Shown here: piece after piece, positions 1 through 64,000 of the stretch | How positions within the stretch are numbered: position 1 is the first letter of the stretch | How the letters are laid out: each line of letters begins with the position of its first letter | Assembly: GCA_965214565.1 (NCBI GenBank) | Contig: OZ243951.1 | Location: 2,740,888-2,804,887 of the forward strand | Reading direction: 5' to 3' | Origin: Candidatus Aldehydirespiratoraceae bacterium | GTDB lineage: Bacteria; Actinomycetota; Acidimicrobiia; Acidimicrobiales; Aldehydirespiratoraceae | DNA length: 64,000 nucleotides | Position numbers and translations under genes: made by a program | Notes under the pieces: generated by a model | What the model saw: only the letters and a program-made list of their open reading frames with translations | What the model was told of the DNA's origin: nothing | Database searches by the model: none

Positions 1-1
1 A

Positions 2-622
2 GTGGTCGCCCGCGCCTCGGTCAATGCGGCACTGACCGGCTTCGAGTGGGCTGTCGGAGTTCCCGGGTCAGTTGGGGGAGCAGTTCGAATGAACGCCGGG
101 GGGCACGGTGCTGAGATAAAGGACTCCCTGGTCGCTGCTGAGTTGGTCGACCTGCGCAACGGTTATCCGCTCAGCCGCTCCAACGAAGACTTGGTTTTCG
201 GATATCGCACTTCGTCGGTGAGAGCAACCGAGTTGGTGCTGGAGGCCCGCTTCGAGTTGAGTCCAGGAGCGGTCGCCGATGGCAGGTCCATGCTGGCAGA
301 GATCGTGGCGTGGCGGAGGACCAATCAACCAGGCGGCCAGAATGCGGGTTCGGTATTCACCAATCCCGTTGGTGACAGTGCCGGCAGGCTCATCGAGTTG
401 GCCGGGGCCAAAGGCCTGCGGATCGGTACCGCCGAGGTGTCACAGAAGCACGCGAACTTTATTCAAGCCGACGAGAACGGGCGTGCCGCCGACATCCTGT
501 CGTTGATGAGGGAGATGCAACGTCGGGTGTTGGAGAGTCATGGAGTCGAGCTCGTGCTCGAAACGCAACTGCTGGGCTTCGATGGCCTTGACGGCGACAC
601 CGACGAGGCCGACAGCCGATGA
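2..622 (+). CDS. murB: UDP-N-acetylenolpyruvoylglucosamine reductase, C-terminal part (5' end lies outside the window)
   Basis: The ORF is open to the window edge. It has the GGQNAGSVFTNP and QKHANFI motifs typical of the MurB C-terminal domain. Its stop overlaps the ftsQ ATG (ATGA), and the dcw-cluster context fits. Confidence 0.85.
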   Translation: MVARASVNAALTGFEWAVGVPGSVGGAVRMNAGGHGAEIKDSLVAAELVDLRNGYPLSRSNEDLVFGYRTSSVRATELVLEARFELSPGAVADGRSMLAEIVAWRRTNQPGGQNAGSVFTNPVGDSAGRLIELAGAKGLRIGTAEVSQKHANFIQADENGRAADILSLMREMQRRVLESHGVELVLETQLLGFDGLDGDTDEADSR

Positions 623-1434
623 CAACCGTCACCAAGATAGATCCCCGGCTCCGTGCCCGACGTGGTGCGGTTCGTCGAGCCGAAGGCAGGCGCCGATTGC
701 ACTTCATTCTCGTCGGCGTCGCGATCCTGGGACTGATATTCGCTGGTTGGGCGGCGCTCCGTTCGCCGTTGTTGGACCTCGACCATATCGAGATCAACGG
801 TCTCGGACCGTCGCGACTCACCGAGGTGTCACAAACCATCGGACTGGAGCGGGGCACTTCGCTCAAAGACATCGAACCGGCGCTGATCGAAGCCGATCTT
901 GAAGCACTCCCTTGGGTACTGCGTGCCGACGTTGAGAAGTCCTGGCCGAACACCGTGCGTGTCGAAGTGGTTGAACGCACCGCCGTGGCGAGGTTGGCCG
1001 GGCCCGCGGGTCGCGTCGTGGTTGTGGACGCGACGGGCACAGTGATGGCCGAGGGCGGGTCCGCATTCCAAGGACTGCCGCGGATCTCTTTGGCGAGCAG
1101 CGCTGAACTGGGCGCGGTCGAACCTGATGCGCTGCCTGGACTCGGGTTGATCGAGGTGCTTCCCGACGACCTTGCAAGGTGGGTTGAAGCGATCACCTAC
1201 AGGCGAGGCGCCTCTGAAGGGGCCAGGGGAGTGGTTGGGATCGATCTTGTCGGGGAGGCTGAGGCTCACCTCGGTGAACCCACGATGTTGAGCGACAAGG
1301 TTCAAGCCTTGAGATCGGTGCTCAACGGGGTCGACCTTACCTGTGTTCGCAATATTGATGTCGCTGTCCCCGATTTCCCGACGGTAAAGCGGGACCCGGT
1401 ATGTGCTGCCCTGGCTGGAATACAGAGTCGATGA
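619..1434 (+). CDS. ftsQ: Cell division protein FtsQ (single N-terminal TM segment plus POTRA-like region)
   Basis: It sits between murB and ftsZ. It has a basic N-terminus, then a hydrophobic segment (LHFILVGVAILGLIFAGWAAL), then a LDHIEINGL POTRA-type start. Confidence 0.8.
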   Translation: MTTVTKIDPRLRARRGAVRRAEGRRRLHFILVGVAILGLIFAGWAALRSPLLDLDHIEINGLGPSRLTEVSQTIGLERGTSLKDIEPALIEADLEALPWVLRADVEKSWPNTVRVEVVERTAVARLAGPAGRVVVVDATGTVMAEGGSAFQGLPRISLASSAELGAVEPDALPGLGLIEVLPDDLARWVEAITYRRGASEGARGVVGIDLVGEAEAHLGEPTMLSDKVQALRSVLNGVDLTCVRNIDVAVPDFPTVKRDPVCAALAGIQSR

Positions 1435-1617
1435 CAACCGCGGCTACCACAACACCCGGCGAGCACCGCGCGGACGCGCTTCGCGAGCCCGGCGCGAAAC
1501 TGGTCGACCGTCCGCGAAAATACGCGCTCTGTCGTATACCGTCATCGGTTGACCGTCAGCTGTTCGGTTCGATTCAGATTCATTTTTTTCGATTCAAGTT
1601 TTGAGGACAAATACGCG

Positions 1618-2721
1618 ATGTCTCATCCGCAGAATTATCTGGCCGTCATCAAGGTGATAGGCGTTGGCGGTGGGGGCGTCAACGCTGTCAATCGGATGAT
1701 CGACGCTGGATTGAAGGGCGTCGAGTTCATTGCCGCCAACACCGATGCACAAGCGCTGTTGATGAGCGATGCCGACGAGAAGATCGATATCGGCCGCGAC
1801 CTGACCCGCGGCCTCGGTGCGGGCAGTGACCCGGAAGTCGGCCGCCTGGCCGCAGAGGCACACCTCGACGAGATACGCGAGTCGATCCGTGGAGCCGACA
1901 TGGTTTTCATTACCGCGGGTAAAGGAGGCGGGACTGGAACCGGTGCTGCGCCAGTGATAGCGGAACTCGCCAAGTCGGAGGGATCCCTCACGATCGGGGT
2001 TGTCACCCGGCCCTTCGCCTTCGAGGGACGCCGCCGCTCGGTTCAGGCGGAGGCCGGGATCCAAAAGCTGAAGGAGAAGGTCGACACACTTATCGTCATT
2101 CCCAACGACCGCCTGCTCACGGTTTCCGACACCAACACTTCGGTGCTCAACGCCTTCAAGATGGCAGACGAGATCCTGCTGCAAGGCGTTCAGGGCATCA
2201 CCACGCTGATCACCACACCAGGTCTGATCAACACCGACTTCGCTGACGTTCGTACCATCATGACCGACGCGGGCAGTGCCCTGATGGGAATCGGCCACGG
2301 CACAGGTGAAGGCCGAGCGGTGTCCGCGGCGCGTGATGCCATCTCCAGCCCACTGCTTGAGGCCTCGATCGAGAACGCCCGTGGAATTCTGCTCAACGTC
2401 AGCGGTGGGCCCGACCTGGGTCTGCTGGAAGTCAACGAGGCGGCCGAGATCATTCACGCCGTCGCCCATCAAGACGCCAACATCATCTTCGGGACGGTTG
2501 TCGATGAAGAAATGGGTGATGACGTGAGGGTCACGGTCGTCGCCGCCGGGTTCGACCGCTGGGACGATTCGCGCCCGACTGCGCACCAACCGGTCGGACC
2601 GGCCGACGCCCACGCGTCCCAACCGACCGGCGACGTTCCGATTGCGGATGTCTTCGCCTCCTTCGGAGACGATGACCTCGATCTCGGAGACGAGTTCGAT
2701 GTCCCATCCTTCTTGAGGTAA
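1618..2721 (+). CDS. ftsZ: Cell division GTPase FtsZ
   Basis: It carries [15 protein letters not shown] and the tubulin signature [13 protein letters not shown], with a C-terminal DVPSFLR tail. I placed the start at ATG 1618 ([13 protein letters not shown]), not at the upstream in-frame ORF start. Confidence 0.97.
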
Positions 2722-2729
2722 GGCGGCGC

Positions 2730-3428
2730 GTGATTGAGCGCACGCTTCCCGCCGGTCCCGACTACCTTGTGCGTGTGCGCTGCTCAGAGCGTTGCGACGG
2801 GGATTTCGCCATAGACAGCGACCCTGACGAACTGGCTCGGGTGCGTGCGCGCCTAGTCCAAGGCCAATGGACCTGGCTCCAACAGGTCCATGGTGCGAAC
2901 GTAGTCGTGGTAGATGAACCCGGTGCACAGCGCGGCGCGGTGGCGGACGGATGCGTGACCGGCTGTATCGATGCGCGGTTGTCGGTTCAAACGGCTGACT
3001 GCGCGCCGTTGGTGCTTGCTTCGCAGGGTCTTGTGGCGTTGGTGCACGCAGGCTGGCGAGGAATCGTGGAGGGAGTGATCACCGCAACGTCTGACCTGTT
3101 GGGTGAGCTCGGAGGTGGGGAGACCCACGCGTTGTTGGGTCCTTGCATCGCAGCTGCAAATTATGAGTTCGGTGTCGCCGAGTTGGATCTCGTGGCGTCA
3201 GTGGCGGGGGACTGCGTGCGCTCGGCCACAGCTGACGGTCATTCGGCTCTTGATCTGGCTGCGGCAGTCCGGACGCAATGCGAGGACGCAGGGGTCGCTT
3301 CTTTCTCAGTTGTAGGCCCTCGCCACAGCTCCGCGCCCTTCGACACCTCCGAGGACCGCTGGTACTCCCACCGCTGTCGTGGCGAACAACAGCGTCAGGC
3401 AACGGTGGCCTGGCTGGAGAGGCGATGA
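2730..3428 (+). CDS. pgeF: PgeF/YfiH family (laccase-domain / purine nucleoside phosphorylase-like) protein
   Basis: HAGWRG motif and C-terminal WYSHR motif. It holds the conserved position after ftsZ. GTG start. Confidence 0.8.
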   Translation: MIERTLPAGPDYLVRVRCSERCDGDFAIDSDPDELARVRARLVQGQWTWLQQVHGANVVVVDEPGAQRGAVADGCVTGCIDARLSVQTADCAPLVLASQGLVALVHAGWRGIVEGVITATSDLLGELGGGETHALLGPCIAAANYEFGVAELDLVASVAGDCVRSATADGHSALDLAAAVRTQCEDAGVASFSVVGPRHSSAPFDTSEDRWYSHRCRGEQQRQATVAWLERR

Positions 3429-4084
3429 CCGACGCAGATTCGATTCAGCGACGGCTGACGCAGGTCCGTGAGCGTATCTCGGCCGCGGGCGGGCAAAACG
3501 TTAGGATTGTGGCCGTCACCAAGGGCCACAGCATCGAGACGATGCAGTCCGCGATCGCTGCGGGGTGTAGCGACGTTGCGGAGAGCTATGCACAAGAGTT
3601 GCTGCACAAGAATCAAGCGCTGCACAAACACGGTCGGACTCGAGCTCAGGTCCATTTCGTCGGAGGTCTGCAACGCAACAAGATTCGTAGGCTGGTCTCG
3701 ATCGTCGACGTCTGGCAGTCCATTGACCGGTTTGAACTCGGCGAGGAACTGGCAAGGCGCTGCCCTTCTGCCGAAGCGATGGTCCAGGTGAACCTCTCTG
3801 GCGATGAGCACAGACGAGGGTGCGGGCCCTCGGCGGCCCCCGAACTGGTGCAACGGTTGCAAGGACTGGGACTCAACGTTGTCGGACTGATGGGAATCGG
3901 CCCGATGGGCCAACCAGAGGATGCTCGCAGAGTTTTTGCCCTGCTCCGTGGACTGGTCGATCAACTCGGCCTTGTCGAGTGTTCGATGGGGATGACCGCA
4001 GACCTCGAGGTCGCGGTGCAGGAGGGTTCCACAATGGTTCGGATAGGTACGGGCCTCTTCGGTCCACGCCCACAACAAAATTAG
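3425..4084 (+). CDS. yggS: YggS family pyridoxal-phosphate-binding protein
   Basis: VAVTKGH (PLP lysine), HFVGGLQRNK and MGMTADL motifs. ATG 3425 overlaps the pgeF stop (ATGA). Confidence 0.85.
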   Translation: MTDADSIQRRLTQVRERISAAGGQNVRIVAVTKGHSIETMQSAIAAGCSDVAESYAQELLHKNQALHKHGRTRAQVHFVGGLQRNKIRRLVSIVDVWQSIDRFELGEELARRCPSAEAMVQVNLSGDEHRRGCGPSAAPELVQRLQGLGLNVVGLMGIGPMGQPEDARRVFALLRGLVDQLGLVECSMGMTADLEVAVQEGSTMVRIGTGLFGPRPQQN

Positions 4085-4227
4085 AGAACTGATCCACTAT
4101 GCGGTGTTGTCGTGCTGATGGGCTGCTGTTCAATCCAGCGACTCGTCTGCCCGCCCCCGCTTAATCAGTCGTAATGATGCACCAGCGCGTGTCGTAGCGC
4201 TACATTTGCATGGGAAGGCAGGTGTTG

Positions 4228-4827
4228 ATGATGCTGAAGAAGGCGCTGTTCTACCTGGGACTCGGGTCCGACGAGGAATATGAGCAATACGACGACCGGG
4301 TCGCGGGCGGAGGATTCCCCGGCGGTGGAGACGCAGCCCCCGGCGGTCCGTCGAACGTACCCGACACCAGACGAGGTCCCGGAAGTGCAACGGTGCGCCC
4401 GATCATGCCTTCGGGCACCTCCGACGCGACTGTTCGCCCGATCGCTCCGGTTGATGATTCGTTCCGCGGGAGTGGAACCGGTGGGCGGGTGCACTCGCCC
4501 GAGGCAGGGGAGTCAGCGGTTCGAATCGTGGACGACCCGCCGACTCGGCCCTCGACGGCGAATCCCCATACGGCTTCGCCGACGATCTTCGAAGAGGCCC
4601 CGCGTATCGGTGAGCGGCTCAAAGCGGGTCAGCCGGTGATACTGAACCTTCAGAACGCGGAGCGGAACATTCGACGTCGGCTTCTCGACTTCGCGAGCGG
4701 GGCGTGTTACGCCCTCGAGGGAAGGATGGAGCGGGTGGCCGATCAGGTGTTCCTGATAACGCCACCAGACGTCACGGTGCGTGGGATCGAGGACCCGGAA
4801 TCGACTAGTGCGGGTGTCCCCGAATAG
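4228..4827 (+). CDS. sepF: Cell division protein SepF
   Basis: It has the N-terminal MLKKALFYLGL membrane-targeting helix, a Pro/Gly-rich linker, and a C-terminal core (PRIGERLKAGQPVILNL...RRLLDFASG...VFLITP). A GGAAGG Shine-Dalgarno (SD) sequence precedes ATG 4228/4231. The ORF also extends upstream to 4210. Confidence 0.85.
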   Translation: MMLKKALFYLGLGSDEEYEQYDDRVAGGGFPGGGDAAPGGPSNVPDTRRGPGSATVRPIMPSGTSDATVRPIAPVDDSFRGSGTGGRVHSPEAGESAVRIVDDPPTRPSTANPHTASPTIFEEAPRIGERLKAGQPVILNLQNAERNIRRRLLDFASGACYALEGRMERVADQVFLITPPDVTVRGIEDPESTSAGVPE

Positions 4828-4855
4828 GACATTGTGCTGTTCTACAATTTGAGGC

Positions 4856-6082
4856 ATGGACGGATTGTCTCCCCTTTTTGAGCAGGTCAGATTTGGCGAG
4901 AGTTGGAGGGGTTACGATCCCAGGGAAGTTGACGCGTACATTGAGCGGGTCGAAAAGGCATCGGTCTGGGCACGGGGCAGAATTGAGACACTCACCGAGC
5001 GTGTTGAGACTGAATCAGCACGCGCAGACGAATCCGTCGATCCAGACCCCGAGACTTCGGCAGCCGAAGAGGCCGCCAAGGCGCAAGAACTCGCACGAGC
5101 GCTTGCTTCGGCCCAAGACACCGCGCACGACGTAATAGAAAAAGCTGGTGAACAGGCAAAGCAGATGGTAGCTGAGGCCGAGGGCCGGGTGGAGGCCATG
5201 ATCGCCGGTGCGAATGCGGAGGGAACACGGATTCGGCACGAAGCCGACGAGTATGCCGCTTCCACCTTTGCCGACGTCGAGAATCTGGCCAAGGAACGTG
5301 AAGCCGCCGCGGCGACCGCCGAGCGCGAACAGCATCGCTCAGCGATCACCGAGTTGGCCGCCGAACGCGCCCGACTCCAAGAAGATCTGGAGTTGTTCGA
5401 GCGCCATGTTGCCGAGAGGCGCCAAGAGGTCGAGAGTTCGTTGTCGAGACTGGTCGAGGTCGTCGAGTCGGCAGAGATCTTCCGAACCGTGCAAGCGCCA
5501 TTGAATGGGCACCCCGAGTCGGTCGTTGCCGACACGGATTCCGGAGAGGCGAGCGGCGCCGCCGAATTCGAGGTCGGAGCGGGTGAGCGTGCCGAGCTCG
5601 ATGGCGACGACTCACTCAAGTTCGATTCAATCAAGCCCCGAGACGAGACCACCGACAGCATTGCGTGCGAATCCGACGACATCCTCAGTTTGGATGCATC
5701 CGCCGTGTTTGATGACGAGATCGATTCGCTGCTCAGCGTGACGCCGATCGACACCCCTGGTGCTGCTCTTGGCGAGTCCATCGAGACGCCCCATGGACAA
5801 CCGAGGTTTGTGACCGTTGAAGATCTCGTGGAGCGGACTGCTTTCGACGACGGACCTAAGCCGCTGGTAGGAGAGGATGCTTTGGCGCGCTCGCAGTTGT
5901 TCTACGAGACTGAGCTGTCCTCCGCTGCGGCCGACAGACGCGAGGAGGAGCCTTTTCTCGCTCAACTCCGGGAAGCTGCCTCGAGAGACAACATTCGAAC
6001 GGACACAGATGACGCTCTGTCAGCGTTCTTCAACCAGGACGAGGATCAACGAAGGTCGCCCTGGTTCTTGGGCGGCCGTTGA
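4856..6082 (+). CDS. divIVA: DivIVA-domain protein (long, acidic coiled-coil C-terminus)
   Basis: The N-terminus FGESWRGYDPREVDAYIERV is the DivIVA lipid-binding domain signature. It follows sepF directly. Confidence 0.8.
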   Translation: MDGLSPLFEQVRFGESWRGYDPREVDAYIERVEKASVWARGRIETLTERVETESARADESVDPDPETSAAEEAAKAQELARALASAQDTAHDVIEKAGEQAKQMVAEAEGRVEAMIAGANAEGTRIRHEADEYAASTFADVENLAKEREAAAATAEREQHRSAITELAAERARLQEDLELFERHVAERRQEVESSLSRLVEVVESAEIFRTVQAPLNGHPESVVADTDSGEASGAAEFEVGAGERAELDGDDSLKFDSIKPRDETTDSIACESDDILSLDASAVFDDEIDSLLSVTPIDTPGAALGESIETPHGQPRFVTVEDLVERTAFDDGPKPLVGEDALARSQLFYETELSSAAADRREEEPFLAQLREAASRDNIRTDTDDALSAFFNQDEDQRRSPWFLGGR

Positions 6083-6105
6083 TCTGGTCACGGTTGATCT
6101 GGTCA
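6078..6105. repeat. Direct repeat GTTGATCTGGTCA x2 (15-bp period) spanning the divIVA stop
   Basis: The copies at 6078-6090 and 6093-6105 are identical. They lie about 75 bp upstream of the next gene. Confidence 0.6.
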
Positions 6106-6179
6106 ATGGCAGCATCGGGTACACTGCGGGCCGGACTGGGGCGGTTATGCGTCGGTCACAGGTGTGAAGGACCGGCAGT

Positions 6180-6887
6180 ATGGCCACGACAAAGAAGAGT
6201 GCGGCTAGCGCGGCGAAAAAAACTACTGCGAAGAAGGCTGCGGCGGACTCGAAGCGAAAGCGCACTGCCGGCAAGGCTGTGACGGCCGAATCGGCGACGG
6301 ACGGTACTGCGGCAATGAAGAGCAGGACCAAGAAGTCCCCGGCGAAGAAACGAACCGTCAAGAAGGCCGCGGCCAAGCGCACGGCCAAGAATCCCCCGGT
6401 GAAAGCTGCGGCGATGAAGAGTACGAAGAAGAGGGCTGCGGCCAAGAAGACCTCGGCAGCCAAGCAAACGGCCAAGAAGCGGACCGCAAAGAAGACTCCT
6501 GCCAAGAAGTCACCTTTCGGCAAGAGGTTCAACGACGAAATGAAGAAACGACTGCTCGCAGAACGGGCCAAGTACCTCCACTCTGAAGAGATCTATCGGG
6601 CCGAGGCCGAGGCGCTGATCGAGGGTCGCGAACCGGGCGACGTCCAGTTCGACGAAGAGGGCGGCGAAGGCGACACCCTCGCTGTGGAACGCGAACGTGA
6701 CCTCGCATTGTCGGCACAGGCAAGAGTCGCGGTTGAACAGATCGATGCCGCGTTGGAACGAATCGCTGCTGGGACCTATGGCATTTGTGTCGTCTCCGGC
6801 CTGCGGATTCCACAGGAACGGCTCCGGGCGATTCCCTGGGCCGCCGAACGTGTCGAATACAAGGTCGGCAGCCTTGGGCGACGCTGA
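6180..6887 (+). CDS. Bipartite protein: Lys/Ala-rich histone-H1-like N-terminal half plus a DksA/TraR-like C-terminal domain
   Basis: The N-terminal ~115 aa are AKK/KKA repeats. The C-terminus (EGGEGDTLAVERERDLALS...IDAALERIAAGTYGIC...RLRAIPWA) matches the DksA/TraR coiled coil and finger region. This architecture is the one described for Streptomyces DdbA. Confidence 0.7.
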   Translation: MATTKKSAASAAKKTTAKKAAADSKRKRTAGKAVTAESATDGTAAMKSRTKKSPAKKRTVKKAAAKRTAKNPPVKAAAMKSTKKRAAAKKTSAAKQTAKKRTAKKTPAKKSPFGKRFNDEMKKRLLAERAKYLHSEEIYRAEAEALIEGREPGDVQFDEEGGEGDTLAVERERDLALSAQARVAVEQIDAALERIAAGTYGICVVSGLRIPQERLRAIPWAAERVEYKVGSLGRR

Positions 6888-6906
6888 GCAGAGCGGGTGA
6901 ACCGCT

Positions 6907-7836
6907 TTGTCCGATCAGCGCGTCATTTCAGAAGAGATCCCCGAAGCGTTGACCGATGAACGGCTTGACCGAGTCATTGCGTTGATGGCTGAGGTGAGTC
7001 GCTCCGTCGCTGCTCGGATGATTGCCGAGGGCTCGGTGACCGTCGATGGAGTGACTGCGAGATCAGGCTCGCTCCGCGTCTTTACGGGCAGCACGATCGA
7101 AGCGGTGCGCCCCGCTCCGTGCGATCCGAGGCCCGCTGCGGACCCGGAGGTGGAGTTCGCTGTCGTATATGAGGACCCTGACATTGTCGTTGTGGACAAA
7201 CCGGTTGGCCTCGTCGTTCATCCCGGCGCGGGACATGTTGAGAGGACTCTGGTCAACGGCCTTGTAGCCCGCTACCCGGAGACGGCGAATGTCGGTGAAG
7301 CGCACAGGCCGGGGATCGTACATCGACTCGATCGCACGACGTCTGGTCTGCTTGTTGTTGCCCGCAGTCCCGAGGCCTACCAGGGCCTCGTTGCTCAGAT
7401 GTCGGCTCACGAACCTGAACGGACCTACCAAGCGCTGGCCTGGGGCCTCCTGGAGAACGATCAAGGTACGATAGATGCTCCGATCGGGCGATCACCGAGA
7501 CATCCGACGCGGATGTCGGTGACCGACCGCGGGCGTAGGGCACTCACCCGCTACGAGGTCCTCGAACGTTTCATCGAACCACGGGAGACGTCGTTGCTGT
7601 CGTGTCGGCTCGAGACGGGACGGACCCACCAGATTCGGGTGCACCTGCGAGCCATTGGTCATCCCGTCGTCGGTGACCGGGCGTACGACGGAGGCAGACC
7701 GGGCATCGATCTGGACCGGCCGTTCCTGCACGCATGCGCACTTCGTTTTCGTCATCCGGTCACCAACGAACGTCTCGAACTGGAGTCGGAGCTTCCCGAT
7801 GATCTTGCCGCCGTCCTGGCGCTCTGCTCCCCATGA
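6907..7836 (+). CDS. rluD: RluA-family 23S rRNA pseudouridine synthase (RluD-like) with an N-terminal S4 domain
   Basis: HRLDRTTSGLLVVA catalytic motif and a GRTHQIRVH motif. TTG start. Confidence 0.85.
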   Translation: MSDQRVISEEIPEALTDERLDRVIALMAEVSRSVAARMIAEGSVTVDGVTARSGSLRVFTGSTIEAVRPAPCDPRPAADPEVEFAVVYEDPDIVVVDKPVGLVVHPGAGHVERTLVNGLVARYPETANVGEAHRPGIVHRLDRTTSGLLVVARSPEAYQGLVAQMSAHEPERTYQALAWGLLENDQGTIDAPIGRSPRHPTRMSVTDRGRRALTRYEVLERFIEPRETSLLSCRLETGRTHQIRVHLRAIGHPVVGDRAYDGGRPGIDLDRPFLHACALRFRHPVTNERLELESELPDDLAAVLALCSP

Positions 7837-7908
7837 GCAGATCCGAGGATTGCCTGAGCACACCCGAGGATTGAACGGTGAGCTGTTTGGGGCCAGTTCG
7901 TTGGGCCT

Positions 7909-8355
7909 CTAGAGCTCCTCAGGGACGGGCCATGGGGCTTGGCCCCGAGACATTGCCGCAATATCGGCCAGGGTGAACGAATCGAGGAAGTCACGCATGT
8001 GTGTCCCGGCTGCACCCCAGATGCTGAGCAGGACACACTGCCCCTCATGGTCGCAGGCTCCGTCGGTGTGAGGTTCTGAGAAGTCGCCCGCGGTGATCGG
8101 TCCGTCAACGGCTCGAACTATCTCCGACAGTCGAATCTCGCTCGGGTCCCGGGTCAGGACGTAGCCGCCGCCTACTCCCCGCTTCGAGCGAACGATCCCC
8201 GCCCCCTTCACCGCTAGCAGGATCTGTTCAAGGTAGGGCTGGGGGAGAGCAGTGCGTTCGGCGATCTCGCGTACCGACGTGGGCGCTTCCTCGGTGTGCA
8301 GTGCCAAGGAGAGCAGCGCGCGGGCGGCGTAGTCACCTCTGGTCGAGACTCTCAT
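7909..8355 (-). CDS. Rrf2 family transcriptional regulator
   Basis: MRVSTRGDYAARALLSLA...SVREIAERTALPQPYLEQIL...GGGYVLTR is a textbook Rrf2 winged helix-turn-helix (wHTH). The start is at the internal ATG (8355); the longer upstream ORF extension looks non-coding. Confidence 0.85.
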   Translation of the reverse strand: MRVSTRGDYAARALLSLALHTEEAPTSVREIAERTALPQPYLEQILLAVKGAGIVRSKRGVGGGYVLTRDPSEIRLSEIVRAVDGPITAGDFSEPHTDGACDHEGQCVLLSIWGAAGTHMRDFLDSFTLADIAAMSRGQAPWPVPEEL

Positions 8356-8446
8356 GGTCCAGAGCCTACGTGACTGTCGCCGGCTCGGCAGAGTTGTAGA
8401 GTCACTGCGGAGCGACGCGAGCAGAACTTCCGGAGGACTTGAGCGA

Positions 8447-9550
8447 ATGCACGACCCCGATCCGATGCTGCCCGCCTTCGGCGGAGACTGTATAACAGAC
8501 CTAGTGCCAGCACTCCTCGGAGTGACGGCACCACCACAGTCGCTGCTCGATGAAGCGGTGCTCGACAGTTTCGCAGTGGTGATGCTGGTCCTCGACGGCC
8601 TCGGCTGGAACCAGTTGCAGCAACGAGCGCATCTGGCACCGACTCTGATGTCGATGAAGCAGCGCAGCGCCACCACGGTGGCCCCGTCTACAACGGCAAC
8701 GGCGCTCACCTCGCTGGTGACTGGAACGCCTCCAGGTCGCCACGGGGTGGTCGGGTATCGGATCAAGGTCGACGGAGAAGTGCTGAATACCCTGCGGTGG
8801 AGCACACCGAGCGGCGATGCTCGCAAACGTATTGTGCCCGGCGAGTTCCAACCTGAACCGGCTTTCTGTGGTCAGCGGCCAGTGGTCGTACAGAATGCCG
8901 AGTTCCTTCACAGCGGGTTCACGATGGCACACCTCGCGGACGTGAGGCACCGCGGCTGGGAGACGATGCCAGCGATAGCGGTCCAGGTGCGTCAGGCAAT
9001 CGCCTCTGGGGAACCCTTCGTCTATGCTTACTACGACGGCATCGACAAGTCGGCCCACCTTCGGGGATTCGGCGAGTTCTACGACGCTGAACTGGTTGCC
9101 TGCGACAAGTTGGTGGCCGATCTGATGATGGCGCTGCCGCGCGGCACAGCCATTGTCGTGACCGCCGATCACGGACTGGTCGATTGTCAGGGTGCCGCCA
9201 CCGCGTTCGCCCCCGAGGTGAGCGCCCATGTGCGTTCCCAGAGCGGCGAGGCCCGCTTTCGTTGGCTGCACGCCGAGCGCGGCCGACAAGCCGATCTCTT
9301 CGCCGCGGCAGCAGCCGCACATTCTGACCGGGCCTGGGTGCATACCGCCGAGGAGATGATCGATGAAGGCTGGTTCGGCCCTGAAGTGACCGACGCGGCT
9401 CGATCCAGGCTCGGCGATGTGGCTGTTGTAGCCAAGGATCGTTGGTATTTCACCGATTCGGTCGACAACCCGAGGACCGAGTTGATCGGCCGTCATGGAT
9501 CGTTGACACCCGACGAGATGCTCATCCCCGTTCTAAGCTTTACCAGCTGA
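8447..9550 (+). CDS. Alkaline-phosphatase-superfamily protein (nucleotide pyrophosphatase/phosphodiesterase-like)
   Basis: LDGLGWNQL, TTATALTSLVTGTPPGRHG (nucleophile Thr region), DGIDKSAH and VVTADHG motifs. The start at ATG 8447 is my choice among in-frame options. Confidence 0.7.
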   Translation: MHDPDPMLPAFGGDCITDLVPALLGVTAPPQSLLDEAVLDSFAVVMLVLDGLGWNQLQQRAHLAPTLMSMKQRSATTVAPSTTATALTSLVTGTPPGRHGVVGYRIKVDGEVLNTLRWSTPSGDARKRIVPGEFQPEPAFCGQRPVVVQNAEFLHSGFTMAHLADVRHRGWETMPAIAVQVRQAIASGEPFVYAYYDGIDKSAHLRGFGEFYDAELVACDKLVADLMMALPRGTAIVVTADHGLVDCQGAATAFAPEVSAHVRSQSGEARFRWLHAERGRQADLFAAAAAAHSDRAWVHTAEEMIDEGWFGPEVTDAARSRLGDVAVVAKDRWYFTDSVDNPRTELIGRHGSLTPDEMLIPVLSFTS

Positions 9551-9553
9551 CCG

Positions 9554-10075
9554 TTGACTTGGGAGAACTCCTTGCCTGAACGACCGAACCACCCCGGCAG
9601 TCCCGACTCAGAGCCACAGTTGCTTGAGCCGCCCGAAGTGCTGGATCCCACGGATTCCAGCGAAGAGCTGAGCGAGACGATCGACCACCCCGCCAAGGTG
9701 ATGCGCATCGGAACCATGATGAAACAGTTGCTCGACGAGGTGCGGTCCACGGAACTCGACGAGCCCAGCCGCGACCGGTTGCGTGACATCTACGAGACGT
9801 CTATCGCCGAACTCGGTGGGGCGCTCTCTGATGATCTCCGTGAGGAACTGGGGCGGCTCGCTCTGCCCTTCGGCTCAGAGGAGATCCCCACAGGCGCTGA
9901 ACTTCAGATAGCCAAGGCACAACTCGTCGGTTGGCTCGAAGGGCTCGTCCAGGGAATCCAAGCGATGCTGTTCGCCCAGCAGATGGCTGCGCAGCAGCAG
10001 CTCCAGTCGATGCGGACCCAGATCGGTCCGGCCCAGAGCGAGGCGGGCGACGAGCGTCCGGGCACGTACCTCTGA
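9554..10075 (+). CDS. bpa: Bacterial proteasome activator Bpa/PafE (DUF2587)
   Basis: There are long blocks shared with M. tuberculosis Rv3780 as I remember it (PAKVMRIGTMMKQLLDEVR, LVGWLEGL, FAQQMAA). The C-terminus ends in GTYL, versus GQYL in Mtb. Confidence 0.85.
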   Translation: MTWENSLPERPNHPGSPDSEPQLLEPPEVLDPTDSSEELSETIDHPAKVMRIGTMMKQLLDEVRSTELDEPSRDRLRDIYETSIAELGGALSDDLREELGRLALPFGSEEIPTGAELQIAKAQLVGWLEGLVQGIQAMLFAQQMAAQQQLQSMRTQIGPAQSEAGDERPGTYL

Positions 10076-10189
10076 GTCAACTCATGCTAGCAGATATTGT
10101 CGGTTCGAAGGTGGACGCCACCCGTGGGCGACGGGTAGGTTCAGATGACAACCATGTGATTGTGGTTCGGTAGCGAAAAAGGAGTCCGG

Positions 10190-13100
10190 TTGGGCGATTC
10201 GTTCACGCATCTTCATGTCCACACCGAGTATTCGATGCTTGACGGTGCCTCGCGTGTAGACGATGCCATCAATGCTGCGGTCGCCGACGGTCAACCAGCT
10301 CTGGCGATCACCGACCACGGCAACATGTACGGCGTCCTGGAGTTCTACAAGGGCTGTCGCGACGCGGGTATCAAGCCGATTCTCGGCACCGAGATCTACC
10401 TGGCCCACGAGTCGCGGACCGAGCGACCGAACCGCACGGGCCGCGCCGACGACTCCGGTGGCAACACCGGGTCGGGCCAGAAGCTCTACTACCACGCGAT
10501 ACTGCTCGCGGAGAGCGACGTCGGCTACAAGAACCTGATCCAGATCTCCAGCGAGGCCTTCCTGTCGGGCTACCACTACAAGCCCCGCGCCGACTTCGAG
10601 CTCCTTGAGAAGTACCACGAAGGTCTGATCGCCACCTGCGGCTGCCTGGGAGGGCACGTCCTCCAGTCACTGCTGCAGGGGCAGGAGAAAGCGGCGTTGG
10701 AGCAGGCAGCACGATTCCAGGACATCTTCGGAAGGGACAACTACTTCATCGAGATCCAAGACCACGGGATGCCCGAGCAGCACAGGACCAACCCGCAACT
10801 TCTGGAGATCGCCCGCAAGATCAAGGCTCCGATCGTCGCGACCAACGACAGCCACTACACACACCCCCATGACGCCGAGGCGCATGACGCGCTGCTGTGT
10901 GTCCAGACCGGGTCGTTGTTGAGCGACACGGACCGCTTCAAGTTCCACGGCGACCAGCACTACATCAAGTCGGCCGCTGAGATGCGACGGCTGTTCAAAG
11001 AGGTCCCAGAGGCGTGCGACAACACGCTGTGGGTCGCGGAGCGGGCCGACGTCAACATTGAGTTCGGTCAGTCCAGGCTCCCGAGATTCCCGCTCCCTGA
11101 AGGCTTTGCATCAGACACCGACTATCTGCGCCACCTCACCTACGAGGGGGCGAAACGCCGTTGGGGTAGGGGCTTGAGCGCTGAAGCCGTCGAGCGGCTC
11201 GATTTCGAGCTCGGTGTTATCGACAGAATGGGCTTCTCCGCCTACTTCCTGATCACCTGGGATCTGATCCGCTTCGCACGCGACAGCGACATTCGGGTTG
11301 GTCCGGGCAGGGGTTCGGCTGCCGGTTGTGCGGTCGCCTACGCCTTGAGCATCACGGATCTGGACCCGATCAGGTACGACCTCCTGTTCGAGCGCTTCCT
11401 CAACCCGGCGCGCTTGTCTATGCCCGATATCGACATGGACTTCGAGACACGCCACCGTGACGCGGTGATCCGTTACGCTGCTGAGAAGTACGGACGGGAC
11501 AGCGTCGCTCAGATTGTCACATTCTCGCAGATCAAGGCACGTGCCGCGGTGCGCGACGCAGCCCGGGTCCTGGGCTACCCGTACGGTCTGGGAGACAAGA
11601 TCGCAAAATCCATGCCACCGCTGGTGATGGGTCGCGACACACCGCTGAAATACTGCTTCGAGGAGCATCCCGAATACATCGAGAGTTACCGCGCGTCCAC
11701 AGAGTTGCGCGAGATGGTCGAGGAGAGCCCCGATGCCGCTCGTGTTGTGGAGGTGGCCAAAGGACTGGAGGGACTGCGTCGCCAGGACAGCGTCCACGCT
11801 GCCGCGGTGGTGATCACCGACAAACCGCTGACCGAATATCTTCCGATTCAACGCAAGCCCGAAGGACGAAGAGGTCGAATCGAGGATGCTCCGATAGTCA
11901 CCCAGTACGAAATGAACGGTCTCGAGAGCCTCGGCCTGTTGAAACTGGACTTTCTTGGGCTTCGAAACCTCGATGTGATCGCCGACTGCCTCGCGCTCAT
12001 CAAGCAGACTCGGGGCGAGGCCATCGACATCGACGCGGTGGACCTCGAGGACCAGTGCACCTTTGAGCTGCTGCAGCGGGGCGACACGATCGGGGTCTTT
12101 CAGCTCGAGTCCGGTCCGATGCGTGCTCTGATCCGCTCTCTGGCACCCACTTCCTTTGATGACGTTGCTGCATTAGTGGCGCTCTACCGGCCGGGACCGA
12201 TGGCAGCGAACATGCACAACGACTACGCCGACCGCAAGAACGGCCGTCAACCGGTGAAGTTCATCCATCCCGACGCTGAGGAACTGCTCAGTGAGACTTA
12301 CGGGTTGATGATCTACCAGGAGAACGTCATGCGGGTGGCGCAGAAGTTCGCGGGCTATTCCCTCGCCGAAGCTGATTCGTTGCGAAAGGCTATGGGAAAG
12401 AAGATCCGCGAAGCGATGGCTCAGGAGCGGGAGAAGTTCGTCGCCGGGGTGGTCGACAACGGATATGAGCAATCTCTCGGCGAGGAACTGTTCGACATCA
12501 TCGATCGATTCGCTGACTACGCCTTCAACAAGAGCCACTCCTACGGTTACGGCTACATCGCCTATCAGATCGCCTACCTGAAGGCTAACTTCCCGGTTGA
12601 ATACCTCTCCGCACTGCTCACCAGCGTTAAGGCGAAGCTCGGATCAGCCGCGGTGTACCTCAACGAGTGCCGGCTCATGGGCATCGAAGTCGGAGTCCCC
12701 GACATCAACCGCTCAGAATCCGATTTCACTCCAGAACCAGATCTGAGTCCCGATGCCAGATCCCCGGGGAGAATCGTCTTCGGGCTCTCGGCAATCCGCA
12801 ATGTTGGAGTGGGTTTCGTTGCAAAAGTAGTTGAGGAACGCGAGGCCAACGGTCCGTTCGAGTCGTTCGTCGACTTCGTGGAGCGGATCAACATGGACGC
12901 TCTCAACAAGCGAACCACCGAGTCGCTGATCAAGGGGGGGGCCTTCGATTCGCTCGGCCACTCGCGCAAGGGGCTGCTCCAAGTCCACGAACGGATCACC
13001 GAGATGACGGTGGAACGTCGCAAGGAGCATGACATGGGCGTCATGTCGCTGTTCGGAGACCTCGACGAGGGTCCGACATTTGATGAGCGCCCAGAGATCC

Positions 13101-13759
13101 CCAGCGAGGAGTTCGACAAGAAGTCCAAGCTGGCCCACGAGCGCGAGATGCTGGGCCTGTATGTCTCGGATCATCCGTTGTTCGGTTACGAGGAGCAGAT
13201 CCGCCGTAAGACGACGTGTACGGTCACCTCACTGGCTGACGAGCCGGACCGCGCTTCAGTGACCGTCGGAGGATCGCTCACCAACCTGCAGAGAAAGTGG
13301 ACGAACCGTGGCGAGTTGATGGCGTTTTTTGACCTGGAGGACCTGGAGGGCTCGGTCGAGGTCTTGGTCTTCCCTGCCACGATGAAGGACTACGGTGAGA
13401 AATTGAACGATGACACCATCGTGATTGTCCGCGGGCGCAAGGAGAGCGGACGTTCTTCGAGAGGTCGTGGTGGCGGCAACGATGAGGATGTGAAGCTCCT
13501 GGCAACGGAGATCGACATTGTTGAAGAGCCCGCAAAGAACCCTCCGGTGAGGCTGCGCTTGGAAGTGGCGCATCATGAACAGCCCAAGATCTCCGAACTC
13601 AAATCGGTCCTGGAGGCTCATCCTGGAGACTGCCCGGTTGAGCTCCACCTCAGTGATCGACGCGTCTTCCGGTTGCCAGACGAGTTTGCCGTGGACCGCT
13701 CGAACGGTGTCGTCGCGGAACTCCGAGCACTCCTGGGATCGAATTCGATCCTCGTATGA
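10190..13759 (+). CDS. dnaE: DNA polymerase III alpha subunit
   Basis: PHP domain FTHLHVHTEYSMLDG and palm/fingers motifs (PDIDMDF, LLKLDFLGLRNL), about 1190 aa. An AAGGAG SD lies 5 nt before TTG 10190. The ORF also opens at 10160. Confidence 0.97.
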   Translation: MGDSFTHLHVHTEYSMLDGASRVDDAINAAVADGQPALAITDHGNMYGVLEFYKGCRDAGIKPILGTEIYLAHESRTERPNRTGRADDSGGNTGSGQKLYYHAILLAESDVGYKNLIQISSEAFLSGYHYKPRADFELLEKYHEGLIATCGCLGGHVLQSLLQGQEKAALEQAARFQDIFGRDNYFIEIQDHGMPEQHRTNPQLLEIARKIKAPIVATNDSHYTHPHDAEAHDALLCVQTGSLLSDTDRFKFHGDQHYIKSAAEMRRLFKEVPEACDNTLWVAERADVNIEFGQSRLPRFPLPEGFASDTDYLRHLTYEGAKRRWGRGLSAEAVERLDFELGVIDRMGFSAYFLITWDLIRFARDSDIRVGPGRGSAAGCAVAYALSITDLDPIRYDLLFERFLNPARLSMPDIDMDFETRHRDAVIRYAAEKYGRDSVAQIVTFSQIKARAAVRDAARVLGYPYGLGDKIAKSMPPLVMGRDTPLKYCFEEHPEYIESYRASTELREMVEESPDAARVVEVAKGLEGLRRQDSVHAAAVVITDKPLTEYLPIQRKPEGRRGRIEDAPIVTQYEMNGLESLGLLKLDFLGLRNLDVIADCLALIKQTRGEAIDIDAVDLEDQCTFELLQRGDTIGVFQLESGPMRALIRSLAPTSFDDVAALVALYRPGPMAANMHNDYADRKNGRQPVKFIHPDAEELLSETYGLMIYQENVMRVAQKFAGYSLAEADSLRKAMGKKIREAMAQEREKFVAGVVDNGYEQSLGEELFDIIDRFADYAFNKSHSYGYGYIAYQIAYLKANFPVEYLSALLTSVKAKLGSAAVYLNECRLMGIEVGVPDINRSESDFTPEPDLSPDARSPGRIVFGLSAIRNVGVGFVAKVVEEREANGPFESFVDFVERINMDALNKRTTESLIKGGAFDSLGHSRKGLLQVHERITEMTVERRKEHDMGVMSLFGDLDEGPTFDERPEIPSEEFDKKSKLAHEREMLGLYVSDHPLFGYEEQIRRKTTCTVTSLADEPDRASVTVGGSLTNLQRKWTNRGELMAFFDLEDLEGSVEVLVFPATMKDYGEKLNDDTIVIVRGRKESGRSSRGRGGGNDEDVKLLATEIDIVEEPAKNPPVRLRLEVAHHEQPKISELKSVLEAHPGDCPVELHLSDRRVFRLPDEFAVDRSNGVVAELRALLGSNSILV

Positions 13760-13858
13760 GGCCCGTGGAGTTGCGAAATCGCCGCGGAGCGCTGAGACTG
13801 TAGCAGTCTGGTTGCGCAGCAACTGCGACACAGGTCAAGAATTCTGGTTTACGACATT

Positions 13859-13897
13859 CCAGAGAAACGACCCAGAGAAACGACCCAGAGAAACGAC
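13859..13897. repeat. Perfect tandem repeat, 13-bp unit CCAGAGAAACGAC x3
   Basis: I read this directly. The copies are at 13859-13871, 13872-13884 and 13885-13897, immediately upstream of the next ORF's start codons (GTG 13901 / ATG 13916). Confidence 0.9.
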
Positions 13898-13915
13898 AGA
13901 GTGGGGGCTGTGGCC

Positions 13916-14584
13916 ATGGCCATCGAAGTGGAGACCAAGGACTGCACCGCCGTGAGCGATGCCGAGCTCGCCGAGATGGCGGATCTCTGTGCGGCGTCTC
14001 CGAATGCCTTCGAGGTCGGCTTGCTGTCGAAGCAGTGTGAAAAATGGGTCTTGGTCACAGTTGCCAGCGAGGGCGGCAAGATCCGAGGATTCTCGTATTG
14101 CACTCTCGAGCGAATCGGCGGAACGCCGAGCGTGCTAATCGGCGCAGCCCACATTTGCCGCAACAACAAACGCGACACAGTTCTTCGTGTAATCATGACT
14201 GACCAGCTCCGCCGCTCGGTGTTGGCATTCCCGGACGAGGATGTGCTCGTTGGCACCCAGCTCAACGATGCGGGTGCCTTCGACGCCTACAAGACCCTCG
14301 ACGATATTGTCCCCCGTCCGGATCACAAGGTCTCCGGCGAGGAGCGGGCATGGGGTCGCCGGTTGGCGAAGCGTTTCGGTATCGAGGCGAATCGCTACGA
14401 AGACCGCGCATTCATCGTTCGCGGGGACGGCAAGCAACCGGTCGTGCTCGACCATGCCAGCATCAAGCCCGAGGAGATCCCTGCCGAGGTCACTTCTCAA
14501 CTCTCCGATCTGGATGTCGCGGCGGGCGACACGTTGATCGCCTTCGGTTGGGCCATGGCCGAGGATCTCGAGAAACTGCTCTGA
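13916..14584 (+). CDS. Hypothetical protein
   Basis: A long ORF with host-like codon bias and no family I recognise. The start is ambiguous (GTG 13901 or ATG 13916). Confidence 0.5.
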   Translation: MAIEVETKDCTAVSDAELAEMADLCAASPNAFEVGLLSKQCEKWVLVTVASEGGKIRGFSYCTLERIGGTPSVLIGAAHICRNNKRDTVLRVIMTDQLRRSVLAFPDEDVLVGTQLNDAGAFDAYKTLDDIVPRPDHKVSGEERAWGRRLAKRFGIEANRYEDRAFIVRGDGKQPVVLDHASIKPEEIPAEVTSQLSDLDVAAGDTLIAFGWAMAEDLEKLL

Positions 14585-15189
14585 ACGACTCTGGACTTGC
14601 CGGGATCGTCCGTCGCCGACGGATGACGCGGTCGTTCTCAAGTGAACCGGTCGCTCCCGAGGTTGTTGAAGAATTGATTGACCTCGCGCGGCGTTCCCCC
14701 TCAGCGGGAAATGCATCCGCGTTGGAGTGGCTGGTTTTGGACGACCCGACGGCTGTGGCCGCGTACTGGGACACCACCCTGCCCTCAGAGCGCCGCGACG
14801 GCTTCGCCTGGCCCGAACTGCTGAAGGCCCCAGTGATCGTGATTCTGTGGGTCGACCCACAGATCTATCTCGAGCGCTACCGCGAGGCCGACAAGGCGCA
14901 CACACCTCTCGGGGAGTCACTCGAATCTTGGAGCGTCCCATACTGGTTCGTCGACGGTGGCGCAGCAGTGCAGACACTCCTGCTGGCAGCCGAGGAAGCG
15001 GGCTTGGGTGCACTGTTCTTCGGACTGTTCGAACACGAACCGAAGGTGCGCGAGACGTTCGGCGTGCCTCCCATGTGGAGGGCACTGGGAGCGGTCGCGC
15101 TCGGGCAGCGCGCCAAGGACAGGCCTTCGCAGAGTCAGCTGAGACGCCGTCGCCGGATCGAGGAGGTCGTCCACCGCAACAGGTGGTGA
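14581..15189 (+). CDS. Nitroreductase family protein
   Basis: RRRRMTRSF (FMN-phosphate-binding R-x-x-R-S-x-R-x-F type) followed by SAGN and a C-terminal WYFVDGG...LGALFFG pattern. The start is uncertain because the conserved Arg motif lies upstream of the first ATG (14623). This implies a non-ATG start near 14581-14605. Confidence 0.65.
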   Translation: MNDSGLAGIVRRRRMTRSFSSEPVAPEVVEELIDLARRSPSAGNASALEWLVLDDPTAVAAYWDTTLPSERRDGFAWPELLKAPVIVILWVDPQIYLERYREADKAHTPLGESLESWSVPYWFVDGGAAVQTLLLAAEEAGLGALFFGLFEHEPKVRETFGVPPMWRALGAVALGQRAKDRPSQSQLRRRRRIEEVVHRNRW

Positions 15190-15318
15190 TCTGCGGTTCG
15201 GTAGTTCAGTTTGCCTGTACGAATCGGAGCCGCGGCTTGGTGTCGTGGCTGGCGCAAAGATAGCCTCGGCGGGTTCATGGGAATGTTCCCTAGACAGATG
15301 AGCCCGATCGGAGGCCCA

Positions 15319-15726
15319 ATGGAAGCGGATACACCATCTCAAGTCCCGCTCGTCAGCTATCTGCGGTTGGGTTCGGAAGCCCACCTAGTAGCCAATGAAT
15401 GTACGAACTGCGGCGCCCGCTTCTTTGACCGTCGCAATGCCTGCGCGCAATGCGGTCTGCGTGAGTTCAAGAATGTTCGGGTCGACAACGCCGCGAAGCT
15501 GAAGGCGTTCACGATCGTCCACCGCGCCGCGCCGGGAATCCCGGCCCCGTATGTCTCCGCCATCGTCGAGACCATCGACGGCACCACGGTCCGGTCCAAC
15601 GTGGTCAACTGCGAGCCCGACCCCGAAGTGGTGCAGTTGGGAATGGAGTTGAAGCTCACCACCTATCCCATCGGCGCCGACGATGACGGCACCGAAGCGA
15701 TCGCCTTCGGTTATCAACCCGCCTGA
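15319..15726 (+). CDS. DUF35 family Zn-ribbon/OB-fold protein (thiolase partner)
   Basis: CTNCGARFFDRRNACAQCG rubredoxin-like ribbon followed by an OB-fold-length C-terminus. A GGAGG SD lies before ATG 15319. It sits immediately upstream of a thiolase, which is the usual pairing. Confidence 0.75.
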   Translation: MEADTPSQVPLVSYLRLGSEAHLVANECTNCGARFFDRRNACAQCGLREFKNVRVDNAAKLKAFTIVHRAAPGIPAPYVSAIVETIDGTTVRSNVVNCEPDPEVVQLGMELKLTTYPIGADDDGTEAIAFGYQPA

Positions 15727-15758
15727 ACGCCACCCGCAACAACAAGGAAGTATCTCAG

Positions 15759-17009
15759 ATGGCCACGACGAAGAGCCCCACAGCAAAGTCCTCAGCAAGC
15801 AGGATCAGCGATGACAGTGTCTGGATTCTGGGCACCCACATGACCAGGTTCGCGCGTTATCCGGAAAAGGACGTGGTGGATCTGGCTGCAGAGGCATCGA
15901 TCGCCGCGCTCGAGGACGGCAACGTGACCATCCACGACATGGACGTGTTGGCGGCAGGGTCCCTCTTCAATGCCGGGACCGGGATCGGGCAGCGGATCCA
16001 GAAACAGATCGGACAAACCGGTATTCCGGTGTTCAATGTGGCCAACGCCTGTGCCACCGGCGCAACTGCGGTGCGCACCGTCTACCTCTCAATCAAGGCG
16101 GGAGAGGCTGATCTGGGCCTGGCAGTCGGTGTTGAGCAGATGGGCAAGATGGGTCTGCTCGGCGGTGCCGGCACCAAGAAGGAGAAGAAGGTCTTCGAGC
16201 CCAGCGGTCGCTACGGAGCCGTGACCGGAATCGACGGCTACATCGGCACCGAAGGCATGCCCGGAGTCTTCGCCCAGGCGGGGATGGAGTACGCCAACAC
16301 CTATGACGGCGTCGGTTTCGAGCAGTTCGCGAGGGTGGCGTACAAGAACCACCTTCACTCAACGCTCAACCCGCTGGCGCAGTACCGCAAAGAGTTCTCG
16401 ATGGACGAGATCATGGCCTCGCCGACCATGAGCTATCCGAATACCCTGTTGATGTGTTGCCCCACCGGTGACGGCGCGGCGGCAGCGGTGCTCGTCTCTG
16501 GGCAGCGGCTCAAGGCCATGCCGGCACAGGCCCGCAGGCGGGCCGTCAAGATATCAGCCTCGGTACTGACCTCAGACCCCTATACCGAAGCGAGCCAGGT
16601 GCAACCCGACGTCAACACATTGACGCGCAATGCGGCGGCAAAGGCCTATGAAACCGCAGGTGTCGGTCCCGAGGACCTCGACCTTGTGGAGCTCCACGAC
16701 TGCTTCGCCACAGCGGAGTTGATCCATTACGACAACCTCGGCCTGTGTGAACCCGGTGCTGCCGGCGACTTCATCGATTCCGGTGCTCCGTTCCGTGACG
16801 GCACGACACCGGTAAACGTGTCGGGTGGCTTGATCTCCAAGGGCCACCCGATCGGCGCCACCGGCGTTGCCAACGTGTTCGAAGTCACGACCCACCTTCG
16901 CGGCGAAGCCGGCGACCGGCAGATTGCCGATGCCAAGGTCGGTTTGGCACATGTCATCGGTTTGGGGTCGGCGTGTGCTATCCATGTCCTGGAGAAGGCC
17001 GCCGTCTGA
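15759..17009 (+). CDS. Thiolase-like protein (SCP-x / non-specific lipid-transfer-type thiolase)
   Basis: NVANACATGATAV (active-site Cys), ELHDCFA, and GGLISKGHPIGATG near the C-terminus. Confidence 0.85.
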   Translation: MATTKSPTAKSSASRISDDSVWILGTHMTRFARYPEKDVVDLAAEASIAALEDGNVTIHDMDVLAAGSLFNAGTGIGQRIQKQIGQTGIPVFNVANACATGATAVRTVYLSIKAGEADLGLAVGVEQMGKMGLLGGAGTKKEKKVFEPSGRYGAVTGIDGYIGTEGMPGVFAQAGMEYANTYDGVGFEQFARVAYKNHLHSTLNPLAQYRKEFSMDEIMASPTMSYPNTLLMCCPTGDGAAAAVLVSGQRLKAMPAQARRRAVKISASVLTSDPYTEASQVQPDVNTLTRNAAAKAYETAGVGPEDLDLVELHDCFATAELIHYDNLGLCEPGAAGDFIDSGAPFRDGTTPVNVSGGLISKGHPIGATGVANVFEVTTHLRGEAGDRQIADAKVGLAHVIGLGSACAIHVLEKAAV

Positions 17010-17033
17010 TCACAGGAGGCAGCGAGTCAAAAT

Positions 17034-19883
17034 ATGCCGCTGCGTGTCACTGTCACGTCGCATAGCGACCCAGAAGGCGAAGCGATCGTCTCCGCCGCGC
17101 CCCTCGTCGGCGTGAGCGGACTCGCGCAATGTCGGGTCTCGAGGGTCTATCACCTCGATGCCGCCGGCCCCTTGGACCGCGACGATGTCGATCGGCTCTG
17201 CCGCGAGGTGCTCGTCGACCCCGTCGTGGCCGAATACTCCGTAGGCGAAGCCGCGGCAGCCGTGGGCCGCGCCATCGAGGTGGCAGCACTACCGGGAGTG
17301 ACAGACCTCGAAGCGAGAGAGCTTGAGCGTGCCGCGCAGCAACTGCAGATAGCGGACCTTCGGGTTTCGACCGCGGTCCGCTACGACCTGATCGGGGACC
17401 TCGACGACCGAGCCGTGACCGTCATCACCAAGCGGTTGTTGGCCAACGACACGATCGAGCAGTCCCATGAAGGCACATTGGCCCCCACGTTCGTCGCTCA
17501 AGTGGACCCTGACCCACGGGTCGAGTCGGTGCCGCTGCGCGAACTCAACGACAGCGAACTGGCGACGTTGAGTTCCCAACGGTTGCTGTCACTCGACGTG
17601 GAGGAGATGCGCGCCATCCAGCGTTACTTTGATGACATCGGTCGCAGCCCCACCGATGCGGAGCTTGAGACGTTGGCTCAGACCTGGTCGGAGCACTGTG
17701 TCCACAAGACGTTCCGTGCTTCGATCGAATTGACGCACATCACCGCGGACGGCCTCACAAAGGTGACCCGTCACGACGGTCTGCTGGCCGCGCTGCGCGA
17801 GGTTACCGAGGAGCTCGATCCATGGTGGTTGCGATCAGCATTCGTCGACGACGCCGGGATAGTGGCCTTCGATGACCGCTTCGATCTCGCCTTCAAGGTG
17901 GAGACCCACAACCACCCATCGGCTCTTGAACCGTTCGGTGGTGCGAACACCGGTGTCGGCGGCGTGGTCCGAGACATTCTGGGGGTCTCGGCTCGACCCA
18001 TCGCCTGCACCAACGTACTGTGTTTCGGCCCTGCCGACCTGCCCGATGACCGACTGTTGACAGGAGTGCTGCATCCCCGCCGAATCCGCGACGGAGTCGT
18101 CGATGGGATCGCCGACTACGGAAACAAGTTGGGCCTTCCGACTGTCAACGGCGCAGTGGTCTACGACGAGGGATACATCGGCAACCCGCTGGTGTACTGC
18201 GGTGCGCTGGGGCTTCTGGTCAACGGTTCACATCCGAGCGCGGCTCAACTCGGTGACCGTGTCGTCTCCATCGGGGGAAGGGTCGGCCGGGACGGAATCC
18301 ATGGCGCCACCTTCTCGTCGGCCACCATGAACGCATCCACGGTCGATTCGGTCGGCGCGGCGGTGCAGATCGGTGATCCGATCACCGAGAAAGGTTGCAT
18401 TGAGGTGGTTGAGCGCGCCTGCGAGCTCGGTTTGTACAACGCCATCACGGACTGTGGGGCGGGAGGCTTCTCATCTGCAGTGGGCGAGATGGGCGAGGAC
18501 CTGGGTGTCGAGATCAACCTCGAAGTAGTGCGTCTCAAGTATCCGGGCCTGCAGCCATGGGAGATCTGGCTCTCCGAAGCGCAGGAACGGATGGTCATGG
18601 CGGTTCCGGCCGAATCGCTGCGGGAGTTGCAGCAGATCTGTGATGACTGGGATGTGGAGCTGACCGATCTGGGCAGCTTCAGCGGCTCCGGCAAACTGGT
18701 GGTTCGACATGGCGACTCCCCAGTCATCGACATGTCCATGGACTTCCTGCACAACGGGCTGCCCCGCCGGGAGATGACCGCGACCTGGGTCGACCCGCCC
18801 AGCACCGAGGTCGAGTCACCGCGCGTCAACGCGGAGATGCTCTTGGGGCTCCTGACCCATCCCGATGTTGCCAGCAAGGAGGACATTGTCCGGCGCTACG
18901 ACCATGAGGTGCGGGCAGGGACCGTCGTGCGTCCCCTGGTGGGACGCAACGCTGATGGCCCCGCAGACGCCGCGGTGGTCAAGCCACTCGGCACACAGCA
19001 CACTTCCGCTGCGGCAGTCTTGAGCAATGGCCTATGCCCGCGTGTCGGCAGGCACGACCCGTACGCGATGGCACTTCTGGCACTGGACGAGGCGGTCCGC
19101 AATCTGGTCGCGGTCGGCGGCGACCCCGACCGGGTGGCGCTGCTCGACAATTTCTGTTGGGGAGATCCAACCCGCAGCGATCGCCTCGGCAGCCTGGTCC
19201 GCGCCGTGCAAGGCTGCACCGACGGAGCCCGCCGCTACGCGATGCCTTTCATTTCCGGCAAGGACAGCCTCTTCAACGAGTTCGAGGGGCGGCCGGTGCC
19301 ACCCACATTGCTGATCTCCGCACTCGGACTGGTCGGTGACCTAGACAGTGCGATCGACTCGGCGGGCATGAACGTCGGCGACGATCTGTGGCTAGTCGGC
19401 CAGGGGAGTGCGGCGCTCGGGGGGTCTGTGGCGGACGCTCTCTACGGGCTCGGCGCCACTGACGTCCCCGCGCCCCTCGATGACCCTCTGCCGCGTTATC
19501 GAGCCGTGCATTCCGCCATTGCGGCCGGTCTGGTGTCAGCCGCACACGACTGCAGCGACGGCGGAATCGCGGTGGCCATCGCGGAGATGGCGATCGCCTC
19601 CCGGTACGGGGTGGCCGTGGAGGTTCCCTCCGACGGATGCGACGAGTTCGCGGCTCTCACCAATGAGGGACCGGGGCGCCTCGTGTTGGCCGCACACCGC
19701 AACAACCGTGATGTGATCGGTGCGACGCTGGGCGTCGACGGGCGACGGATCGGCGAGGTGACCGCGGACAGCCGGATCAGTTTGCAGGTGCAGGGGGGGC
19801 ACGGCGACCCTACTGCGGGCGCAGTGGTCTGTGTTGATGTCCAAGACGCAGCACGAGCATTCAAATCGTCGGTGTCGGCGTGA
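17034..19883 (+). CDS. purL: Phosphoribosylformylglycinamidine synthase subunit PurL with an N-terminal tandem PurS-like extension (PurS-PurS-PurL fusion)
   Basis: The WSEHCVHKTF motif only appears at about residue 226. Upstream of it are two ~80-aa PurS-like modules (…VLVDPVVAEYSV and …RLLANDTIEQS). The rest is canonical small PurL (HNHPSALEPFGGANTGVGGVVRD). Confidence 0.95.
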   Translation: MPLRVTVTSHSDPEGEAIVSAAPLVGVSGLAQCRVSRVYHLDAAGPLDRDDVDRLCREVLVDPVVAEYSVGEAAAAVGRAIEVAALPGVTDLEARELERAAQQLQIADLRVSTAVRYDLIGDLDDRAVTVITKRLLANDTIEQSHEGTLAPTFVAQVDPDPRVESVPLRELNDSELATLSSQRLLSLDVEEMRAIQRYFDDIGRSPTDAELETLAQTWSEHCVHKTFRASIELTHITADGLTKVTRHDGLLAALREVTEELDPWWLRSAFVDDAGIVAFDDRFDLAFKVETHNHPSALEPFGGANTGVGGVVRDILGVSARPIACTNVLCFGPADLPDDRLLTGVLHPRRIRDGVVDGIADYGNKLGLPTVNGAVVYDEGYIGNPLVYCGALGLLVNGSHPSAAQLGDRVVSIGGRVGRDGIHGATFSSATMNASTVDSVGAAVQIGDPITEKGCIEVVERACELGLYNAITDCGAGGFSSAVGEMGEDLGVEINLEVVRLKYPGLQPWEIWLSEAQERMVMAVPAESLRELQQICDDWDVELTDLGSFSGSGKLVVRHGDSPVIDMSMDFLHNGLPRREMTATWVDPPSTEVESPRVNAEMLLGLLTHPDVASKEDIVRRYDHEVRAGTVVRPLVGRNADGPADAAVVKPLGTQHTSAAAVLSNGLCPRVGRHDPYAMALLALDEAVRNLVAVGGDPDRVALLDNFCWGDPTRSDRLGSLVRAVQGCTDGARRYAMPFISGKDSLFNEFEGRPVPPTLLISALGLVGDLDSAIDSAGMNVGDDLWLVGQGSAALGGSVADALYGLGATDVPAPLDDPLPRYRAVHSAIAAGLVSAAHDCSDGGIAVAIAEMAIASRYGVAVEVPSDGCDEFAALTNEGPGRLVLAAHRNNRDVIGATLGVDGRRIGEVTADSRISLQVQGGHGDPTAGAVVCVDVQDAARAFKSSVSA

Positions 19884-20692
19884 GCGCAGCTCCGATCCTC
19901 ATAGTGCACGCTTCGGGCACGAACCGCGACGGCGATGCCGCCCAGGCGGTCGAACTGGCCGGGGGCAGCGCGCGAATCGTGCACGTCAATCAACTGCGCC
20001 GGGGCGATGTGACCTTCGCCGACCATGCGGGCGTGTTGATCCCTGGAGGGTTCTCCTACGGCGACTCGCTCGGTGCCGGGCAGAGGCTGGCGTTGGAGCT
20101 TCGGCTGTGGTTCGCCCACGAGCTGTCCGATGTGGTCGCAGCGGGAAAGCCGGTACTGGGAATCTGCAACGGATTCCAAGTGCTGGTCAAGGCCGGACTG
20201 TTGGGAGGGGTGTCGGAGAATCTCCCCGCGGCCGAAAACCGACAGGTGACGCTCACCGACAACTCGCGCGGCCGCTTCGAATGTCGCTGGGTCACGCTGC
20301 GAGTGGAACCTACAGTTCGCAGCACCTGGCTGGGATCGATCAGAGACACGATCATCCGCTGTCCCATTGCACACGGCGAGGGCCGGTTCGTCAGCGCCGA
20401 TGAGTCCGTGAGCGCCGAATTGGAGGCGCAGGGTCTCGTTGCGTTCAGGTATCAGGACTCTGGCGCGACACCGGTCTTAAGGCCGGACTCTGTGAGACCC
20501 GCATCCGGGGTCTACCCCGCCAACCCCAATGGTTCTGTAGCTGACATAGCCGGGATCTGCGATCACAGCGGAGCCGTAGTGGGGCTGATGCCCCATCCAG
20601 AGGACCATGTTCTGGACTGGCAGCGACCCAACGGCGATCCGGGTGCAACAGGGTTGCCGTTGTTCAAGGCTTTCGTGGCGGCGGCTCGGTGA
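19880..20692 (+). CDS. purQ: Phosphoribosylformylglycinamidine synthase glutaminase subunit PurQ
   Basis: GGFSYGD, the GICNGFQ nucleophile elbow, and HPE near the C-terminus. The start overlaps the purL stop. Confidence 0.93.
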   Translation: MSAAPILIVHASGTNRDGDAAQAVELAGGSARIVHVNQLRRGDVTFADHAGVLIPGGFSYGDSLGAGQRLALELRLWFAHELSDVVAAGKPVLGICNGFQVLVKAGLLGGVSENLPAAENRQVTLTDNSRGRFECRWVTLRVEPTVRSTWLGSIRDTIIRCPIAHGEGRFVSADESVSAELEAQGLVAFRYQDSGATPVLRPDSVRPASGVYPANPNGSVADIAGICDHSGAVVGLMPHPEDHVLDWQRPNGDPGATGLPLFKAFVAAAR

Positions 20693-21654
20693 TGCTCGAC
20701 CTGACCCCTGCTGAGGAGTCTCCCTTCGAGGGTCTCGACGCGCAGGCATTGGCCGATATCGGACCGCTTCGACGCGGCAAGGTGAGAGACGTCATCGATC
20801 TGGGCGACCGACTGGTGATGGTGACCACGGACCGTGTATCGGCTTTCGACCGGGTCCTCGGAACGGTGCCCTTCAGGGGTCAAATCCTCAACGAACTCTC
20901 GGCGTGGTGGTTCGAGGAGCTCTCCGACATCGTGGCATCGCATGTTGTTGCGGTGCCCGACCCCAACGTCACCGTTGCGCGGGCGTGTCGAACCCTGCCG
21001 GTCGAGGTGGTCGTGAGAGACCGTCTCACCGGTACCACCTCCACCGCTCTGTGGACGCAGTATGACGCAGGACACCGCCAGATATACGGCATGACGTTCG
21101 CCGACGGGATGAGGAAGAACGAACAGCTTCGGTGCCCGATCATCACTCCAACCACCAAAGCCGCCGACGGGGAGCACGACACGCCGATAACCGAGACCGA
21201 GATCGTTGCCGACGGCTTGGTCGACGGCGGGCGCTGGGAGGAGGTACGGACCGTTGCGCTAGAGATGTTCGAGCGCGGCAGAACCGTCGCGGCGGCCGCC
21301 GGTCTGGTCCTAGTCGACACGAAGTACGAGTTCGGACTCGACATCGATGACCGGCTCACCGTGATCGACGAGGTTCACACCCCCGACAGCTCGCGTTACT
21401 GGCGCGCGTCGAGCCTGCAGGAGCGTCTCGCTGCCGGGCTCGAACCCGAGAACCTCGACAAGGAGGTCATTCGACTCGACTACGTCGCGCGGGGCTACCG
21501 TGGCGACGGCGAGCCCCCTTTACTCGACTCAGCCCTGGCGAGCCGCGTGGCCCACGTCTATGCGGAGACCTTCGAGCTGCTCACCAATGCCCCGCTCTCA
21601 GCGGCCGCTTACCCTGTGGGCCCCCGCGTAGAAGCAGCTATAAGGGCGATCTGA
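20689..21654 (+). CDS. purC: Phosphoribosylaminoimidazole-succinocarboxamide synthase
   Basis: GKVRD, TDRVSAFD, LVDTKYEFG and DEVHTPDSSRYW motifs. Confidence 0.93.
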   Translation: MMLDLTPAEESPFEGLDAQALADIGPLRRGKVRDVIDLGDRLVMVTTDRVSAFDRVLGTVPFRGQILNELSAWWFEELSDIVASHVVAVPDPNVTVARACRTLPVEVVVRDRLTGTTSTALWTQYDAGHRQIYGMTFADGMRKNEQLRCPIITPTTKAADGEHDTPITETEIVADGLVDGGRWEEVRTVALEMFERGRTVAAAAGLVLVDTKYEFGLDIDDRLTVIDEVHTPDSSRYWRASSLQERLAAGLEPENLDKEVIRLDYVARGYRGDGEPPLLDSALASRVAHVYAETFELLTNAPLSAAAYPVGPRVEAAIRAI

Positions 21655-21724
21655 AGACATCCACCGCGGGAAGGTGCGGTCCTGTCAGGATGGCTCCGTG
21701 GGGAAGCAGGCAAGGATTTGAGGC

Positions 21725-22216
21725 GTGGATTCTGATCCGCTGGTAGGCGTCATCATGGGCAGCGAATCTGACTGGGAGACGATGCGCTGCGCGGCAGATG
21801 TGTTGACCGATTTTGGGGTTCCGCACGAGTGCCGGGTGGTGTCGGCACACCGGACCCCCGAGGACATGAACGAATACTCGGCATCTGCGGAGGTGCGGGG
21901 TTTGCAGGCGATAATCGCGGGTGCTGGAGGGGCCGCTCACCTGCCGGGAATGGTTGCGTCGCACACGCTGGTTCCGGTCATCGGGGTGCCTATCAAGAGC
22001 CGTGCACTCAACGGAATGGACTCTCTGCTGTCGATCGTGCAGATGCCCGCAGGTGTTCCGGTCGCGACAATGGCGATCGGACCGGCGGGAGCGACCAACG
22101 CCGGGCTCTTCGCGGTGGCGATGCTCGCCGGCGGTGACCGGTCCTTGCTCGACCAGCTGCGCTCGCGACGCGCCGAGCAGGCAGCCCGCGTCCGATCGAG
22201 TGAACTAGAGCGGTGA
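21725..22216 (+). CDS. purE: N5-carboxyaminoimidazole ribonucleotide mutase
   Basis: [14 protein letters not shown] and [10 protein letters not shown] motifs. Confidence 0.95.
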
Positions 22217-23382
22217 CATCGGCACAGACACTCTTGCCAAAGGCGCAGGTGCCGCTCCCGCCCGGGTCCACGGTCGGGGTTGTCGGCGGTGGTCAACTGG
22301 GGCGGATGTTGGGCTATGCGGCCCACCAACACGGATACCGGGTGGCGGTGCTGACCGGCGGAGACAGGGACACCCCAGCGGGCGGGGTTGCCGAAGTCGA
22401 GATCGCCGCCAGGTTCGACGACGAGGCCGCCATTGCGCGTCTGGTGACAGAATCCGACGTGATCACCTGGGAATTCGAGAATGTCGACGTCGGGATCGCC
22501 GACGCGGCGAACAGCGCCGGGGTGGAGGTTCGTCCGAGCGGTGAGATAGTCGCCACAGCCCAAGACCGCCGTGCAGAAAAGGAGGCTCTGACTGCCGCAG
22601 GTGTTGCGGTGGCCCCCTGGCGCTCCGCAGAAAGCGAGTCGGAGCTCGTGTCCGCTGTTCATGAGCTCGGGTTTCCGGTCATCGCCAAAGCCGCACGCTT
22701 CGGCTACGACGGCAAGGGACAGGCTCGGATCGAGCGGAGCACCGAGATAGCGGACGTTTGGCGGCGATTGGGCACTCAACGAGTGGTGGTCGAGTCGGTT
22801 GTGGCGTTCGAGAGAGAGCTGTCGGTGATTGTGGCACGCTCCCATAATGGGGAGATCGCAGACCATGGCGTAATGGAGAACCATCACGTCGACCACATCC
22901 TCGACAGCACCATCACTGCGGCGCGCCTCAACCCAGGGCGTTTCGACGAGGCCACCACCATTGCGGCGCGGATCGCCAACGAGTGGGGACTGGTCGGTGT
23001 GTTGTGCGTCGAGATGTTCGACGCTGCTGACGGATTGGTCGTCAACGAGGTGGCGCCGCGCCCGCACAACTCCGGGCACTGCACTATTGAGGCGTCACCA
23101 ACCAGCCAGTTCGAGCAGCAACTCCGCGCCGTGGTTGGAATGCCGCTGGGCGACGGGCGTTGCCGACCCGCCGCGATGGTGCAACTTCTCGGTGACCTTT
23201 TCGCAGAAGGCGCCCCCGACTGGTCGCCGGTCTTTGCGCAGAGCGGAGTGCACCTTCACCTTTACGGCAAACGCGAAGCTCGAAAGGGTCGAAAGATGGG
23301 CCATCTGACCGCTGTGGGCGACGACCCGTACGTCCTGTTGGATAGAGTGAGCGCCTTGCGGCAGGCTCTGCGCGACCGGTGA
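22213..23382 (+). CDS. purK: N5-carboxyaminoimidazole ribonucleotide synthase
   Basis: [15 protein letters not shown]-grasp core, [13 protein letters not shown], and GRKMGH near the C-terminus. Overlaps the purE stop. Confidence 0.93.
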
Positions 23383-24812
23383 TTTCTGTGTTGAGCGGAG
23401 CTGACGACCTTCACGAGGAGTGCGGCGTGGTCGGGATCCACGCGGCAGGCTCCGACGCAGCGAGGTTGGCGTTCTTCGCGCTCCACACGCTTCAGCACCG
23501 CGGTCAGGAGGCTGCCGGGATCGCCACCACCAGAGACGGCGTGGCCCACATGCACAAGGGACTGGGACTCGTCGCCAGCGTCTTCAATGAGGAGAATCTG
23601 GCGACCCTTCGGGGCGACCTGGCCATTGGCCATACCCGTTATTCGACCACCGGCGGATCGGGGCTGCGCAACGCCCAACCTCAACTGATTGAGACCCTCG
23701 ACGGCCCACTCGGCTTGGCACACAACGGCAACCTCGTCAATGCGCACATGCTGCGCCGTGAACTGCTGGAGCGGGGAGTCGGACTGCAGACGTCGAGCGA
23801 CACCGAGGTCATGGTCCACCTGCTCACCGGCGCGTCCGGAGACTGGATGGAGCGGATCCAGACTCTCATGTCGCGTGTCGAGGGTGCCTATGCGCTCACG
23901 ATCCTGACCCGTGACGCCGTTTACGGCGTGCGCGACCCGTGGGGGTTGAGGCCGCTGGTCATTGGGGCTGTCGACGGTGGCCATGTACTCGCGTCGGAGA
24001 CTTGCGTCTTCTCAACCATCGGCGCCGAGTTCGTACGCGAGGTAGAGCCCGGTGAAGTTGTCCGACTGAGCGACTCAGGTCTTTCTGCACGGCAGGGGGT
24101 GTCTGCCAAGAACCGGGCATTGTGCACCTTCGAACAGATCTACTTCTCTCGACCCGATTCGATCTGCGACGGCAACCTGGTGCACTCAACGAGGCAACGG
24201 CTGGGTCGTGAACTGGCCTCAGAAGCGCCGGTCGACGCCGACCTGGTGGTGTCGGTCCCAGACTCGGGCACACCGCACGCAGTCGGGTTCGCTCAACAGA
24301 CGGGGATCCCCTACACCGAGGGACTCATCAAGAACCGTTATGTGGGACGTACCTTCATCGAGCCGACACAGCAGCTTCGAGCGGCCCGCGTGGCGATGAA
24401 GTTCAATCCTCTGGCCGAGAACGTGGCCGACAAGCGAGTGGTCCTGGTTGACGACTCGATCGTACGCGGCACCACATCGGGCCCGTTGGTCAAGATGCTG
24501 CGCAACGCTGGAGCGCTCGAAGTGCACCTCCGTGTTGCGTGCCCGGCGATCGTCAGCCCCTGTTACATGGGTGTCGACATGGCCAGCAAGGATGAACTGA
24601 TTGCCGCGCATCGATCAGTCGAGGAGATTTGCGATCACATCGGAGCGGACTCGCTGGCATTCTTGTCTATTGGGGCGATGATGCGTGCCCTCGGCTCGGA
24701 CAACGGCTACTGCAACGCTTGCTTCACCGGGATCTATCCGTTCGAGTCGATGCGCTTCGTGCAGCTCAGCTTGAATCCCAAAGAAGAGTTCTCATCGGTC
24801 TGGAGCGATTAG
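23379..24812 (+). CDS. purF: Amidophosphoribosyltransferase
   Basis: The ECGVVGI Ntn nucleophile follows a short propeptide. It also has HTRYSTTG and the PRPP loop VVLVDDSIVRGTT. Confidence 0.95.
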   Translation: MISVLSGADDLHEECGVVGIHAAGSDAARLAFFALHTLQHRGQEAAGIATTRDGVAHMHKGLGLVASVFNEENLATLRGDLAIGHTRYSTTGGSGLRNAQPQLIETLDGPLGLAHNGNLVNAHMLRRELLERGVGLQTSSDTEVMVHLLTGASGDWMERIQTLMSRVEGAYALTILTRDAVYGVRDPWGLRPLVIGAVDGGHVLASETCVFSTIGAEFVREVEPGEVVRLSDSGLSARQGVSAKNRALCTFEQIYFSRPDSICDGNLVHSTRQRLGRELASEAPVDADLVVSVPDSGTPHAVGFAQQTGIPYTEGLIKNRYVGRTFIEPTQQLRAARVAMKFNPLAENVADKRVVLVDDSIVRGTTSGPLVKMLRNAGALEVHLRVACPAIVSPCYMGVDMASKDELIAAHRSVEEICDHIGADSLAFLSIGAMMRALGSDNGYCNACFTGIYPFESMRFVQLSLNPKEEFSSVWSD

Positions 24813-24817
24813 CAGAC

Positions 24818-26095
24818 ATGTCGGCGAGGCTGTTGGTTGTCGGCGGCGGTGGCCGCGAACACGCCATTGCCGCGACCTTGGCCAAATCCCCCCGGGTCGC
24901 TGAGGTGGTTGTCGCGCCGGGCAATGCCGGGACGGCGACGGAGCACAAATGCCGGAATGTGGATCTGGCCCCGACCGAGCTGTCACCGATAGTGGAGTTC
25001 GCCCTGGCCGAAAGTGTCGACATGGTCGTGGTCGGTCCCGAGGACCCCTTGGTTGCGGGACTCGTTGATGTGTTGAATGAAGCGGGCGTGGCAGCCTTCG
25101 GTCCGAGCGCGGCGGCCGCCGCGCTGGAGGGCTCCAAATCGCACTGCAAGGAGTTTTTGCTCGACAACGGAATTCCCACAGCCGACGCGGCGGCGTTTGA
25201 CGACGCTGCGGCCGCGCTCGAACATCTTGAGGGCATGGCGGCTGTGCCGGTCGTCAAGGCCACCGGTCTTGCCGCCGGGAAGGGGGTGATCGTCGCGGAG
25301 ACCACCGCCGAAGCGGCCGATGCGATCACCTCGATGCTGGTTGAGGACCGCTTCGGGGAAGCGGGTCACGAGATTCTGCTCGAAGAACGCCTGGTCGGCA
25401 CGGAGGTGTCGGTCCTGGCCTTCTGTGACGGCAGAGACTTCCGGGTCATGCCCCCCGCCCAGGACCACAAGCGCCTGCTGGCTGGCGACCACGGACCCAA
25501 CACCGGCGGAATGGGAGCATTTCATCCTTCGCCGATCGCTGACGAGGCGTTGATTGAGCAGGTCGGCAGGGAGGTCCTGGCACCGACTCTGGCTGGGTTG
25601 GCACGCCAGGGTCGGCCGTACCGGGGCGTGCTCTATGCGGGCATGATGCTCACAGAGTCGGGGCCGAAAGTCATCGAGTTCAACTGCCGATTCGGTGATC
25701 CTGAGACTCAGGTTGTTCTGCCTCTGCTCGAATCGGACCTGTATGAGATATTCGAGGCGTGCTGTGCGGGGGACCTGTCAGCCACCGACATCGTTTGGAG
25801 CGATAGCGCCGCGGTGACCGTTGTGATGGCATCGCAGGGTTACCCGGTGCGAAGCAGCGCCCCGGTTGCGATCGAGGGCCTCGAAGCCGCGGCCGCGAGC
25901 GGCTGCAAGGTGTTCCACGCCGGTACTGCCGTGCGTGAGGGACAGCCTCACACCGCGGGAGGAAGGGTGCTGGCGGTGACAGCTCTTGCACCCGAACTGA
26001 GCGAAGCGTCGACGGCTGCCTACAAAGGAGTTGCTGCGGTCTCGTTCTCGGGTTCCCAGTTCCGTCCCGATATCGGCGGTGGGGTCGGGATGTGA
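24818..26095 (+). CDS. purD: Phosphoribosylamine--glycine ligase
   Basis: LLVVGGGGREHAIA, GPNTGGMGA and EFNCRFGDPE motifs. I placed the start at ATG 24818, just after the purF stop. Confidence 0.95.
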   Translation: MSARLLVVGGGGREHAIAATLAKSPRVAEVVVAPGNAGTATEHKCRNVDLAPTELSPIVEFALAESVDMVVVGPEDPLVAGLVDVLNEAGVAAFGPSAAAAALEGSKSHCKEFLLDNGIPTADAAAFDDAAAALEHLEGMAAVPVVKATGLAAGKGVIVAETTAEAADAITSMLVEDRFGEAGHEILLEERLVGTEVSVLAFCDGRDFRVMPPAQDHKRLLAGDHGPNTGGMGAFHPSPIADEALIEQVGREVLAPTLAGLARQGRPYRGVLYAGMMLTESGPKVIEFNCRFGDPETQVVLPLLESDLYEIFEACCAGDLSATDIVWSDSAAVTVVMASQGYPVRSSAPVAIEGLEAAAASGCKVFHAGTAVREGQPHTAGGRVLAVTALAPELSEASTAAYKGVAAVSFSGSQFRPDIGGGVGM

Positions 26096-27090
26096 AGAGT
26101 TACCGCGAGGCCGGGGTGGACATCGACGCCGGAAACCGGACCGTCGAGTTGTTGGCCGAGGCGGTGTCCTCCACTGCGACCCCGGCGGTGCTCTCGGAGC
26201 TCGGAGCGTTCGGCGGACTGTTCGCGGCCGATGAGCTTGGACCGGGAAAGGTGTTGGTGGCTTCCACCGACGGCGTGGGTACCAAGGTTGAACTGGCGGC
26301 GCGTCACCAGCGCTTCAAGGGCTTGGGCGTCGACCTCGTGAATCATTGCGTCAACGACATCCTGGTCCAGGGTGCGCGCCCGCTCTTCTTCCTCGATTAC
26401 ATTGCCACGGCTTCTTTGGTGCCTGAGATCGTGCTCGAGATCGTCACCGGGATGAGCGAAGCCTGCAGGGCAGTGGAGTGTGCGCTGCTGGGCGGCGAGA
26501 CCGCGGAGATGCCCGGCGTCTATATGCCGGGTGCGACAGACGTCGCCGGCACGATCGTCGGGGTGGCCGACCGCGGCGCTCTGTGGCCGCAGACCGAGCA
26601 GCTCAGTGCCGGTGACCTGCTGGTGGGACTGGCCAGTGACAGCCCCCACACCAACGGTTATTCGCTGATTCGCCTCCTGCTTGAACAGCACGAGCCCGAG
26701 GCGGAGATGCTCGAGTTCTTGTTGACTCCCCATCGTTGCTACCTCCGCGACATTGAATTCCTGCAGGGTGAGGGGGTTCGCCCCAAGGCGCTGGCCCACA
26801 TAACCGGCGGGGGAGTGATCGAGAACCTCCCCCGGGTCCTGCCCGACGAACTGAGCGCTCGGGTCGACCTCGGCGCGTGGCAGGTGCCGAGGGCGTTCCG
26901 CACCTTGGTGCAGTGGGCGGAACTTGCCGATGATGAGGCTTTTCGAGTCTGGAACATGGGAATCGGCATGGTCGTGGTCGTTGATCGGGCGCAGCAGCGC
27001 CAGATCGACGAACTCGGTCTGGTCACTGTCGGGCATCTGGTCGCCTCCGAGGGCTCCGAGCGGGTACGCCTTGACGGAGATTGGCGTTGA
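26092..27090 (+). CDS. purM: Phosphoribosylformylglycinamidine cyclo-ligase (AIR synthetase)
   Basis: SYREAGVDIDAGN, STDGVGTK, DLVNHCVNDI and GGETAEMPG motifs. Confidence 0.95.
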   Translation: MKSYREAGVDIDAGNRTVELLAEAVSSTATPAVLSELGAFGGLFAADELGPGKVLVASTDGVGTKVELAARHQRFKGLGVDLVNHCVNDILVQGARPLFFLDYIATASLVPEIVLEIVTGMSEACRAVECALLGGETAEMPGVYMPGATDVAGTIVGVADRGALWPQTEQLSAGDLLVGLASDSPHTNGYSLIRLLLEQHEPEAEMLEFLLTPHRCYLRDIEFLQGEGVRPKALAHITGGGVIENLPRVLPDELSARVDLGAWQVPRAFRTLVQWAELADDEAFRVWNMGIGMVVVVDRAQQRQIDELGLVTVGHLVASEGSERVRLDGDWR

Positions 27091-27698
27091 CACGACGCAT
27101 CGTGGTCCTCGCGTCGGGCGCCGGGTCGAATCTGCAGGCATTGATCGACGCGGTCGACGACGGGCGCCTCGACGCACAGATCGTCGCGGTCATCGTGAAC
27201 CGACGCAGCGCGTTCGCGAAAGAGCGGGCCGCATCAAACAATATCGCTACAGAGTTCTTCGGTTTGCGGCCCTACTTGGACGACCATGACGACCCCTTGG
27301 AAGCGCGTCGTCGTTACGACGCAGATCTGGCGGAAACGGTTCTGGGCCACCGCCCCGACCTGGTTGTGCTCGCCGGCTGGATGCATCTGTTCACCATGGG
27401 TTTCCTGAGTTCCTTCGGCGGTCGGGTCATCAACCTGCACCCGGCGCTTCCGGGTGAGTTCCCCGGCCCGAACGCGATCGACGATGCCTGGAATGCGCAC
27501 CTCACCGATGGTCTCGACCGCACCGGAGTGATGGTTCATCTGGTGCCTGACGAGGGTGTCGACAACGGGCCGGTACTGGCAACCGAGGTAGTGCCGATTG
27601 CGCTCGACGACGACCGCGAGCGTCTCGAAGCCCGGATCCACGCCGTTGAACACGATCTTCTCGTCCGTGCGGTCGCCGACTTTCTGGAGGGGCTGTGA
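27081..27698 (+). CDS. purN: Phosphoribosylglycinamide formyltransferase
   Basis: VVLASGAGSNLQAL, VINLHPALPG and GVMVHLV motifs. TTG start overlapping the end of purM. Confidence 0.93.
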   Translation: MALTRRIVVLASGAGSNLQALIDAVDDGRLDAQIVAVIVNRRSAFAKERAASNNIATEFFGLRPYLDDHDDPLEARRRYDADLAETVLGHRPDLVVLAGWMHLFTMGFLSSFGGRVINLHPALPGEFPGPNAIDDAWNAHLTDGLDRTGVMVHLVPDEGVDNGPVLATEVVPIALDDDRERLEARIHAVEHDLLVRAVADFLEGL

Positions 27699-28603
27699 AC
27701 GCCCCGCCTGAGCCCTCGGAGCGTGCCGGTCTGGCGATGTGGCTGGCCGGGGCGCGTCCGCGCACGCTCGTCGCAGCGATCGTGCCGGTGGCTGTCGGGG
27801 CGGCAGTGGCGGTGGGGCACAGCGACGACACACAATGGTGGCGCGCGGGCACAGCACTGATTGTCGCTCTGGCGCTGCAGGTGGGGGTCAACTTCGCCAA
27901 CGACTACTCCGACGGGATCCGCGGCACCGACGGCAGCAGCCGAATCGGGCCGGTGCGGTTGGTCGGCTCCGGATCTGTGAGCCCCGCGCTCGTGAAGCGG
28001 GCTGCTCTGGGGGCATTCGCTACAGCAGGATTGTTCGGCTTGCTGTTGGCGCTGGTCGTCGGTCCCGAACTGCTCGTCGTCGGTGTTCTCTGCGTGGCCG
28101 CGGCATGGACCTACACCGGCGGGCCCCGCCCCTACGGCTACCGGGCCCTTGGCGAGGTGTCGGTGTTCGTGTTCTTCGGGCTGGTGGCGACCATGGGCAC
28201 GAGCTACGTGCTGACCGATAACATCGACGGACTGGCGGCGAGTTCCTCGGTGGTGGTCGGACTGTGGGCCACTGCGTTGTTGGTGATCAACAATCTCCGC
28301 GACATTCCCGGCGACAGTGCCTCCGGCAAGATCACCCTGGCGGTTCGGCTCGGAGATGCTCGTACCCGCCACCTCTTCACAGCCATGCAGGCCGCGGCGA
28401 TGTTGATCGCGGTGTTGATAACCGTGTTGACGGGCCGGTTCGCAGTGGCCGCTCTGGTTGGTCTTCCGTTCGCGGTTCACGCAGTCGGCTCGGTTCGCCG
28501 CAAAGCGACGGGGTCGGAGCTCATCGCGGTGTTGGCCGCCACCGGTCGGGTTCAGCTCATTGCCGGCTTGGCCATGGCACTGGGAATCGCCCTGACCGGT
28601 TAA
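27695..28603 (+). CDS. menA: 1,4-dihydroxy-2-naphthoate polyprenyltransferase (UbiA superfamily)
   Basis: NDYSDGIRGTD and NNLRDIPGD aspartate-rich motifs, and multiple TM segments. The GTG start overlaps the purN stop (GTGA). Confidence 0.9.
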   Translation: MNAPPEPSERAGLAMWLAGARPRTLVAAIVPVAVGAAVAVGHSDDTQWWRAGTALIVALALQVGVNFANDYSDGIRGTDGSSRIGPVRLVGSGSVSPALVKRAALGAFATAGLFGLLLALVVGPELLVVGVLCVAAAWTYTGGPRPYGYRALGEVSVFVFFGLVATMGTSYVLTDNIDGLAASSSVVVGLWATALLVINNLRDIPGDSASGKITLAVRLGDARTRHLFTAMQAAAMLIAVLITVLTGRFAVAALVGLPFAVHAVGSVRRKATGSELIAVLAATGRVQLIAGLAMALGIALTG

Positions 28604-28612
28604 ACGCCCCGC

Positions 28613-28981
28613 CTACTCGCTCGGCGTCTGAGCGGCTCGCTGGTTGAGTTCGATCTGGTTGCCGGCGGGGTCACAGAAGAAGGCTTGACGACAGACGCCT
28701 GCAATGTCGATGATGGCGCTGACATCGACGCCTCCGGCACCCAACTCGGCCGCGGCCGCTTCGATGTCGTCAACCTTGAGCGCGAAGTGGGGTCCCGGAG
28801 TCGATGGCACTGGAAGTTCGACCAGATGGAGTTCTTGGGGTCCCATCTGCAACCAACAGCCTCCGATCCCCAGATCTGGCCGGTCGATCGGCTCGAAGCC
28901 CAAGACGTCGACATAGAACGAGCGGTTCGTCTCCACATCGTCGACATTGATCGAAACGTGGTGCACACCGTGATGACGCAT
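28613..28981 (-). CDS. VOC (glyoxalase/bleomycin-resistance/dioxygenase) family protein
   Basis: HHVSINVDDVETNRSFYVDVLGF is a typical VOC beta-alpha-beta-beta-beta start. 122 aa. Confidence 0.8.
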   Translation of the reverse strand: MRHHGVHHVSINVDDVETNRSFYVDVLGFEPIDRPDLGIGGCWLQMGPQELHLVELPVPSTPGPHFALKVDDIEAAAAELGAGGVDVSAIIDIAGVCRQAFFCDPAGNQIELNQRAAQTPSE

Positions 28982-28990
28982 GTGTGGACT

Positions 28991-29683
28991 CTAGCCCCCG
29001 CGGGTCGCGGTGATCAGATGGGCGCCGACGAAGACGCGCCTCTCGATGTCGGCGAATCCCGCAGCGTACAGTTGCCCTCTGAGGTCGGGCCACGCCGGCA
29101 TGTAGGCCAGCGACCTCGGCAGGTAGGTGTATGCCGCTCGATCGGAGAGCAGCGCACCGATGCGCGGAACGATCTTCTGGAAGTAGGTCCGATGACCCCG
29201 GCGCAGCACTGAGTTCTCGGGCTCGGCAGCGTCGAGCAGAGAGATCCTTCCGCCGTGGCGGATCACCCGCGACAACTCGGCAAAGAAACCGGGCAGTTCG
29301 ACGAGGTTGCGCAACGCGAACCCGCATACGGCTCCGTCGACGGCACCATCGGAGATCGGCAGGGCCAGCACATCACCCTGCAACAGCGGCGCTTGGGTGC
29401 GAGCGGCTGCCAGCATGCCCATCGAGAGGTCGATTCCGATCGGCACCATGCCGACCCGAGATGTCTCGCGACAGAAGTCGCCCGTGCCGCAGGCCAGATC
29501 GAGAACGACTGATCCGGCATTGAGATCCAGAGCAGAGACGGCCCTGCGTCGCCAACGCACATCGAGGCCGAAGGTGATCACCCGGTTGACCAGGTCGTAT
29601 CGCCCGGCGATGCTGTCGAAGAGCGACCGGACTGCGTCGCGCTTCTCGTCGCCCTCGGGCAGGTTCTCGGGGTCGATCGTCAC
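28991..29683 (-). CDS. menG: Demethylmenaquinone/ubiquinone methyltransferase (class I SAM-MTase)
   Basis: FDSIAGRYDLVNRVITFG, the VLDLACGTGD SAM motif, and YTYLPRS near the C-terminus. I chose the GTG start at 29683, just after the upstream gene's stop. The ORF is open up to 29767. Confidence 0.85.
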   Translation of the reverse strand: MTIDPENLPEGDEKRDAVRSLFDSIAGRYDLVNRVITFGLDVRWRRRAVSALDLNAGSVVLDLACGTGDFCRETSRVGMVPIGIDLSMGMLAAARTQAPLLQGDVLALPISDGAVDGAVCGFALRNLVELPGFFAELSRVIRHGGRISLLDAAEPENSVLRRGHRTYFQKIVPRIGALLSDRAAYTYLPRSLAYMPAWPDLRGQLYAAGFADIERRVFVGAHLITATRGG

Positions 29684-29690
29684 AACAGCG

Positions 29691-30377
29691 TCAGCTGGCG
29701 AGCTGGTACGCGCGGTCAGTGTGGTGACGGCTGAACCCGATGGCCGCATAGGTGGCATTGGCCGCATGGTTGTCGGACTCCACGTACAGCATCCCGACCC
29801 CCAACCCCTGCGCGCTGAGCCATTCGAGGCCCGCCAGCGTCATGGACTTGCCGAGCCCTCGACCGTGGTGGTCCGGGTCGACCGCGATCACATAGATCTC
29901 GCCGAGTTCGGGATCAGTGTCTCGGTGGATCTTGGTCCAACAGAAGCCGATCAACCTGTCGTCGTCGTGAAGCAGCCGGAAGCCGTCGGCATCGAACCAG
30001 GGTTCGGCCATGGTCTGGCGGGCCGCATCGGCGGTGAGCCCGCCCTGTTCGGGGTGCCAGTGAAACGCCCGATTATTGACCGCCACGAAGGCGTCTATGT
30101 CGGTTTCATTGAAGGCCCTCGTGTCGATGCCCGATGGGTGGTTAGGGAGGTCGCAACGCAGCTGCCAGAGATCGCGGTAGGCGACGAATCCCAACTCTGT
30201 TGCGATCGCGTGGCTCGGTTCGTCAACCTCACGCAACCAGAGTTGGACGGTTTCATCACGGTGCTGCGTAAGCCAGTCGGTGAGCTCTGCATGCAGATTG
30301 AGTTCGTGTCGATCCTCCGAGACGGCCAGCGACCATCGGAAGTCGCCTGATTTCGGTCCCTCGATGGTAAACGTCAC
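29691..30377 (-). CDS. mshD: GNAT acetyltransferase, mycothiol synthase (MshD)-like, with a short N-terminal domain
   Basis: AFVAVNNRAFHWHPEQG, GFCWTKIH, GEIYVIAVDPDHHGRGLG and MLYVESDNHAANATY resemble the MshD C-terminal GNAT domain. I placed the start at GTG 30377 because the longer ORF would overlap the divergent nth. Confidence 0.6.
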   Translation of the reverse strand: MTFTIEGPKSGDFRWSLAVSEDRHELNLHAELTDWLTQHRDETVQLWLREVDEPSHAIATELGFVAYRDLWQLRCDLPNHPSGIDTRAFNETDIDAFVAVNNRAFHWHPEQGGLTADAARQTMAEPWFDADGFRLLHDDDRLIGFCWTKIHRDTDPELGEIYVIAVDPDHHGRGLGKSMTLAGLEWLSAQGLGVGMLYVESDNHAANATYAAIGFSRHHTDRAYQLAS

Positions 30378-30399
30378 CGCGTTATCGTAGCTTCGGTCT

Positions 30400-31041
30400 A
30401 TGGCCAAGCCGCGATCACCCAAGGGCCGTGCACGCGTCACCAACGAGCGTCTGAGGTTCGAGTATCCCGACGCTGAGTGTGAACTTGACCATCGCAACGC
30501 CTTCGAGCTCCTGGTCGCCACGATTCTGTCGGCTCAGGCCACCGATGTGGGAGTGAACAAGGCGACACCGGCACTGTTCGTCCGCTTCCCAGATCCCTAT
30601 TCGCTCTCCGAGGTGGAGCCGACCGAGGTCGAACCCTATGTGAGCACGATCGGGCTGTTCCGTCAGAAGTCGAAGAGCCTGGTGAGAATGGCGAACGTCC
30701 TCGTCGATGACTATGACGGCGAGGTGCCTTCGGCGATGAAGGACCTGGTGCGGTTGCCCGGTGTCGGACGGAAGACCGCCAATGTCGTCCGCAGCGTCGC
30801 CATGGGACAGCCGGGCCTTCCGGTCGATACTCACGTGACCCGTCTTTCGAACCTGCTGGGGTTGACTCAACAGACCGACCCGGTCAAGATCGAACTCGAA
30901 CTCAACCCGATGGTGCCGGCATCGCAGCGGGGCGATTTCAGTTTGCGGATGATTCTTCACGGACGCCGGGTGTGCATCGCTCGAAGACCGCAATGCGAAG
31001 ACTGCGTGCTCAACGACTTCTGCCCGTCCAGTCTCCTGTGA
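30400..31041 (+). CDS. nth: Endonuclease III (DNA glycosylase/AP lyase)
   Basis: LLVATILSAQATD, HhH-GPD LPGVGRKTANVV, a catalytic-Asp region, and a C-terminal 4Fe-4S loop C-x6-C-x2-C-x5-C (CIARRPQCEDCVLNDFC). Confidence 0.93.
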   Translation: MAKPRSPKGRARVTNERLRFEYPDAECELDHRNAFELLVATILSAQATDVGVNKATPALFVRFPDPYSLSEVEPTEVEPYVSTIGLFRQKSKSLVRMANVLVDDYDGEVPSAMKDLVRLPGVGRKTANVVRSVAMGQPGLPVDTHVTRLSNLLGLTQQTDPVKIELELNPMVPASQRGDFSLRMILHGRRVCIARRPQCEDCVLNDFCPSSLL

Positions 31042-31176
31042 GCTGGTCCTGCGCGGTCATTTCTGCCTAATCGACGCTATTTTCTCGTTCCTTCAGCGGT
31101 ATATTGGCACTCTGGCCGAGCACCCGCCGCTTGGCCGACTCGGCGATACGAGGGATCCGCCGCCCCGTGTCGCCAT

Positions 31177-31218
31177 GCGGTGGCCTCCGTGAACGGAGGC
31201 CACCGCAACTCTTTTTGG
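31177..31218 (+). terminator. Strong intrinsic terminator hairpin (13-bp perfect GC-rich stem, TGAA loop, T-tract)
   Basis: GCGGTGGCCTCCG-TGAA-CGGAGGCCACCGC followed by AACTCTTTTTGG. It lies between the convergent nth and a small minus-strand ORF. Confidence 0.75.
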
Positions 31219-31252
31219 CGTAGTCAGGGCTTGCGCGCTGCTCGTCGCGCCC

Positions 31253-31444
31253 TCAATCGAGGTCTCGAGCTGTCGATCGCAGCCGGCGTTCGACTGTGAC
31301 CAGAGCTCTCTCAATTTCGTGCAGTCGCGCCAGAACCGGATCGTCGGGATCGGCGCCGCGGCGATTCGCCATCTCAGCGATGCGTTGAGCCACATCGGAC
31401 ACCACTGTGGTGAGGGAGGAGAGTTCGGCTGCGTCAGAATCCAT
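31253..31444 (-). CDS. Hypothetical small coiled-coil protein (63 aa)
   Basis: A clean ORF with moderate third-position GC bias, but no clear SD and no family recognised. The overlapping 231-aa ORF (31093-31788) looks spurious. Confidence 0.3.
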   Translation of the reverse strand: MDSDAAELSSLTTVVSDVAQRIAEMANRRGADPDDPVLARLHEIERALVTVERRLRSTARDLD

Positions 31445-31503
31445 CGTCGCAGTCTGCCCGTAAATTCACCTGAGCGCCGCACTGCGACCGGTAGCGTGGT
31501 GAG

Positions 31504-32793
31504 GTGCTGACACGAATCGATCTTCGCGATTTCGACGGTGACGTCGCGCAGAGGCTTCCCCGGCCGGAGCTTCCTTCGGAGGGGCCGGTCGAGGCGGTGC
31601 GCGAGATCCTGCAATCCGTCAAGGAGTTCGGAGACAGCGCTGTTCGCGAGTTCACCGAGCGTTTCGACGGCGTGAAGCTTGAATCTTCGGTTGTTCCGCC
31701 CTCTGAGCCTGGTGCAGCCTTGGAGCGGGTTGATCCTTTGGTGCGAATCGCATTGGAATCCGCTGCTCAGCGGATAGCGGTCTATCACGAGGCTCAGATG
31801 CCCACCGACGTCGATGTATCGGGTGCCGGGGTGGTGATCTCAGGCATGCACCGTCCAGTACGGCGTGCAGGATGCTACGTACCCGGCGGCAGAGCTGCGT
31901 ATCCATCGACGGTGCTGATGACCGCGATCGTTGCTCGGGTTGCGGGCGTGGCAGAAGTGGTCGTCTGCGTTCCTCCGGACTCCGACGGTTCTGTCCCCGA
32001 TGTCACTCTGGCTGCCGCGGCAGTGGCGGGCGCGGATGAAGTCTTCGCTGTGGGTGGTGCACAGGCGATCGGCGCGTTGGCGTACGGGACCGAGACGATT
32101 CGGCCGGTCGACGTGATCGTCGGTCCGGGCAACGCATACGTGGCGGTGGCCAAACAGCAGGTCGCCGGCGTGGTTGGTGTTCCGTCGTCGTTCGCTGGTC
32201 CTTCAGAAGTCGTGGTGGTAGCCGACGGATCCGCGCCCAGCGAGTTCGCGGCGATCGATCTGATAGTGCAGGCGGAGCACGGTCCTGACGGGTTGGCTTG
32301 GTTGGTCACCTGGGACGAGGGCTGCGCCGATGAAGTCGATGCTGAGCTTGAGCGTCTGGTTCGTCAAGCGCCGCGCCGCGACGATATTGAGTCGACCCTG
32401 GCCAAATCCGGCTATTCGGTATTGTGTTCAGGCCCGGCCCAGGCGATGGCGGTGTCGAACCACATCGCACCGGAGCATCTGGAACTCCAGACCGACGACC
32501 ACGAGCCTCTGCTCGGCCTGGTGCGCGACGCAGGTGCAGTCTTCTGCGGTGCCTGGACGCCCGCATCGCTCGGCGACTATGTGGCCGGTCCCTCCCATGT
32601 GCTGCCGACGAGCGGCACGGCACGCTTCGCCAGTTCGTTGACAGTGCGTGATTTCATGAAGGACATCCACGTCGTCACCGCTGATGAGCAGGGTTTCGCG
32701 ATGCTCGGCGACCATGTGAAGGCCCTCGCACGCGCCGAGGGCCTGCACGCGCACGCGGCCTCGATCCAGATACGTCAAGAGGCACGCTCGTGA
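31504..32793 (+). CDS. hisD: Histidinol dehydrogenase
   Basis: YVPGGRAAYPSTVLM, GPGNAYV, QAEHGPD and APEHLEL motifs. Confidence 0.95.
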   Translation: MLTRIDLRDFDGDVAQRLPRPELPSEGPVEAVREILQSVKEFGDSAVREFTERFDGVKLESSVVPPSEPGAALERVDPLVRIALESAAQRIAVYHEAQMPTDVDVSGAGVVISGMHRPVRRAGCYVPGGRAAYPSTVLMTAIVARVAGVAEVVVCVPPDSDGSVPDVTLAAAAVAGADEVFAVGGAQAIGALAYGTETIRPVDVIVGPGNAYVAVAKQQVAGVVGVPSSFAGPSEVVVVADGSAPSEFAAIDLIVQAEHGPDGLAWLVTWDEGCADEVDAELERLVRQAPRRDDIESTLAKSGYSVLCSGPAQAMAVSNHIAPEHLELQTDDHEPLLGLVRDAGAVFCGAWTPASLGDYVAGPSHVLPTSGTARFASSLTVRDFMKDIHVVTADEQGFAMLGDHVKALARAEGLHAHAASIQIRQEARS

Positions 32794-33863
32794 ACCCTCG
32801 AGCAGCGCCGCGGGAATCTATAGCTCTTATGCAGGGTTACCATTCACCACAACTTGAGGTTGAGGTTCGCCTTAACACCAATGAGAGCCCGGAGCCGCCT
32901 CCAGGTGAGTTCCGTGAGGCCGTGTCGGCTGCTGCACGCAGTATCGACTGGCACCGATATCCGGACCGCTCGGCGATGAAGTTGCGGACCCGTATCGGGG
33001 AGTTCCATGGGGTGGGCCCGGAGCAGGTGTTTGCGGCCAATGGTTCCAACGAGGCGTTGCAGACCCTTCTGCTGACCTATGGCGGCGCGGGACGCACCGC
33101 GGCTGTGTTCGAACCGACCTACGCTCTGCACTCCCACCTGAGCAGGATCACGGGCACCGCTGTGGCGAGCGGTGACCGGGGACCGGATTTTGCCCTGGAC
33201 GTTGCTGAGGTGAAACGGGTCGTCGAATCGCATCGTGCGGACGTGACTTTTCTCTGCTCGCCCAACAATCCCTCCGGAGTCGTCGACTGCCCCGATGCTG
33301 TGGGCGATGTGGTTGAACTTGTGAGCGGCGTCGGTGGGCTGCTGTGTGTTGATGAGGCTTACGGGCAGTTCAGTGAACATTCAACGATGACGCTGCTGGG
33401 CCAAGACGTCCCGTTGGTGGTGTCACGCACCTACTCGAAGACCTGGGCAATGGCCGGAGCCCGACTCGGTTATCTGATAGGTCCCTCCTGGATTGTCAGC
33501 GAACTTGAGAAGGTGGTTCTGCCCTATCATCTCGACGCCATGACCCAGATCGCCGGGACTCTGGCTCTCGACTATGCCGATGTCATGGAACAACGAGTGC
33601 AGAGGCTCGTGGCTGAACGGGAGCGTGTGGTGGCGGAGATGTCCTCCATGGCCGTCAGGGTGTGGCCCAGCGGAGCGAACTTCGTGCTGTTCCGCCCAGA
33701 GGAGCATCCAGGCGAGGTGGTCTGGCAGAAGCTGGTTGACCGCTCGGTGCTGGTTCGCAACTGTGCCTCATGGCCCCGCCTGCAGGGGTGTCTGCGGGTA
33801 ACGGTCGGCACTCCCCAAGAAGATGATCGATTCCTGGCAGCCTTACGAGAGGTGCTCACATGA
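32790..33863 (+). CDS. hisC: Histidinol-phosphate aminotransferase
   Basis: LNTNESP, NGSNE, PNNPSG, and the YSKTWAMAGARLGY PLP-lysine motif. Overlaps the hisD stop. Confidence 0.93.
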   Translation: MNPRAAPRESIALMQGYHSPQLEVEVRLNTNESPEPPPGEFREAVSAAARSIDWHRYPDRSAMKLRTRIGEFHGVGPEQVFAANGSNEALQTLLLTYGGAGRTAAVFEPTYALHSHLSRITGTAVASGDRGPDFALDVAEVKRVVESHRADVTFLCSPNNPSGVVDCPDAVGDVVELVSGVGGLLCVDEAYGQFSEHSTMTLLGQDVPLVVSRTYSKTWAMAGARLGYLIGPSWIVSELEKVVLPYHLDAMTQIAGTLALDYADVMEQRVQRLVAERERVVAEMSSMAVRVWPSGANFVLFRPEEHPGEVVWQKLVDRSVLVRNCASWPRLQGCLRVTVGTPQEDDRFLAALREVLT

Positions 33864-34471
33864 CAACCCCCACGACAAGTTCACCGCGTACCGGCGTCAT
33901 CAGCCGTGTAACCAAGGAGACTGCAATAGAGATCAACCTGGCTCTGGACGGCCGCGGCGACACCGACATCTCCACTGGCCTGCCCTTCTTTGACCACATG
34001 CTCGACCAACTCGGTCGACACGGATCGTTTGATCTCAAGGTCGAGGCCACCGGCGACTTGAGCATCGACGCGCACCACACAGTGGAGGACGTCGGTATTG
34101 CTCTGGGGGAGACCTTCGCCGGTGCTCTCGGCGACAAGCGGGGTGTGCGTCGCTTCGCTTCCAACGTGGTGCCGCTCGACGAGGCCGCGGTGGAGATCGT
34201 GCTCGACCTGTCCGGCCGGCCCTATTTTCACTATGAAGTCGAATTCCCCGGGGAGAAGATCCTCGGCGATCCGCCCTTCGACCCGCAACTGGTGGAGGAG
34301 TTCTGGCGGGCGTTCGTGACCTCGGCAGGCGTGACCCTGCACATCGTCGGGCGACGGGGTAAGAACACCCACCACATCATCGAGGCCATGTTCAAGGGTG
34401 TGGCCCGGTCCCTGCGCGATGCCGTCGCGGTCGAGGGGGATGTGTTGCCGTCAACCAAGGGCACGCTGTGA
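33860..34471 (+). CDS. hisB: Imidazoleglycerol-phosphate dehydratase
   Basis: TKETAIEINL, FFDHMLDQL, DAHHTVEDVGIALG and NTHHIIEAMFK motifs. Confidence 0.95.
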   Translation: MTTPTTSSPRTGVISRVTKETAIEINLALDGRGDTDISTGLPFFDHMLDQLGRHGSFDLKVEATGDLSIDAHHTVEDVGIALGETFAGALGDKRGVRRFASNVVPLDEAAVEIVLDLSGRPYFHYEVEFPGEKILGDPPFDPQLVEEFWRAFVTSAGVTLHIVGRRGKNTHHIIEAMFKGVARSLRDAVAVEGDVLPSTKGTL

Positions 34472-35127
34472 GGCTGCGGGGCGAAGCGGTGCGGGGTGAC
34501 CGGCCGCTGTTGGCGGTGCTCGACTATGGCATCGGCAATCTGCACTCGGCCCAGAAGGGCTTCTCCCATGTGGGTGCGGATACCAGGCTGACCGACGACA
34601 GAGGCCTGATCCGTGACGCCTGCGGTGTGGTGCTTCCGGGTGTGGGGGCGTTCGGACCCTGCATGAGGGCGCTGAGAGCGGCGGGTCTCGACGAAGTCGC
34701 CATGGACCGCATCGGTGCCGGCGTTCCGTTCTTTGGAATCTGCATCGGCATGCAGATGTTGTTCGCCGGTTCGGAGGAGGCACCCGATATCGACGGGCTC
34801 GGGGTGTTCAATCAGTCCGTGCGACTGCTTCCCGATACCGTCAAGCGACCGCAGATCCAATGGAACAGGCTCAACGCAACGACCGAGCACCCGATGCTGG
34901 CCGGCCTAGGCGACGACGCCTGGGTCTACTTCGTTCATTCCTATGCCGCAGAGATCAGCGAAGACGTCATTGCGACCTGCGACTACGGCGGACCGGTCGC
35001 CGCTGCGATAGCTCGCGACAATGTCTGGGCGGCACAGTTCCACCCCGAGAAGTCGGGTGCGGTGGGAATGCAGATCCTGTCCAATTTCGTCTCGTACGCA
35101 GCAGAAGCGACGAGAGTCGCAGCTTGA
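34468..35127 (+). CDS. hisH: Imidazole glycerol phosphate synthase, glutaminase subunit
   Basis: DYGIGNLHS, LPGVGAFG, GICIGMQ, HSY and QFHPEKS motifs. Confidence 0.93.
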   Translation: MRLRGEAVRGDRPLLAVLDYGIGNLHSAQKGFSHVGADTRLTDDRGLIRDACGVVLPGVGAFGPCMRALRAAGLDEVAMDRIGAGVPFFGICIGMQMLFAGSEEAPDIDGLGVFNQSVRLLPDTVKRPQIQWNRLNATTEHPMLAGLGDDAWVYFVHSYAAEISEDVIATCDYGGPVAAAIARDNVWAAQFHPEKSGAVGMQILSNFVSYAAEATRVAA

Positions 35128-35858
35128 TGGACCTCTACCCGGCGATCGACCTGCGTGGCGGCAAGTGTGTTCGGCTGCTGCAGGGGGACTACGGACGCGA
35201 GACCGTCTACGGCTATGATCCGCTGGCGCAGGCCCGCGCCTTCGTCGAGGCCGGCGCGCGGTGGATCCACGTCGTCGACCTCGATGCGGCGCGTACCGGG
35301 ATCCCTGAGAACCGGGAGGTCGTCGCGGCTATTGCCGATGCGGTGCCGGTGCCCGTTCAGACAGGCGGAGGCGTTCGCAGTGCGGAGGCGGCTCAAGCAC
35401 TGTTCGACGCTGGTGTGGAGCGCGTCGTGATAGGAACGGCAGCGTTGAGGGATCCTGATCTGGTGGTTGCTCTGGCGCAGCAGAACCGGGTGGCGGTTGG
35501 TCTCGACGCCAAGTCGGGCGAGGTGGCCACCGACGGTTGGCTCGTCGGCTCCGGTCGCACGGTGGCCGAGGTCGCCTGTTCGTTCGTGGACACCGGAGTC
35601 GACGCGTTCGTGGTTACCGACATCGGTCGGGACGGCACCCTCGATGGCCCCGATGTCGCGGGACTCTCCGAGATCCTTGCGGTGACCCGAACCGATGTGA
35701 TCGCCAGTGGGGGAGTGGGGAGTCTTGACGACCTCAAGGAACTCGACGGTATCGAGGTGGGGGGTCGCCGACTCAGCGGTGTGATTGCAGGCAAGGCGTT
35801 CTATGAGGGCCGCATCGATGTGGCCGCCGCGGTCGCCGCGTTGCGGGAGACTCGCTGA
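35127..35858 (+). CDS. hisA: ProFAR isomerase HisA (HisA/PriA family)
   Basis: [35 protein letters not shown] and ASGGV motifs. The ATG overlaps the hisH stop (TGATG). Confidence 0.93.
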
Positions 35859-35860
35859 CC

Positions 35861-36631
35861 GTGCGGGCGATCCGGGTGATTCCGTGTCTTGATGTCGATG
35901 CCGGAAGGGTGGTGAAGGGCGTCAACTTTGTGGACATCCGTGATGCCGGTGATCCCGTCGAACTAGCCGCCGCCTACGATGTTCAGGGTGCCGATGAGGT
36001 GGTGTTCCTGGACATCACCGCTTCTTCGGACCAGCGCGACACGACGGTCCAGATGGCCCGAGCTGTCGCGGATCAGGTCTTCATCCCCTTCACCATCGGT
36101 GGTGGGATCCGCACTGTCGACGATGCCCGTCGCTTGCTGATGGCCGGCGCCGACAAGGTGAGTGTCATGACCGCAGCGATAAAGCGTCCGGTGTTGGTCA
36201 CCGAGATAAGCAGGGAGTTCGGAGCGCAGTGTTGTGTCGTCGCCATCGACGCCCGCCGGGTGGACGGCAGCGACGACGCCTTCGAGGTCTACACGCACGG
36301 CGGCAGGATCCGTACCGGCGTCGACGCGCTCGAGTGGGCCTCAGAGGTGCAGCGCCTCGGTGCTGGTGAGATTCTGCTCACCTCGATGGACACCGACGGC
36401 ACCAAGGACGGATTCGATATTCCTCTCACCGCGGCGGTGACCGCGGCTGTGGACATCCCGGTGATCGCCAGCGGCGGTGTGGGGACGCTGCAGCACATGG
36501 TCGAAGGGGTCGTCGAAGGTGGCGCCGACGCGGTGCTGGCGGCGAGCATCTTCCATTTCGGCGAGCACACCGTGGCCGACGCCAAACGGGTGCTGACCGC
36601 GAACGGCGTAACGGTCCGCCCTCCGAACTGA
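35861..36631 (+). CDS. hisF: Imidazole glycerol phosphate synthase, cyclase subunit
   Basis: [33 protein letters not shown] and ASGG motifs. Confidence 0.95.
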
Positions 36632-36642
36632 TCCCTTGTTGC

Positions 36643-36670
36643 GGCCCTCCACGGGCAGGGCCTGTTTCCT
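36643..36670 (+). terminator. Possible terminator hairpin after hisF
   Basis: GGCCCT-ccacgggc-AGGGCC followed by TGTTTCCT. The stem is short and the T-tract weak. Confidence 0.35.
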
Positions 36671-36727
36671 GGCACATCCGGACGAGCCCATAAGGCTAGG
36701 ATCCACAAGGGAGGATCGGGTGCGGAG

Positions 36728-38107
36728 ATGCTAGTCGGACTGAAGATCAAGAACTTCAAGAGCATCCGGGATGCACACGTACGCTTGGGGCCCTTCACAT
36801 GCTTCATCGGTCACAACGGGGTGGGGAAGAGCAATCTGTTCGATGCGATCCACTTTCTGAGTTCTCTGGCCGAGCACGACATCCCTGAGGCAGCCACGCT
36901 GGTCAGGAGTGCCAGTGACGGCAGCTACTCGCCTCTGGACTTGGTGTTCGGCCGGGACCCGACCCGCAAGATTGAACTGACGGCCGACATGATCGCCCCC
37001 CAACAAGTCGAAGACGACTTCGGTGAGGAGGCGACACCCAGCACGACGCTGTTGACCTACTCTTTAACGCTCGGTTATCAAGGTGAATCCGACCGCTTGG
37101 TTGTCGAGAATGAGAGCCTGACACACGCAAGGCTCGGGGAGTACAAGAAGTTCGTCGGCTTCGCGTCCTCCGCCGACTTCAGGGAGTCGGTTGCCGTCGG
37201 GTCGCGCCGGGGCGGGGCACTGATTTCGACGAATTCAGAGGATCGCCGGATCATGCTTCATGGTGATGGTGGCAGCAGGGGGAGGCCAACGCCCGTGGGC
37301 AAGTCACCGTTGACGGTGGTCGGAGGCACCAATACCTTCAACTATCCGACGGTGCTTGCGGCGAAACGAGAAATGTCCTCTTGGCGGACTCTCCACCTTG
37401 AGCCGAGTGTCATGAGGGCTCCCGACCCGCGCTCGGCACCTCGACACGTCTCGGCTTCAGGAGGACATATTGCAGCGACACTCAATGCGCTCATACAACA
37501 GCACCCCGACTCCAGACTTGAGATAGTCAACAATCTTCGTGAACTCAACTCGGGTATCGAAGAGATAGACGTCCACAGCGACGAAGTCAGGGACCAGTTG
37601 ACCTTGAGGGCGAGGGTTCCCGGAGTGGACAACTGGCTCTACGGACGGTCCCTGTCCGACGGCACGCTGAGATATGTTGCGCTCGCTTTGATGTTGGCAG
37701 ATGTTCAGGACAGGGCAGTCCTATGCATGGAGGAGCCGGAGAATGGAATCCACCCGTCACGTATTCCCAATCTTGTGGAGTTACTGCGTGACTACGCGGT
37801 GGATGTCGGTGAGCCAGTTGCTGATGACAATCCACTGAGACAAGTCCTGATCAACACGCACTCACCAGAAGTAGTACGTCAGGTCGAGTTGGACGAGATG
37901 ATCTTTGTTGAAGTTGCCAATTCCCCCCGGGACGGCCAGTACAGCGTTTTTCGGCCGATTGAAGACACTTGGCGCGTGCCTGCCCTTGACGGGACCGAGT
38001 CAGAGGTACTACCCAAAGCTAAGCAACGCGTGGCGGATTTCATCGGCGGTTCGCCGGTCAACACCAAGCTTGGTCAGTTGCAGTTCGATTTCGGGTCTGC
38101 TCGGTGA
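36728..38107 (+). CDS. ABC/SMC-like ATPase of the AAA_15/AAA_21 type (RecF/OLD-ATPase-like), 459 aa
   Basis: N-terminal IKNFKSIRD...[14 protein letters not shown] (Walker A), a long helical/insert region, then [15 protein letters not shown] (signature-like), [13 protein letters not shown] (Walker B/D-loop) and INTHSPEVV (H-loop). A GGGAGGA SD lies upstream. GC is visibly lower than in hisF. Confidence 0.85.
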
Positions 38108-38691
38108 GTCGGCAGATCACCTACACAGTCGTGGCAGACGGTGGGACCGACAGGCTCCTGGTGCCCATCATTGACTGGACCATTCATCGACTTGATCCGG
38201 AGGTCGACATTCTCGAGCCTGAGTTTGAGAAACGGGCCGGAAGCGTCGGTGAGCATTTCGAGAGTTCCACGCGCACCACCATGCTGGTCTTCGCTCATCG
38301 CGACGCCGAGGCTTCGAGCATCGATGACCGTCTGCGCGAATTCGACAGTGTGTCCGGTGTGGTTCCCGTGGTTCCGGTTCGGATGTCCGAGGCTTGGCTC
38401 CTGATCGATGGCGACGCGATCGCCCGAGCCGCCGATTCGCGTGCCGCGGTCGATTTGCCCAAGTTGAACACGCTCGAAAACGTTGTTGATCCGAAATCTG
38501 AGTTGGAAACGCTCCTGTTCGCGGCGGCGGGTTCTCCGACGGGGCGCCGCGGAAAGAAGTTCAAGAGTTCGTTGGCGAAGCGCCGTGTGAACCTGGCGTC
38601 ACTCATTACGGACTACAGCCCGCTCGAGAGTCTTGAAGCGTTCCGCCGATTTCAATCCTCTCTCGCCGACGCGTACCCCTACCGCCTGTAG
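38104..38691 (+). CDS. Small partner protein of the ATPase, Toprim-like/DUF4276-like (function inferred)
   Basis: The GTG start overlaps the ATPase stop (GTGA). 195 aa, with an N-terminal strand plus acidic motif YTVVADGGTDRLLV, then FAHRDAE, RMSEAWLLIDG and KSELETLLF. From memory, this pattern resembles DUF4276/Toprim-type partners of AAA_21 ATPases. Confidence 0.6.
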   Translation: MSRQITYTVVADGGTDRLLVPIIDWTIHRLDPEVDILEPEFEKRAGSVGEHFESSTRTTMLVFAHRDAEASSIDDRLREFDSVSGVVPVVPVRMSEAWLLIDGDAIARAADSRAAVDLPKLNTLENVVDPKSELETLLFAAAGSPTGRRGKKFKSSLAKRRVNLASLITDYSPLESLEAFRRFQSSLADAYPYRL

Positions 38692-38821
38692 TTCTCGTAT
38701 TCTGTGCGTTCGCGCGAGGTCGAGCCGTGCGGTACTACGGGAGTTGATCGGACGGACGCTCAAGGGTCGGGCCAGCGGTCCCGACAGCGCTCGGGCTGAT
38801 CCGAGCGTGTGCAGCAGCAGG

Positions 38822-39052
38822 ATGACCGAGATCCCGGCCGCTGAGACTTGTCGCCTGATCGTCGCCGCGGTGGACGCCGACCAGTTGCTACTAGCCGCTC
38901 ACGTTCACGCCGACTTTGAGCCCCTTGAGCGTGAGCGCAGCGACGCGGTGAACGCGGCACGCCGGGCGCTACGCGATGGAGGTCGTTCCAACGCGCTGAT
39001 GGTCTGGAGAATGAGCAGCGGGGACATGGACCTGTTGACCGCGCGGGGCTGA
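38822..39052 (+). CDS. Hypothetical small ORF (76 aa) or gene remnant
   Basis: High third-position GC in this frame, but no convincing SD, no recognisable family, and an ambiguous start (TTG 38744 / GTG 38807 / ATG 38822). Confidence 0.25.
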   Translation: MTEIPAAETCRLIVAAVDADQLLLAAHVHADFEPLERERSDAVNAARRALRDGGRSNALMVWRMSSGDMDLLTARG

Positions 39053-39104
39053 TCCGGGCGCGCGTATCACAGTGACTATCGCTGTAGCAGCCAAATGCAA
39101 CATT

Positions 39105-39164
39105 GGCCGGAGTTGTGTCGTGCAGGCCGGAGTTGTGTCGTGCAGGCCGGAGTTGTGTTGTGTG
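39105..39164. repeat. Tandem repeat, 20-bp unit GGCCGGAGTTGTGTCGTGCA x~3
   Basis: Copies at 39105-39124 and 39125-39144 are identical. The third copy (39145-~39164) diverges at its 3' end (…GTGTTGTGTG). It lies in a stretch with no convincing gene. Confidence 0.9.
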
Positions 39165-39535
39165 CGTCTGTGAGCAACGTCGGGCTTGGCCAAGGCAGCC
39201 CGAACCCGTTCTCTCCAGGGTTTGGAACGTCGGTGGACACAGCACGCCGAGGCACGAAACGCGAACGGCTGACCGGTCGCTGCAACCTCACCAACAGCGG
39301 TCCGGTGGTCGCTGCTCGGCGAGGTGCGTTCAGTGGTCGGGGACCTAGGCGCGACCGGCGGGATCGCAGCGATCACCGCTTTGGTGAACGCGTTACCGCT
39401 CGACGTTCGACACTGGACATTGGCTGGCTACAACGACATGCGCAACACAACCGCCGCCGATGTGCAACGATTGCCCGATCCCGCCATAACGGCCCAGACA
39501 GCCCTCCCTGAACAGCGTTGACGCAAACGACGGGT

Positions 39536-39913
39536 TCAGCTTTGTCTCAGCGACCCGACAGGTATCGATATTGTGCCTCTGGTCTTGTCGATTCTGAACG
39601 GACCATCGACGCGAGCCAGCGTGCAGGACACCAGCACGTCGTCTTGGTACCTGTCAAGGTTTAGCCAGCTGGTTGAGACCAGAGTGTCCCCGCCGGGTGT
39701 GTCCGCTGGGGGTTTGATCGTGAACGTCACGGTTAAGAACTGGGAGGGTGACCCGATCACCTTGAGGTCAGCCTGAGCTTCTAGCCCCGCTTCTGGGACT
39801 AATCCGCCGACAAGGACAGCGAAGCCGACCTCAACGTGACTATCGGGCACCGCGCCCGTAGTCACATCTTGGAGCCAGACTTTGTTGATGTCTTTGTTGG
39901 CGTTCCCCGACAT
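39536..39913 (-). CDS. Hypothetical protein (125 aa, predicted beta-rich), downstream partner of the HIRAN gene
   Basis: A strong GGGAGGG SD lies 5 nt before the ATG, 25 nt after the HIRAN gene's stop. Low GC like its neighbour. No family recognised. Confidence 0.65.
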   Translation of the reverse strand: MSGNANKDINKVWLQDVTTGAVPDSHVEVGFAVLVGGLVPEAGLEAQADLKVIGSPSQFLTVTFTIKPPADTPGGDTLVSTSWLNLDRYQDDVLVSCTLARVDGPFRIDKTRGTISIPVGSLRQS

Positions 39914-39938
39914 GGTGTCCCTCCCTCATATCCGCCGC

Positions 39939-40940
39939 TCAGGCGGGTGGTGGTGGTGGAGGTGGAGGTGGTGGCGGCGGCGGCAGAGCGGTTGTTGTCG
40001 GCGGCGGCGCCCCAGCGTTCAGTCTTTTGGCTTCACGGAATGCTTCCTTGGCGGCTTCGCATGTCTCGATCTTGAAACGTGTGTGCAGCAGCCTTCCGAC
40101 TGCTTGATGGTGTCCAGCGTCATTTCGCTTGACTGTTCCGCAGTAAGAACTGCACTTCCATGTTGATGCTTCGTGAGCGTTGCTTGGCAGCTTGGCTCGG
40201 ATGCTCCCGGCGAAATCGTCCTCTTCGTCTTCTTCGCCCCCGAACCGCTCATAACAGTTACGTGTCAAGGTCAATTTCACTTCCAAATTGTCTACGTTTG
40301 GTCCCCAGAGTTTTTCGAGCGGGTCGACGACACCTACGACTGCGCTGCCCTTCGCTATGACGACTTCTATCGTGTTCGGGGAGTCAGCGACGTTTGGTGA
40401 GTGCCTCAGCCTGGCGGCGAAAGCCTTGGTGACCTCCCAATCGTCCTCTCGTTCGCGTCCTCGCTTCAGCATCGGCTGAAGAACTCTCTCGTCTAGATCG
40501 ACTCTGATGGCTCGACTGCCGAGTCCCCCTGCGTCCATGGCGGTCTTGTCTAGTTTGACTCCGAAGCAGCCATGCCTGCCCACGACGGCCCCCTTGACAG
40601 GTACCGGTTCGACTACATCGTCTGCGAACATGGCGGCGGTCGCCCTGTCAAGGTGACCTACCAGAAGGGCGGTCGTGTGGTCATATCTGTCGAGTGCGCT
40701 CGCACAAACAGCAATAGCGTTGGGGTCGTACTTGTTGTGGGTGTCTCTTACTAACCAGAACTGAACTCCCAGCTTCATCCAGTCCCCCGAAGAGTGGATG
40801 TGGCGTTTGCCATCTTGGAGCAGCGCGCCAATTTGCTGGTCGTGGTAGCTCTCGCCGACGATATCGAACCTACAGTCGTCGTTGTCTGTCACGTTCCAGT
40901 AGGCGACGTTGAGTTTCGAGCGTCGTCTCAACAGTCCCAT
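39939..40940 (-). CDS. HIRAN-domain protein with an uncharacterised C-terminal region and a poly-proline tail
   Basis: The N-terminus FDIVGESYHDQQIGALL...FWLVRDTHNKYDPNAIAVC...VGHLDRATAAMFADDV fits the HIRAN pattern (VGxxY...N-x-Y/F-D-x-N-A-I/V...G-Y/H-L/V). An AAGGAG SD lies 8 nt before the ATG. The C-terminus ends in 13 consecutive Pro. GC was about 45% in the one 60-nt line I hand-counted (40261-40320). Confidence 0.75.
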   Translation of the reverse strand: MGLLRRRSKLNVAYWNVTDNDDCRFDIVGESYHDQQIGALLQDGKRHIHSSGDWMKLGVQFWLVRDTHNKYDPNAIAVCASALDRYDHTTALLVGHLDRATAAMFADDVVEPVPVKGAVVGRHGCFGVKLDKTAMDAGGLGSRAIRVDLDERVLQPMLKRGREREDDWEVTKAFAARLRHSPNVADSPNTIEVVIAKGSAVVGVVDPLEKLWGPNVDNLEVKLTLTRNCYERFGGEEDEEDDFAGSIRAKLPSNAHEASTWKCSSYCGTVKRNDAGHHQAVGRLLHTRFKIETCEAAKEAFREAKRLNAGAPPPTTTALPPPPPPPPPPPPPA

Positions 40941-41197
40941 CTCGTCGCTCCTTTAGGATGCGGGCTTCAGTTGGCGCACGCTACTACGAATGGTGTCTGC
41001 CTGGGTGACCTGACCCCCTTTTATGGTCCGGTTGTTTTGAGAGTGTTTTCTGGTTGTTTGCCCATTGGTCCGCGTATTGGGTTGGTGTGAGCACACCGAT
41101 ACCGAACTGTTGAGATTGGAACTGATCATCTAGCCGTCAGGGGCATCCCACCACGGCGCCGGGCTCAATCTTGTGGGGTGGGCGCTAGCGTGGCTCT

Positions 41198-41554
41198 GTG
41201 GCTACCAAGGCGAAGCAGAACGGTGACCTCTCGGGTGACGACGGGCTTCCGGTCAAGATGCTCAACGATCGGATCCTCGTGTCGCTCGGTGAGGCGGAGG
41301 GAGAGCGTCGGTCATCGGGGGGAATCCTGATCCCGGCGACGGCACAGGTCGGCAAGCGCCTGTCGTGGGCGGAGGTCGTGGCCGTGGGCCCCAATGTCCG
41401 CAATCTCGAGACCGGAGATCAGGTTCTGTTCAACCCCGAGGACAGATACGAGGTGGAGGTCCGGGGCCTCGACTACATCATCCTGCGCGAACGCGACATC
41501 CATGCAGTTGCGGCCGAACGCCTCGACGAGGGCTCCACCGGCCTCTACCTGTGA
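41198..41554 (+). CDS. GroES/Cpn10-family protein with N- and C-terminal extensions (not adjacent to groEL)
   Basis: VKMLNDRILVSLGEAEGERRSSGGILIPATA...AEVVAVGP...ETGDQVLF...YIILRERDIHAV matches the Cpn10 fold pattern. An extra tail reads AAERLDEGSTGLYL. The GTG start is uncertain (alternative ATG 41258). Confidence 0.75.
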   Translation: MATKAKQNGDLSGDDGLPVKMLNDRILVSLGEAEGERRSSGGILIPATAQVGKRLSWAEVVAVGPNVRNLETGDQVLFNPEDRYEVEVRGLDYIILRERDIHAVAAERLDEGSTGLYL

Positions 41555-41576
41555 CCCAAAGGCAGCTGTCGATGAG

Positions 41577-43028
41577 TCAGGGGTGCAGCGGGCTGCGCTG
41601 GTCGGCCCAGCGGACTTCGAGCTCAAGTTGGCGGGCGACCTGCAGCAGCAGGTGCTCGTTGCCGTAGGCGGCGATCAGCTGGATGCCGATAGGCAGGCCG
41701 GTGCTGGTGCGCGCGAGCGGCAGCGATATCGCAGGTTGACCGGTCGTGTTGAAAGGGGCCGTCAACGTCGAATACGCCAAGGTGGCGAGAATCGCCGCTT
41801 CGGGGTCTGGCGCGGAGGCCGACATCACACCAAGGCGCGCCGGCGGTCGAAGGCACGTCGGCGCCAGCAACAGGTCGTGTCCGTCGACCCACCATTGCGC
41901 CATCAGGCGACGGAACTTCAGCATTTCGTCGTTGCTGCGCATCAACTCCAGGGCGTCGATTCGACGACCACGCTCGGCCAGCCGCCAGGTCATGGGCTCG
42001 ACATCCTCGGGAGCGATGTCTCGGCCGATCCATTCGCTGAACTGATCCAACGAATGAGCGACCCCGACTGCCCAAGCGGGACCGAACGAGCCGATCAGCT
42101 CCTCGTCGTGCAAGGCCGCGGGTGAATCATCGTCGACGGTGTGGCCCAGTCGTTCCAGCATTGCAGCGGCCTCCTGCACCGCGAGGGCAACCTCAGGATC
42201 GATCGCGACCCGGCTGCGGATCGTGTCGGCCAGCATGCCGATACGCAACGTCGGCGGCGCCTGGTTGATCAACTCCGCATACGGGGCCGGGGGAGCGGGG
42301 GCGATCACGCCGTCGCCCGGGAACGGTCCGGCGGTGGCGTCGAGGATCGCCGCGCTGTCACGCACAGTGTGGCACACGACGTGCTGAACGCTGTTGCTCC
42401 ACTCGTCGTTGTGGGGACCCTGCGAGATGCGTCCCCGGCTCGGTTTGAGGCCGACCAGGCCGCACATGGCTGCTGGAATTCGTATCGACCCGCCGCCGTC
42501 GCTGGCGTTGGCGGCCGGGAGAATTCCTGCGGCGACCGCGGCCGCGGCACCGCCCGAGGAGCCGCCGGGGCTGCGAGAGAGGTCCCAGGGGTTGCGGGTG
42601 GCGCCATAGGACAGCGGCTCCGTCGTGGCTGCAAGTCCCATCTCGGGGCTGTTGGTTCGCCCGCACAGCACGAAGCCGGCTCGGCGGTAGGCCGTGGTGA
42701 TGTTGGCGTCGAAGGTGGCCGTGTGGCCGGCATTCTTGAGGCCGAGCACCCCCATATGGAACGGGTCTCCCTCAGAGCACGGCCAGAGGTCCTTCAGCAG
42801 CATCGGGACGCCACGGAAGGGTCCGTCGGGGAGTGCGGACTGCGCGATGGCCCGGGCCTTGTCGAAGCTCGGTTGGATCACCGCGTTGACCTGCGGATCG
42901 ATCTGCTCAATGCGGTCGATGGTGTCGTCGATCAACTCGACGGGGCTGATCTGTCGGGTCTGCACCAGCTCGGCGAGCCCCACAGCATCGATGCGGGCCA
43001 GTTCGGATCTTTCGGAAGTGTCAAGCAT
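41577..43028 (-). CDS. Amidase-signature family enzyme
   Basis: [14 protein letters not shown] plus the upstream KD...G and downstream [12 protein letters not shown] amidase-signature blocks. The start is at the internal ATG (43028, [10 protein letters not shown]). Confidence 0.88.
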
Positions 43029-43240
43029 GGCCGAGACTCTAGATGTCCCTCGAACCGCAGGCGCAGTCGAATGGTTAACAGGACCTCTCAGAGGACGAGC
43101 AGATTGTCGCCGAACGCTGTCGAGACCGAGCGAGGCCCCGGCCCGAACAACCCACCCGCGGCTTCGAGGCCCGGTGAGCCCGGCGAACAAGCGCGGAAAG
43201 GCCCGACTGGTACAGGGCCGGGGACGTAGGCTGGGAGACT

Positions 43241-43663
43241 ATGGGAAAGTCTTCAGATGGAGCCGCACTGGAAGAAGGACTCTCGGTCGAACTCGACTTC
43301 GACAAGGTCGCCAAGATCGGCCGGGCCGGACATCAAGTCGTCCCGGTGGTGCTCCAGGACGCCGATTCCGACGAGGTCCTGTTCATCGGCTACGCCGATG
43401 AGCAGGCTTTTTCAGCGACGCTCGAACGACGCTCAGCGGTGCTGTACTCGACCTCGCGCCAGCAACTGTGGCACAAGGGGGCGACGAGCGGAGACACCCT
43501 CGAGGTGGTCGACGTGAAGGTCAACTGTGAGCAGAACAGCTTGCTGTATCGCGTCCGCAAGGCAGGCACGGGCGTGTGCCACACCAAAGATGAGCACGGC
43601 AACACCCGCCCGACCTGCTACTACCGCACCGTGACCAATCCAGACTCGCTCGCGTTTGGCTGA
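43241..43663 (+). CDS. hisI: Phosphoribosyl-AMP cyclohydrolase
   Basis: VPVVLQD...EVLFIGYADEQA, LWHKGATSGD, and VDVKVNCEQNSLLY...GVCHT motifs. Confidence 0.92.
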   Translation: MGKSSDGAALEEGLSVELDFDKVAKIGRAGHQVVPVVLQDADSDEVLFIGYADEQAFSATLERRSAVLYSTSRQQLWHKGATSGDTLEVVDVKVNCEQNSLLYRVRKAGTGVCHTKDEHGNTRPTCYYRTVTNPDSLAFG

Positions 43664-43666
43664 GCA

Positions 43667-45205
43667 TTGACCGTACGCCCCGACCTTGAAGAGTTCCGCT
43701 CGCTGGCGCGGTCGCACCGCATCGTTCCGGTTTGGCGCAACGTTCTCGCCGACCTCAGCACGCCCGTCAGTGCCTTCGCCAGGGTAGTCGGTGAAGACGA
43801 AGGCTTCCTGCTCGAATCCGTGGAGGGCGGAGACCGTTGGAGCCGCTGGTCGTTCGTTGGTCGCCGCCCTCTCGGAACGCTCGTCGTGCAACACGGCCGA
43901 ATCACCATCGAGGGCGACCTCGGCATCGACATAGACCCCGATGGGGGCATACTCGCCGCGCTGGAACGGCTCTTGAAGCACTACGAGGCTCCCGACATCG
44001 AAGGCCTGCCGCCGCTCCACAGCGGGCTGATCGGCTACCTCGGATACGACGTTGTTCGAGAGGTGGAGCACCTGCCAAACGTCGCGGAGGACGACCTCGG
44101 CTACCCCGACGCAGTCGTTTCGATAATCGGCGAACTCGCTGCCTACGACCATTGGCAGCAGCGGGTGACGCTGATCGCCAACGCGGCGATCCCGCAGGGC
44201 GCTGACGACGCCGCGATTGAATCCGCGTACCACGACGCCGTAGCGCGTCTCGAATCGCTGGGTCGAGCGGGATCTGCGGCGTTGGAGGAGCCGCTGTTCA
44301 ACCCGGCGGAGGGAGACGAGGAGCTACCCGAGTTCACCTCCACGATGTCGAAGTCGAACTACTGCGCGGCCGTCGAAGCGGCTCGCGAGCGCATCCTCGC
44401 TGGGGACATCTTCCAGGTAGTGCTGGCCCAGCGGTTCGATGTGTCCTTCGACGCCGACGCGTTCGATCTGTACCGAGTGTTGCGCCAGTTGAACCCGAGT
44501 CCCTACATGTACTTCCTGCGCCACGGCGATCTGGAGATCGTGGGCGGATCGCCTGAGCCGATGGTGCGGCTCCAAGACGGGCGAGTTGTCTCCCGTCCGA
44601 TAGCGGGCACCCGCAAGCGGGGTAGAACCACCGAGCACGACCGCCGGCTAGCGGCAGAACTGCGCGAACACCCCAAAGAGATCGCAGAGCATGTGATGCT
44701 CGTGGACCTCGCCCGCAATGACATCGGGCGGGTCATCGAGTTCGGATCCCTGAACGTGGACGAGATGATGACCCTCGAGCGTTACAGCCACGTCATGCAC
44801 CTCACCTCGCAGGTCTCGGGCGACCTGCGCGACGGTGCCACCGCCATCGACGTGCTGCGCGCCACTCTTCCGGCGGGCACGCTGTCAGGGGCACCCAAAG
44901 TTCGGGCCATGGAGATCATCGACGAGCTCGAACCGGTGAAGCGCGGCCCCTACGGGGGAGTGGTCGGATACCTCAACTTCTCGGGCTGTATCGACACCGC
45001 AATCACGATCCGCACCATGCTGGTGTCCGGCAACCGTGCCACGGTCTGCGCCGGTGCGGGAATCGTGGCTGACTCGGTGGCCTCCGACGAGCACCTCGAG
45101 TGTCAGAACAAGGCGAGAGCCCTGCTCGCGGCGGTGCCCGTCGCCCGAAGGATGCGCGAGGCGCGTGAGGCGCTTCGAGCAGAGCAGGCCAAGGGGCCGC
45201 GCTGA
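43667..45205 (+). CDS. trpE: Anthranilate synthase component I
   Basis: LLESVEGG, NPSPYMYFL, IAGTRKRG, and GGVVGYLNFSG...DTAITIRT motifs. TTG start 4 nt after the hisI stop. Confidence 0.95.
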   Translation: MTVRPDLEEFRSLARSHRIVPVWRNVLADLSTPVSAFARVVGEDEGFLLESVEGGDRWSRWSFVGRRPLGTLVVQHGRITIEGDLGIDIDPDGGILAALERLLKHYEAPDIEGLPPLHSGLIGYLGYDVVREVEHLPNVAEDDLGYPDAVVSIIGELAAYDHWQQRVTLIANAAIPQGADDAAIESAYHDAVARLESLGRAGSAALEEPLFNPAEGDEELPEFTSTMSKSNYCAAVEAARERILAGDIFQVVLAQRFDVSFDADAFDLYRVLRQLNPSPYMYFLRHGDLEIVGGSPEPMVRLQDGRVVSRPIAGTRKRGRTTEHDRRLAAELREHPKEIAEHVMLVDLARNDIGRVIEFGSLNVDEMMTLERYSHVMHLTSQVSGDLRDGATAIDVLRATLPAGTLSGAPKVRAMEIIDELEPVKRGPYGGVVGYLNFSGCIDTAITIRTMLVSGNRATVCAGAGIVADSVASDEHLECQNKARALLAAVPVARRMREAREALRAEQAKGPR

Positions 45206-45206
45206 C

Positions 45207-46061
45207 ATGCTCGCTACGATCGTCGACCGCGATGTAGTCGAGATCAAGGGCTCCGACGCATCGACGTATCTGCAGGGCCAGATCTCCCAGGATGTAGACC
45301 GGATCACCGCGGGCTCGACAGCCTGGTCACTTGTTTTGGCACCCACAGGCAGGCTCACAGCCTGGTTCCGGGTTCATCGGGTCTCAGACGAGCGTTTTCT
45401 GGTGGACCTCGAAACCGGCTGGGCAGCCCCGCTTGTCGAGCGGCTGGAACGGTTCAAGCTTCGCACCGCGGTCGAGTTCAGGATCCTCGAGGGTTGGAGG
45501 ATGCTGTCGATCCGCAACGACCCCAACGCGCAGGACGCGGAAGCACCCTTGTTGGCGGTCCCCGGATTCAAGGTCCAAGAAGTGCTCTCGACGGCTTTCG
45601 AGTGGCCGGGATTCTCGGGTTCGGACCATCTCGGTGAGGCACTGGTGGCACCCAGCGGGATCGAACTCGACGACGCCGCATTCGAACGGGCCCGGATCCT
45701 CGCCGGAATGCCTCGCCTCGGTGTCGACATCAACGAGGGCACGATCCCGGCGGAGGGCGGAGAGCGTCTCATCGAGACGTCCGTGAGTTTCACGAAGGGC
45801 TGCTACACCGGTCAGGAACTGGTGGCACGGATAGACAGCCGTGGCGGAAATGTGCCTCGTCCGCTGCGGGTGCTGGTAGCGGACGGACCTCTCGGGGTCG
45901 GTGGGGTCGTCGCCTTGGAAGGTGTCGATGTGGGCGTGGTTACCTCGGTGGCGACCTCGCAGGGATCTTCGGTGGCGATCGCCCCGTTGATGCGCAAAGT
46001 CACGCCCGGTAGCGTCGTGTCCGTCGACGGCGTCGCCGCGGTCGTCCAGGTGCCGGGGTGA
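45207..46061 (+). CDS. ygfZ: Folate-binding protein YgfZ (GcvT-like fold)
   Basis: The KGCYTGQE signature is present (FTKGCYTGQELVARIDSRG). N-terminal G.DA..YLQGQ.S.D motif. Confidence 0.8.
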   Translation: MLATIVDRDVVEIKGSDASTYLQGQISQDVDRITAGSTAWSLVLAPTGRLTAWFRVHRVSDERFLVDLETGWAAPLVERLERFKLRTAVEFRILEGWRMLSIRNDPNAQDAEAPLLAVPGFKVQEVLSTAFEWPGFSGSDHLGEALVAPSGIELDDAAFERARILAGMPRLGVDINEGTIPAEGGERLIETSVSFTKGCYTGQELVARIDSRGGNVPRPLRVLVADGPLGVGGVVALEGVDVGVVTSVATSQGSSVAIAPLMRKVTPGSVVSVDGVAAVVQVPG

Positions 46062-46126
46062 CAATCTCTGATGTTGTGCCGCGCTGGATTTGCTCCCGAC
46101 ACCGGTCGTCAACCTAGAGTCGGCAC

Positions 46127-46432
46127 ATGTCCAAGATTTCAGTAATCGCAAGAATTCCACTCAAGCCAGGAGCCAAAGGTGATTTCGTCGCGGCGTTCTC
46201 CCCGATGTTGGAACAGGTCAACACCGAGGCCGGGACCGAGATCTACATTCTCAACGAGGATCAGGCCGACGAGAACCTCGTCTGGGTGTATGAGCTCTAC
46301 CGCGATTCAGATTCGTTCGGGGAGCACACCTCCTCAGACGCTATGGCTGCCCTGTTGGGAGCATTGCGCGATCTGCTCGATGGTGATGCCGGATTGCACA
46401 TGCTCACTCCGATAGCAGGCAAGGGCCTCTGA
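46127..46432 (+). CDS. Antibiotic-biosynthesis-monooxygenase (ABM/Dabb) family protein
   Basis: 101 aa. It shows the ferredoxin-like pattern (ISVIARIPLKPG...E.GT.IY.L.ED....LVWVYELY.D...F..H), typical of ABM domains. Confidence 0.65.
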   Translation: MSKISVIARIPLKPGAKGDFVAAFSPMLEQVNTEAGTEIYILNEDQADENLVWVYELYRDSDSFGEHTSSDAMAALLGALRDLLDGDAGLHMLTPIAGKGL

Positions 46433-46542
46433 TCGGGCCCCGGGCCCGAGCGGCCCGGCGTGACGGGAGACTTCGAGCGGCCGAGTTCGCCTCGGCAGGC
46501 AATTGTGAAGGGTGAGGCGTTCGGTCCGCTAGCGTCGGATCC

Positions 46543-47214
46543 ATGTTCATCAAGATCTGCGGTATCACGAGCGAGCAGGACGCACTGTTGGCGACTGCAC
46601 TGGGGGCCGACGCGGTCGGTTTCGTGTTCGCTCCTTCGACGCGTCAGGTGGCTGTGGACCGCGCCCGGGACATCGCCCGCCGGCTCCCCGCCGAGATACT
46701 GACTATCGGAGTCTTTCGTAATGAACTCCCTGACCGGGTGGTGGAGGTCGTGCATCGTGCCGGGTTGGGGGCGGCACAGCTGCACGGACATGAGTCGCCT
46801 GAGCAGGCTCGGGACGTCCGCAGCCGGGTCCCGCGGATGATCAAGGGTTTCTACCCCATCGACCCGGGACTGTCCGATGTCGCCGCCTACAACGCCGATG
46901 TGGCGCTCATTGACTCTCCGACACCGGGCGGAGGAGAGGTGTTCGATTGGAGTCTCGTCGAGAACGTGCCGCTCTCGGGCATCCCGTTGTTGCTGGCTGG
47001 CGGCCTCGACGCGGACAATGTGCGCAGGGCGATACACACGGTGTCTCCCTGGGGGGTCGACGTCTCCAGCGGTGTTGAACGGACGCCCGGCGAGAAGGAC
47101 CCGGTCAAGATGAGGCGCTTCATCGACGCTGCACGCGAGGCCTTCCAAGAGGTGCGCATGCGTGACCGCGTGGAGATATCCGATGTCCCCTACAACTGGG
47201 AGGACGATTTCTGA
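46543..47214 (+). CDS. trpF: Phosphoribosylanthranilate isomerase
   Basis: MFIKICGIT...DA...[25 protein letters not shown] and GVDVSSGVE motifs. The stop overlaps the trpB ATG. Confidence 0.88.
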
Positions 47215-48404
47215 TGTCGGAAGCTCTCAACAGCGGTGTGCAACCCGGTTTCATGGCCGACCCGACCGCGGAGGGACGTTTCGGCGAGTTCGGCGGCATG
47301 TATGTGCCCGAGACCCTGGTGCCGGCATGCCAGGAACTCGATCGTGCCTTTCGGTCGGCGTGGGCCGACCCTTCATTTCGGGCTGAGCTCACAGACCTGT
47401 TGACGCACTATGCGGGGCGTCCGTCTCCCATCACCCGGTGTGACAATCTCAGTGAGGAGTTGGGTTGCATGATCCTGCTCAAGCGTGAAGACCTGAATCA
47501 CACCGGCAGCCACAAGATCAACAACGTACTGGGCCAGGCACTGCTGGCCAGACGCATGGGCAAGACGCGTCTCGTGGCCGAGACGGGGGCAGGTCAGCAC
47601 GGTGTGGCGACCGCCACCGCAGCGGCGCTGTTCGACATGGAGTGCATCGTCTACATGGGGACGGTCGACATTCGCCGTCAGGAGCTCAATGTCTTTCGCA
47701 TGAAACTCCTCGGCAGCGAGGTGCGGGCCGCAAAGTCGGGTTCTGAGACGCTGAAGGACGCCGTCAACGAGGCGATGAGGCACTGGGTCGCGGCCGTCGA
47801 GTCCACCCACTACTGCCTGGGTTCGGTGATGGGGCCCCACCCTTACCCTTGGATGGTCCGGGAGTTCCATCGGGTCATCGGCGACGAGGCCGCGCAGCAG
47901 TGCGCCGGGCTTCTCGACGGTGGCACCCCCGATGTGGTGGTGGCCTGCGTCGGAGGAGGCTCCAATGCTGCGGGGATCTTCTCGGGTTTCGCAGACACCG
48001 ACGCGGAACTGGTCGGGGTGGAGCCCGCCGGTGGGGCCGCGGTGGGGCGGGCCGTGCCGGGCATCGTCCATGGCTCGCACTCCTATCTGATGCAGGACGA
48101 ATGGGGCCAGGTGCTTGAAGCACAGTCGATCTCCGCGGGGCTCGACTATCCCGGCATCGGCCCGGAGCACGCGCACCTGGCAGCGACGGGGCGGGCCCGT
48201 TACGAACCCGTTACCGATGCTCAGGTTGTTGAGGCGTTCCAGCTGCTGGCACGCACGGAGGGGATCATCACTGCGCTCGAATCGGCTCACGGCCTGGCCT
48301 GGATTGTGCAGGCACAAGATGAACTCGAAGGTAAGACTGTGCTGTTGAACCTCAGTGGTCGAGGCGACAAGGACGTTGCACAGATGATGGATGTGCTGGC
48401 GTGA
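47214..48404 (+). CDS. trpB: Tryptophan synthase beta chain
   Basis: [32 protein letters not shown] and NLSGRGDKD motifs. Confidence 0.97.
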
Positions 48405-49183
48405 CCGGCGCACTCGAAACGGCGCTGCGAACCCGGCGCGACAGCGGTGGCAAGTCCCTGGTCCCGTATCTGACCGGAGGGCTCGGCGAAGACTGGCTCG
48501 AGACGATCCAGGCTGCCTCGGTCGCGGGAGCCGACGCTGTCGAGATCGGTGTTCCCTTCTCCGACCCGGTGATGGACGGCCCCACAATTCAGCTCGCCAA
48601 CGACAGGGCACTGTCGAACGGCGTTACTCCACAGTCCGTGATCGAACGGCTGCGCTCAGCGGAGGTCGGCGTGCCGAGCGCGGTGATGACCTACGGCAAC
48701 ATCGCATACCGGATGGGCTACCACCGTTTCGCTTCGTCTCTGGCGGACAGCGGAGTGTCGGGCTGCATCCTGCCGGACATCCCGCTCGAGGAGGTCGGTC
48801 CCTGGGCTGATGCAGCCGATGCCGCGGGGGTCGAGACCGTCCTGCTGGCCGCCCCGACGTCTCCCGATGAACGTCTCGTGCGTATCGCCCAACGGTCGCG
48901 CGGGTTCGTCTACGGGGTCGGCCTGCTCGGTATCACCGGGGTCCGTGAACAGCTCGCCGACAGCGCCAAGGTGATCGCCAAGCGTCTCAAGGAGGTGACC
49001 GACCTGCCGGTGCTCGTGGGCGTAGGAGTGGGAACTCCCGAACAGGCCGTCGAGGTGTGCGAGGTCGCCGACGGGGTGGTGGTGGGCTCCGCGATGGTGC
49101 AGAGGATGCTCGACGGCGCTGGTCCAGAGGGCATCGCAGAACTGGTCAGTGAGTTCAGATCGGCGCTCGACCAGAATTTCTGA
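48401..49183 (+). CDS. trpA: Tryptophan synthase alpha chain
   Basis: [35 protein letters not shown] and GFVY.V...GVTG motifs. The GTG start overlaps the trpB stop. Confidence 0.95.
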
Positions 49184-49296
49184 TCTGAGGCCACAACTTC
49201 TGATACAAGGAAGGTCTTGACATGGAGCACGATCTGATCATCGTCGGGGAACTAGAGCGGGGACACCGCACTAGCTCCGCCGACTCTTGAGGAGTC

Positions 49297-49944
49297 TCAG
49301 GGAGTGTCGAGGCGACGGCCGAGGGTTCCGGTCACGCCGGGGAGTTGGGTCTGCACGCCGTAGCCGCCGCAGTGCTCGGTGAAACGCTGCATCACGATCT
49401 CCTCGGCCTCGGTCCAGTCGGTCGCCCGCAATCCGTCGAGGTGCCGGTTGTAGTACTGGTCGAAAACGATCACCTCATTGCCTGCGGCGCGCAGCGCCTC
49501 CACATTGTGCGGTGCATCATCGATGTAGAGATCAGCCTCCACTTCCGGTTTGGCGCCCAGGAAGCACAGGTCCCGATAGGGGATCTCGACTCTGTCGAGC
49601 CAGGCGACCGTGTCTCCGGCGGCCACCTGATGACCCCAGTTGACGTACAGGCGGTGGGTGATTATCCGAATCCAGACCCCGGCGTCAGACAGGCGCCACA
49701 GCGCTTCGGCGGCTCCCTCGATCACTTCTAGGTCTCTGAACATCCGGCCTTCGGTGACCGCGTAGCGGTGGTGGTCCTCGAAGTCGTCGGGCCCGAATCC
49801 CCATTCCTCGAAGTTCCAGCCGCGGTCCAGCGACAGCGTCTCTTCGGGTACGCCGAGGCGCTCGGCTACGATCCGCCGGAATCCGCGGGTGTGCTCGGCA
49901 CAGACTCCGTCGAGGTCGACCCCGAGGACGAAGATGTCGGGCAT
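49297..49944 (-). CDS. HAD-superfamily hydrolase, 5'(3')-deoxyribonucleotidase (NT5C)-like
   Basis: The N-terminal VLGVDLDGVCAEH (DxDGV HAD motif I) and the later LYIDDAPHN (motif IV-like) resemble the NT5C family. The assignment comes from pattern memory only. Confidence 0.6.
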   Translation of the reverse strand: MPDIFVLGVDLDGVCAEHTRGFRRIVAERLGVPEETLSLDRGWNFEEWGFGPDDFEDHHRYAVTEGRMFRDLEVIEGAAEALWRLSDAGVWIRIITHRLYVNWGHQVAAGDTVAWLDRVEIPYRDLCFLGAKPEVEADLYIDDAPHNVEALRAAGNEVIVFDQYYNRHLDGLRATDWTEAEEIVMQRFTEHCGGYGVQTQLPGVTGTLGRRLDTP

Positions 49945-49955
49945 TCAGCCGGTTC

Positions 49956-50747
49956 TCAGGTGGCGGTCATGCCGCTGTCGGCGTTGATGACGGCTCCGTG
50001 GATGTTGGCCGCTTCATCAGATGCGAGGAAGGCGAAGAGAGCAGCGACGTGTTCGGGTTTGTCCAACGGTCTGAACGCCATGGACCGCTTCAGCAGCTTG
50101 TAGTCGGTGTCGTCGGCGAGCTGGTAGTCCCGGTTCATCGGGGTGTCGGTTCCACCCGGCGCGATGGCGTTGATGCGGATCGGCTCTTTGACGAATTCTG
50201 TTGCCAGGGCCCGGGTCATCTGCAGCACAGCGCCCTTGGTGGCGCAGTAGGGCACCAGGTAGGCGCAACCCATGAAGGCTGCGTTGGAGGCGATGTTGAT
50301 GATGTTGCCCTCGCTGGTGAGGATGTGGGGGAGTGCTGCCTGACTCATGAAGTAGGTGCCGTCAACGTTGATGGCGAACATCCGACGCCAGTCCTCGGGG
50401 GTCACGTCAACCGTGTTCTTCATCCAGGAGACAGCGGCGATGTTGCCGAGCACGTCGAGCCGTCCGTGCTGCGCGACACATTCTTCGATGGCATCGTGGC
50501 ATTGGGCGGGTTCGGCGATGTCGGTCACCCTGGTGGCGATCGTTCCGCCCACCTGAGCGACCTCGGCCACCTCTGACGCGACCTGGTCGAGGCCGTCGGC
50601 GTCGATGTCCATGCCGAACACGGTTGCGCCCTCGGACGCGAGCCGCAGCGCGATGCACCGACCCATGCCGCTGGCGACTCCGGTCACGGCTGCGACCTTT
50701 CCGACGAAGCGGTCGCCCCCGTAGGTGGTTCCTGTTGCTTCAGACAC
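49956..50747 (-). CDS. SDR family oxidoreductase
   Basis: TGVASGMG (TGxxxGxG), NIAA (NNAG-like), and the S...YCATK catalytic triad region. Confidence 0.9.
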   Translation of the reverse strand: MSEATGTTYGGDRFVGKVAAVTGVASGMGRCIALRLASEGATVFGMDIDADGLDQVASEVAEVAQVGGTIATRVTDIAEPAQCHDAIEECVAQHGRLDVLGNIAAVSWMKNTVDVTPEDWRRMFAINVDGTYFMSQAALPHILTSEGNIINIASNAAFMGCAYLVPYCATKGAVLQMTRALATEFVKEPIRINAIAPGGTDTPMNRDYQLADDTDYKLLKRSMAFRPLDKPEHVAALFAFLASDEAANIHGAVINADSGMTAT

Positions 50748-50770
50748 TGTGTTGCTCCTCCTAGGGGGGC

Positions 50771-51523
50771 CTACTCGGCGGTCAGGCCGCCGTCTGAGCT
50801 GACGATGCTGCCGTGGATGTTGCCGGCCTCCTCGCTGGCCAGGAATGCGAAGAGTGAGGCGATCTGTTCGGGTTGGGTCGAGGGTCTGGCGCCCGTGTAG
50901 CGTGCCATGAGGCTGTAGTCGGCGTCCTCGAGCACCTTGAAGTTGGCGGTCAGTGAGGTGTCAACGCCGCCCGGGGCGATGGCGTTGATGCGGATCGGGT
51001 GCTTCACGAACTCCATGGCCAGGGCTTTGGTCATGTTCACGACTCCCCCCTTGGTGGCACAGTAGGGGACCGTGTACGCCTGACCCATGAGGCCCGCGTT
51101 CGAGGCGATGTTGATGATGTTCCCTTCACGCTCGATGATGTGGGGGAGTGCGGCCTGGGTCAGGAAGAACACTCCCTTGAGGTTGATGTCGTTCATCAGG
51201 TCCCAGTCTTCTTCGGTGACCTGGTGAACGTGGCGCTGGTTGGCGATACCGGCGATGTTGCCGAGCACGTCGATCCCTCCGTAAGTGGCGACGCAGGCCT
51301 CTGCTGCAGCGCGGCACTCTTTGACAGAGCGGACGTCGGTGACCCGTCCAGACATCTGCTGACCAGCCGAGGTGATCTCCGCTTCGGTATCTGCCAGGCC
51401 GGCTTCGTCGATGTCGAGGCCGAACACGCAGGCCCCCTCGGCGGCGAGGCGTCGGGCTGTCGCCCGACCGATTCCCGATGCGACTCCGGTGAGCAGCGCG
51501 ACCTTGTTCTCGTATCGATTCAC
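50771..51523 (-). CDS. SDR family oxidoreductase (tandem paralogue of the previous gene)
   Basis: TGVASGIG and YCATKG motifs. It shares long identical blocks with the neighbour (GNIINIASNA, VPYCATKG, PIRINAIAPGG). Confidence 0.9.
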   Translation of the reverse strand: MNRYENKVALLTGVASGIGRATARRLAAEGACVFGLDIDEAGLADTEAEITSAGQQMSGRVTDVRSVKECRAAAEACVATYGGIDVLGNIAGIANQRHVHQVTEEDWDLMNDINLKGVFFLTQAALPHIIEREGNIINIASNAGLMGQAYTVPYCATKGGVVNMTKALAMEFVKHPIRINAIAPGGVDTSLTANFKVLEDADYSLMARYTGARPSTQPEQIASLFAFLASEEAGNIHGSIVSSDGGLTAE

Positions 51524-51582
51524 GCCGCGGATCGTATCGGTCGGAGTGCCGTATAAGCCAAACTGAGGCTACGGTCATCCGA

Positions 51583-52308
51583 ATGCCTGCCAGCCAACAA
51601 GACGTTTCGGAACCTGTTCAGCTCAATGAGGCCCTTCGTGGGTTGATAGAGGTCGTCCGTACCGCCGACCTCGAGGGGGTGGACCTCACCGCTGCGATCA
51701 CTCGGATCCAGGGGTTGCGCGATGATCTCGAGCCGCTGGTGGCGCCGGGAATCCGAATGCAGTCAAGTCTGGTCTATGACGGCCCGGTCGCACAGGAGCC
51801 TTCGGGGGAAGTGGGTGAACTGGCGGCTCCTGCAGCGTTCAGGTCAGAGCACCCGTCGGAGTTCTTCCCATACAGCCCGCTGGTCGGCCGGCTTAACCCG
51901 ATATCGCCGCCGGCGACGATGAGAAGAGTTGCCAACGACGATCCCTCCGACGAACACTGCGAGATTCACGGGGAGGTGACTTTCACCTCAGCCTTCAACG
52001 GGCCGCCGGACTGTGTCCATGGGGGAGTGATCGCGGCGCTGTTCGACGAACTTCTCGGCAGCACCTGCGTGGTGAACGGCATCGGTGGCTATACCGGCAC
52101 CCTCACCGTCGTGTACCGCACGCCGACACCGTTGGGGACTGCGTTGACACTGCGGGGCTGGATCGACCGCAGCGAGCGCCGCAAAGTGTTCGCTGCGGGC
52201 ACGATTCGCTCCGGCGACACGCTGTGCGCACAGGCCGAAGGGATCTTTGTGCAGTCCCAGGATCTTCCCAATCCGACCGATCAGCCCGGGTTGACCACGA
52301 CTTCGTAA
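51583..52308 (+). CDS. PaaI/hotdog-fold thioesterase family protein with an N-terminal extension
   Basis: HGGVIAALFDELLG is the typical PaaI-type motif. Its 3' end overlaps the convergent downstream gene by about 28 nt. Confidence 0.7.
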   Translation: MPASQQDVSEPVQLNEALRGLIEVVRTADLEGVDLTAAITRIQGLRDDLEPLVAPGIRMQSSLVYDGPVAQEPSGEVGELAAPAAFRSEHPSEFFPYSPLVGRLNPISPPATMRRVANDDPSDEHCEIHGEVTFTSAFNGPPDCVHGGVIAALFDELLGSTCVVNGIGGYTGTLTVVYRTPTPLGTALTLRGWIDRSERRKVFAAGTIRSGDTLCAQAEGIFVQSQDLPNPTDQPGLTTTS

Positions 52309-53237
52309 CCGGGTTGTTCCGGTTCCTCGTCGACCAGCTCGGGCGGGAATCCGGGTGCTCGAAATTCGGACCCGGCGGTTTCCTCGCAACGCTGCACGAC
52401 CCGCGGGCTCAACGCACGGGGCCCGTACCTTGCTGCTGCGTCGTCGAACATCTCTGCGACGACGGGGGCTACCTCGAGAGACAGGTCGGCACGCTCTGCG
52501 AGGCCCATGAACAGGCTCATGTCCTTCTGCACCAGGTCGAGTGTGAAGCCGATGTCGTAGGAACCGTTCAGGATCACCTGACCCTCCGTCTCGTGCACGA
52601 ACGAAGTGCCAGAGGAGATGTGGATCGCCTCATACGTGGTGGCAAGGTCGATCCCAGACTGCTGTGCCACGGCGAAGGCCTCCCCGACAGAGACGAGGTT
52701 GACCGAGGCGAGATAGTTGGTCACGACCTTGAGGATCGAGGCCGATCCCAGCGGACCGGTGTGCAGGATCCTTCTTCCCATCATCGCCAGAATCGGCAGC
52801 GCCGTATCGAACGCCTCGCGTGACCCGCCGCAGAAGATCGAGATGTTCCCTGTAGCGGCACGATGGCAACCACCCGAGACCGGGCACTCGACCGGGGTGG
52901 CCCCGCGTGCTTCAGCCAGGTTCGCAAGACGCCGGACCTCGGAGGAGTCGGTGGTCGACATCTCCAACCAGACCTTGCCCTCCCTCAGTCCTGCCAGCAC
53001 TCCGTCGTCGGCCTCCATCACTGCAGCGCAGACCGCCGGCGACGGCAGGCAGGTGATCACCACGTCGCATCGTTCGGCGAGTTCTCTGGGTGACGAGGCT
53101 CGGCTCGCGCCCCTGTCGGTGAAGGATCGCACCGCGGCTTCGTCGAGGTCGCGGACAACGAGTTCGACTCCATTGCGCAAGAGGCTTCCGGCGAGCTTGC
53201 TGCCGAGGTTGCCTAATCCTACAAATCCGATCCTCAT
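52281..53237 (-). CDS. NAD(P)-dependent beta-hydroxyacid (3-hydroxyisobutyrate) dehydrogenase family oxidoreductase
   Basis: MRIGFVGLGNLGSKLA Rossmann start, and VSGG.....G...I..GG and KVV.N motifs. The start is at the internal ATG 53237. Confidence 0.85.
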   Translation of the reverse strand: MRIGFVGLGNLGSKLAGSLLRNGVELVVRDLDEAAVRSFTDRGASRASSPRELAERCDVVITCLPSPAVCAAVMEADDGVLAGLREGKVWLEMSTTDSSEVRRLANLAEARGATPVECPVSGGCHRAATGNISIFCGGSREAFDTALPILAMMGRRILHTGPLGSASILKVVTNYLASVNLVSVGEAFAVAQQSGIDLATTYEAIHISSGTSFVHETEGQVILNGSYDIGFTLDLVQKDMSLFMGLAERADLSLEVAPVVAEMFDDAAARYGPRALSPRVVQRCEETAGSEFRAPGFPPELVDEEPEQPGYEVVVNPG

Positions 53238-53305
53238 GGTGCACTCCGTTCGCGTGTGGGGGCGTGGTGGTGGACGGTCAGCGTGAGCGTAATCCGTGAA
53301 TGCTC

Positions 53306-53857
53306 TCAGTTGTGTCGCGGATCGTAGGGGTAGTGCGCCAAATGACGAATCGAGGAGGTCTGGCGGGCGCAGACTTTCCACCAGAGTTCGCCTGGGTCGC
53401 CGGTCCGAACATCATTCAGTTCGGCGTCGACGACGAACCAACTGCCGGTGACCAGTTCGGCCTCGAGTTGACCCCCGGTCCAACCCGCGTAGCCGGCGAA
53501 CATTCGTACGCCGTCCAGTCCAGGTACCTGCTCGGGTGACTGTTCAAGGTCGACCGTTCCGATGCTGCCCAGAATCTGATTCCAGCGCTCTCCGGCTGTG
53601 GCGAGATCGAACGATGCCAGGGCGATGACAGAGGAGGGCGAGACGGGACCACCGAGGAACACGACTGCGGGTTCGGTCGCCTGATCCGCCCAACCCTCGA
53701 TGGCTGTGGAGACGGGCAGTTCGCTCGGCCGGTTCAGGACTACTCCGATCGCCCCCTGTTCGTTGTGCTCGAGAATGAACACGACAGACCGGTAGAAATT
53801 GCTGTCGAGTAGTGTCGGCGCAGCGACCAGCAGTCGTCCCCGGGTCGAATCGTGCAT
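53306..53857 (-). CDS. YqgE/AlgH family protein (UPF0301)
   Basis: GRLLVAAPTLLDSNFYRSVVFILEHNEQGAIGVVLNRP and FAGYAGWTGGQLE are family signatures. Confidence 0.85.
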   Translation of the reverse strand: MHDSTRGRLLVAAPTLLDSNFYRSVVFILEHNEQGAIGVVLNRPSELPVSTAIEGWADQATEPAVVFLGGPVSPSSVIALASFDLATAGERWNQILGSIGTVDLEQSPEQVPGLDGVRMFAGYAGWTGGQLEAELVTGSWFVVDAELNDVRTGDPGELWWKVCARQTSSIRHLAHYPYDPRHN

Positions 53858-53890
53858 TACTCCCAGTCTCGCGTGATCCCGCGGTGTCTG

Positions 53891-54577
53891 TCACCCGGAC
53901 CAGTCTTCTCCGTAGTCGAAGAGCAGTTCCTCGCCGGGGTTGATGTCGCGCAGTGCATAGAGGTCCGGACCGTCGAAGACGACGTTGGGGGAGCGGCTGT
54001 GGTTCAAGAAGCGCAGGGTGCCGGAGCCGTCGATGCCCTCCCAGGTTCCTTCATCTCCTTCCACCCACAACACGAATTTTCCGTCCACTTTGGTGGGAGC
54101 ACCGGTGTAGCGGCCGATCAGAGCGTCCTGTGGCAGTTTCACGAGTGCGAACACACCCGTCCCATGGACCTCTGAAGGTCTGAGCTCCACGAGGTGGCCG
54201 TCGTCGGGTTGTATCAGGAGAACCTCGGCCGCCTCGTCGACTGTGGGCGCAGGTCGGTGCCTGCTGTCGGTGATCAGCGAGTGGGTAACGGCTCGTTTGG
54301 CCAGACCCTCGAGATCATCGCGAAGGGGGTCTCGCAGCCAGCCGTCCACCGAGGCGCCGTCGGGAAAGGAGACGACCAACACTGCGTCAGGAATTCCGGG
54401 TTCAGGGTCTGTGTCCGCTATCCTGCGTTCGAGGATTCCGCTGGTGCGCTCCAGAAGTCGGATCAAGGCGTCGATGTACTCCTCGAAGGTCTCCGGGTCC
54501 CCACGACTCCAGAGTCGCAGGGTTAGTTCGATGCGTCCGTCTTGCTCCACTTGTTGCACAGTACTCAAAGACCGCAT
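53891..54577 (-). CDS. Fusion protein: DUF1330-like (dimeric alpha/beta-barrel) N-terminal domain plus a C-terminal SET-domain methyltransferase
   Basis: The C-terminus GTGVFA...G...RFLNHSRSPN...ELLFDYG matches the SET core (NHS-x-x-PN and ELxFDY). The N-terminal ~100 aa (…AVLVVSFPDGASVDGWLRDP…) resembles DUF1330. Confidence 0.7.
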   Translation of the reverse strand: MRSLSTVQQVEQDGRIELTLRLWSRGDPETFEEYIDALIRLLERTSGILERRIADTDPEPGIPDAVLVVSFPDGASVDGWLRDPLRDDLEGLAKRAVTHSLITDSRHRPAPTVDEAAEVLLIQPDDGHLVELRPSEVHGTGVFALVKLPQDALIGRYTGAPTKVDGKFVLWVEGDEGTWEGIDGSGTLRFLNHSRSPNVVFDGPDLYALRDINPGEELLFDYGEDWSG

Positions 54578-54582
54578 ACCTA

Positions 54583-54608
54583 TCGATTGGTATTCGTCGA
54601 TTGGTGTT
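54583..54608. promoter_or_regulatory. Direct repeat TCGATTGGT(A/G)TT x2 in an AT-rich divergent intergenic region (candidate operator/promoter region)
   Basis: Copies at 54583-54594 and 54597-54608. They lie between the divergent SET-fusion gene (start 54577) and the 54695 gene. The surrounding ~110 bp is unusually AT-rich for this genome. Confidence 0.35.
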
Positions 54609-54694
54609 CTGCAGAGAGTACACTTCTAACTTTACATAACGATGATTTCCGGCGTTATCGGTTCTCAGACTACCCACTCTCGTGAAAGTGGTTG

Positions 54695-56197
54695 ATGCCA
54701 AACTGGCCGATACCGTTCTTGGGCGTGGCTCGCAGGCTGGAAATCGAACTGACTTCAAATCGCTCCGACGGCAAGTGGACTTGGCGTGCTGCAGGAGCGA
54801 AGCAACCGAGGGGAACTCTCGATGGGGCGCTGCTCCCTGAAGGAGCCGGGGTCGGAGACGTTGTGAAAGTAGAGGCCGACGCAACCCTCGATGGACTCGA
54901 GATCACCGCTGTGCTTCGCACCCGGTCACCGAGAGTTCAAGTTGAGACCCTGCCACTGCTAGGTTCGGGCAGCGAGCAGCCGTTGGTCACTTCACAACTG
55001 GCACCCAAGATCCGCTCCCGGGCCCGTGGTGCCAACAGGGACCGGCGTGACGCCGGCTCCGCGCCGAGCCGCCGCAGGCGCGGAGATCGCGACGAGCGGC
55101 GCGGAAACGACGGGAAGGGTTCTGAAGGACCCGCCGCGAAGCGGGATCGCCGTCGCTCCGACCGGGATGCCCGCTCCCGTGATCAGAACCGGGACGATCG
55201 CGCTGAGGGCCGCGCCAAGACCCGCGACAAAGAGCGTGGCGGTACCGACAAAGGGGCCTCGCGGGTCCAGCGAGACAAGCGGAACACTCGGACCAGCCCC
55301 CAGGAGCGGCCGAAACCACGCTCGACTCCCAGAGTTCCCCGCCTGCGTCCCGGCAACAAGAACCGGCGCGCCGCTCTCGCAAGATTGCCCGAGATCCAAC
55401 ATCCGCTCGCTGAGGAGGTTCTCAAGGGAGGTGTCCCCGGTCTACGCAAAACGATCGACCGGATGAACAGGATGGCTCAGGCAGAAGGTATCCCCAAGGT
55501 CAAGTCGGAACCGCTGGTTGTCTTGGCAGAGAAGCTGACACCTGATTTGAACTCGGCGGTCTGGCGCGACCGGGCTGAAGCCGCCATCGCGGGAATCGAC
55601 AAGGTCGACCTGCGCGACATCCGCAGCGTGGTTGTGGCGGCTGACAGCGGCGCTCGCGACGAAGAGTCCCGTGAACTTGCAGAGGCACTTCGCGAGGGAC
55701 TGTCGGCTCGTGTCGAGAGCGAGCACCGATCCTGGCTCAACGAGATCGCCAAGCATCTCTCCGATGGGCGGATAGTGCGTGCTCTGCGGCTCAGCAGCCA
55801 TCCCCCGAAGGCCGGTGCCCCGCTGCCCTTCGACATGGCGGATCGTCTGACCAGTGCGGCCTCGGAATCGTTGAGTAGTGACGTCGCTCCTCAGCGCTGG
55901 GCGACGGTATTGGACGCAGTTGCCTTCTCCCCTGTCCGCTCCCAGGTGACTCCCCAGGGTTGCCCCCCCAATCCCAATGAGCAGCTGCTCTCCACCGTGC
56001 GCAGGTTGGCTCCGAAAGTACCCGATATTGCAGCCTTGTTCGGAATAACGCCTTCGGGTCCTCCAAGACGCCCAGGGACGAAACGGCGACCCAAGCCCCC
56101 TCCTCCTCCGCCGATGCTCCAGGCTGAGCCTGTGGCCGACCCCACTCCCCCACCACCTTCCGCACAGTTCGACCCGACCGAAAAAATCGACAAATGA
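54695..56197 (+). CDS. Hypothetical protein with a long Arg/Asp/Lys-rich low-complexity linker and a Pro-rich C-terminus
   Basis: A 500-aa ORF with host codon bias. It has an N-terminal small domain (LEIELTSNRSDGKWTWRAAG), ~150 aa of RDR/RRR low complexity, a helical C-terminal domain, and a KPPPPPP tail. No family recognised. Confidence 0.6.
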   Translation: MPNWPIPFLGVARRLEIELTSNRSDGKWTWRAAGAKQPRGTLDGALLPEGAGVGDVVKVEADATLDGLEITAVLRTRSPRVQVETLPLLGSGSEQPLVTSQLAPKIRSRARGANRDRRDAGSAPSRRRRGDRDERRGNDGKGSEGPAAKRDRRRSDRDARSRDQNRDDRAEGRAKTRDKERGGTDKGASRVQRDKRNTRTSPQERPKPRSTPRVPRLRPGNKNRRAALARLPEIQHPLAEEVLKGGVPGLRKTIDRMNRMAQAEGIPKVKSEPLVVLAEKLTPDLNSAVWRDRAEAAIAGIDKVDLRDIRSVVVAADSGARDEESRELAEALREGLSARVESEHRSWLNEIAKHLSDGRIVRALRLSSHPPKAGAPLPFDMADRLTSAASESLSSDVAPQRWATVLDAVAFSPVRSQVTPQGCPPNPNEQLLSTVRRLAPKVPDIAALFGITPSGPPRRPGTKRRPKPPPPPPMLQAEPVADPTPPPPSAQFDPTEKIDK

Positions 56198-56955
56198 TCA
56201 AGTTCGACATTGAGGGCCGCATTGCGGTCATCAGACTTGATCGGGTCGAGGCTCGAAACGCGATCAACCCCGCGATGGCCCAAGCAATCGAATCGGCGAT
56301 CGACCGCCTTGAGCAAGATGACGAACTGTGGATCGGGGTACTTGCCCACAACGGGCCGGTTTTCTCCGCAGGAGCCGATCTCAAAGAGATAGCCGCTGGC
56401 AACGGGGCGCATTTGGGCACTGAGCGTGGAGGGTTCGCAGGGATAGTCCTTCGCGAGCGAACCAAGCCCCTCATTGCTGCGGTGGACGGCCATGCTGTCG
56501 CCGGTGGCACTGAGATTGTCCTGTCCTGTGATCTGGTTGTCGCTTCAACCATCGCCAAGTTTGGAATACCGGAGGTGAAACGCTCGCTGGTCGCAGCCGC
56601 GGGCGGTCTGGTGCGTCTGCCCCGAGTGCTCCCCCCCACCATCGCGATGGAGCTCGCGATAACGGGCGACACGCTCTCTGCGGAACGAGCGCACCACTTC
56701 GGCCTGGTGAACGAACTGTGTAGCCCGGGGGAAGTAGTCGCCGCCGCCAGGGCACTGGCTGAACGGGTTGCCGCCAATGCTCCGATAGCGGTCCGTGAGA
56801 GTCGTCGCCTGATCCTCGAAGCCCCGACTCAGACCGACTCCGAAGGGATCCTCGAAGGCGGCAGGACGATAGCCCGGCTGGCTTCGACGGAGGACTTCGC
56901 GGAAGGCCCCCGGGCGTTCATCGAGAAGCGTCCACCGGTCTGGAAAGGTCGCTGA
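56194..56955 (+). CDS. Enoyl-CoA hydratase/isomerase (crotonase) family protein
   Basis: RNAINPAM, FSAGADLKE, IAAVDGHAVAGGTEIVLSCD and FAEGPRAFIEKR motifs. Confidence 0.9.
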   Translation: MIKFDIEGRIAVIRLDRVEARNAINPAMAQAIESAIDRLEQDDELWIGVLAHNGPVFSAGADLKEIAAGNGAHLGTERGGFAGIVLRERTKPLIAAVDGHAVAGGTEIVLSCDLVVASTIAKFGIPEVKRSLVAAAGGLVRLPRVLPPTIAMELAITGDTLSAERAHHFGLVNELCSPGEVVAAARALAERVAANAPIAVRESRRLILEAPTQTDSEGILEGGRTIARLASTEDFAEGPRAFIEKRPPVWKGR

Positions 56956-56994
56956 GACGGCGTCTGTGGCCAGTGCCGTTGTCGGCACCCGCCG

Positions 56995-57468
56995 TCACTC
57001 CTGCAGCGATCGATGGACCCGCAGGGCGCGGGCAGTAAGGCCGAACGTCTCGAAGAAGTTCTTTGTCTCCCGATCCCCGGGAAGGGCGATCGAGTCAATG
57101 CCGATGCAGCCCTGCTCTCTGCACCAACCCTCCGCGAGTCCCAGAAGCGCTTCACCGCATCCGACAGAGCGGGCGTCGGGGGCGACGTAGATGTCAGTGA
57201 CTTGGCCGAGGACACTGCCATTGTGCAGTTCAATGAGGTCGACTCCTGCGTAACCGACGATCGTGCCATCGATGCAGACGACAGCCAGCAATCCTGTGCC
57301 CATCGTTGCCTCCAGGCTGGCTTCCAACGGCTCTGCGCGGGCTTCGCGTTGGGACCAGACCGCGCCGCCTCGTCGAGGACGCAACTCATCAATCGCTTCC
57401 GCGCACAAGCGGGTGACCTCCCCCAGATCAGCCACCACAGCCCGGCGTGCGTCGATTTCCACGGTCAC
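56995..57468 (-). CDS. GNAT family N-acetyltransferase
   Basis: 157 aa, with the acetyl-CoA loop region VAPDARSVGCGEALL (Q/R-x-x-G-x-G/A type). Confidence 0.8.
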   Translation of the reverse strand: MTVEIDARRAVVADLGEVTRLCAEAIDELRPRRGGAVWSQREARAEPLEASLEATMGTGLLAVVCIDGTIVGYAGVDLIELHNGSVLGQVTDIYVAPDARSVGCGEALLGLAEGWCREQGCIGIDSIALPGDRETKNFFETFGLTARALRVHRSLQE

Positions 57469-57896
57469 TCTTTCAACGAATTGTTGGAAGCAAGCAGTTG
57501 CTTGATCCGGTTGGTGACAGTCTGGCGGTTCCGGTGCATCTTCTCGTAGGCGAGAATCTCAGCGAGTTCAGCATCTGAGAGCGATTCGAGTCTCGCCAGC
57601 AACTGCGGTGCCGAGAAGGAGCCGTAGTCCTCGATCGGCAAAGATGCAGCATCGGAGTTCGGTTTGCCCTGATCGTCGTGATCGTCGGGTTCATCGGCTA
57701 GCTCGTGATCAGAATCCCGTCGGAGATTGTCGGCGACCCCCCCGGCGACCCTGCCGGCGAGTTGGGCGAGTACTACCTGCCCCCGGCCGCGATCAGCCAG
57801 CTTGGGTATCAGCTCCTTGGCCTCCAACAGCAGGCCGATCGGTGCATAGACGAATAGATCAAGCAGTTGCTCGCCGAGGTTCTCATTCTCGTTCAC
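57465..57896 (-). CDS. Hypothetical protein (N-terminal hydrophobic helix, acidic linker, C-terminal helical SAP/Rho-N-like motif)
   Basis: The GTG start overlaps the upstream stop (GTGA), and its own stop overlaps the GNAT start. The IEDYGSFSAPQLLARLESLSDAELAEILAYE motif recurs in actinobacterial hypotheticals. Confidence 0.55.
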   Translation of the reverse strand: MNENENLGEQLLDLFVYAPIGLLLEAKELIPKLADRGRGQVVLAQLAGRVAGGVADNLRRDSDHELADEPDDHDDQGKPNSDAASLPIEDYGSFSAPQLLARLESLSDAELAEILAYEKMHRNRQTVTNRIKQLLASNNSLKE

Positions 57897-58396
57897 GAGA
57901 CACCGAGAGGCCCGCCACAATGTGGGCATTCATCGTCGACGACCGCTGCGCTGTTGACCAACAAGAAGCAGTGCGGACACGAGAACTCGTTGTCTCCGCG
58001 GGCGACAACCTGTTCAGCGTCACCCGATCCGCCGGGAGCGGACCTCACTGTGGACGTCTCCTCCTCGTCCTCCTCGGCCTGGTCGTCCCCGGCGGCAATG
58101 CGTTCTTTCAAGATCGCGTCGAGGTCGGCCTCTATGTCGTCTTCGTCGTCGTCGTCTTCGTCCTCGTCGAGATCGTCGTCAAGATCGCCGTTCAGGTCGT
58201 CGTCTTCGTCCTCGTCGGGATCGTCGCCGTCGAGATCCTCGTCAAGGTCCTCGTCGATGTCTTCTTCGAGGTCCTCTTCGTCGATGTCGGGATCGAAGCC
58301 GTCGTCGAGACCGTTGTCTTCGATACCGTCGGTTTCGAGACCGCTGTCACTGAGGTCCTTGCCTTCGTCGTCGTGTTCAGAGAGGTTGTCGTTCAC
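57893..58396 (-). CDS. DUF4193-like protein (hyper-acidic N-terminus, C-terminal Zn-ribbon)
   Basis: The C-terminus EFSCPHCFLLVNSAAVVDDECPHCGGP matches the DUF4193 pattern (EF-x-C-x2-CFLV...C-x2-C). The start is uncertain (GTG 58396 or ATG 58456). Confidence 0.7.
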   Translation of the reverse strand: MNDNLSEHDDEGKDLSDSGLETDGIEDNGLDDGFDPDIDEEDLEEDIDEDLDEDLDGDDPDEDEDDDLNGDLDDDLDEDEDDDDEDDIEADLDAILKERIAAGDDQAEEDEEETSTVRSAPGGSGDAEQVVARGDNEFSCPHCFLLVNSAAVVDDECPHCGGPLGVS

Positions 58397-58470
58397 CGGT
58401 GGTCCTGAAGCCAGAATTGTTGACGCGGAGCATAGACAATGCGAAGCCCGAAGCAACCTCAGAGAGAGGA

Positions 58471-60090
58471 TTAACCCAGATCGCGTTCTTGGCGGCGCTT
58501 CTCCGCACGTTGTTCCGCAGATAGGCGTCCCAGCGCTGTGTCAGTCGAATGATCGACGAAGCGCATGGCCTCGGCCAGAGCAAGGTGCCCTGCCTTCTCG
58601 GCGATCTGAGTGTGCATTCGTTGACAGATGCGACGGTAGGCCTCGTGTCCCTGCGGCGTGGTGCGCAACTCGAGCATGTGCATTGCCTCGCGTGCGTTGA
58701 ACTGCATCGAGTAGCGGATCCGGTAAGCCAACGACACCGCGTAGCAGGCGCTGTCGCGATGGTCTGCTGCGAGCGCGTTGTGGAGCGATTCAGAGCGCGC
58801 CATTGCCGAGCGGTACTCCTCGGAGACTCCGGCGGCATCAACTGCGTCCGGAACCACGTATCCGTGACGTGGCGACAGCGGCTGCCAGTCGATGGTGAGC
58901 ATCCGATGGCGTTGCAGATCCCTGAAAGCTCCGTAGTCCGACAGGACGTCGAAGCGGTATCCGGTGCGTTCGAAGGCTCGACCGGGGCGATGGCGGCGGT
59001 TGCTTCGGTAGCCGACGTAGGCCTTGATCACGTCGATCCGCTCGTCCACCGACATCTGCTGTACCCGTGCCTCGAGCATCCGCTCAGAAAGTGAGGTGTA
59101 GGGATACAGGCACGCGGTCACGACCTTCAATTCACCTTCGGGATCAAAGTCGACCAGTTCAACGACGTCGTCGTCGACCACTCCCCCGGTTTCGTAGCCG
59201 AATATTCGATCGCTGACCGCTTCCATGGAGTCGCGGGTGTCGGTGAGGTAGTTCGTTGCCCGCACCCCGCGATCGGGGAGATCGACACGCTTGAGAAACG
59301 AAGGGATCACCTTGCGCAGTTCGGCCAGCATCAGTTCCGCATAGGCGCGCGATTCCGGCAACGGGTGGCTTCTCATTCGCAACAGCAGGGCTTCGTATGC
59401 CTGTCCGGTGCCGTATATGCCGACATTGGACAGCGAAGCCGCCGGCAGCATGCCGCGGATCGCGTCGAGCGAGCGGGCCTGAATGGCGATCCGGTAGGCG
59501 AAATCGCTGTCACCGTCGTTCTTCGGGACCACCTCGCGAAAAAATGTCTGCATCTGCGGAATCAGTTGCGAGTAGCCCTCGAAGATCCTGTCCATGTCTG
59601 CCACATAGCGCGTGCCGAGCGGAGAACTCATGATCTGGGGATCGCGGTAGTAGCGGTAACGCCCTCCCAGTCGTTGGTCATAGGCGATGTAGCGGGTGCT
59701 CTGCTCGAGGTAGGCCATCAGGCGACCCCACTCGAGAATCTTGGTCAAGACGTTGGATGCCTGCTCGCAGGCGAGGTGGACACCGCCGAGCTGGGCCACA
59801 CTGTCGTCGCCGTATTCGAAGAAGACTCGGTCGTAGAGTTCTTCGGCGCGGCGCAGTCCCACTGTTGCGTCGATCGTCCGGTCGCCTTCAATATCGAGGT
59901 CTCCGACGAACTCTTGGAGGAACAACCGTCTCAGGCTCAGCGATGAACGAGAGTACCTCGCGAAAAGCGCCCCCTTGACGACTTCGGGAAGGTTTACCAA
60001 CGCGAACACGGGCTGGTCGAGGTTCGTGAAATAGCGACGAAGTATGTCGGCCTCGTCGGCGGTGAAGTCCTCGGCGATGTAGACCGTCAT
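58471..60090 (-). CDS. Tandem-domain ThyX-like (flavin-dependent thymidylate synthase-like) protein, 539 aa
   Basis: There are two ThyX-like halves. The N-half has GRLMAYLEQSTRY, compared with canonical RHRxxSYSQxSQRY. The C-half has LQRHRMLT...SPRHGY. It is about twice the length of canonical ThyX. Confidence 0.6.
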   Translation of the reverse strand: MTVYIAEDFTADEADILRRYFTNLDQPVFALVNLPEVVKGALFARYSRSSLSLRRLFLQEFVGDLDIEGDRTIDATVGLRRAEELYDRVFFEYGDDSVAQLGGVHLACEQASNVLTKILEWGRLMAYLEQSTRYIAYDQRLGGRYRYYRDPQIMSSPLGTRYVADMDRIFEGYSQLIPQMQTFFREVVPKNDGDSDFAYRIAIQARSLDAIRGMLPAASLSNVGIYGTGQAYEALLLRMRSHPLPESRAYAELMLAELRKVIPSFLKRVDLPDRGVRATNYLTDTRDSMEAVSDRIFGYETGGVVDDDVVELVDFDPEGELKVVTACLYPYTSLSERMLEARVQQMSVDERIDVIKAYVGYRSNRRHRPGRAFERTGYRFDVLSDYGAFRDLQRHRMLTIDWQPLSPRHGYVVPDAVDAAGVSEEYRSAMARSESLHNALAADHRDSACYAVSLAYRIRYSMQFNAREAMHMLELRTTPQGHEAYRRICQRMHTQIAEKAGHLALAEAMRFVDHSTDTALGRLSAEQRAEKRRQERDLG

Positions 60091-60101
60091 TCGTGCGGAG
60101 C

Positions 60102-61277
60102 TTATTCGTTCGGCTTGAATGAGCCGCGGATGGCGGGCAACGCCTCGGGGTCGCCCCAGCAGTCGACGATGGTCATCGCCATGTTCATTGCGCCGTCGAT
60201 GACTGCTTGATCCGCCGCGTCGGAACGAGCATGGACAGCGAACTCCGGCGTGTGGATCGCAACACCCTTGGGCGCCACTTTGATGATCGGATGGATCGAG
60301 GGGACAGCGTGGCTGACGTTGCCCATGTCGGTGCTCCCAACGACGATTCGCCTGTCGTCTTGGGGGTTGACGACCCGGCCGTTGGCTGCTGAGTTGTTCA
60401 CGTAGAGATCGAGCAGCGGCTCGCTGTCGACCATGTTGTAGAAGGGCGGGTCCTTCCAGACGCTGTGCATCTCACAGCCCGCTGCAGTCGCCCCGGCTTC
60501 AAGGCAGGCACTGAAACGCTCCTTGAGGCGTTGGAGACTGTCGACGTTGCCGGACCTCACGTACCACTGAGTCGCTGCAGCGGAGGGGACGATATTGGGT
60601 TTCGTCCCGGCGTCGGTGAAGATGCCGTGGATTCGTTCGTTGGGCGCGATGTGCTGGCGGAGCGCCGCGACTGCGTTGTAGCCGAGCACGGCTGCGTCGA
60701 GCGCGTTGCGTCCCAGATGGGGGGCTGCGGCTGCGTGGGCCGCCTTCCCGGAGTAGGTGACGTCGACGGTGTGGACCGCGATCACCTCCATCTTCTCGAT
60801 GTCGTGGTCGGCGGGGTGGACCATCATGGCCGCGTCGATGTCGTCGAAGGCGCCTCTGCGGATCATGAACTCCTTGCCGCCGCCGCCCTCCTCGGCCGGT
60901 GTGCCGAGAATGGCGACACGTCCGCCGAGCGCTTCAGCCACTGTGGCGGCGGCGAGTCCGGCGCCGAGCCCCGCAGCGGCGATCACATTGTGGCCGCACG
61001 CGTGACCGATCCCAGGGAGTGCATCGTATTCGCAGCACACCGCAATGGTCGGGCCCGAAGTTCCGACTCGGGCGTCGAAAGCAGTCGACATGTCGTATGC
61101 GCCGCGGTCAACGGACAGCCCCTCTTCTTCGATGGCACTGGTAAGGACCTCGTGGGCGTGATGCTCCTCGAACCCGAGTTCTGGGTTTGCATGCAACGAG
61201 TGCGAGATCTCCAGCAGCTTCGGCGTCAGACGCTCGACTTCGGCTCGGACCGACTTCTTCGCCTCGATTACATCCAT
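60102..61277 (-). CDS. M20-family amidohydrolase/peptidase (M20D, AbgB/hippuricase-like)
   Basis: ALPGIGHACGHN, PAEEGGGGK, and the overall length are typical of M20D amidohydrolases. Confidence 0.88.
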   Translation of the reverse strand: MDVIEAKKSVRAEVERLTPKLLEISHSLHANPELGFEEHHAHEVLTSAIEEEGLSVDRGAYDMSTAFDARVGTSGPTIAVCCEYDALPGIGHACGHNVIAAAGLGAGLAAATVAEALGGRVAILGTPAEEGGGGKEFMIRRGAFDDIDAAMMVHPADHDIEKMEVIAVHTVDVTYSGKAAHAAAAPHLGRNALDAAVLGYNAVAALRQHIAPNERIHGIFTDAGTKPNIVPSAAATQWYVRSGNVDSLQRLKERFSACLEAGATAAGCEMHSVWKDPPFYNMVDSEPLLDLYVNNSAANGRVVNPQDDRRIVVGSTDMGNVSHAVPSIHPIIKVAPKGVAIHTPEFAVHARSDAADQAVIDGAMNMAMTIVDCWGDPEALPAIRGSFKPNE

Positions 61278-61352
61278 CCGGCGATTCTAGGGCTGCCCTT
61301 TCGTCGCTCGGGGTGTTCACGTCGGGAAATCTGTAGTGGGACCGAGCAGGGT

Positions 61353-61964
61353 TCAGATCCAGACGTCCAGCGCTTCGGGTTCGACTCGGATGCTCAACGT
61401 CCGGGCTTCGCCGATGCTGATTCCGTCGAGGGCCACAGGGGTGGTTCGGGCGAGTTCCATTTGGGCGGCGTGACAGCGGCGGATCTTGATTTGCGGGTGG
61501 GGCACATGCGTTCCGGAACGCAGTCTGGAGCGAGCCTTCAAGCGCTCGGAGAAACTCGGGTCCGCTTCGATGAGGTCGAGTCTTCCGTCACCGGGGTGAG
61601 CTTTGGGAGCGATGTTGTAGTCACCCATGAAGGCAGCGTTCGCGGCGATCACGATCGGGCCGCGCCACCAGGAGCGGCGTGCCACCAGATGGGACACGAA
61701 CCAGACCAGACGTCCGTCGACCAGCGCCATCCCCAAGTCGATCTGCACATGGGTCCCCTCCCCCGCCCGCAGCGAGACCTCGTTGTCAGCAACGCCCAAG
61801 GTCCGCGCCAGGTCACCACCGAGCAGGCACAACGGTGGGGTGGGTTTGCGCGCTCGTCGTGACGCGCTGATCGCTTCGTTGGCCTCGGCGTCGTTGTTGA
61901 CGAAGATCGCATCGTCAGGAACCGGTTCGGGTCTCCCCCAGTCCGTCCCCTTGCGGATGCTCAC
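61353..61964 (-). CDS. Hypothetical protein
   Basis: The start overlaps the tatC stop. It has a weak resemblance (HPGDGRLDL) to the C-terminal beta-sandwich of the DAGK/YegS-like lipid kinase fold, without the kinase N-domain. Confidence 0.5.
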   Translation of the reverse strand: MSIRKGTDWGRPEPVPDDAIFVNNDAEANEAISASRRARKPTPPLCLLGGDLARTLGVADNEVSLRAGEGTHVQIDLGMALVDGRLVWFVSHLVARRSWWRGPIVIAANAAFMGDYNIAPKAHPGDGRLDLIEADPSFSERLKARSRLRSGTHVPHPQIKIRRCHAAQMELARTTPVALDGISIGEARTLSIRVEPEALDVWI

Positions 61965-62743
61965 TGCGTTCGGGCCTTCTTCGCGGCTCTTCGATTCCGT
62001 ATGCGACCGAACAGGATGGCGATCTCATAGAAGATGTACATGGGCACTGACAACACGCCGAGGGTGAAGGGGTCACCGCTCGGAGTGATGACCGCCACGA
62101 GGGCGACGATGCCGACGACGGCATAGCGCCGACCGCTTCGCAGCGTCTGGTTGTCGACGATGTCGAGCACCTGCAGGAAGATCAGGATGATCGGGAACTC
62201 GAATCCGATCCCGAAGGCGAGGATCATCTTGATCACGAAGCCCAGGTACTCATTGGGTGCGTACCATTCGACGAGGTCTTCGCCGCCCAACTGGGAGAGG
62301 AACTCGAGAGCCCGCGGGATTGTCCAGTATGCGAGGCCTGCGCCCGCGAAGAAGAGCGCCACGCCGCTGACCATGAAGGCGATCGCGAATCGTTTTTCGT
62401 GCGAGAACAGTCCTGGGGCCACGAAACGCCAGGTCTGCCACAACAGCACGGGGATCGAGGCGATGAGTCCGCCGTATCCCGCGACCGAGATTCGCACACT
62501 GAAGGGCTCGAAGGGATTGCGGGCATACAGTTGGCATCCCGAGCCGAACACTTCGGTTGCGCTGCGATCAGACTCAGGCAGCGAGCGACAGTACGGTTCG
62601 AGCAGGAAGTCCAGGATCCACGGATAGGCGAACCAGCACGCGACCGCGCCGACGGCGATCGTGATGAGCGAGATGACGATCCGACGACGGAGCTCCGTCA
62701 GGTGCTCCATGAGCGTCATTGGTGTCTCTTCTTTTGTGCTCAT
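61961..62743 (-). CDS. tatC: Twin-arginine translocase subunit TatC
   Basis: MTLMEHLTELRRR start, six TM segments, and the SQL...PNEYL and GDPFT motifs. Confidence 0.93.
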   Translation of the reverse strand: MSTKEETPMTLMEHLTELRRRIVISLITIAVGAVACWFAYPWILDFLLEPYCRSLPESDRSATEVFGSGCQLYARNPFEPFSVRISVAGYGGLIASIPVLLWQTWRFVAPGLFSHEKRFAIAFMVSGVALFFAGAGLAYWTIPRALEFLSQLGGEDLVEWYAPNEYLGFVIKMILAFGIGFEFPIILIFLQVLDIVDNQTLRSGRRYAVVGIVALVAVITPSGDPFTLGVLSVPMYIFYEIAILFGRIRNRRAAKKARTQ

Positions 62744-63192
62744 GGAGTGGCGGCTTGAGCGTTGGTGTCGTTCGCGGCTTCAGTGTTGTCTGCTGCTGTG
62801 TCGTCGTTCGCGGCTTCAGTGTTGTCTGCTGCTGTGTCGTCGTTCGCGGCTTCAGTGCTGTCTGCTGCTGTGTCGTCCGTTGCTGTGTCGTCCGTCGCGC
62901 TGTCACCGGCAGCGGTGGAGTCGTCTGCGGGGGGACCTGTGACAGCGGTGTCGGCTGTCGTGGCAACCGATTCGGAAGCGACCACGCGTGCACCCTCGGC
63001 CCGGGCCTCGGCTTCAACGATCGGGTCCTGCATCGCTTCGCGCATCTCTTTTTGAAATCCGCCGGAAATCCGCTTCAACTCGGTGAGCGCTCTACCGACC
63101 TGACGAGCGGCGTAGGGCAGTTTCTTTGGTCCGAGAACCACCAGTGCCACCAGCAGGATGACGACCACTTCCATACCGCCCAGATTTCCCAT
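62740..63192 (-). CDS. tatA: Twin-arginine translocase TatA/TatB-family protein with a long repeat-containing acidic tail
   Basis: GGMEVVVILLVALVVLGPKKLPYAARQVG is the TatA/B TM plus hinge plus amphipathic helix signature. At 150 aa it is long for TatA. Confidence 0.85.
   Translation of the reverse strand: MGNLGGMEVVVILLVALVVLGPKKLPYAARQVGRALTELKRISGGFQKEMREAMQDPIVEAEARAEGARVVASESVATTADTAVTGPPADDSTAAGDSATDDTATDDTAADSTEAANDDTAADNTEAANDDTAADNTEAANDTNAQAATP
62767..62874. repeat. In-frame 36-bp tandem repeat x3 inside tatA (encodes DDTAADNTEAAN-type units)
   Basis: Copies at 62767-62802 and 62803-62838 are identical. The copy at 62839-62874 differs at one base. A degenerate partial copy follows. 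Confidence 0.9.
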
Positions 63193-63201
63193 GCGCAGAG
63201 C

Positions 63202-63450
63202 CTACCGAGCGTCGTATCCGCGCCGCGAACGGAGCCGACGGATAGTCACGGCACTCTCGAGTTGGTGCATTCGGGCAGACAAGGCACCGGTGAGATGCAG
63301 CAGATCGTCGTTGGCTACGCCTGCCGAGCGGGCGCGCCTCATCGAGTGGCGCAACAGTGCCATCTCTCTGGAGACCCTTTGCAGTGAGACTGTCAGCACC
63401 ACCACAGACACGATCACCGCGGCGGCCACCAGCATCAAGCTCCAACTCAT
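63202..63450 (-). CDS. Hypothetical small membrane protein (82 aa; one TM segment plus a basic helix)
   Basis: MSWSLMLVAAAVIVSVVVLTV, then a charged helical region. It sits immediately upstream of tatA on the same strand. No family recognised. Confidence 0.35.
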   Translation of the reverse strand: MSWSLMLVAAAVIVSVVVLTVSLQRVSREMALLRHSMRRARSAGVANDDLLHLTGALSARMHQLESAVTIRRLRSRRGYDAR

Positions 63451-63513
63451 GGGGCGAGCGTATCGCAGTAGCTTTCGTCGTTTCTCAATGGCCGCGTGCG
63501 CATACTGGCAATC

Positions 63514-64000
63514 GTGAAGACGCGTTATGCGCCCCTCGGAGGTCCGGTGATCCTCTTTGCGCACCGGGGGGCGAGGACCCTGGAGAGGGAGAACACGCTT
63601 GCCGCTTTCAAGCGGGCGGCGGAACTCGGCGCGACAGGAATCGAGAGCGATGCATGGCTGAGCAAAGACGGTCAGGTCGTGTTGGACCACGACGGTTACC
63701 ACCGAAGGTTCCCCCGAAAGTGGATCAAAGACGCCGACAGAGCCGATTTGGCCGCACACATCCCCACCCTGGGCGAGTTCTACAACTCCGTGGGCACTGA
63801 CCTTCCGCTGAGTCTGGACCTGAAGGACCCTTCAGCCTTCGCTCCGACCGTTTCCACAGCACGGGAGTTCGGCGCGCAACAACGGTTGTGGATCTGCCAC
63901 TCCGACCTTGAAGTGTTGTCGCAGTGGCGCCGAGCCGCTCCTGATGTGCGCCTCGTCAACTCGACTGCGACCAAACGGCTGGCGCGCGGCCCCGAACGCC
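63514..64000 (+). CDS. Glycerophosphodiester phosphodiesterase (GDPD) family protein, N-terminal part (3' end lies outside the window)
   Basis: This ORF is not in the supplied ORF track (it runs off the window edge). My own translation from GTG 63514 gives VKTRYAPLGGPVILFAHRGARTLERENTLAAFKRAAELGATGIESDAWLSKDGQVVLDHDG, which is the GDPD HRG...EN(T/S)...E-x-D...HD signature. Confidence 0.8.
   Translation, partial: MKTRYAPLGGPVILFAHRGARTLERENTLAAFKRAAELGATGIESDAWLSKDGQVVLDHDGYHRRFPRKWIKDADRADLAAHIPTLGEFYNSVGTDLPLSLDLKDPSAFAPTVSTAREFGAQQRLWICHSDLEVLSQWRRAAPDVRLVNSTATKRLARGPER

Follow-up and report, generated by a model that had tools for sequence, protein, structure and literature searches.

How did a 4.5-kb stretch of accessory genes come to lie directly 3' of hisF in a sponge-associated actinobacterium, and is the histidine operon interrupted by it? 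The organism belongs to a clade within the Acidimicrobiia, the nearest relatives of which are metagenome-assembled genomes (MAGs) labelled Candidatus Aldehydirespiratoraceae. Two related contigs originate from sponge metagenomes. The 64,000-nt stretch of DNA that was analysed is referred to as the window.

Borders and genomic setting of the island

A reading of the sequence alone (the sequence-only reading) had placed an accessory island at positions 36632-41197. Alignment with relatives in which the site is empty (L001-L003) shows that the island is real and upholds both borders. On the left, hisF (35861-36631, plus strand; Pfam His_biosynth, 1.4e-80) is the conserved flank, with 94-95% amino acid identity to its counterparts in L001, L002, L004, and L087. 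The island begins right after the hisF stop codon, and homology to the empty-site genomes stops just past TGATC. On the right, the window becomes homologous again with the empty site, and with sites that carry only the gene pair HEC-01 (see below), at the conserved leader of a GroES-like gene (41156-41197, plus strand), whose sequence ..GCGCTAGCGTGGCTCTGTGG is common to the window, L001, L081, L082, and L087. The GroES-like (Cpn10) gene itself (41198-41554, plus strand; Pfam Cpn10, 2.8e-19) is the right conserved flank and lies outside the island.

The source contig is of MAG type and one module of the island, with a HIRAN-domain gene, has no counterpart in any relative, as would be expected if this module had been misjoined into the his region. 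Such an artefact is extremely improbable. Contigs assembled from the short reads of four public runs match 35800-39134 and 39129-42000 with 100% identity, and the arrangement is thus not an assembly chimera. The first span runs unbroken from hisF through HEC-01 into the later insert (38692-41155), the second from this insert through the HIRAN and GroES-like genes to the amidase gene, so that both insert junctions are covered. Depth is even (5-10x) across the interval from hisF to the amidase gene, and the sole break, at a 20-nt tandem repeat, is bridged by a 46-nt contig.

As had been described, the genes hisD-C-B-H-A-F follow closely on one another as far as 36631, with overlaps GTGA, ATGA, GTGA, and TGATG, and hisI (PRA-CH, 43241-43663) is followed by trpE. 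The conclusion that the island splits the his operon does not hold. A GroES-like gene already separates hisF from hisI/trpE in most of 80 related Acidimicrobiia loci surveyed by tblastn, a count limited to loci extending far enough past hisF, and the antisense amidase gene also lies between hisF and hisI in the lineage of the window and in L007-L009 and L064. Both genes are present as noted but are ancestral rather than part of the island. No operon was interrupted, because hisF and hisI already sat in separate transcription units. The island therefore comes after the last gene of the hisDCBHAF unit, past a terminator-like hairpin with a T-rich tail (36643-36662, plus strand; consensus scan) which starts 12 nt past the hisF stop codon and is suggestive by position only, the count of terminator-like sites in the region not being above chance.

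The HEC-01 pair

The first layer of the island is a pair of genes which had correctly been recognized as an ATPase with a partner. On the basis of profile matches, we assign it to the PADLOC candidate system HEC-01 ('Hma-embedded candidate 01'), which consists of an ABC ATPase and a TOPRIM protein (bioRxiv 10.1101/2024.01.29.577857). HEC-01A (36728-38107, plus strand) is an ABC-type ATPase which matches the PADLOC HEC-01A profile over nearly its full length (2.2e-80) and also Pfam AAA_21 and AAA_15. Its Walker A (GHNGVGKS, residue 28), signature (LSDGT, 309), and Walker B (LCMEEPE, 332) motifs are intact, as is a possible H-loop (THSPE, 377). HEC-01B (38104-38691), a TOPRIM/DUF4276-like partner, is encoded on the same strand, its start overlapping the ATPase stop by 4 nt; it matches PADLOC HEC-01B (3.1e-15) and weakly Pfam DUF4276 (E = 0.019), and its single-sequence structure model has a pLDDT of 35. 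The pair differs from published HEC-01 in that it occurs outside any Hma system, alone between housekeeping genes, and in that the match of the partner to the HEC-01B profile is confined to the C-terminal three-quarters of the latter.

The combination of an ABC ATPase with a TOPRIM-type effector is shared with PARIS (AriA ABC ATPase and AriB DUF4435 TOPRIM protein) and with OLD and Gabija, and the ATPase has secondary matches to the AriA (3e-29), Old, and GajA profiles. HEC-01A, however, surpasses these matches by about 50 orders of magnitude, AriB and DUF4435 gave no match to the partner, and, unlike in OLD and GajA, the ATPase and the nuclease-like partner are separate proteins. If HEC-01 works as OLD, Gabija, and PARIS do, its ATPase would respond to a sign of infection by activating the TOPRIM-like putative nuclease, to which it is translationally coupled. 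A role in anti-phage defence remains that of a candidate, because HEC-01 gave no protection in the sole published test, which was made in E. coli (bioRxiv 10.1101/2024.01.29.577857).

Site states and history of HEC-01

Across the window and its close relatives, the junction of hisF with the GroES-like gene occurs in four versions. The first is empty (L001-L003, about 52-55 bp between the two genes), the second holds HEC-01 alone (L081, L082, and L087), and the third, that of the window, holds HEC-01 plus a second, 2.46-kb insert. In the fourth, that of L004, about 9 kb with secreted-protein genes and a DUF222-HNH gene come after hisF, and next to them a hisF remnant (an internal 144-nt piece plus the last 55 nt of hisF) and HEC-01A; this 9-kb insert is separate from the cargo of the window. 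In more distant relatives the junction carries common metabolic and regulatory genes rather than defence genes. Because related genomes have the spot empty or otherwise filled, the junction is a small variable hotspot of an ordinary kind between conserved genes.

HEC-01A has orthologues at the same place in L081, L082, L087, and L004, and HEC-01B in L081 and L082, with a frameshifted copy in L087. Since the pair occupies the same position in relatives at only about 80% nucleotide identity, HEC-01 is an old resident, polymorphic for presence and absence, and not a recent gain of the window genome. Thus, of the at least two acquisitions postulated for this site, the two-step build is confirmed by the site states of the relatives, but the ATPase pair is not recent; presence of the same genes at the same place, which had been named as evidence against acquisition, was encountered for HEC-01.

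A purely vertical history would assume one ancestral HEC-01 insertion followed by losses in L001-L003, with no hotspot and with the HIRAN module as a separate event. The identical position in lineages at 80% identity agrees with this, and so does the divergence of HEC-01 in the window, which is close to that of the flanking genes when compared with L081 (82% versus 81% for the his genes) and with L087 (about 89%, on par with its flanks); these values also fit vertical descent with losses. Nevertheless, we consider such a history unlikely. HEC-01 identity between L081 and L082 is 79.9%, below the 93.5% of their his genes, while L081 and L004 share 95.7% in HEC-01 and 92.9% in the his genes, and HEC-01 alleles thus depart from the core-gene tree. 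From hisD to hisF, the sequences of L082 (occupied) and L001 (empty) agree at 98.1%. A homologous spacer of about 52 bp is common to the three empty sites (L001, L002, and L003); precise deletion on three separate occasions would not have restored it. The junction in L004 has received a 9-kb insert of its own.

HEC-01A also occurs elsewhere. Four independent assemblies (L088-L091) have an intact copy (90% amino acid identity) at another locus, within a HipAB/RelB/AbiEii/methyltransferase island. Upstream of this copy lie 322 bp of hisB-3'/hisH-5' sequence joined to the final 59 bp of hisF, and downstream of it there are only 125 nt of HEC-01B. The cassette takes pieces of neighbouring his genes along when it moves.

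A later mosaic insert

The second layer, a 2.46-kb mosaic insert (38692-41155), is absent from L087, the closest relative, and from all other relatives. BLASTn homology between the window and L087 ends at 38683 and restarts at 41183 (by eye at about 41157), with 86 bp in L087 in place of the insert; L081, L082, and L001-L003 yielded no BLASTn match to it. This layer is newer than HEC-01 and unique to the window among the relatives compared. It would have been added in the window lineage only, between HEC-01B and the GroES-like gene.

Its left part had been described as about 0.85 kb devoid of a convincing gene, apart from a 20-bp tandem repeat and a possible transposase tail relic. The repeat was confirmed (GGCCGGAGTTGTGTCGTGCA, 39105-39164, 2.9 copies; three matches found versus 0.02 expected by chance), whereas the remainder reads differently. 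An ORF for 76 aa (38822-39052, plus strand) has a coding-like codon-position GC (0.72-0.78 / 0.50 / 0.75); its best Pfam match is not significant (DUF7490, E = 0.043), and NCBIfam and PHROG gave no match. It is followed by a 5'-truncated DUF6197-like gene remnant (39273-39521, plus strand; Pfam E = 1e-4, 23.0 bits, just below the cut-off of 24.6 bits), which covers profile positions 35-109 of 111, i.e. the C-terminal two-thirds, and with whose frame the codon-position GC pattern agrees. The stretch yielded no transposase relic.

The HIRAN gene (39939-40940) and its partner, orf125 (39536-39913), are both on the minus strand, as had been reported. A search of 5.8 billion proteins retrieved a single relative of the 125-aa orf125 product (P0135, 71% identity). 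It is encoded on a sponge metagenome contig (L085) next to an RHH/Fic pair, with no HIRAN gene alongside, and the repeat motif (1.4 units) is found about 290 nt downstream of this homologue. Because HIRAN homology leads only to L083, L084, and L086, and homology of orf125 and the repeat only to L085, the second layer is itself a mosaic. The two pieces meet at a (GGN)n tract (39939-40012, minus strand; period-3 tract 39946-39974 according to TRF), homology to the HIRAN-bearing loci ending at 40013 and that to the orf125-bearing locus at 39943. The tract encodes a poly-proline tail of the HIRAN protein that is found in the window alone. The pieces may have been drawn from a gene pool that also fills defence islands of related bacteria.

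The HIRAN domain is identified by Pfam (29.3 bits) and backed by the predicted fold: for the AF2 model (pLDDT 84.7), the HIRAN domain of HLTF was the sole Foldseek match (probability 0.72-0.96). A word search found 13 homologues. The C-terminal domain is rare, being covered by only four full-length and two partial matches when 1.84 billion representatives were searched with a profile, and its residues C263, C267, H286, and C294 are invariant. In L083 the homologue gene comes directly after one for a Ser/Thr kinase, in L084 and L086 the distance to a HipA/HTH pair is a few kb, and a distant homologue in L092 has a DEDD (RNase_T) exonuclease as its fusion partner. This island or defence context resembles that of HipI-HipN (HipS-HIRAN) modules, which in actinobacterial islands form clusters with DEDD diDNases (PMC8262856, PMC11706625). 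[quoted passage not shown] The protein probably binds DNA 3' ends; any function assigned to it is a predicted one.

Base composition

A stepwise composition had been claimed for the island, with 45% GC in the one 60-nt line counted for HIRAN. The dips exist but the steps are far smaller: GC is 57.7% for the ATPase gene, 60.2% for its partner, 64.3% for 38692-39535, and 57.6% for the HIRAN gene (window average 62.9%), so that the low parts of the island have 56-58% against a background of about 63%. The lowest 1-kb windows inside the island (0.560-0.566) fall below the range outside it (mean 0.632, sd 0.019, minimum 0.579 within dnaE), while the GC3 of the island genes (0.63-0.71) is within the native range (mean 0.72, sd 0.053). 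Compositional steps by themselves would not prove acquisition.

Probable recombination at the junction

The proposed integration hotspot stands as far as site variability is concerned, but not as site-specific integration. One or two integrative elements could have inserted at the hisF 3' end, their integrase having been lost or acting in trans. The duplicated hisF fragment that adjoins HEC-01A in L004 and the last 59 bp of hisF that accompany the cassette in L088-L091 look like the gene-3'-end duplications left by integrases, and the spacer between HEC-01B and the GroES-like gene in L081 weakly resembles the hisF 3' end (p ~0.002-0.012). However, integrase, recombinase, and transposase were not detected at the occupied sites of all five carriers, and no island ORF has an integrase or transposase domain. 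No tRNA, tmRNA, or Rfam match occurs in the window, neither layer has flanking direct repeats above chance, an apparent hisF-like remnant where the island ends on the right does not reach significance (p = 0.08-0.4), and the L004 remnant with its internal piece is unlike an att core. Site-specific integration is thus improbable.

Recombination appears to be active around the hisF junction. There are hisA blocks of 76-82% identity within genomes that are otherwise 96-99% identical, and the junction-side 200 nt of hisF are 94% identical between L082 and L001 versus 99-100% further upstream, which is one observation. Homologous or homology-facilitated recombination via the conserved flanks is the most likely mechanism, judging from these sequence patterns. 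In homology-facilitated illegitimate recombination, foreign DNA is integrated through a one-sided homology anchor. The his fragments adjacent to HEC-01A in L004 and L088-L091 are expected if neighbouring core sequence was the anchor, although the pattern could also stem from duplication followed by deletion. In L004, an endonuclease-stimulated route may apply, because an HNH endonuclease gene adjoins the hisF remnant.

Overall, we favour, with some reservation, a two-layer history in which an old HEC-01 was shuffled by flank recombination and a mosaic insert was added later. HEC-01 would persist at the hisF spot as a presence/absence and allelic polymorphism and would be passed between lineages through the conserved flanks, with no dedicated recombinase.

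Relation to known hotspots

Defence hotspots flanked by core genes include cDHS1 and cDHS2 of Pseudomonas aeruginosa (PMC10250203) and hotspot #37 of E. coli (PMC10121019); transfer via homologous recombination through the flanks was proposed by Johnson et al. The hisF site shares with them conserved core flanks, variable occupancy including empty sites, cargo that varies between close relatives, and no obvious mobile-element scars. It differs in being much smaller (one candidate system and a 2.5-kb mosaic), in its flanks (hisF and a GroES-like gene, not tRNA or tmRNA), in cargo that is not always defence in other relatives, and in its host, an uncultured Acidimicrobiia group. The hisF spot is thus a small variable hotspot which carries a candidate defence pair and, added later, a mosaic with a rare protein predicted to bind DNA ends.

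Position of the island relative to the histidine operon

The window (GC 62.9%) comes from a high-GC genome of the Acidimicrobiia, for which the closest species-representative relatives are MAGs labelled Candidatus Aldehydirespiratoraceae or Acidimicrobiaceae. The genes hisD, hisC, hisB, hisH, hisA, and hisF follow one another with stop and start codons that overlap or abut, and end at 36631. They are followed by genes for an ABC-type ATPase (36728–38107; Pfam AAA_21/AAA_15) and a partner protein of 195 aa (38104–38691; 4-nt overlap with the ATPase gene), by a stretch of 0.85 kb (38692–39535) that lacks a long clean gene and holds a 20-nt tandem repeat at 39105–39164, and by two minus-strand genes, one coding for a 125 aa protein (orf125, 39536–39913) and one for a HIRAN domain protein (39939–40940). 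Beyond these are a GroES-like gene (41198–41554), an antisense amidase gene (41577 to about 43028), and hisI (43241–43663), with trpE next. No tRNA, tmRNA, or Rfam family was found anywhere in the window. The amidase ORF has 537 aa, compared to 483 aa in its orthologues, and the 54 extra codons correspond to 43029–43190; translation probably begins at the ATG at 43028, which would leave a divergent region of 212 bp before hisI.

The hisF junction was surveyed in 80 loci around hisF relatives, with the window proteins mapped onto each of them. Three loci (L001, L002, and L003) have an empty site, with hisF, ~52–55 bp, the GroES-like gene, the antisense amidase gene, hisI, and trpE in this order. 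Homology stops right after the hisF stop codon and restarts ~40 nt 5′ of the start of the GroES-like gene. This comparison establishes 36632–41197, as delimited in the sequence-only reading, as the true borders of the island. Because the GroES-like and amidase genes are both present at the empty site, they are ancestral and lie outside the island.

The tight packing of the his genes up to 36631, with hisI-trpE further on, had been described correctly; the view that the island splits the operon does not hold. A GroES-like gene is located between hisF and hisI in essentially all related Acidimicrobiia (loci surveyed by tblastn), and the antisense amidase gene is also found there in the lineage of the window and in loci L007–L009 and L064. 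Since the GroES-like gene already parts hisF from hisI, hisI-trpE is preceded by an upstream region of its own. A terminator-like hairpin (36643–36662) follows hisF; the island comes after it, where the hisDCBHAF unit ends, and interrupts no transcription unit.

The GroES-like and amidase genes are separated by a second variable spot. It carries an additional gene for a 412 aa protein without a Pfam match in L082 (12516–13754) and a DUF6642 gene in L087 (12771–13334), and is devoid of an extra gene in the window, L081, and L001–L003.

Assembly support and base composition

In four public short-read runs, all belonging to one study, contigs cover 35800–39134 and 39129–42000 with 100% identity and at an even depth of 5–10x. 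They cross both junctions of the insert which follows the ATPase/partner pair (38692–41155), and the sole break is at the tandem repeat, which is bridged by a 46-nt contig. In two short-read runs (X3 and X4), position 36585 is joined to 41246 in a contig that omits the whole island; its depth is 29–40x, and its shorter side has an anchor of only 30 nt. This contig may belong to a coexisting relative whose site is empty; no L001-like genome was detected in either run.

The GC content is 57.7% for the ATPase gene, 60.2% for the partner gene, 64.3% for 38692–39535, 57.7% for orf125, and 57.6% for the HIRAN gene, compared to 61–67% for the his genes flanking the island. The value of 45% previously counted for the HIRAN gene proved to be a fluctuation of a single line. 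In 1-kb windows, minima of 0.560–0.566 are reached within the island, which is about 3.5 sd under the mean of the windows beyond it (mean 0.632, sd 0.019, minimum 0.579). The windowed profile shows a modest GC dip (56–58% vs. 63%), with compositional steps far smaller than those which had been taken to mark separate acquisitions. The GC3 of the island genes (0.63–0.71) is within the native distribution (mean 0.72, sd 0.053), and the GC deficit is mostly at codon position 1. The second-lowest GC of the window (0.579 per kb) is found at 11800–13200, within dnaE (10160–13759, DNA polymerase III alpha). As this is an undoubted core gene at 57.9%, core genes in this genome can approach the GC of the island. 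Composition alone is insufficient to carry the argument for an accessory island.

The ATPase and its partner as a HEC-01 pair

The ATPase matches the PADLOC profile HEC-01A (PDLC04184) with E = 2.2e-80 (residues 1–399 vs. profile positions 1–413 of 464). Its Walker A, ABC signature, and Walker B motifs are intact, as is THSPE, a possible H-loop. The partner is encoded by an adjacent, co-directional gene with the start/stop overlap GTGA and matches HEC-01B (PDLC04210; E = 3.1e-15, residues 43–190). Its only Pfam match is a weak one to DUF4276 (E = 0.019), and a single-sequence AF2 model reached a pLDDT of 35, which is too low for reading the fold. These profile matches identify the pair as HEC-01, a candidate defence system. 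HEC-01 has been described as a candidate system of an ABC ATPase and a TOPRIM protein, and a representative of it gave no phage protection in E. coli assays (bioRxiv 10.1101/2024.01.29.577857).

PARIS was considered as an alternative identity and rejected. In PARIS, the best match of the ATPase is AriA and the partner is AriB (a DUF4435 TOPRIM protein). The window pair shows neither feature: the AriA match is secondary and partial (3e-29 vs. 2e-80 for HEC-01A), and the partner has no AriB match.

The HEC-01 pair occurs at exactly the hisF/GroES-like junction in L081, L082, L087, and L004 and is absent from L001–L003. The closest relative is L087, with a his operon that is 91.6% identical to that of the window at the nucleotide level. 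In L087, a frameshift (11434–12034) splits HEC-01B into pieces of 52 and 140 aa, which reflects either a pseudogene or an error of the long-read assembly. L081, L082, L004, L001, and L002 show 93–98% mutual identity over hisD–hisF, and the window is ~80% identical to all of them. Within this group, the occupied L082 and the empty L001 share 98.1% identity over hisD–hisF. The identities of the HEC-01 genes follow another pattern, with 79.9% between L081 and L082 (his genes 93.5%), 95.7% between L081 and L004 (his genes 92.9%), and 84.5% between L082 and L004 (his genes 96.7%). As the HEC-01 alleles deviate from the his-gene pattern, the cassette did not reach the window genome recently, and it was not simply inherited either. 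On the basis of these sequence comparisons, we consider HEC-01 to be an old polymorphic resident, with empty, occupied, and divergent occupied alleles circulating among lineages. In an exact-sequence look-up for strains of the same species, no identical proteins were on record for the hisF and GroES-like products of the window.

Proposed recombination through conserved flanks versus site-specific integration

The sequence-only reading had proposed an integration hotspot inside a housekeeping operon. This proposal is retained in that the insert is accessory, was acquired in at least two steps, and occupies a site that varies, but not with regard to site-specific integration and an interrupted operon. 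No integrase or recombinase domain was found in any ORF of the island (Pfam, NCBIfam, PHROGs), nor was an integrase or recombinase found among the called genes of the occupied sites in L081, L082, and L087. The search for flanking direct repeats which had been suggested yielded as its best border repeat one of 17 nt with 82% identity, which is not above chance.

A presumed hisF-3′ remnant at the right border (41089–41128, GAGCACACCG..GAACTGATC) was rejected as evidence for an att-like duplication because its local-alignment score is not above that of shuffled sequences (p = 0.08–0.4).

The his genes themselves are mosaic. A block of ~800 nt in hisA (window-equivalent 35130–35858) shows 76–82% identity among L081, L001, L002, and L082, compared to 96–99% for the rest of the his operon, which indicates putative imported recombination tracts inside a housekeeping gene. 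Between L082 and L001, the 200 nt of hisF nearest to the junction are 94% identical, with 99–100% identity upstream. In L004, a separate insert of ~9 kb (10772–20147) has an intact hisF on one side and, on the other, a hisF remnant which abuts HEC-01A and consists of hisF nucleotides 294–437 plus the last 55 nt. This insert codes for three paralogous large secreted repeat proteins (minus strand) and a DUF222-HNH endonuclease.

Copies of the cassette are also found elsewhere. Four independent assemblies (L088–L091) carry an intact HEC-01A, with 90% aa identity to that of the window, at a different locus after a FabA-like gene, and only the first 125 nt of HEC-01B follow. HEC-01A is preceded by a fusion of 322 bp of hisB-3′/hisH-5′ with the final 59 bp of hisF; in L088, the whole arrangement is found at 9543–11502. 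The his fragments of these assemblies are nearest to L087, and the surroundings comprise HTH-HipA, RelB, AbiEii, and methyltransferase genes. We take this locus to be a transplanted and decayed piece of the his-HEC-01 region.

Under homology-anchored recombination, pieces of his genes are expected to travel with the cassette, as observed here; a site-specific element would not be expected to carry them. The hisA/hisF mosaicism, the hisF remnant in L004, and the his fragments in L088–L091 all point to recombination through the flanks; the cassette would be exchanged by general recombination between conserved flanking genes.

In more distant relatives, the junction holds an alpha/beta hydrolase gene in many cases, and a BTAD regulator, GNAT, GGDEF, ABC transporter, or glycosyltransferase gene in others. 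As these are ordinary genes, the junction appears to be a generally permissive gap between operons and not a dedicated defence site. It behaves as a core-flanked hotspot in that flanks are shared between empty (L001–L003) and occupied (window, L081, L082, L087, and L004) states, and in that the cargo differs (divergent HEC-01 alleles, the HIRAN mosaic, the L004 insert, and unrelated genes in distant relatives). HEC-01 is the only listed defence candidate at this site, the L004 cargo being secreted repeat proteins. The junction is a small core-flanked variable spot with an old recombining candidate defence pair and a later mosaic.

The mosaic insert downstream of HEC-01

Homology between the window and L087 ends at 38683, at the end of HEC-01B, and restarts at 41183 according to blastn (~41157 by eye). 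L087 has 86 bp where the window has the insert, and none of this 2.46-kb segment is present in any other relative compared.

The insert is composed of parts with distinct affinities. The HIRAN gene and 58 nt upstream of it show 77–80% nucleotide identity to L083, L084, and L086, with homology ending at 40013. In these loci, its neighbours are N6/N4 methyltransferase, HipA/HTH, DUF87, PLD-like, FRG/TPR, AAA_15/21, RAMA, and DDE-transposase genes. For orf125, a single relative was found among 5.8 billion proteins. It is encoded on contig L085, where it adjoins an RHH/Fic pair without a HIRAN gene upstream, and the homology spans 39526–39943. The two homology blocks are 70 nt apart, and this stretch is a (GGN)n tract which encodes a poly-proline tail unique to the HIRAN protein of the window. 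As this tail is restricted to the window and encoded by the tract between the blocks, it was created at the seam.

Around this tract (39946–39978), short-read contigs from 4/4 runs have alternative letters (ACTCCCCCAGGAGGTGGT), and the depth of the tract is raised to 50x in one run. This reflects either variation of the tract itself or the mapping of a similar tract of a different genome to this position.

The 20-nt repeat unit (GGCCGGAGTTGTGTCGTGCA) from 39105–39164 recurs on L085 (936–976), ~290 nt downstream of the orf125 homologue. L085 is a contig from a sponge (Ircinia) metagenome, and the sequence around the repeat unit is otherwise not alignable. A protein-binding site and a small mobile motif are possible explanations for this repeat.

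We do not regard orf125 and the HIRAN protein as conserved partners because an unrelated membrane protein of ~128 aa is encoded downstream of the HIRAN gene in L083 and L086, and because the sole orf125 homologue has no adjacent HIRAN gene.

The region 38692–39535 has a coding-like codon-position GC in two plus-strand frames. It contains a plus-strand ORF of 76 aa (38822–39052), for which no relatives were found, and the C-terminal two-thirds of a DUF6197-like remnant, also on the plus strand (39273–39521; E = 1e-4, 23 bits). The latter is the best match in this region. A relic of a transposase tail had been suggested for the island; no transposase signal was detected in any frame of this region. 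Neither orf125 nor the HIRAN protein has a PADLOC match. Judged by its homology blocks, we regard the insert as a later, window-only composite, a mosaic of defence-island debris.

A rare family of HIRAN proteins

The HIRAN protein matches Pfam PF08797 with 29.3 bits (cut-off 24.7), the domain being located at residues 23–106. An alignment-based AF2 model was obtained with a pLDDT of 84.7. In Foldseek, the N-terminal third matched the HLTF HIRAN domain alone (probability 0.72–0.96, weak E-values), and the rest of the model gave no match. C263, C267, H286, and C294 are invariant in the family. A profile search against 1.84 billion representative proteins gave 180 matches. Four are full-length, two further ones are partial but include the C-terminal domain, and the remaining matches are confined to the HIRAN part. 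A viral origin of the family was rejected, given that no relative was found in IMG/VR. There were no PHROG matches for the HIRAN protein, orf125, and HEC-01B.

Actinobacterial HIRAN proteins have been linked with Hip kinases and DEDD dinucleases in islands (PMC8262856, PMC11706625). A distant family member (L092, 7989–9821; 35% identity over residues 5–309) is fused to an RNase_T/DEDD 3′–5′ exonuclease, and its gene has ligA, mnmA, and a cysteine desulfurase gene as neighbours. The HIRAN gene of L083 directly follows a Ser/Thr kinase gene. The exonuclease fusion and the kinase neighbour echo the published links.

[quoted passage not shown] This was rejected on all three counts. The HIRAN domain of the window protein is N-terminal, no match to a Couple_hipA/HipS-like domain was found in it, and its gene has orf125 and the GroES-like gene as neighbours, with no adjacent kinase gene.

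It is a reasonable inference that the HIRAN protein binds DNA 3′ ends. A more far-reaching picture, in which it represents a new, rare family of stand-alone DNA-3′-end sensors connected to immunity or defence-linked repair and in which the HEC-01 cassette spreads with hisF pieces as a homology "address", seems rather improbable to us.

Implications

The understanding of his operons or defence islands is unchanged by this region; only the rarity of the HIRAN family and the cassette copies tagged with his fragments are unusual. Two items lend themselves to testing: the window pair as a candidate, being an actinobacterial allele of HEC-01, and secondly the very rare HIRAN protein family. The region provides a clean, small example from uncultured Acidimicrobiia of candidate immune genes which occur, with a housekeeping gene on either side, as presence/absence and allelic polymorphisms with no visible mobility machinery, and the traces of his genes on cassette copies elsewhere point to recombination through the flanks.

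Follow-up and report, generated by a model that had tools for sequence, protein, structure and literature searches.

The locus described here raises the question of whether two overlapping genes lying directly after hisF in an Acidimicrobiia genome make up a defence module and, if so, whether this module is new or belongs to a system which already has a name. The DNA analyzed was a stretch of 64,000 nucleotides (hereafter the window), and the two genes, called A and B, are both placed on its forward strand. The original prediction had read them as a translationally coupled ABC/AAA_21-type ATPase and a small Toprim/DUF4276-like partner in the style of PARIS, OLD and AbiL, possibly a distinct variant rather than any named system. 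The answer leads to HEC-01, which is already catalogued as a candidate anti-phage family and which is mechanistically unstudied and has two phage tests in conflict; to our knowledge there is no biochemistry for any of its members. The locus and its relatives provide a clean natural data set, in which an intact, selected and stand-alone pair can be compared with empty-site relatives and with four natural cases of B lost and A kept.

Gene A (36728-38107, + strand) encodes a 459-aa ABC ATPase of the SMC/RecF type, placed below in the HEC-01A family, and gene B (38104-38691, +) a 195-aa Toprim-like putative metal-dependent nuclease with remote relation to DUF4276, placed in HEC-01B. They meet in a GTGA junction (38104-38107, +), where the GTG start of B overlaps the TGA stop of A. 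Both reading frames and all the motifs quoted for them in the original prediction were located as described, and the pair does follow hisF directly, gene A starting 96 nt past the hisF stop codon. The cassette leader between the hisF stop and gene A (36634-36727, +) is non-coding DNA with a Shine-Dalgarno-like motif, GGGAGGA (36709-36715), and a terminator-like hairpin (36643-36662), the latter belonging to a scan of terminator-like sites whose count was not above shuffled expectation. The lower GC content which had been noted is real, but its size was overstated: it is 57.7% in A and 60.2% in B against 64.9% in hisF and 62.9% in the whole window, where about 50-57% against about 73% had been claimed. 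The pair is flanked by the his operon and by a HIRAN-protein segment, a groES-like gene and an amidase. Full-length homologues of A and B number from hundreds to thousands, and given these numbers the presence of the feature is far beyond chance. The cassette is a real and intact two-gene unit inserted after hisF.

The ABC motifs of gene A (all on the + strand) are Walker A, GHNGVGKSN, from residue 28 (36809-36835), the signature LSDGTLR from residue 309 (37652-37672), the Walker B/D-loop from residue 331 (37718-37756) and the H-loop NTHSPE from residue 376 (37853-37870). The residues of these motifs were invariant in 31 homologues, K34, E335/E336 and H378 being among them. Matches to Pfam AAA_21 (6e-29) and AAA_15 (1e-20) bear out the earlier reading of A as an ABC/AAA_21-type ATPase, and the predicted structure resembles an ABC ATPase head of the SMC/PtuA type, with PtuA, SMC heads and GajA as best fold matches. 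The top 50 fold matches included no AriA chain, and a PDB sequence search with A gave P-loop-level matches only.

In gene B (+ strand) the motifs are A-D12-G-G-T-D16 (38137-38151, within VVADGGTD from residue 9), H65-R-D67-A-E69 (from residue 65; 38296-38310), M94-S-E96-A-W-L-L-I-D102-G (from residue 94; 38383-38412), D129-P-K131 (38488-38496) and SELETLLF from residue 132. They are invariant or nearly so down to 31% identity, and the invariant residues listed are D12, D16, D67, E69, E96, D102 and K131, which together with K34, E335/E336 and H378 of A give a residue list for mutagenesis. We take D12/D16, D67/E69 and K131 to correspond to the metal and lysine sites of OLD, an assumption resting partly on Payne et al. 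The Asp at the first acidic position of Toprim, where the original prediction expected a Glu and saw the mark of a variant, is characteristic of the family as a whole, one member of which has Glu at position 12.

The AF2 model of B (pLDDT 90.8) has a beta-alpha-beta-alpha-beta-alpha-beta core with a helical bundle, in which beta1 (7-11) is followed by D12 and beta3 (61-65) by D67-A-E69, so that, as modelled, B has the core of the Toprim superfamily with an acidic residue after beta1 and DxD/E after beta3. A Foldseek search gave no match at E<=1e-3; the best PDB match was the Toprim region of BpOLD (6nk8_A, prob 0.97, TM 0.43, E=1e-2) and the best full-length viral match an RloB-like protein (prob 0.90, TM 0.47), and with TM values of 0.43-0.47 the structural support for Toprim in the predicted fold is modest. 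Against Pfam DUF4276 (PF14103), a family which is assigned to the Toprim superfamily and includes Mad4, B scored 15.6 bits (E=0.019), below the gathering threshold of 30.2 bits, while for 20 of its 29 diverse relatives DUF4276 is the sole family matched at E<=0.1 (best 1.7e-5); on these grounds B is regarded as a remote DUF4276 relative and not as a Pfam-defined member. Model and remote match together agree with the Toprim/DUF4276-like character first proposed for B. No PHROG family was found for B, and a PDB sequence search with it gave nothing meaningful.

The assignment to HEC-01 was done by scanning both proteins with the PADLOC HMM library. A matches HEC-01A (PDLC04184) with E=2.2e-80, residues 1-399 aligning to profile positions 1-413 of 464, and B matches HEC-01B (PDLC04210) with E=3.1e-15, residues 43-190 aligning to positions 56-208 of 217; the latter profile is matched by all of the 29 relatives of B. 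These two matches and the adjacent, same-strand position of the genes with a 4-bp overlap are the arrangement by which HEC-01 is recognized, and the pair is probably a stand-alone member of this candidate defence family. As it belongs to a catalogued family it would be a new member of a known family and not a new system, and the earlier idea of an uncharacterised variant without a name had to be given up.

HEC-01 (Hma-embedded candidate 01) was found embedded in Hma systems, in a study where the chosen candidates were also common outside hma loci, HEC-01B was reported to have the OLD metal-binding site and the tested HEC-01 representative gave no protection from any phage used (Payne et al., bioRxiv 10.1101/2024.01.29.577857). 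With another HEC-01 representative, E. coli was protected from one or more of the phages T7, T5 and T4. In the literature the family is described as an ABC ATPase with a TOPRIM partner, related to Mad3/Mad4 of MADS, and it ranks with the more frequent candidate defence types reported from environmental genomes. The window pair has the same two-gene composition of ABC ATPase and small TOPRIM-like partner, and the BpOLD Toprim, to which HEC-01B was aligned by Payne et al., is also the best structural match of the window B. It differs in standing alone after hisF instead of being embedded in Hma, and in lying within a tight sub-branch (at least 50% identity across phyla) whose match to the HEC-01B profile is weaker (3e-15) than that of other members (down to 2e-29).

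MADS likewise combines an AAA_15/21 ABC ATPase, Mad3, with a DUF4276 protein of the Toprim superfamily, Mad4. In P. aeruginosa deletion of mad3 and of mad4 lowers defence, and a mad5 deletion could be obtained only when mad2 or mad3 was deleted as well; in scoring MADS, Mad3 and Mad4 count as accessory components, while MAD6, MAD7 and MAD8 are mandatory. The window A stays far under the MAD3 equivalog cutoff (NF047739; 122.8 bits against 420), though it matches PADLOC mad3 with 1e-29; B, in contrast to Mad4, is under the DUF4276 threshold; and no mad1, mad2 or mad5-8 lies near the pair, the three mandatory components being missing from its flanks. PARIS is also a two-gene operon of separate ABC ATPase sensor and Toprim nuclease effector, but its AriB is about 35 kDa, so B with about 195 aa is indeed the shorter protein as had been stated, and A matches the AriA profiles (3e-29 and 2e-22) only in generic AAA_21/AAA_15 regions and far more weakly than HEC-01A. 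In OLD, Gabija GajA and AbiL an ABC ATPase is again combined with a Toprim-type nuclease; however, the Toprim of OLD and GajA is fused to the ATPase whereas B is a separate protein, Gabija has a GajB-type helicase and none adjoins the window pair, and the AbiL partner AbiLii is of the RloB family, which B resembles only at the fold level through the viral protein. The matches of A to AbiLi, Old and GajA profiles are weak, and B has no AriB/DUF4435, AbiLii, RloB, Old or GajA match in PADLOC or Pfam; because of this the description as PARIS/OLD/AbiL-style stands for the architecture only.

Pairing of the two genes is obligate and their translation is coupled. In 80 of 80 related loci from many phyla gene A immediately precedes gene B, the genes overlap at 61 of these 80 junctions, and the 4-bp NTGA overlap of the window recurs in 47 of them, by which the proposed co-translation was confirmed. 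The overlapping GTG start is supported by conservation of M1, R3 and Q4 in 38 homologues of B, which rules out an alternative start codon. Both genes are under purifying selection, with dN/dS of 0.05-0.09 for A and 0.07-0.22 for B.

The cassette is accessory and is exchanged between lineages. About 60 Acidimicrobiia loci, anchored on the groES-like gene, have hisF adjoining this gene with no pair, and these include the closest relatives, in which the groES-like gene comes directly after hisF; a core gene conserved beside hisF throughout the clade, the case which could have overturned the defence reading, is thereby ruled out. The homology to empty-site relatives stops just past the hisF stop codon. 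Occupied and empty genomes are interleaved, the tree of A is incongruent with the core tree, and, compared within the same pairs of genomes, A has 2-3 times the synonymous divergence of hisF.

The neighbourhood of the pair was examined in the same way. Other inserts at the hisF/groES-like spot are a BTAD regulator, SNF2 helicases, an oxidoreductase and a subtilase, and these inserts from other genomes do not support the spot as a defence island. Five of nine sampled neighbourhoods outside the clade are plain housekeeping contexts, some copies adjoin type I or Mrr-type restriction genes and toxin-antitoxin pairs, and most sampled copies stand alone. Guilt by association with defence islands is therefore not applicable, and the case is built on family membership and population behaviour instead of neighbourhood.

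The decay of the module is one-sided. At four loci (L010, L014, L008 and L121) B is broken and A is intact, at one (L127) both genes are rearranged, and among about 90 loci none has A broken with B intact. In L010 and L121 the break of B is one frameshift in a MAG assembly, which might come from sequencing error, and L008 is a short-read contig which could be chimeric. This B-first asymmetry fits B as the costly partner.

In PARIS the two proteins form an AriA6:AriB3 complex from which a trigger releases AriB, and tRNA-Lys is cleaved. By analogy with AriA/AriB and with Mad3/Mad4, A may dimerise or oligomerise around ATP and keep B in an inactive complex, and B would be freed or activated once a signal from a phage or another mobile element has been sensed, a step that would depend on ATP. 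B would then cut nucleic acid, either DNA or a tRNA, by means of D12/D16/D67/E69/E96/D102 and probably K131, and the cutting would stop the invader or the infected cell; B would in this way be the partner that may harm its own cell, and A the one that restrains or regulates it. That the co-translated ATPase and Toprim-like nuclease act as a HEC-01 defence pair gated in this manner is, by analogy with these systems, the reading to which we lean, with some confidence. The anti-phage function of the pair is a putative one, and the published phage tests of HEC-01 conflict.

The same observations can be viewed differently. B might be a toxic nuclease which A neutralises in an ATP-dependent way, within a selfish addiction cassette of the toxin-antitoxin kind with no dedicated anti-phage role, which persists because loss of A is harmful; the compact and overlapping gene pair, found in single copies among housekeeping genes of many phyla and with no recombinase, would suit this, and so would decay that takes B first and never A alone and the negative phage test of Payne et al. 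Addiction modules, however, usually have their home on plasmids and phages, from which this module is essentially missing (no copy in 50,697 phage records and one remote match only in 72,556 plasmid records), and its relatives Mad3/Mad4, HEC-04 and PARIS act in defence, as did one HEC-01 representative. We consider such a cassette unlikely, with the remark that a module may have toxin-antitoxin and abortive-infection roles at once. The origin of HEC-01 inside Hma systems, the sub-threshold MAD3 and PADLOC mad3 matches of A and the accessory place of Mad3/Mad4 in MADS could instead point to an orphan sub-module of modification-dependent restriction (MADS/Hma or type I R-M), with its partners elsewhere in the genome or inert when alone; a pair 21 bp upstream of hsdM (L098) and another adjoining an Mrr-helicase-methylase gene (L102) are in line with this. 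Against it, the flanks of the pair, both in the window and in the clade relatives, have no methylase, helicase or other mad or hma gene, the mostly stand-alone copies nevertheless have strong purifying selection and intact motifs in both genes, and the candidates of Payne et al. are common outside hma loci too; an orphan origin is quite improbable in our estimate.

A housekeeping DNA-repair duo, comparable to the ABC ATPase RecF with the Toprim-domain protein RecR or to SbcCD, is formally similar in domain composition, and A has weak N-terminal matches to RecF, RecN, SMC and Rad50 models. The RecF score is only 41 bits against a cutoff of 172, and B matches no RecR model in Pfam or NCBIfam. 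The pair is moreover missing from genomes that share 98-99% core-protein identity with a carrier, and it occurs patchily and without regard to phylum boundaries; by this pattern of presence and absence the repair reading is largely refuted and can be given hardly any weight.

Within the preferred reading of a HEC-01 defence pair, a more specific proposal is offered tentatively, namely that the sub-branch is autonomous and works in the manner of PARIS, with a Toprim toxin gated by the ATPase, and forms a distinct class of OLD-like ABC-Toprim systems. The proposal has three parts, and it is only as a joint possibility, with the odds rather against it, that they are put forward: the effector would have the active site D..D / HRDAE / DPK with no methylation partner; the module would spread across phyla as a recombinase-free cassette of about 2 kb, possibly within sponge microbiomes; and the B-first decay would be the population-genetic footprint of an effector toxicity restrained by the ATPase.

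The accessory segment downstream of B (38692-41156) is a neighbour and not a part of the module. It contains a 125-aa reading frame (39536-39913, - strand), a 333-aa HIRAN-domain protein with a poly-proline tail (39939-40940, -; Pfam HIRAN 7.6e-07) and a 3x20-nt tandem repeat (39105-39164). Pair-carrying relatives have no such segment, their groES-like gene coming within about 100 bp after B, and as it is absent from all of them a three-gene system with the HIRAN protein is ruled out. The search for insertion signatures gave no tRNA genes, no Rfam match and no convincing target-site duplication, and its sole find was a remnant of the 3' end of hisF. This remnant, recognized by alignment to the hisF 3' end, is a degenerate and internally deleted copy at the right edge of the inserted block (41083-41128, +), and the pattern GAGCACACCGNNNCCGA occurs exactly 2 times in the window against 0.11 expected.

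The pair under study lies on the plus strand between hisF and a groES-like gene, and consists of gene A (36728-38107, 459 aa), an ABC ATPase, and gene B (38104-38691, 195 aa), a small Toprim-like partner with a GTG start. Both genes are present as given in the original prediction, whose quoted motifs were all found where it had placed them (8/8); the architecture was correctly described and the feature is real. The overlap of B's GTG with the TGA of A, claimed there as well, is present in the sequence as cgGTGAgt, and the start is taken as real because M1, R3 and Q4 of B are conserved in 38 homologues. Of 80 related loci, 47 share this NTGA overlap and 14 more overlap in other ways, and A and B are usually translationally coupled. 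A starts 96 nt after the hisF stop codon with a GGGAGGA motif ahead of it. The GC content is 57.7% in A, 60.2% in B, 64.9% in hisF and 62.9% in the window; the pair is indeed lower than hisF as had been predicted, but by 5-7 points and not by the 16-23 points claimed.

The pair belongs to HEC-01, an already catalogued candidate defence family of PADLOC. Gene A matched the HEC-01A profile PDLC04184 almost over its full length (2.2e-80) and the mad3, AriA, AbiLi, Old and GajA profiles far more weakly; in Pfam it matched AAA_21 (6e-29) and AAA_15 (1e-20). Gene B matched HEC-01B (3e-15), as did 29/29 of its diverse relatives down to 31% identity. The match of B to Pfam DUF4276 (E=0.019, 15.6 bits) is below the 30.2-bit threshold, and 20/29 relatives match DUF4276 without any other Pfam family. 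Both HEC-01 profiles are thus represented by adjacent genes on the same strand, whereas B has no AriB/DUF4435 match as in PARIS and no RloB/AbiLii match as in AbiL. In OLD and Gabija the Toprim is fused to the ATPase while here it is separate, the GajB helicase of Gabija is lacking at the pair, and for MADS the MAD3 score of A is far under the cutoff and no other mad genes accompany the pair. On these grounds the pair is a HEC-01 member, and not the distinct uncharacterised variant which had been proposed, and by analogy we infer that it works like the ABC-ATPase-plus-Toprim ("OLD-like") systems, among which the authors of PARIS already put MADS3-4 and AbiL. What remains of interest is the conflicting experimental record of HEC-01, the strong cross-phylum conservation, the cassette behaviour without a recombinase and the decay asymmetry in which B is lost first.

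Across 31 homologues the catalytic motifs of A do not vary; these are Walker A (G28-S35, with K34), the signature (S308-G312), Walker B (E335/E336) and H378. The AlphaFold model of A is of moderate quality (pLDDT 70.6, pTM 0.75) and gives an SMC/Rad50-type ABC head, with PtuA of Septu and retron I-A, SMC heads and GajA as top fold matches (E ~1e-13, TM 0.4-0.48). A Gly/Arg/Pro-rich stretch at residues 157-204 (window 37196-37339) is nearly invariant across phyla (G158, R160, H178-G179-D180, G182-S183-R184, R186-P187, T196-V197 and others) and is nevertheless modelled with pLDDT <50; it is a candidate loop for binding a partner or ligand.

B was modelled confidently (pLDDT 90.8, pTM 0.88) with a beta-alpha-beta-alpha-beta-alpha-beta core and a helical bundle behind it; in the core D12 sits right after beta1, in place of the canonical Toprim Glu, and D67-A-E69 comes after beta3, in place of the DxD motif. 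Its top match in the PDB, and the sole full-length match of high probability there, was the Toprim region at the C-terminus of Burkholderia OLD (6nk8_A; prob 0.97, E=1e-2, TM 0.43), and the top full-length viral match was an RloB-like protein (prob 0.90, TM 0.47). The predicted structure makes the assignment of B as a Toprim well supported, short of proof since the fold-match scores are modest. Family-wide, G13, D16, H65, R66, D67, R93, M94, E96, W98, P130 and K131 are invariant, and D12, E69 and D102 are near-invariant, with Glu at position 12 in one member. The Asp at the first Toprim position, earlier regarded as an oddity of this protein, is therefore a hallmark of the family.

The hisF|groES-like site was analyzed in two ways, by searching with B and by searching with the conserved groES-like neighbour. 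The first search found the order hisF-A-B-groES-like also in several Acidimicrobiia MAGs. The second returned 80 Acidimicrobiia loci, of which about 60 have hisF near the groES-like gene and neither A nor B between; in the closest relatives (L011, L013, L015) the gap is only 55 bp. On comparing occupied and empty sites, homology stops just past the hisF stop and returns ~45 bp ahead of the groES-like gene. Core-gene identities give two close groups, one of the window, L002 and L010 and the other of L011, L012 and L013; L012 has the pair, while L011 and L013, which share 98-99% core-protein identity with it, lack it. Gene A of L012 is 93% identical to that of L002 with core proteins at only 90%, while for the window and L002 these values are 86% and 95%, and in the same genome pairs the synonymous divergence of A is 2-3x that of hisF. 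From the empty sites, core-gene identities and synonymous divergence it follows that the pair is an accessory cassette which has been gained, lost and exchanged, and not a core gene; clade-wide synteny next to hisF, which the original prediction named as refuting a defence role, was looked for and is not the case.

In L012 (=L001) only a hisF remnant (6653-6905; residues ~97-150 fused to the final 16 codons) is left upstream of A, with no his operon within 6.6 kb and the groES-like and downstream genes in place. The junction itself is variable without defence specificity. In the more distant Acidimicrobiia loci L028, L044, L053, L089 and L068 it holds unrelated genes over 4-7.5 kb (BTAD regulator, SNF2 helicase with DUF3670, indolepyruvate-type oxidoreductase, subtilase), and as these other inserts are ordinary genes, the idea of a defence island at this spot is not supported.

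In the window both genes are intact with every conserved motif kept. The dN/dS values (A 0.05-0.09, B 0.07-0.22, hisF 0.04-0.13) show that both are under purifying selection. Elsewhere B is frameshifted in L010 (8319-8904) and L121 (6001-6590), truncated after residue 42 in L008 (8001-8126) and reduced to a stub by internal deletion in L014 (8840-8960), each time with A as a full-length open frame; in L127 (5543-6509) both genes are rearranged, and a broken A with intact B was seen in none of ~90 loci. By gene length ~30% of first inactivating hits are expected in B, and our own arithmetic gives a probability of ~0.008 for 4/4, a figure to be read with the caveats that L010 and L121 each show one frameshift in a MAG assembly and that L008 may be a chimera. 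Decay that hits B and leaves A is the pattern expected if B is a costly, potentially self-harmful partner restrained by A, and it fits that reading.

An ABC ATPase with complete catalytic motifs is always encoded together with a Toprim-like protein whose acidic cluster is conserved. In a mechanism borrowed from PARIS and MADS, A would act as an ATP-dependent sensor or scaffold holding B inactive, a phage or mobile-element cue would release or activate B, and B may then carry out metal-dependent cleavage of DNA or tRNA. In PARIS the AriA6:AriB3 complex senses Ocr ATP-dependently and releases AriB, which cleaves tRNA-Lys; in MADS both mad3 and mad4 have a part in defence, and mad5 deletion was obtainable only along with deletion of mad2 or mad3. 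According to Payne et al. (bioRxiv 10.1101/2024.01.29.577857), the metal-binding site of OLD is shared by HEC-01B, and HEC-01 did not protect E. coli MG1655 from BASEL and classic phages. A cold-seep representative, in contrast, protected against one or more of T7, T5 and T4; the direct phage tests are thus in conflict.

The window further carries a low-GC (~57.6%) extra segment of 2.5 kb at 38692-41156, which was found in none of ~85 related loci and is a separate insertion outside the module. On its minus strand are a HIRAN-domain protein (39939-40940, 333 aa, Pfam HIRAN 7.6e-07, C-terminal poly-proline tail) and, following it, an ORF of 125 aa without family match (39536-39913), both without match in PADLOC, NCBIfam and PHROG. 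Its non-coding part has a tandem repeat (39105-39164) of three head-to-tail copies of the 20-nt unit GGCCGGAGTTGTGTCGTGCA (100%, 100% and 85% identity), with no Rfam match. A copy of the hisF 3' end, degenerate and with an internal deletion (GAGCACACCG...GAACTGATC; 41083-41128), marks the right edge of this block. The pattern occurs two times in the window where 0.11 is expected, and the copy suggests that recombination involving the hisF 3' end brought in the insertions.

Among 1.84 billion representative proteins the B profile found 1,698 clusters (50% identity, E<=1e-3), with relatives in at least 593 species-level genomes of Actinomycetota, Acidobacteriota, Pseudomonadota, Myxococcota, Planctomycetota, Cyanobacteria, Bacteroidota, Nitrospirota and other phyla. 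In 80/80 loci the gene directly ahead of B, on its strand, encodes an A-type ATPase, and the window's sub-branch is unusually conserved across phyla (65-70% identity for A, 55-65% for B). No copy was found in the phage collection, and the plasmid collection gave one remote match. Outside the clade of the window, nine neighbourhoods were sampled and gave a mixed picture: in five the pair is alone beside metabolic or housekeeping genes, in one a type I R-M system follows it after 21 bp and PIN/Phd pairs lie to either side, in one it adjoins a Mrr-helicase-methylase gene, in one Fic, PIN/Phd and DUF1156 genes are within 8 kb, and in L097, a more distant Acidimicrobiia genome, an integrase, PLD nuclease and DUF4145 are near. 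In L097 the region after the groES-like gene (7368-12641; DUF4145, PLDc_2 nuclease, MZB-domain protein, rve integrase, truncated amidase) resembles an insertion of mobile or defence-like type which broke the amidase gene. Sponge-symbiont-type names (Poriferisocius, Spongiisocius, APA_bin, RHO1_bin, SB06xx_bin) are common among host-clade relatives and the closest cross-phylum homologues of the cassette (L015, L024, L030, L033, L054, L065, L079, L107, L108, L114, L122), and these names hint that the cassette may spread between phyla inside sponge microbiomes.
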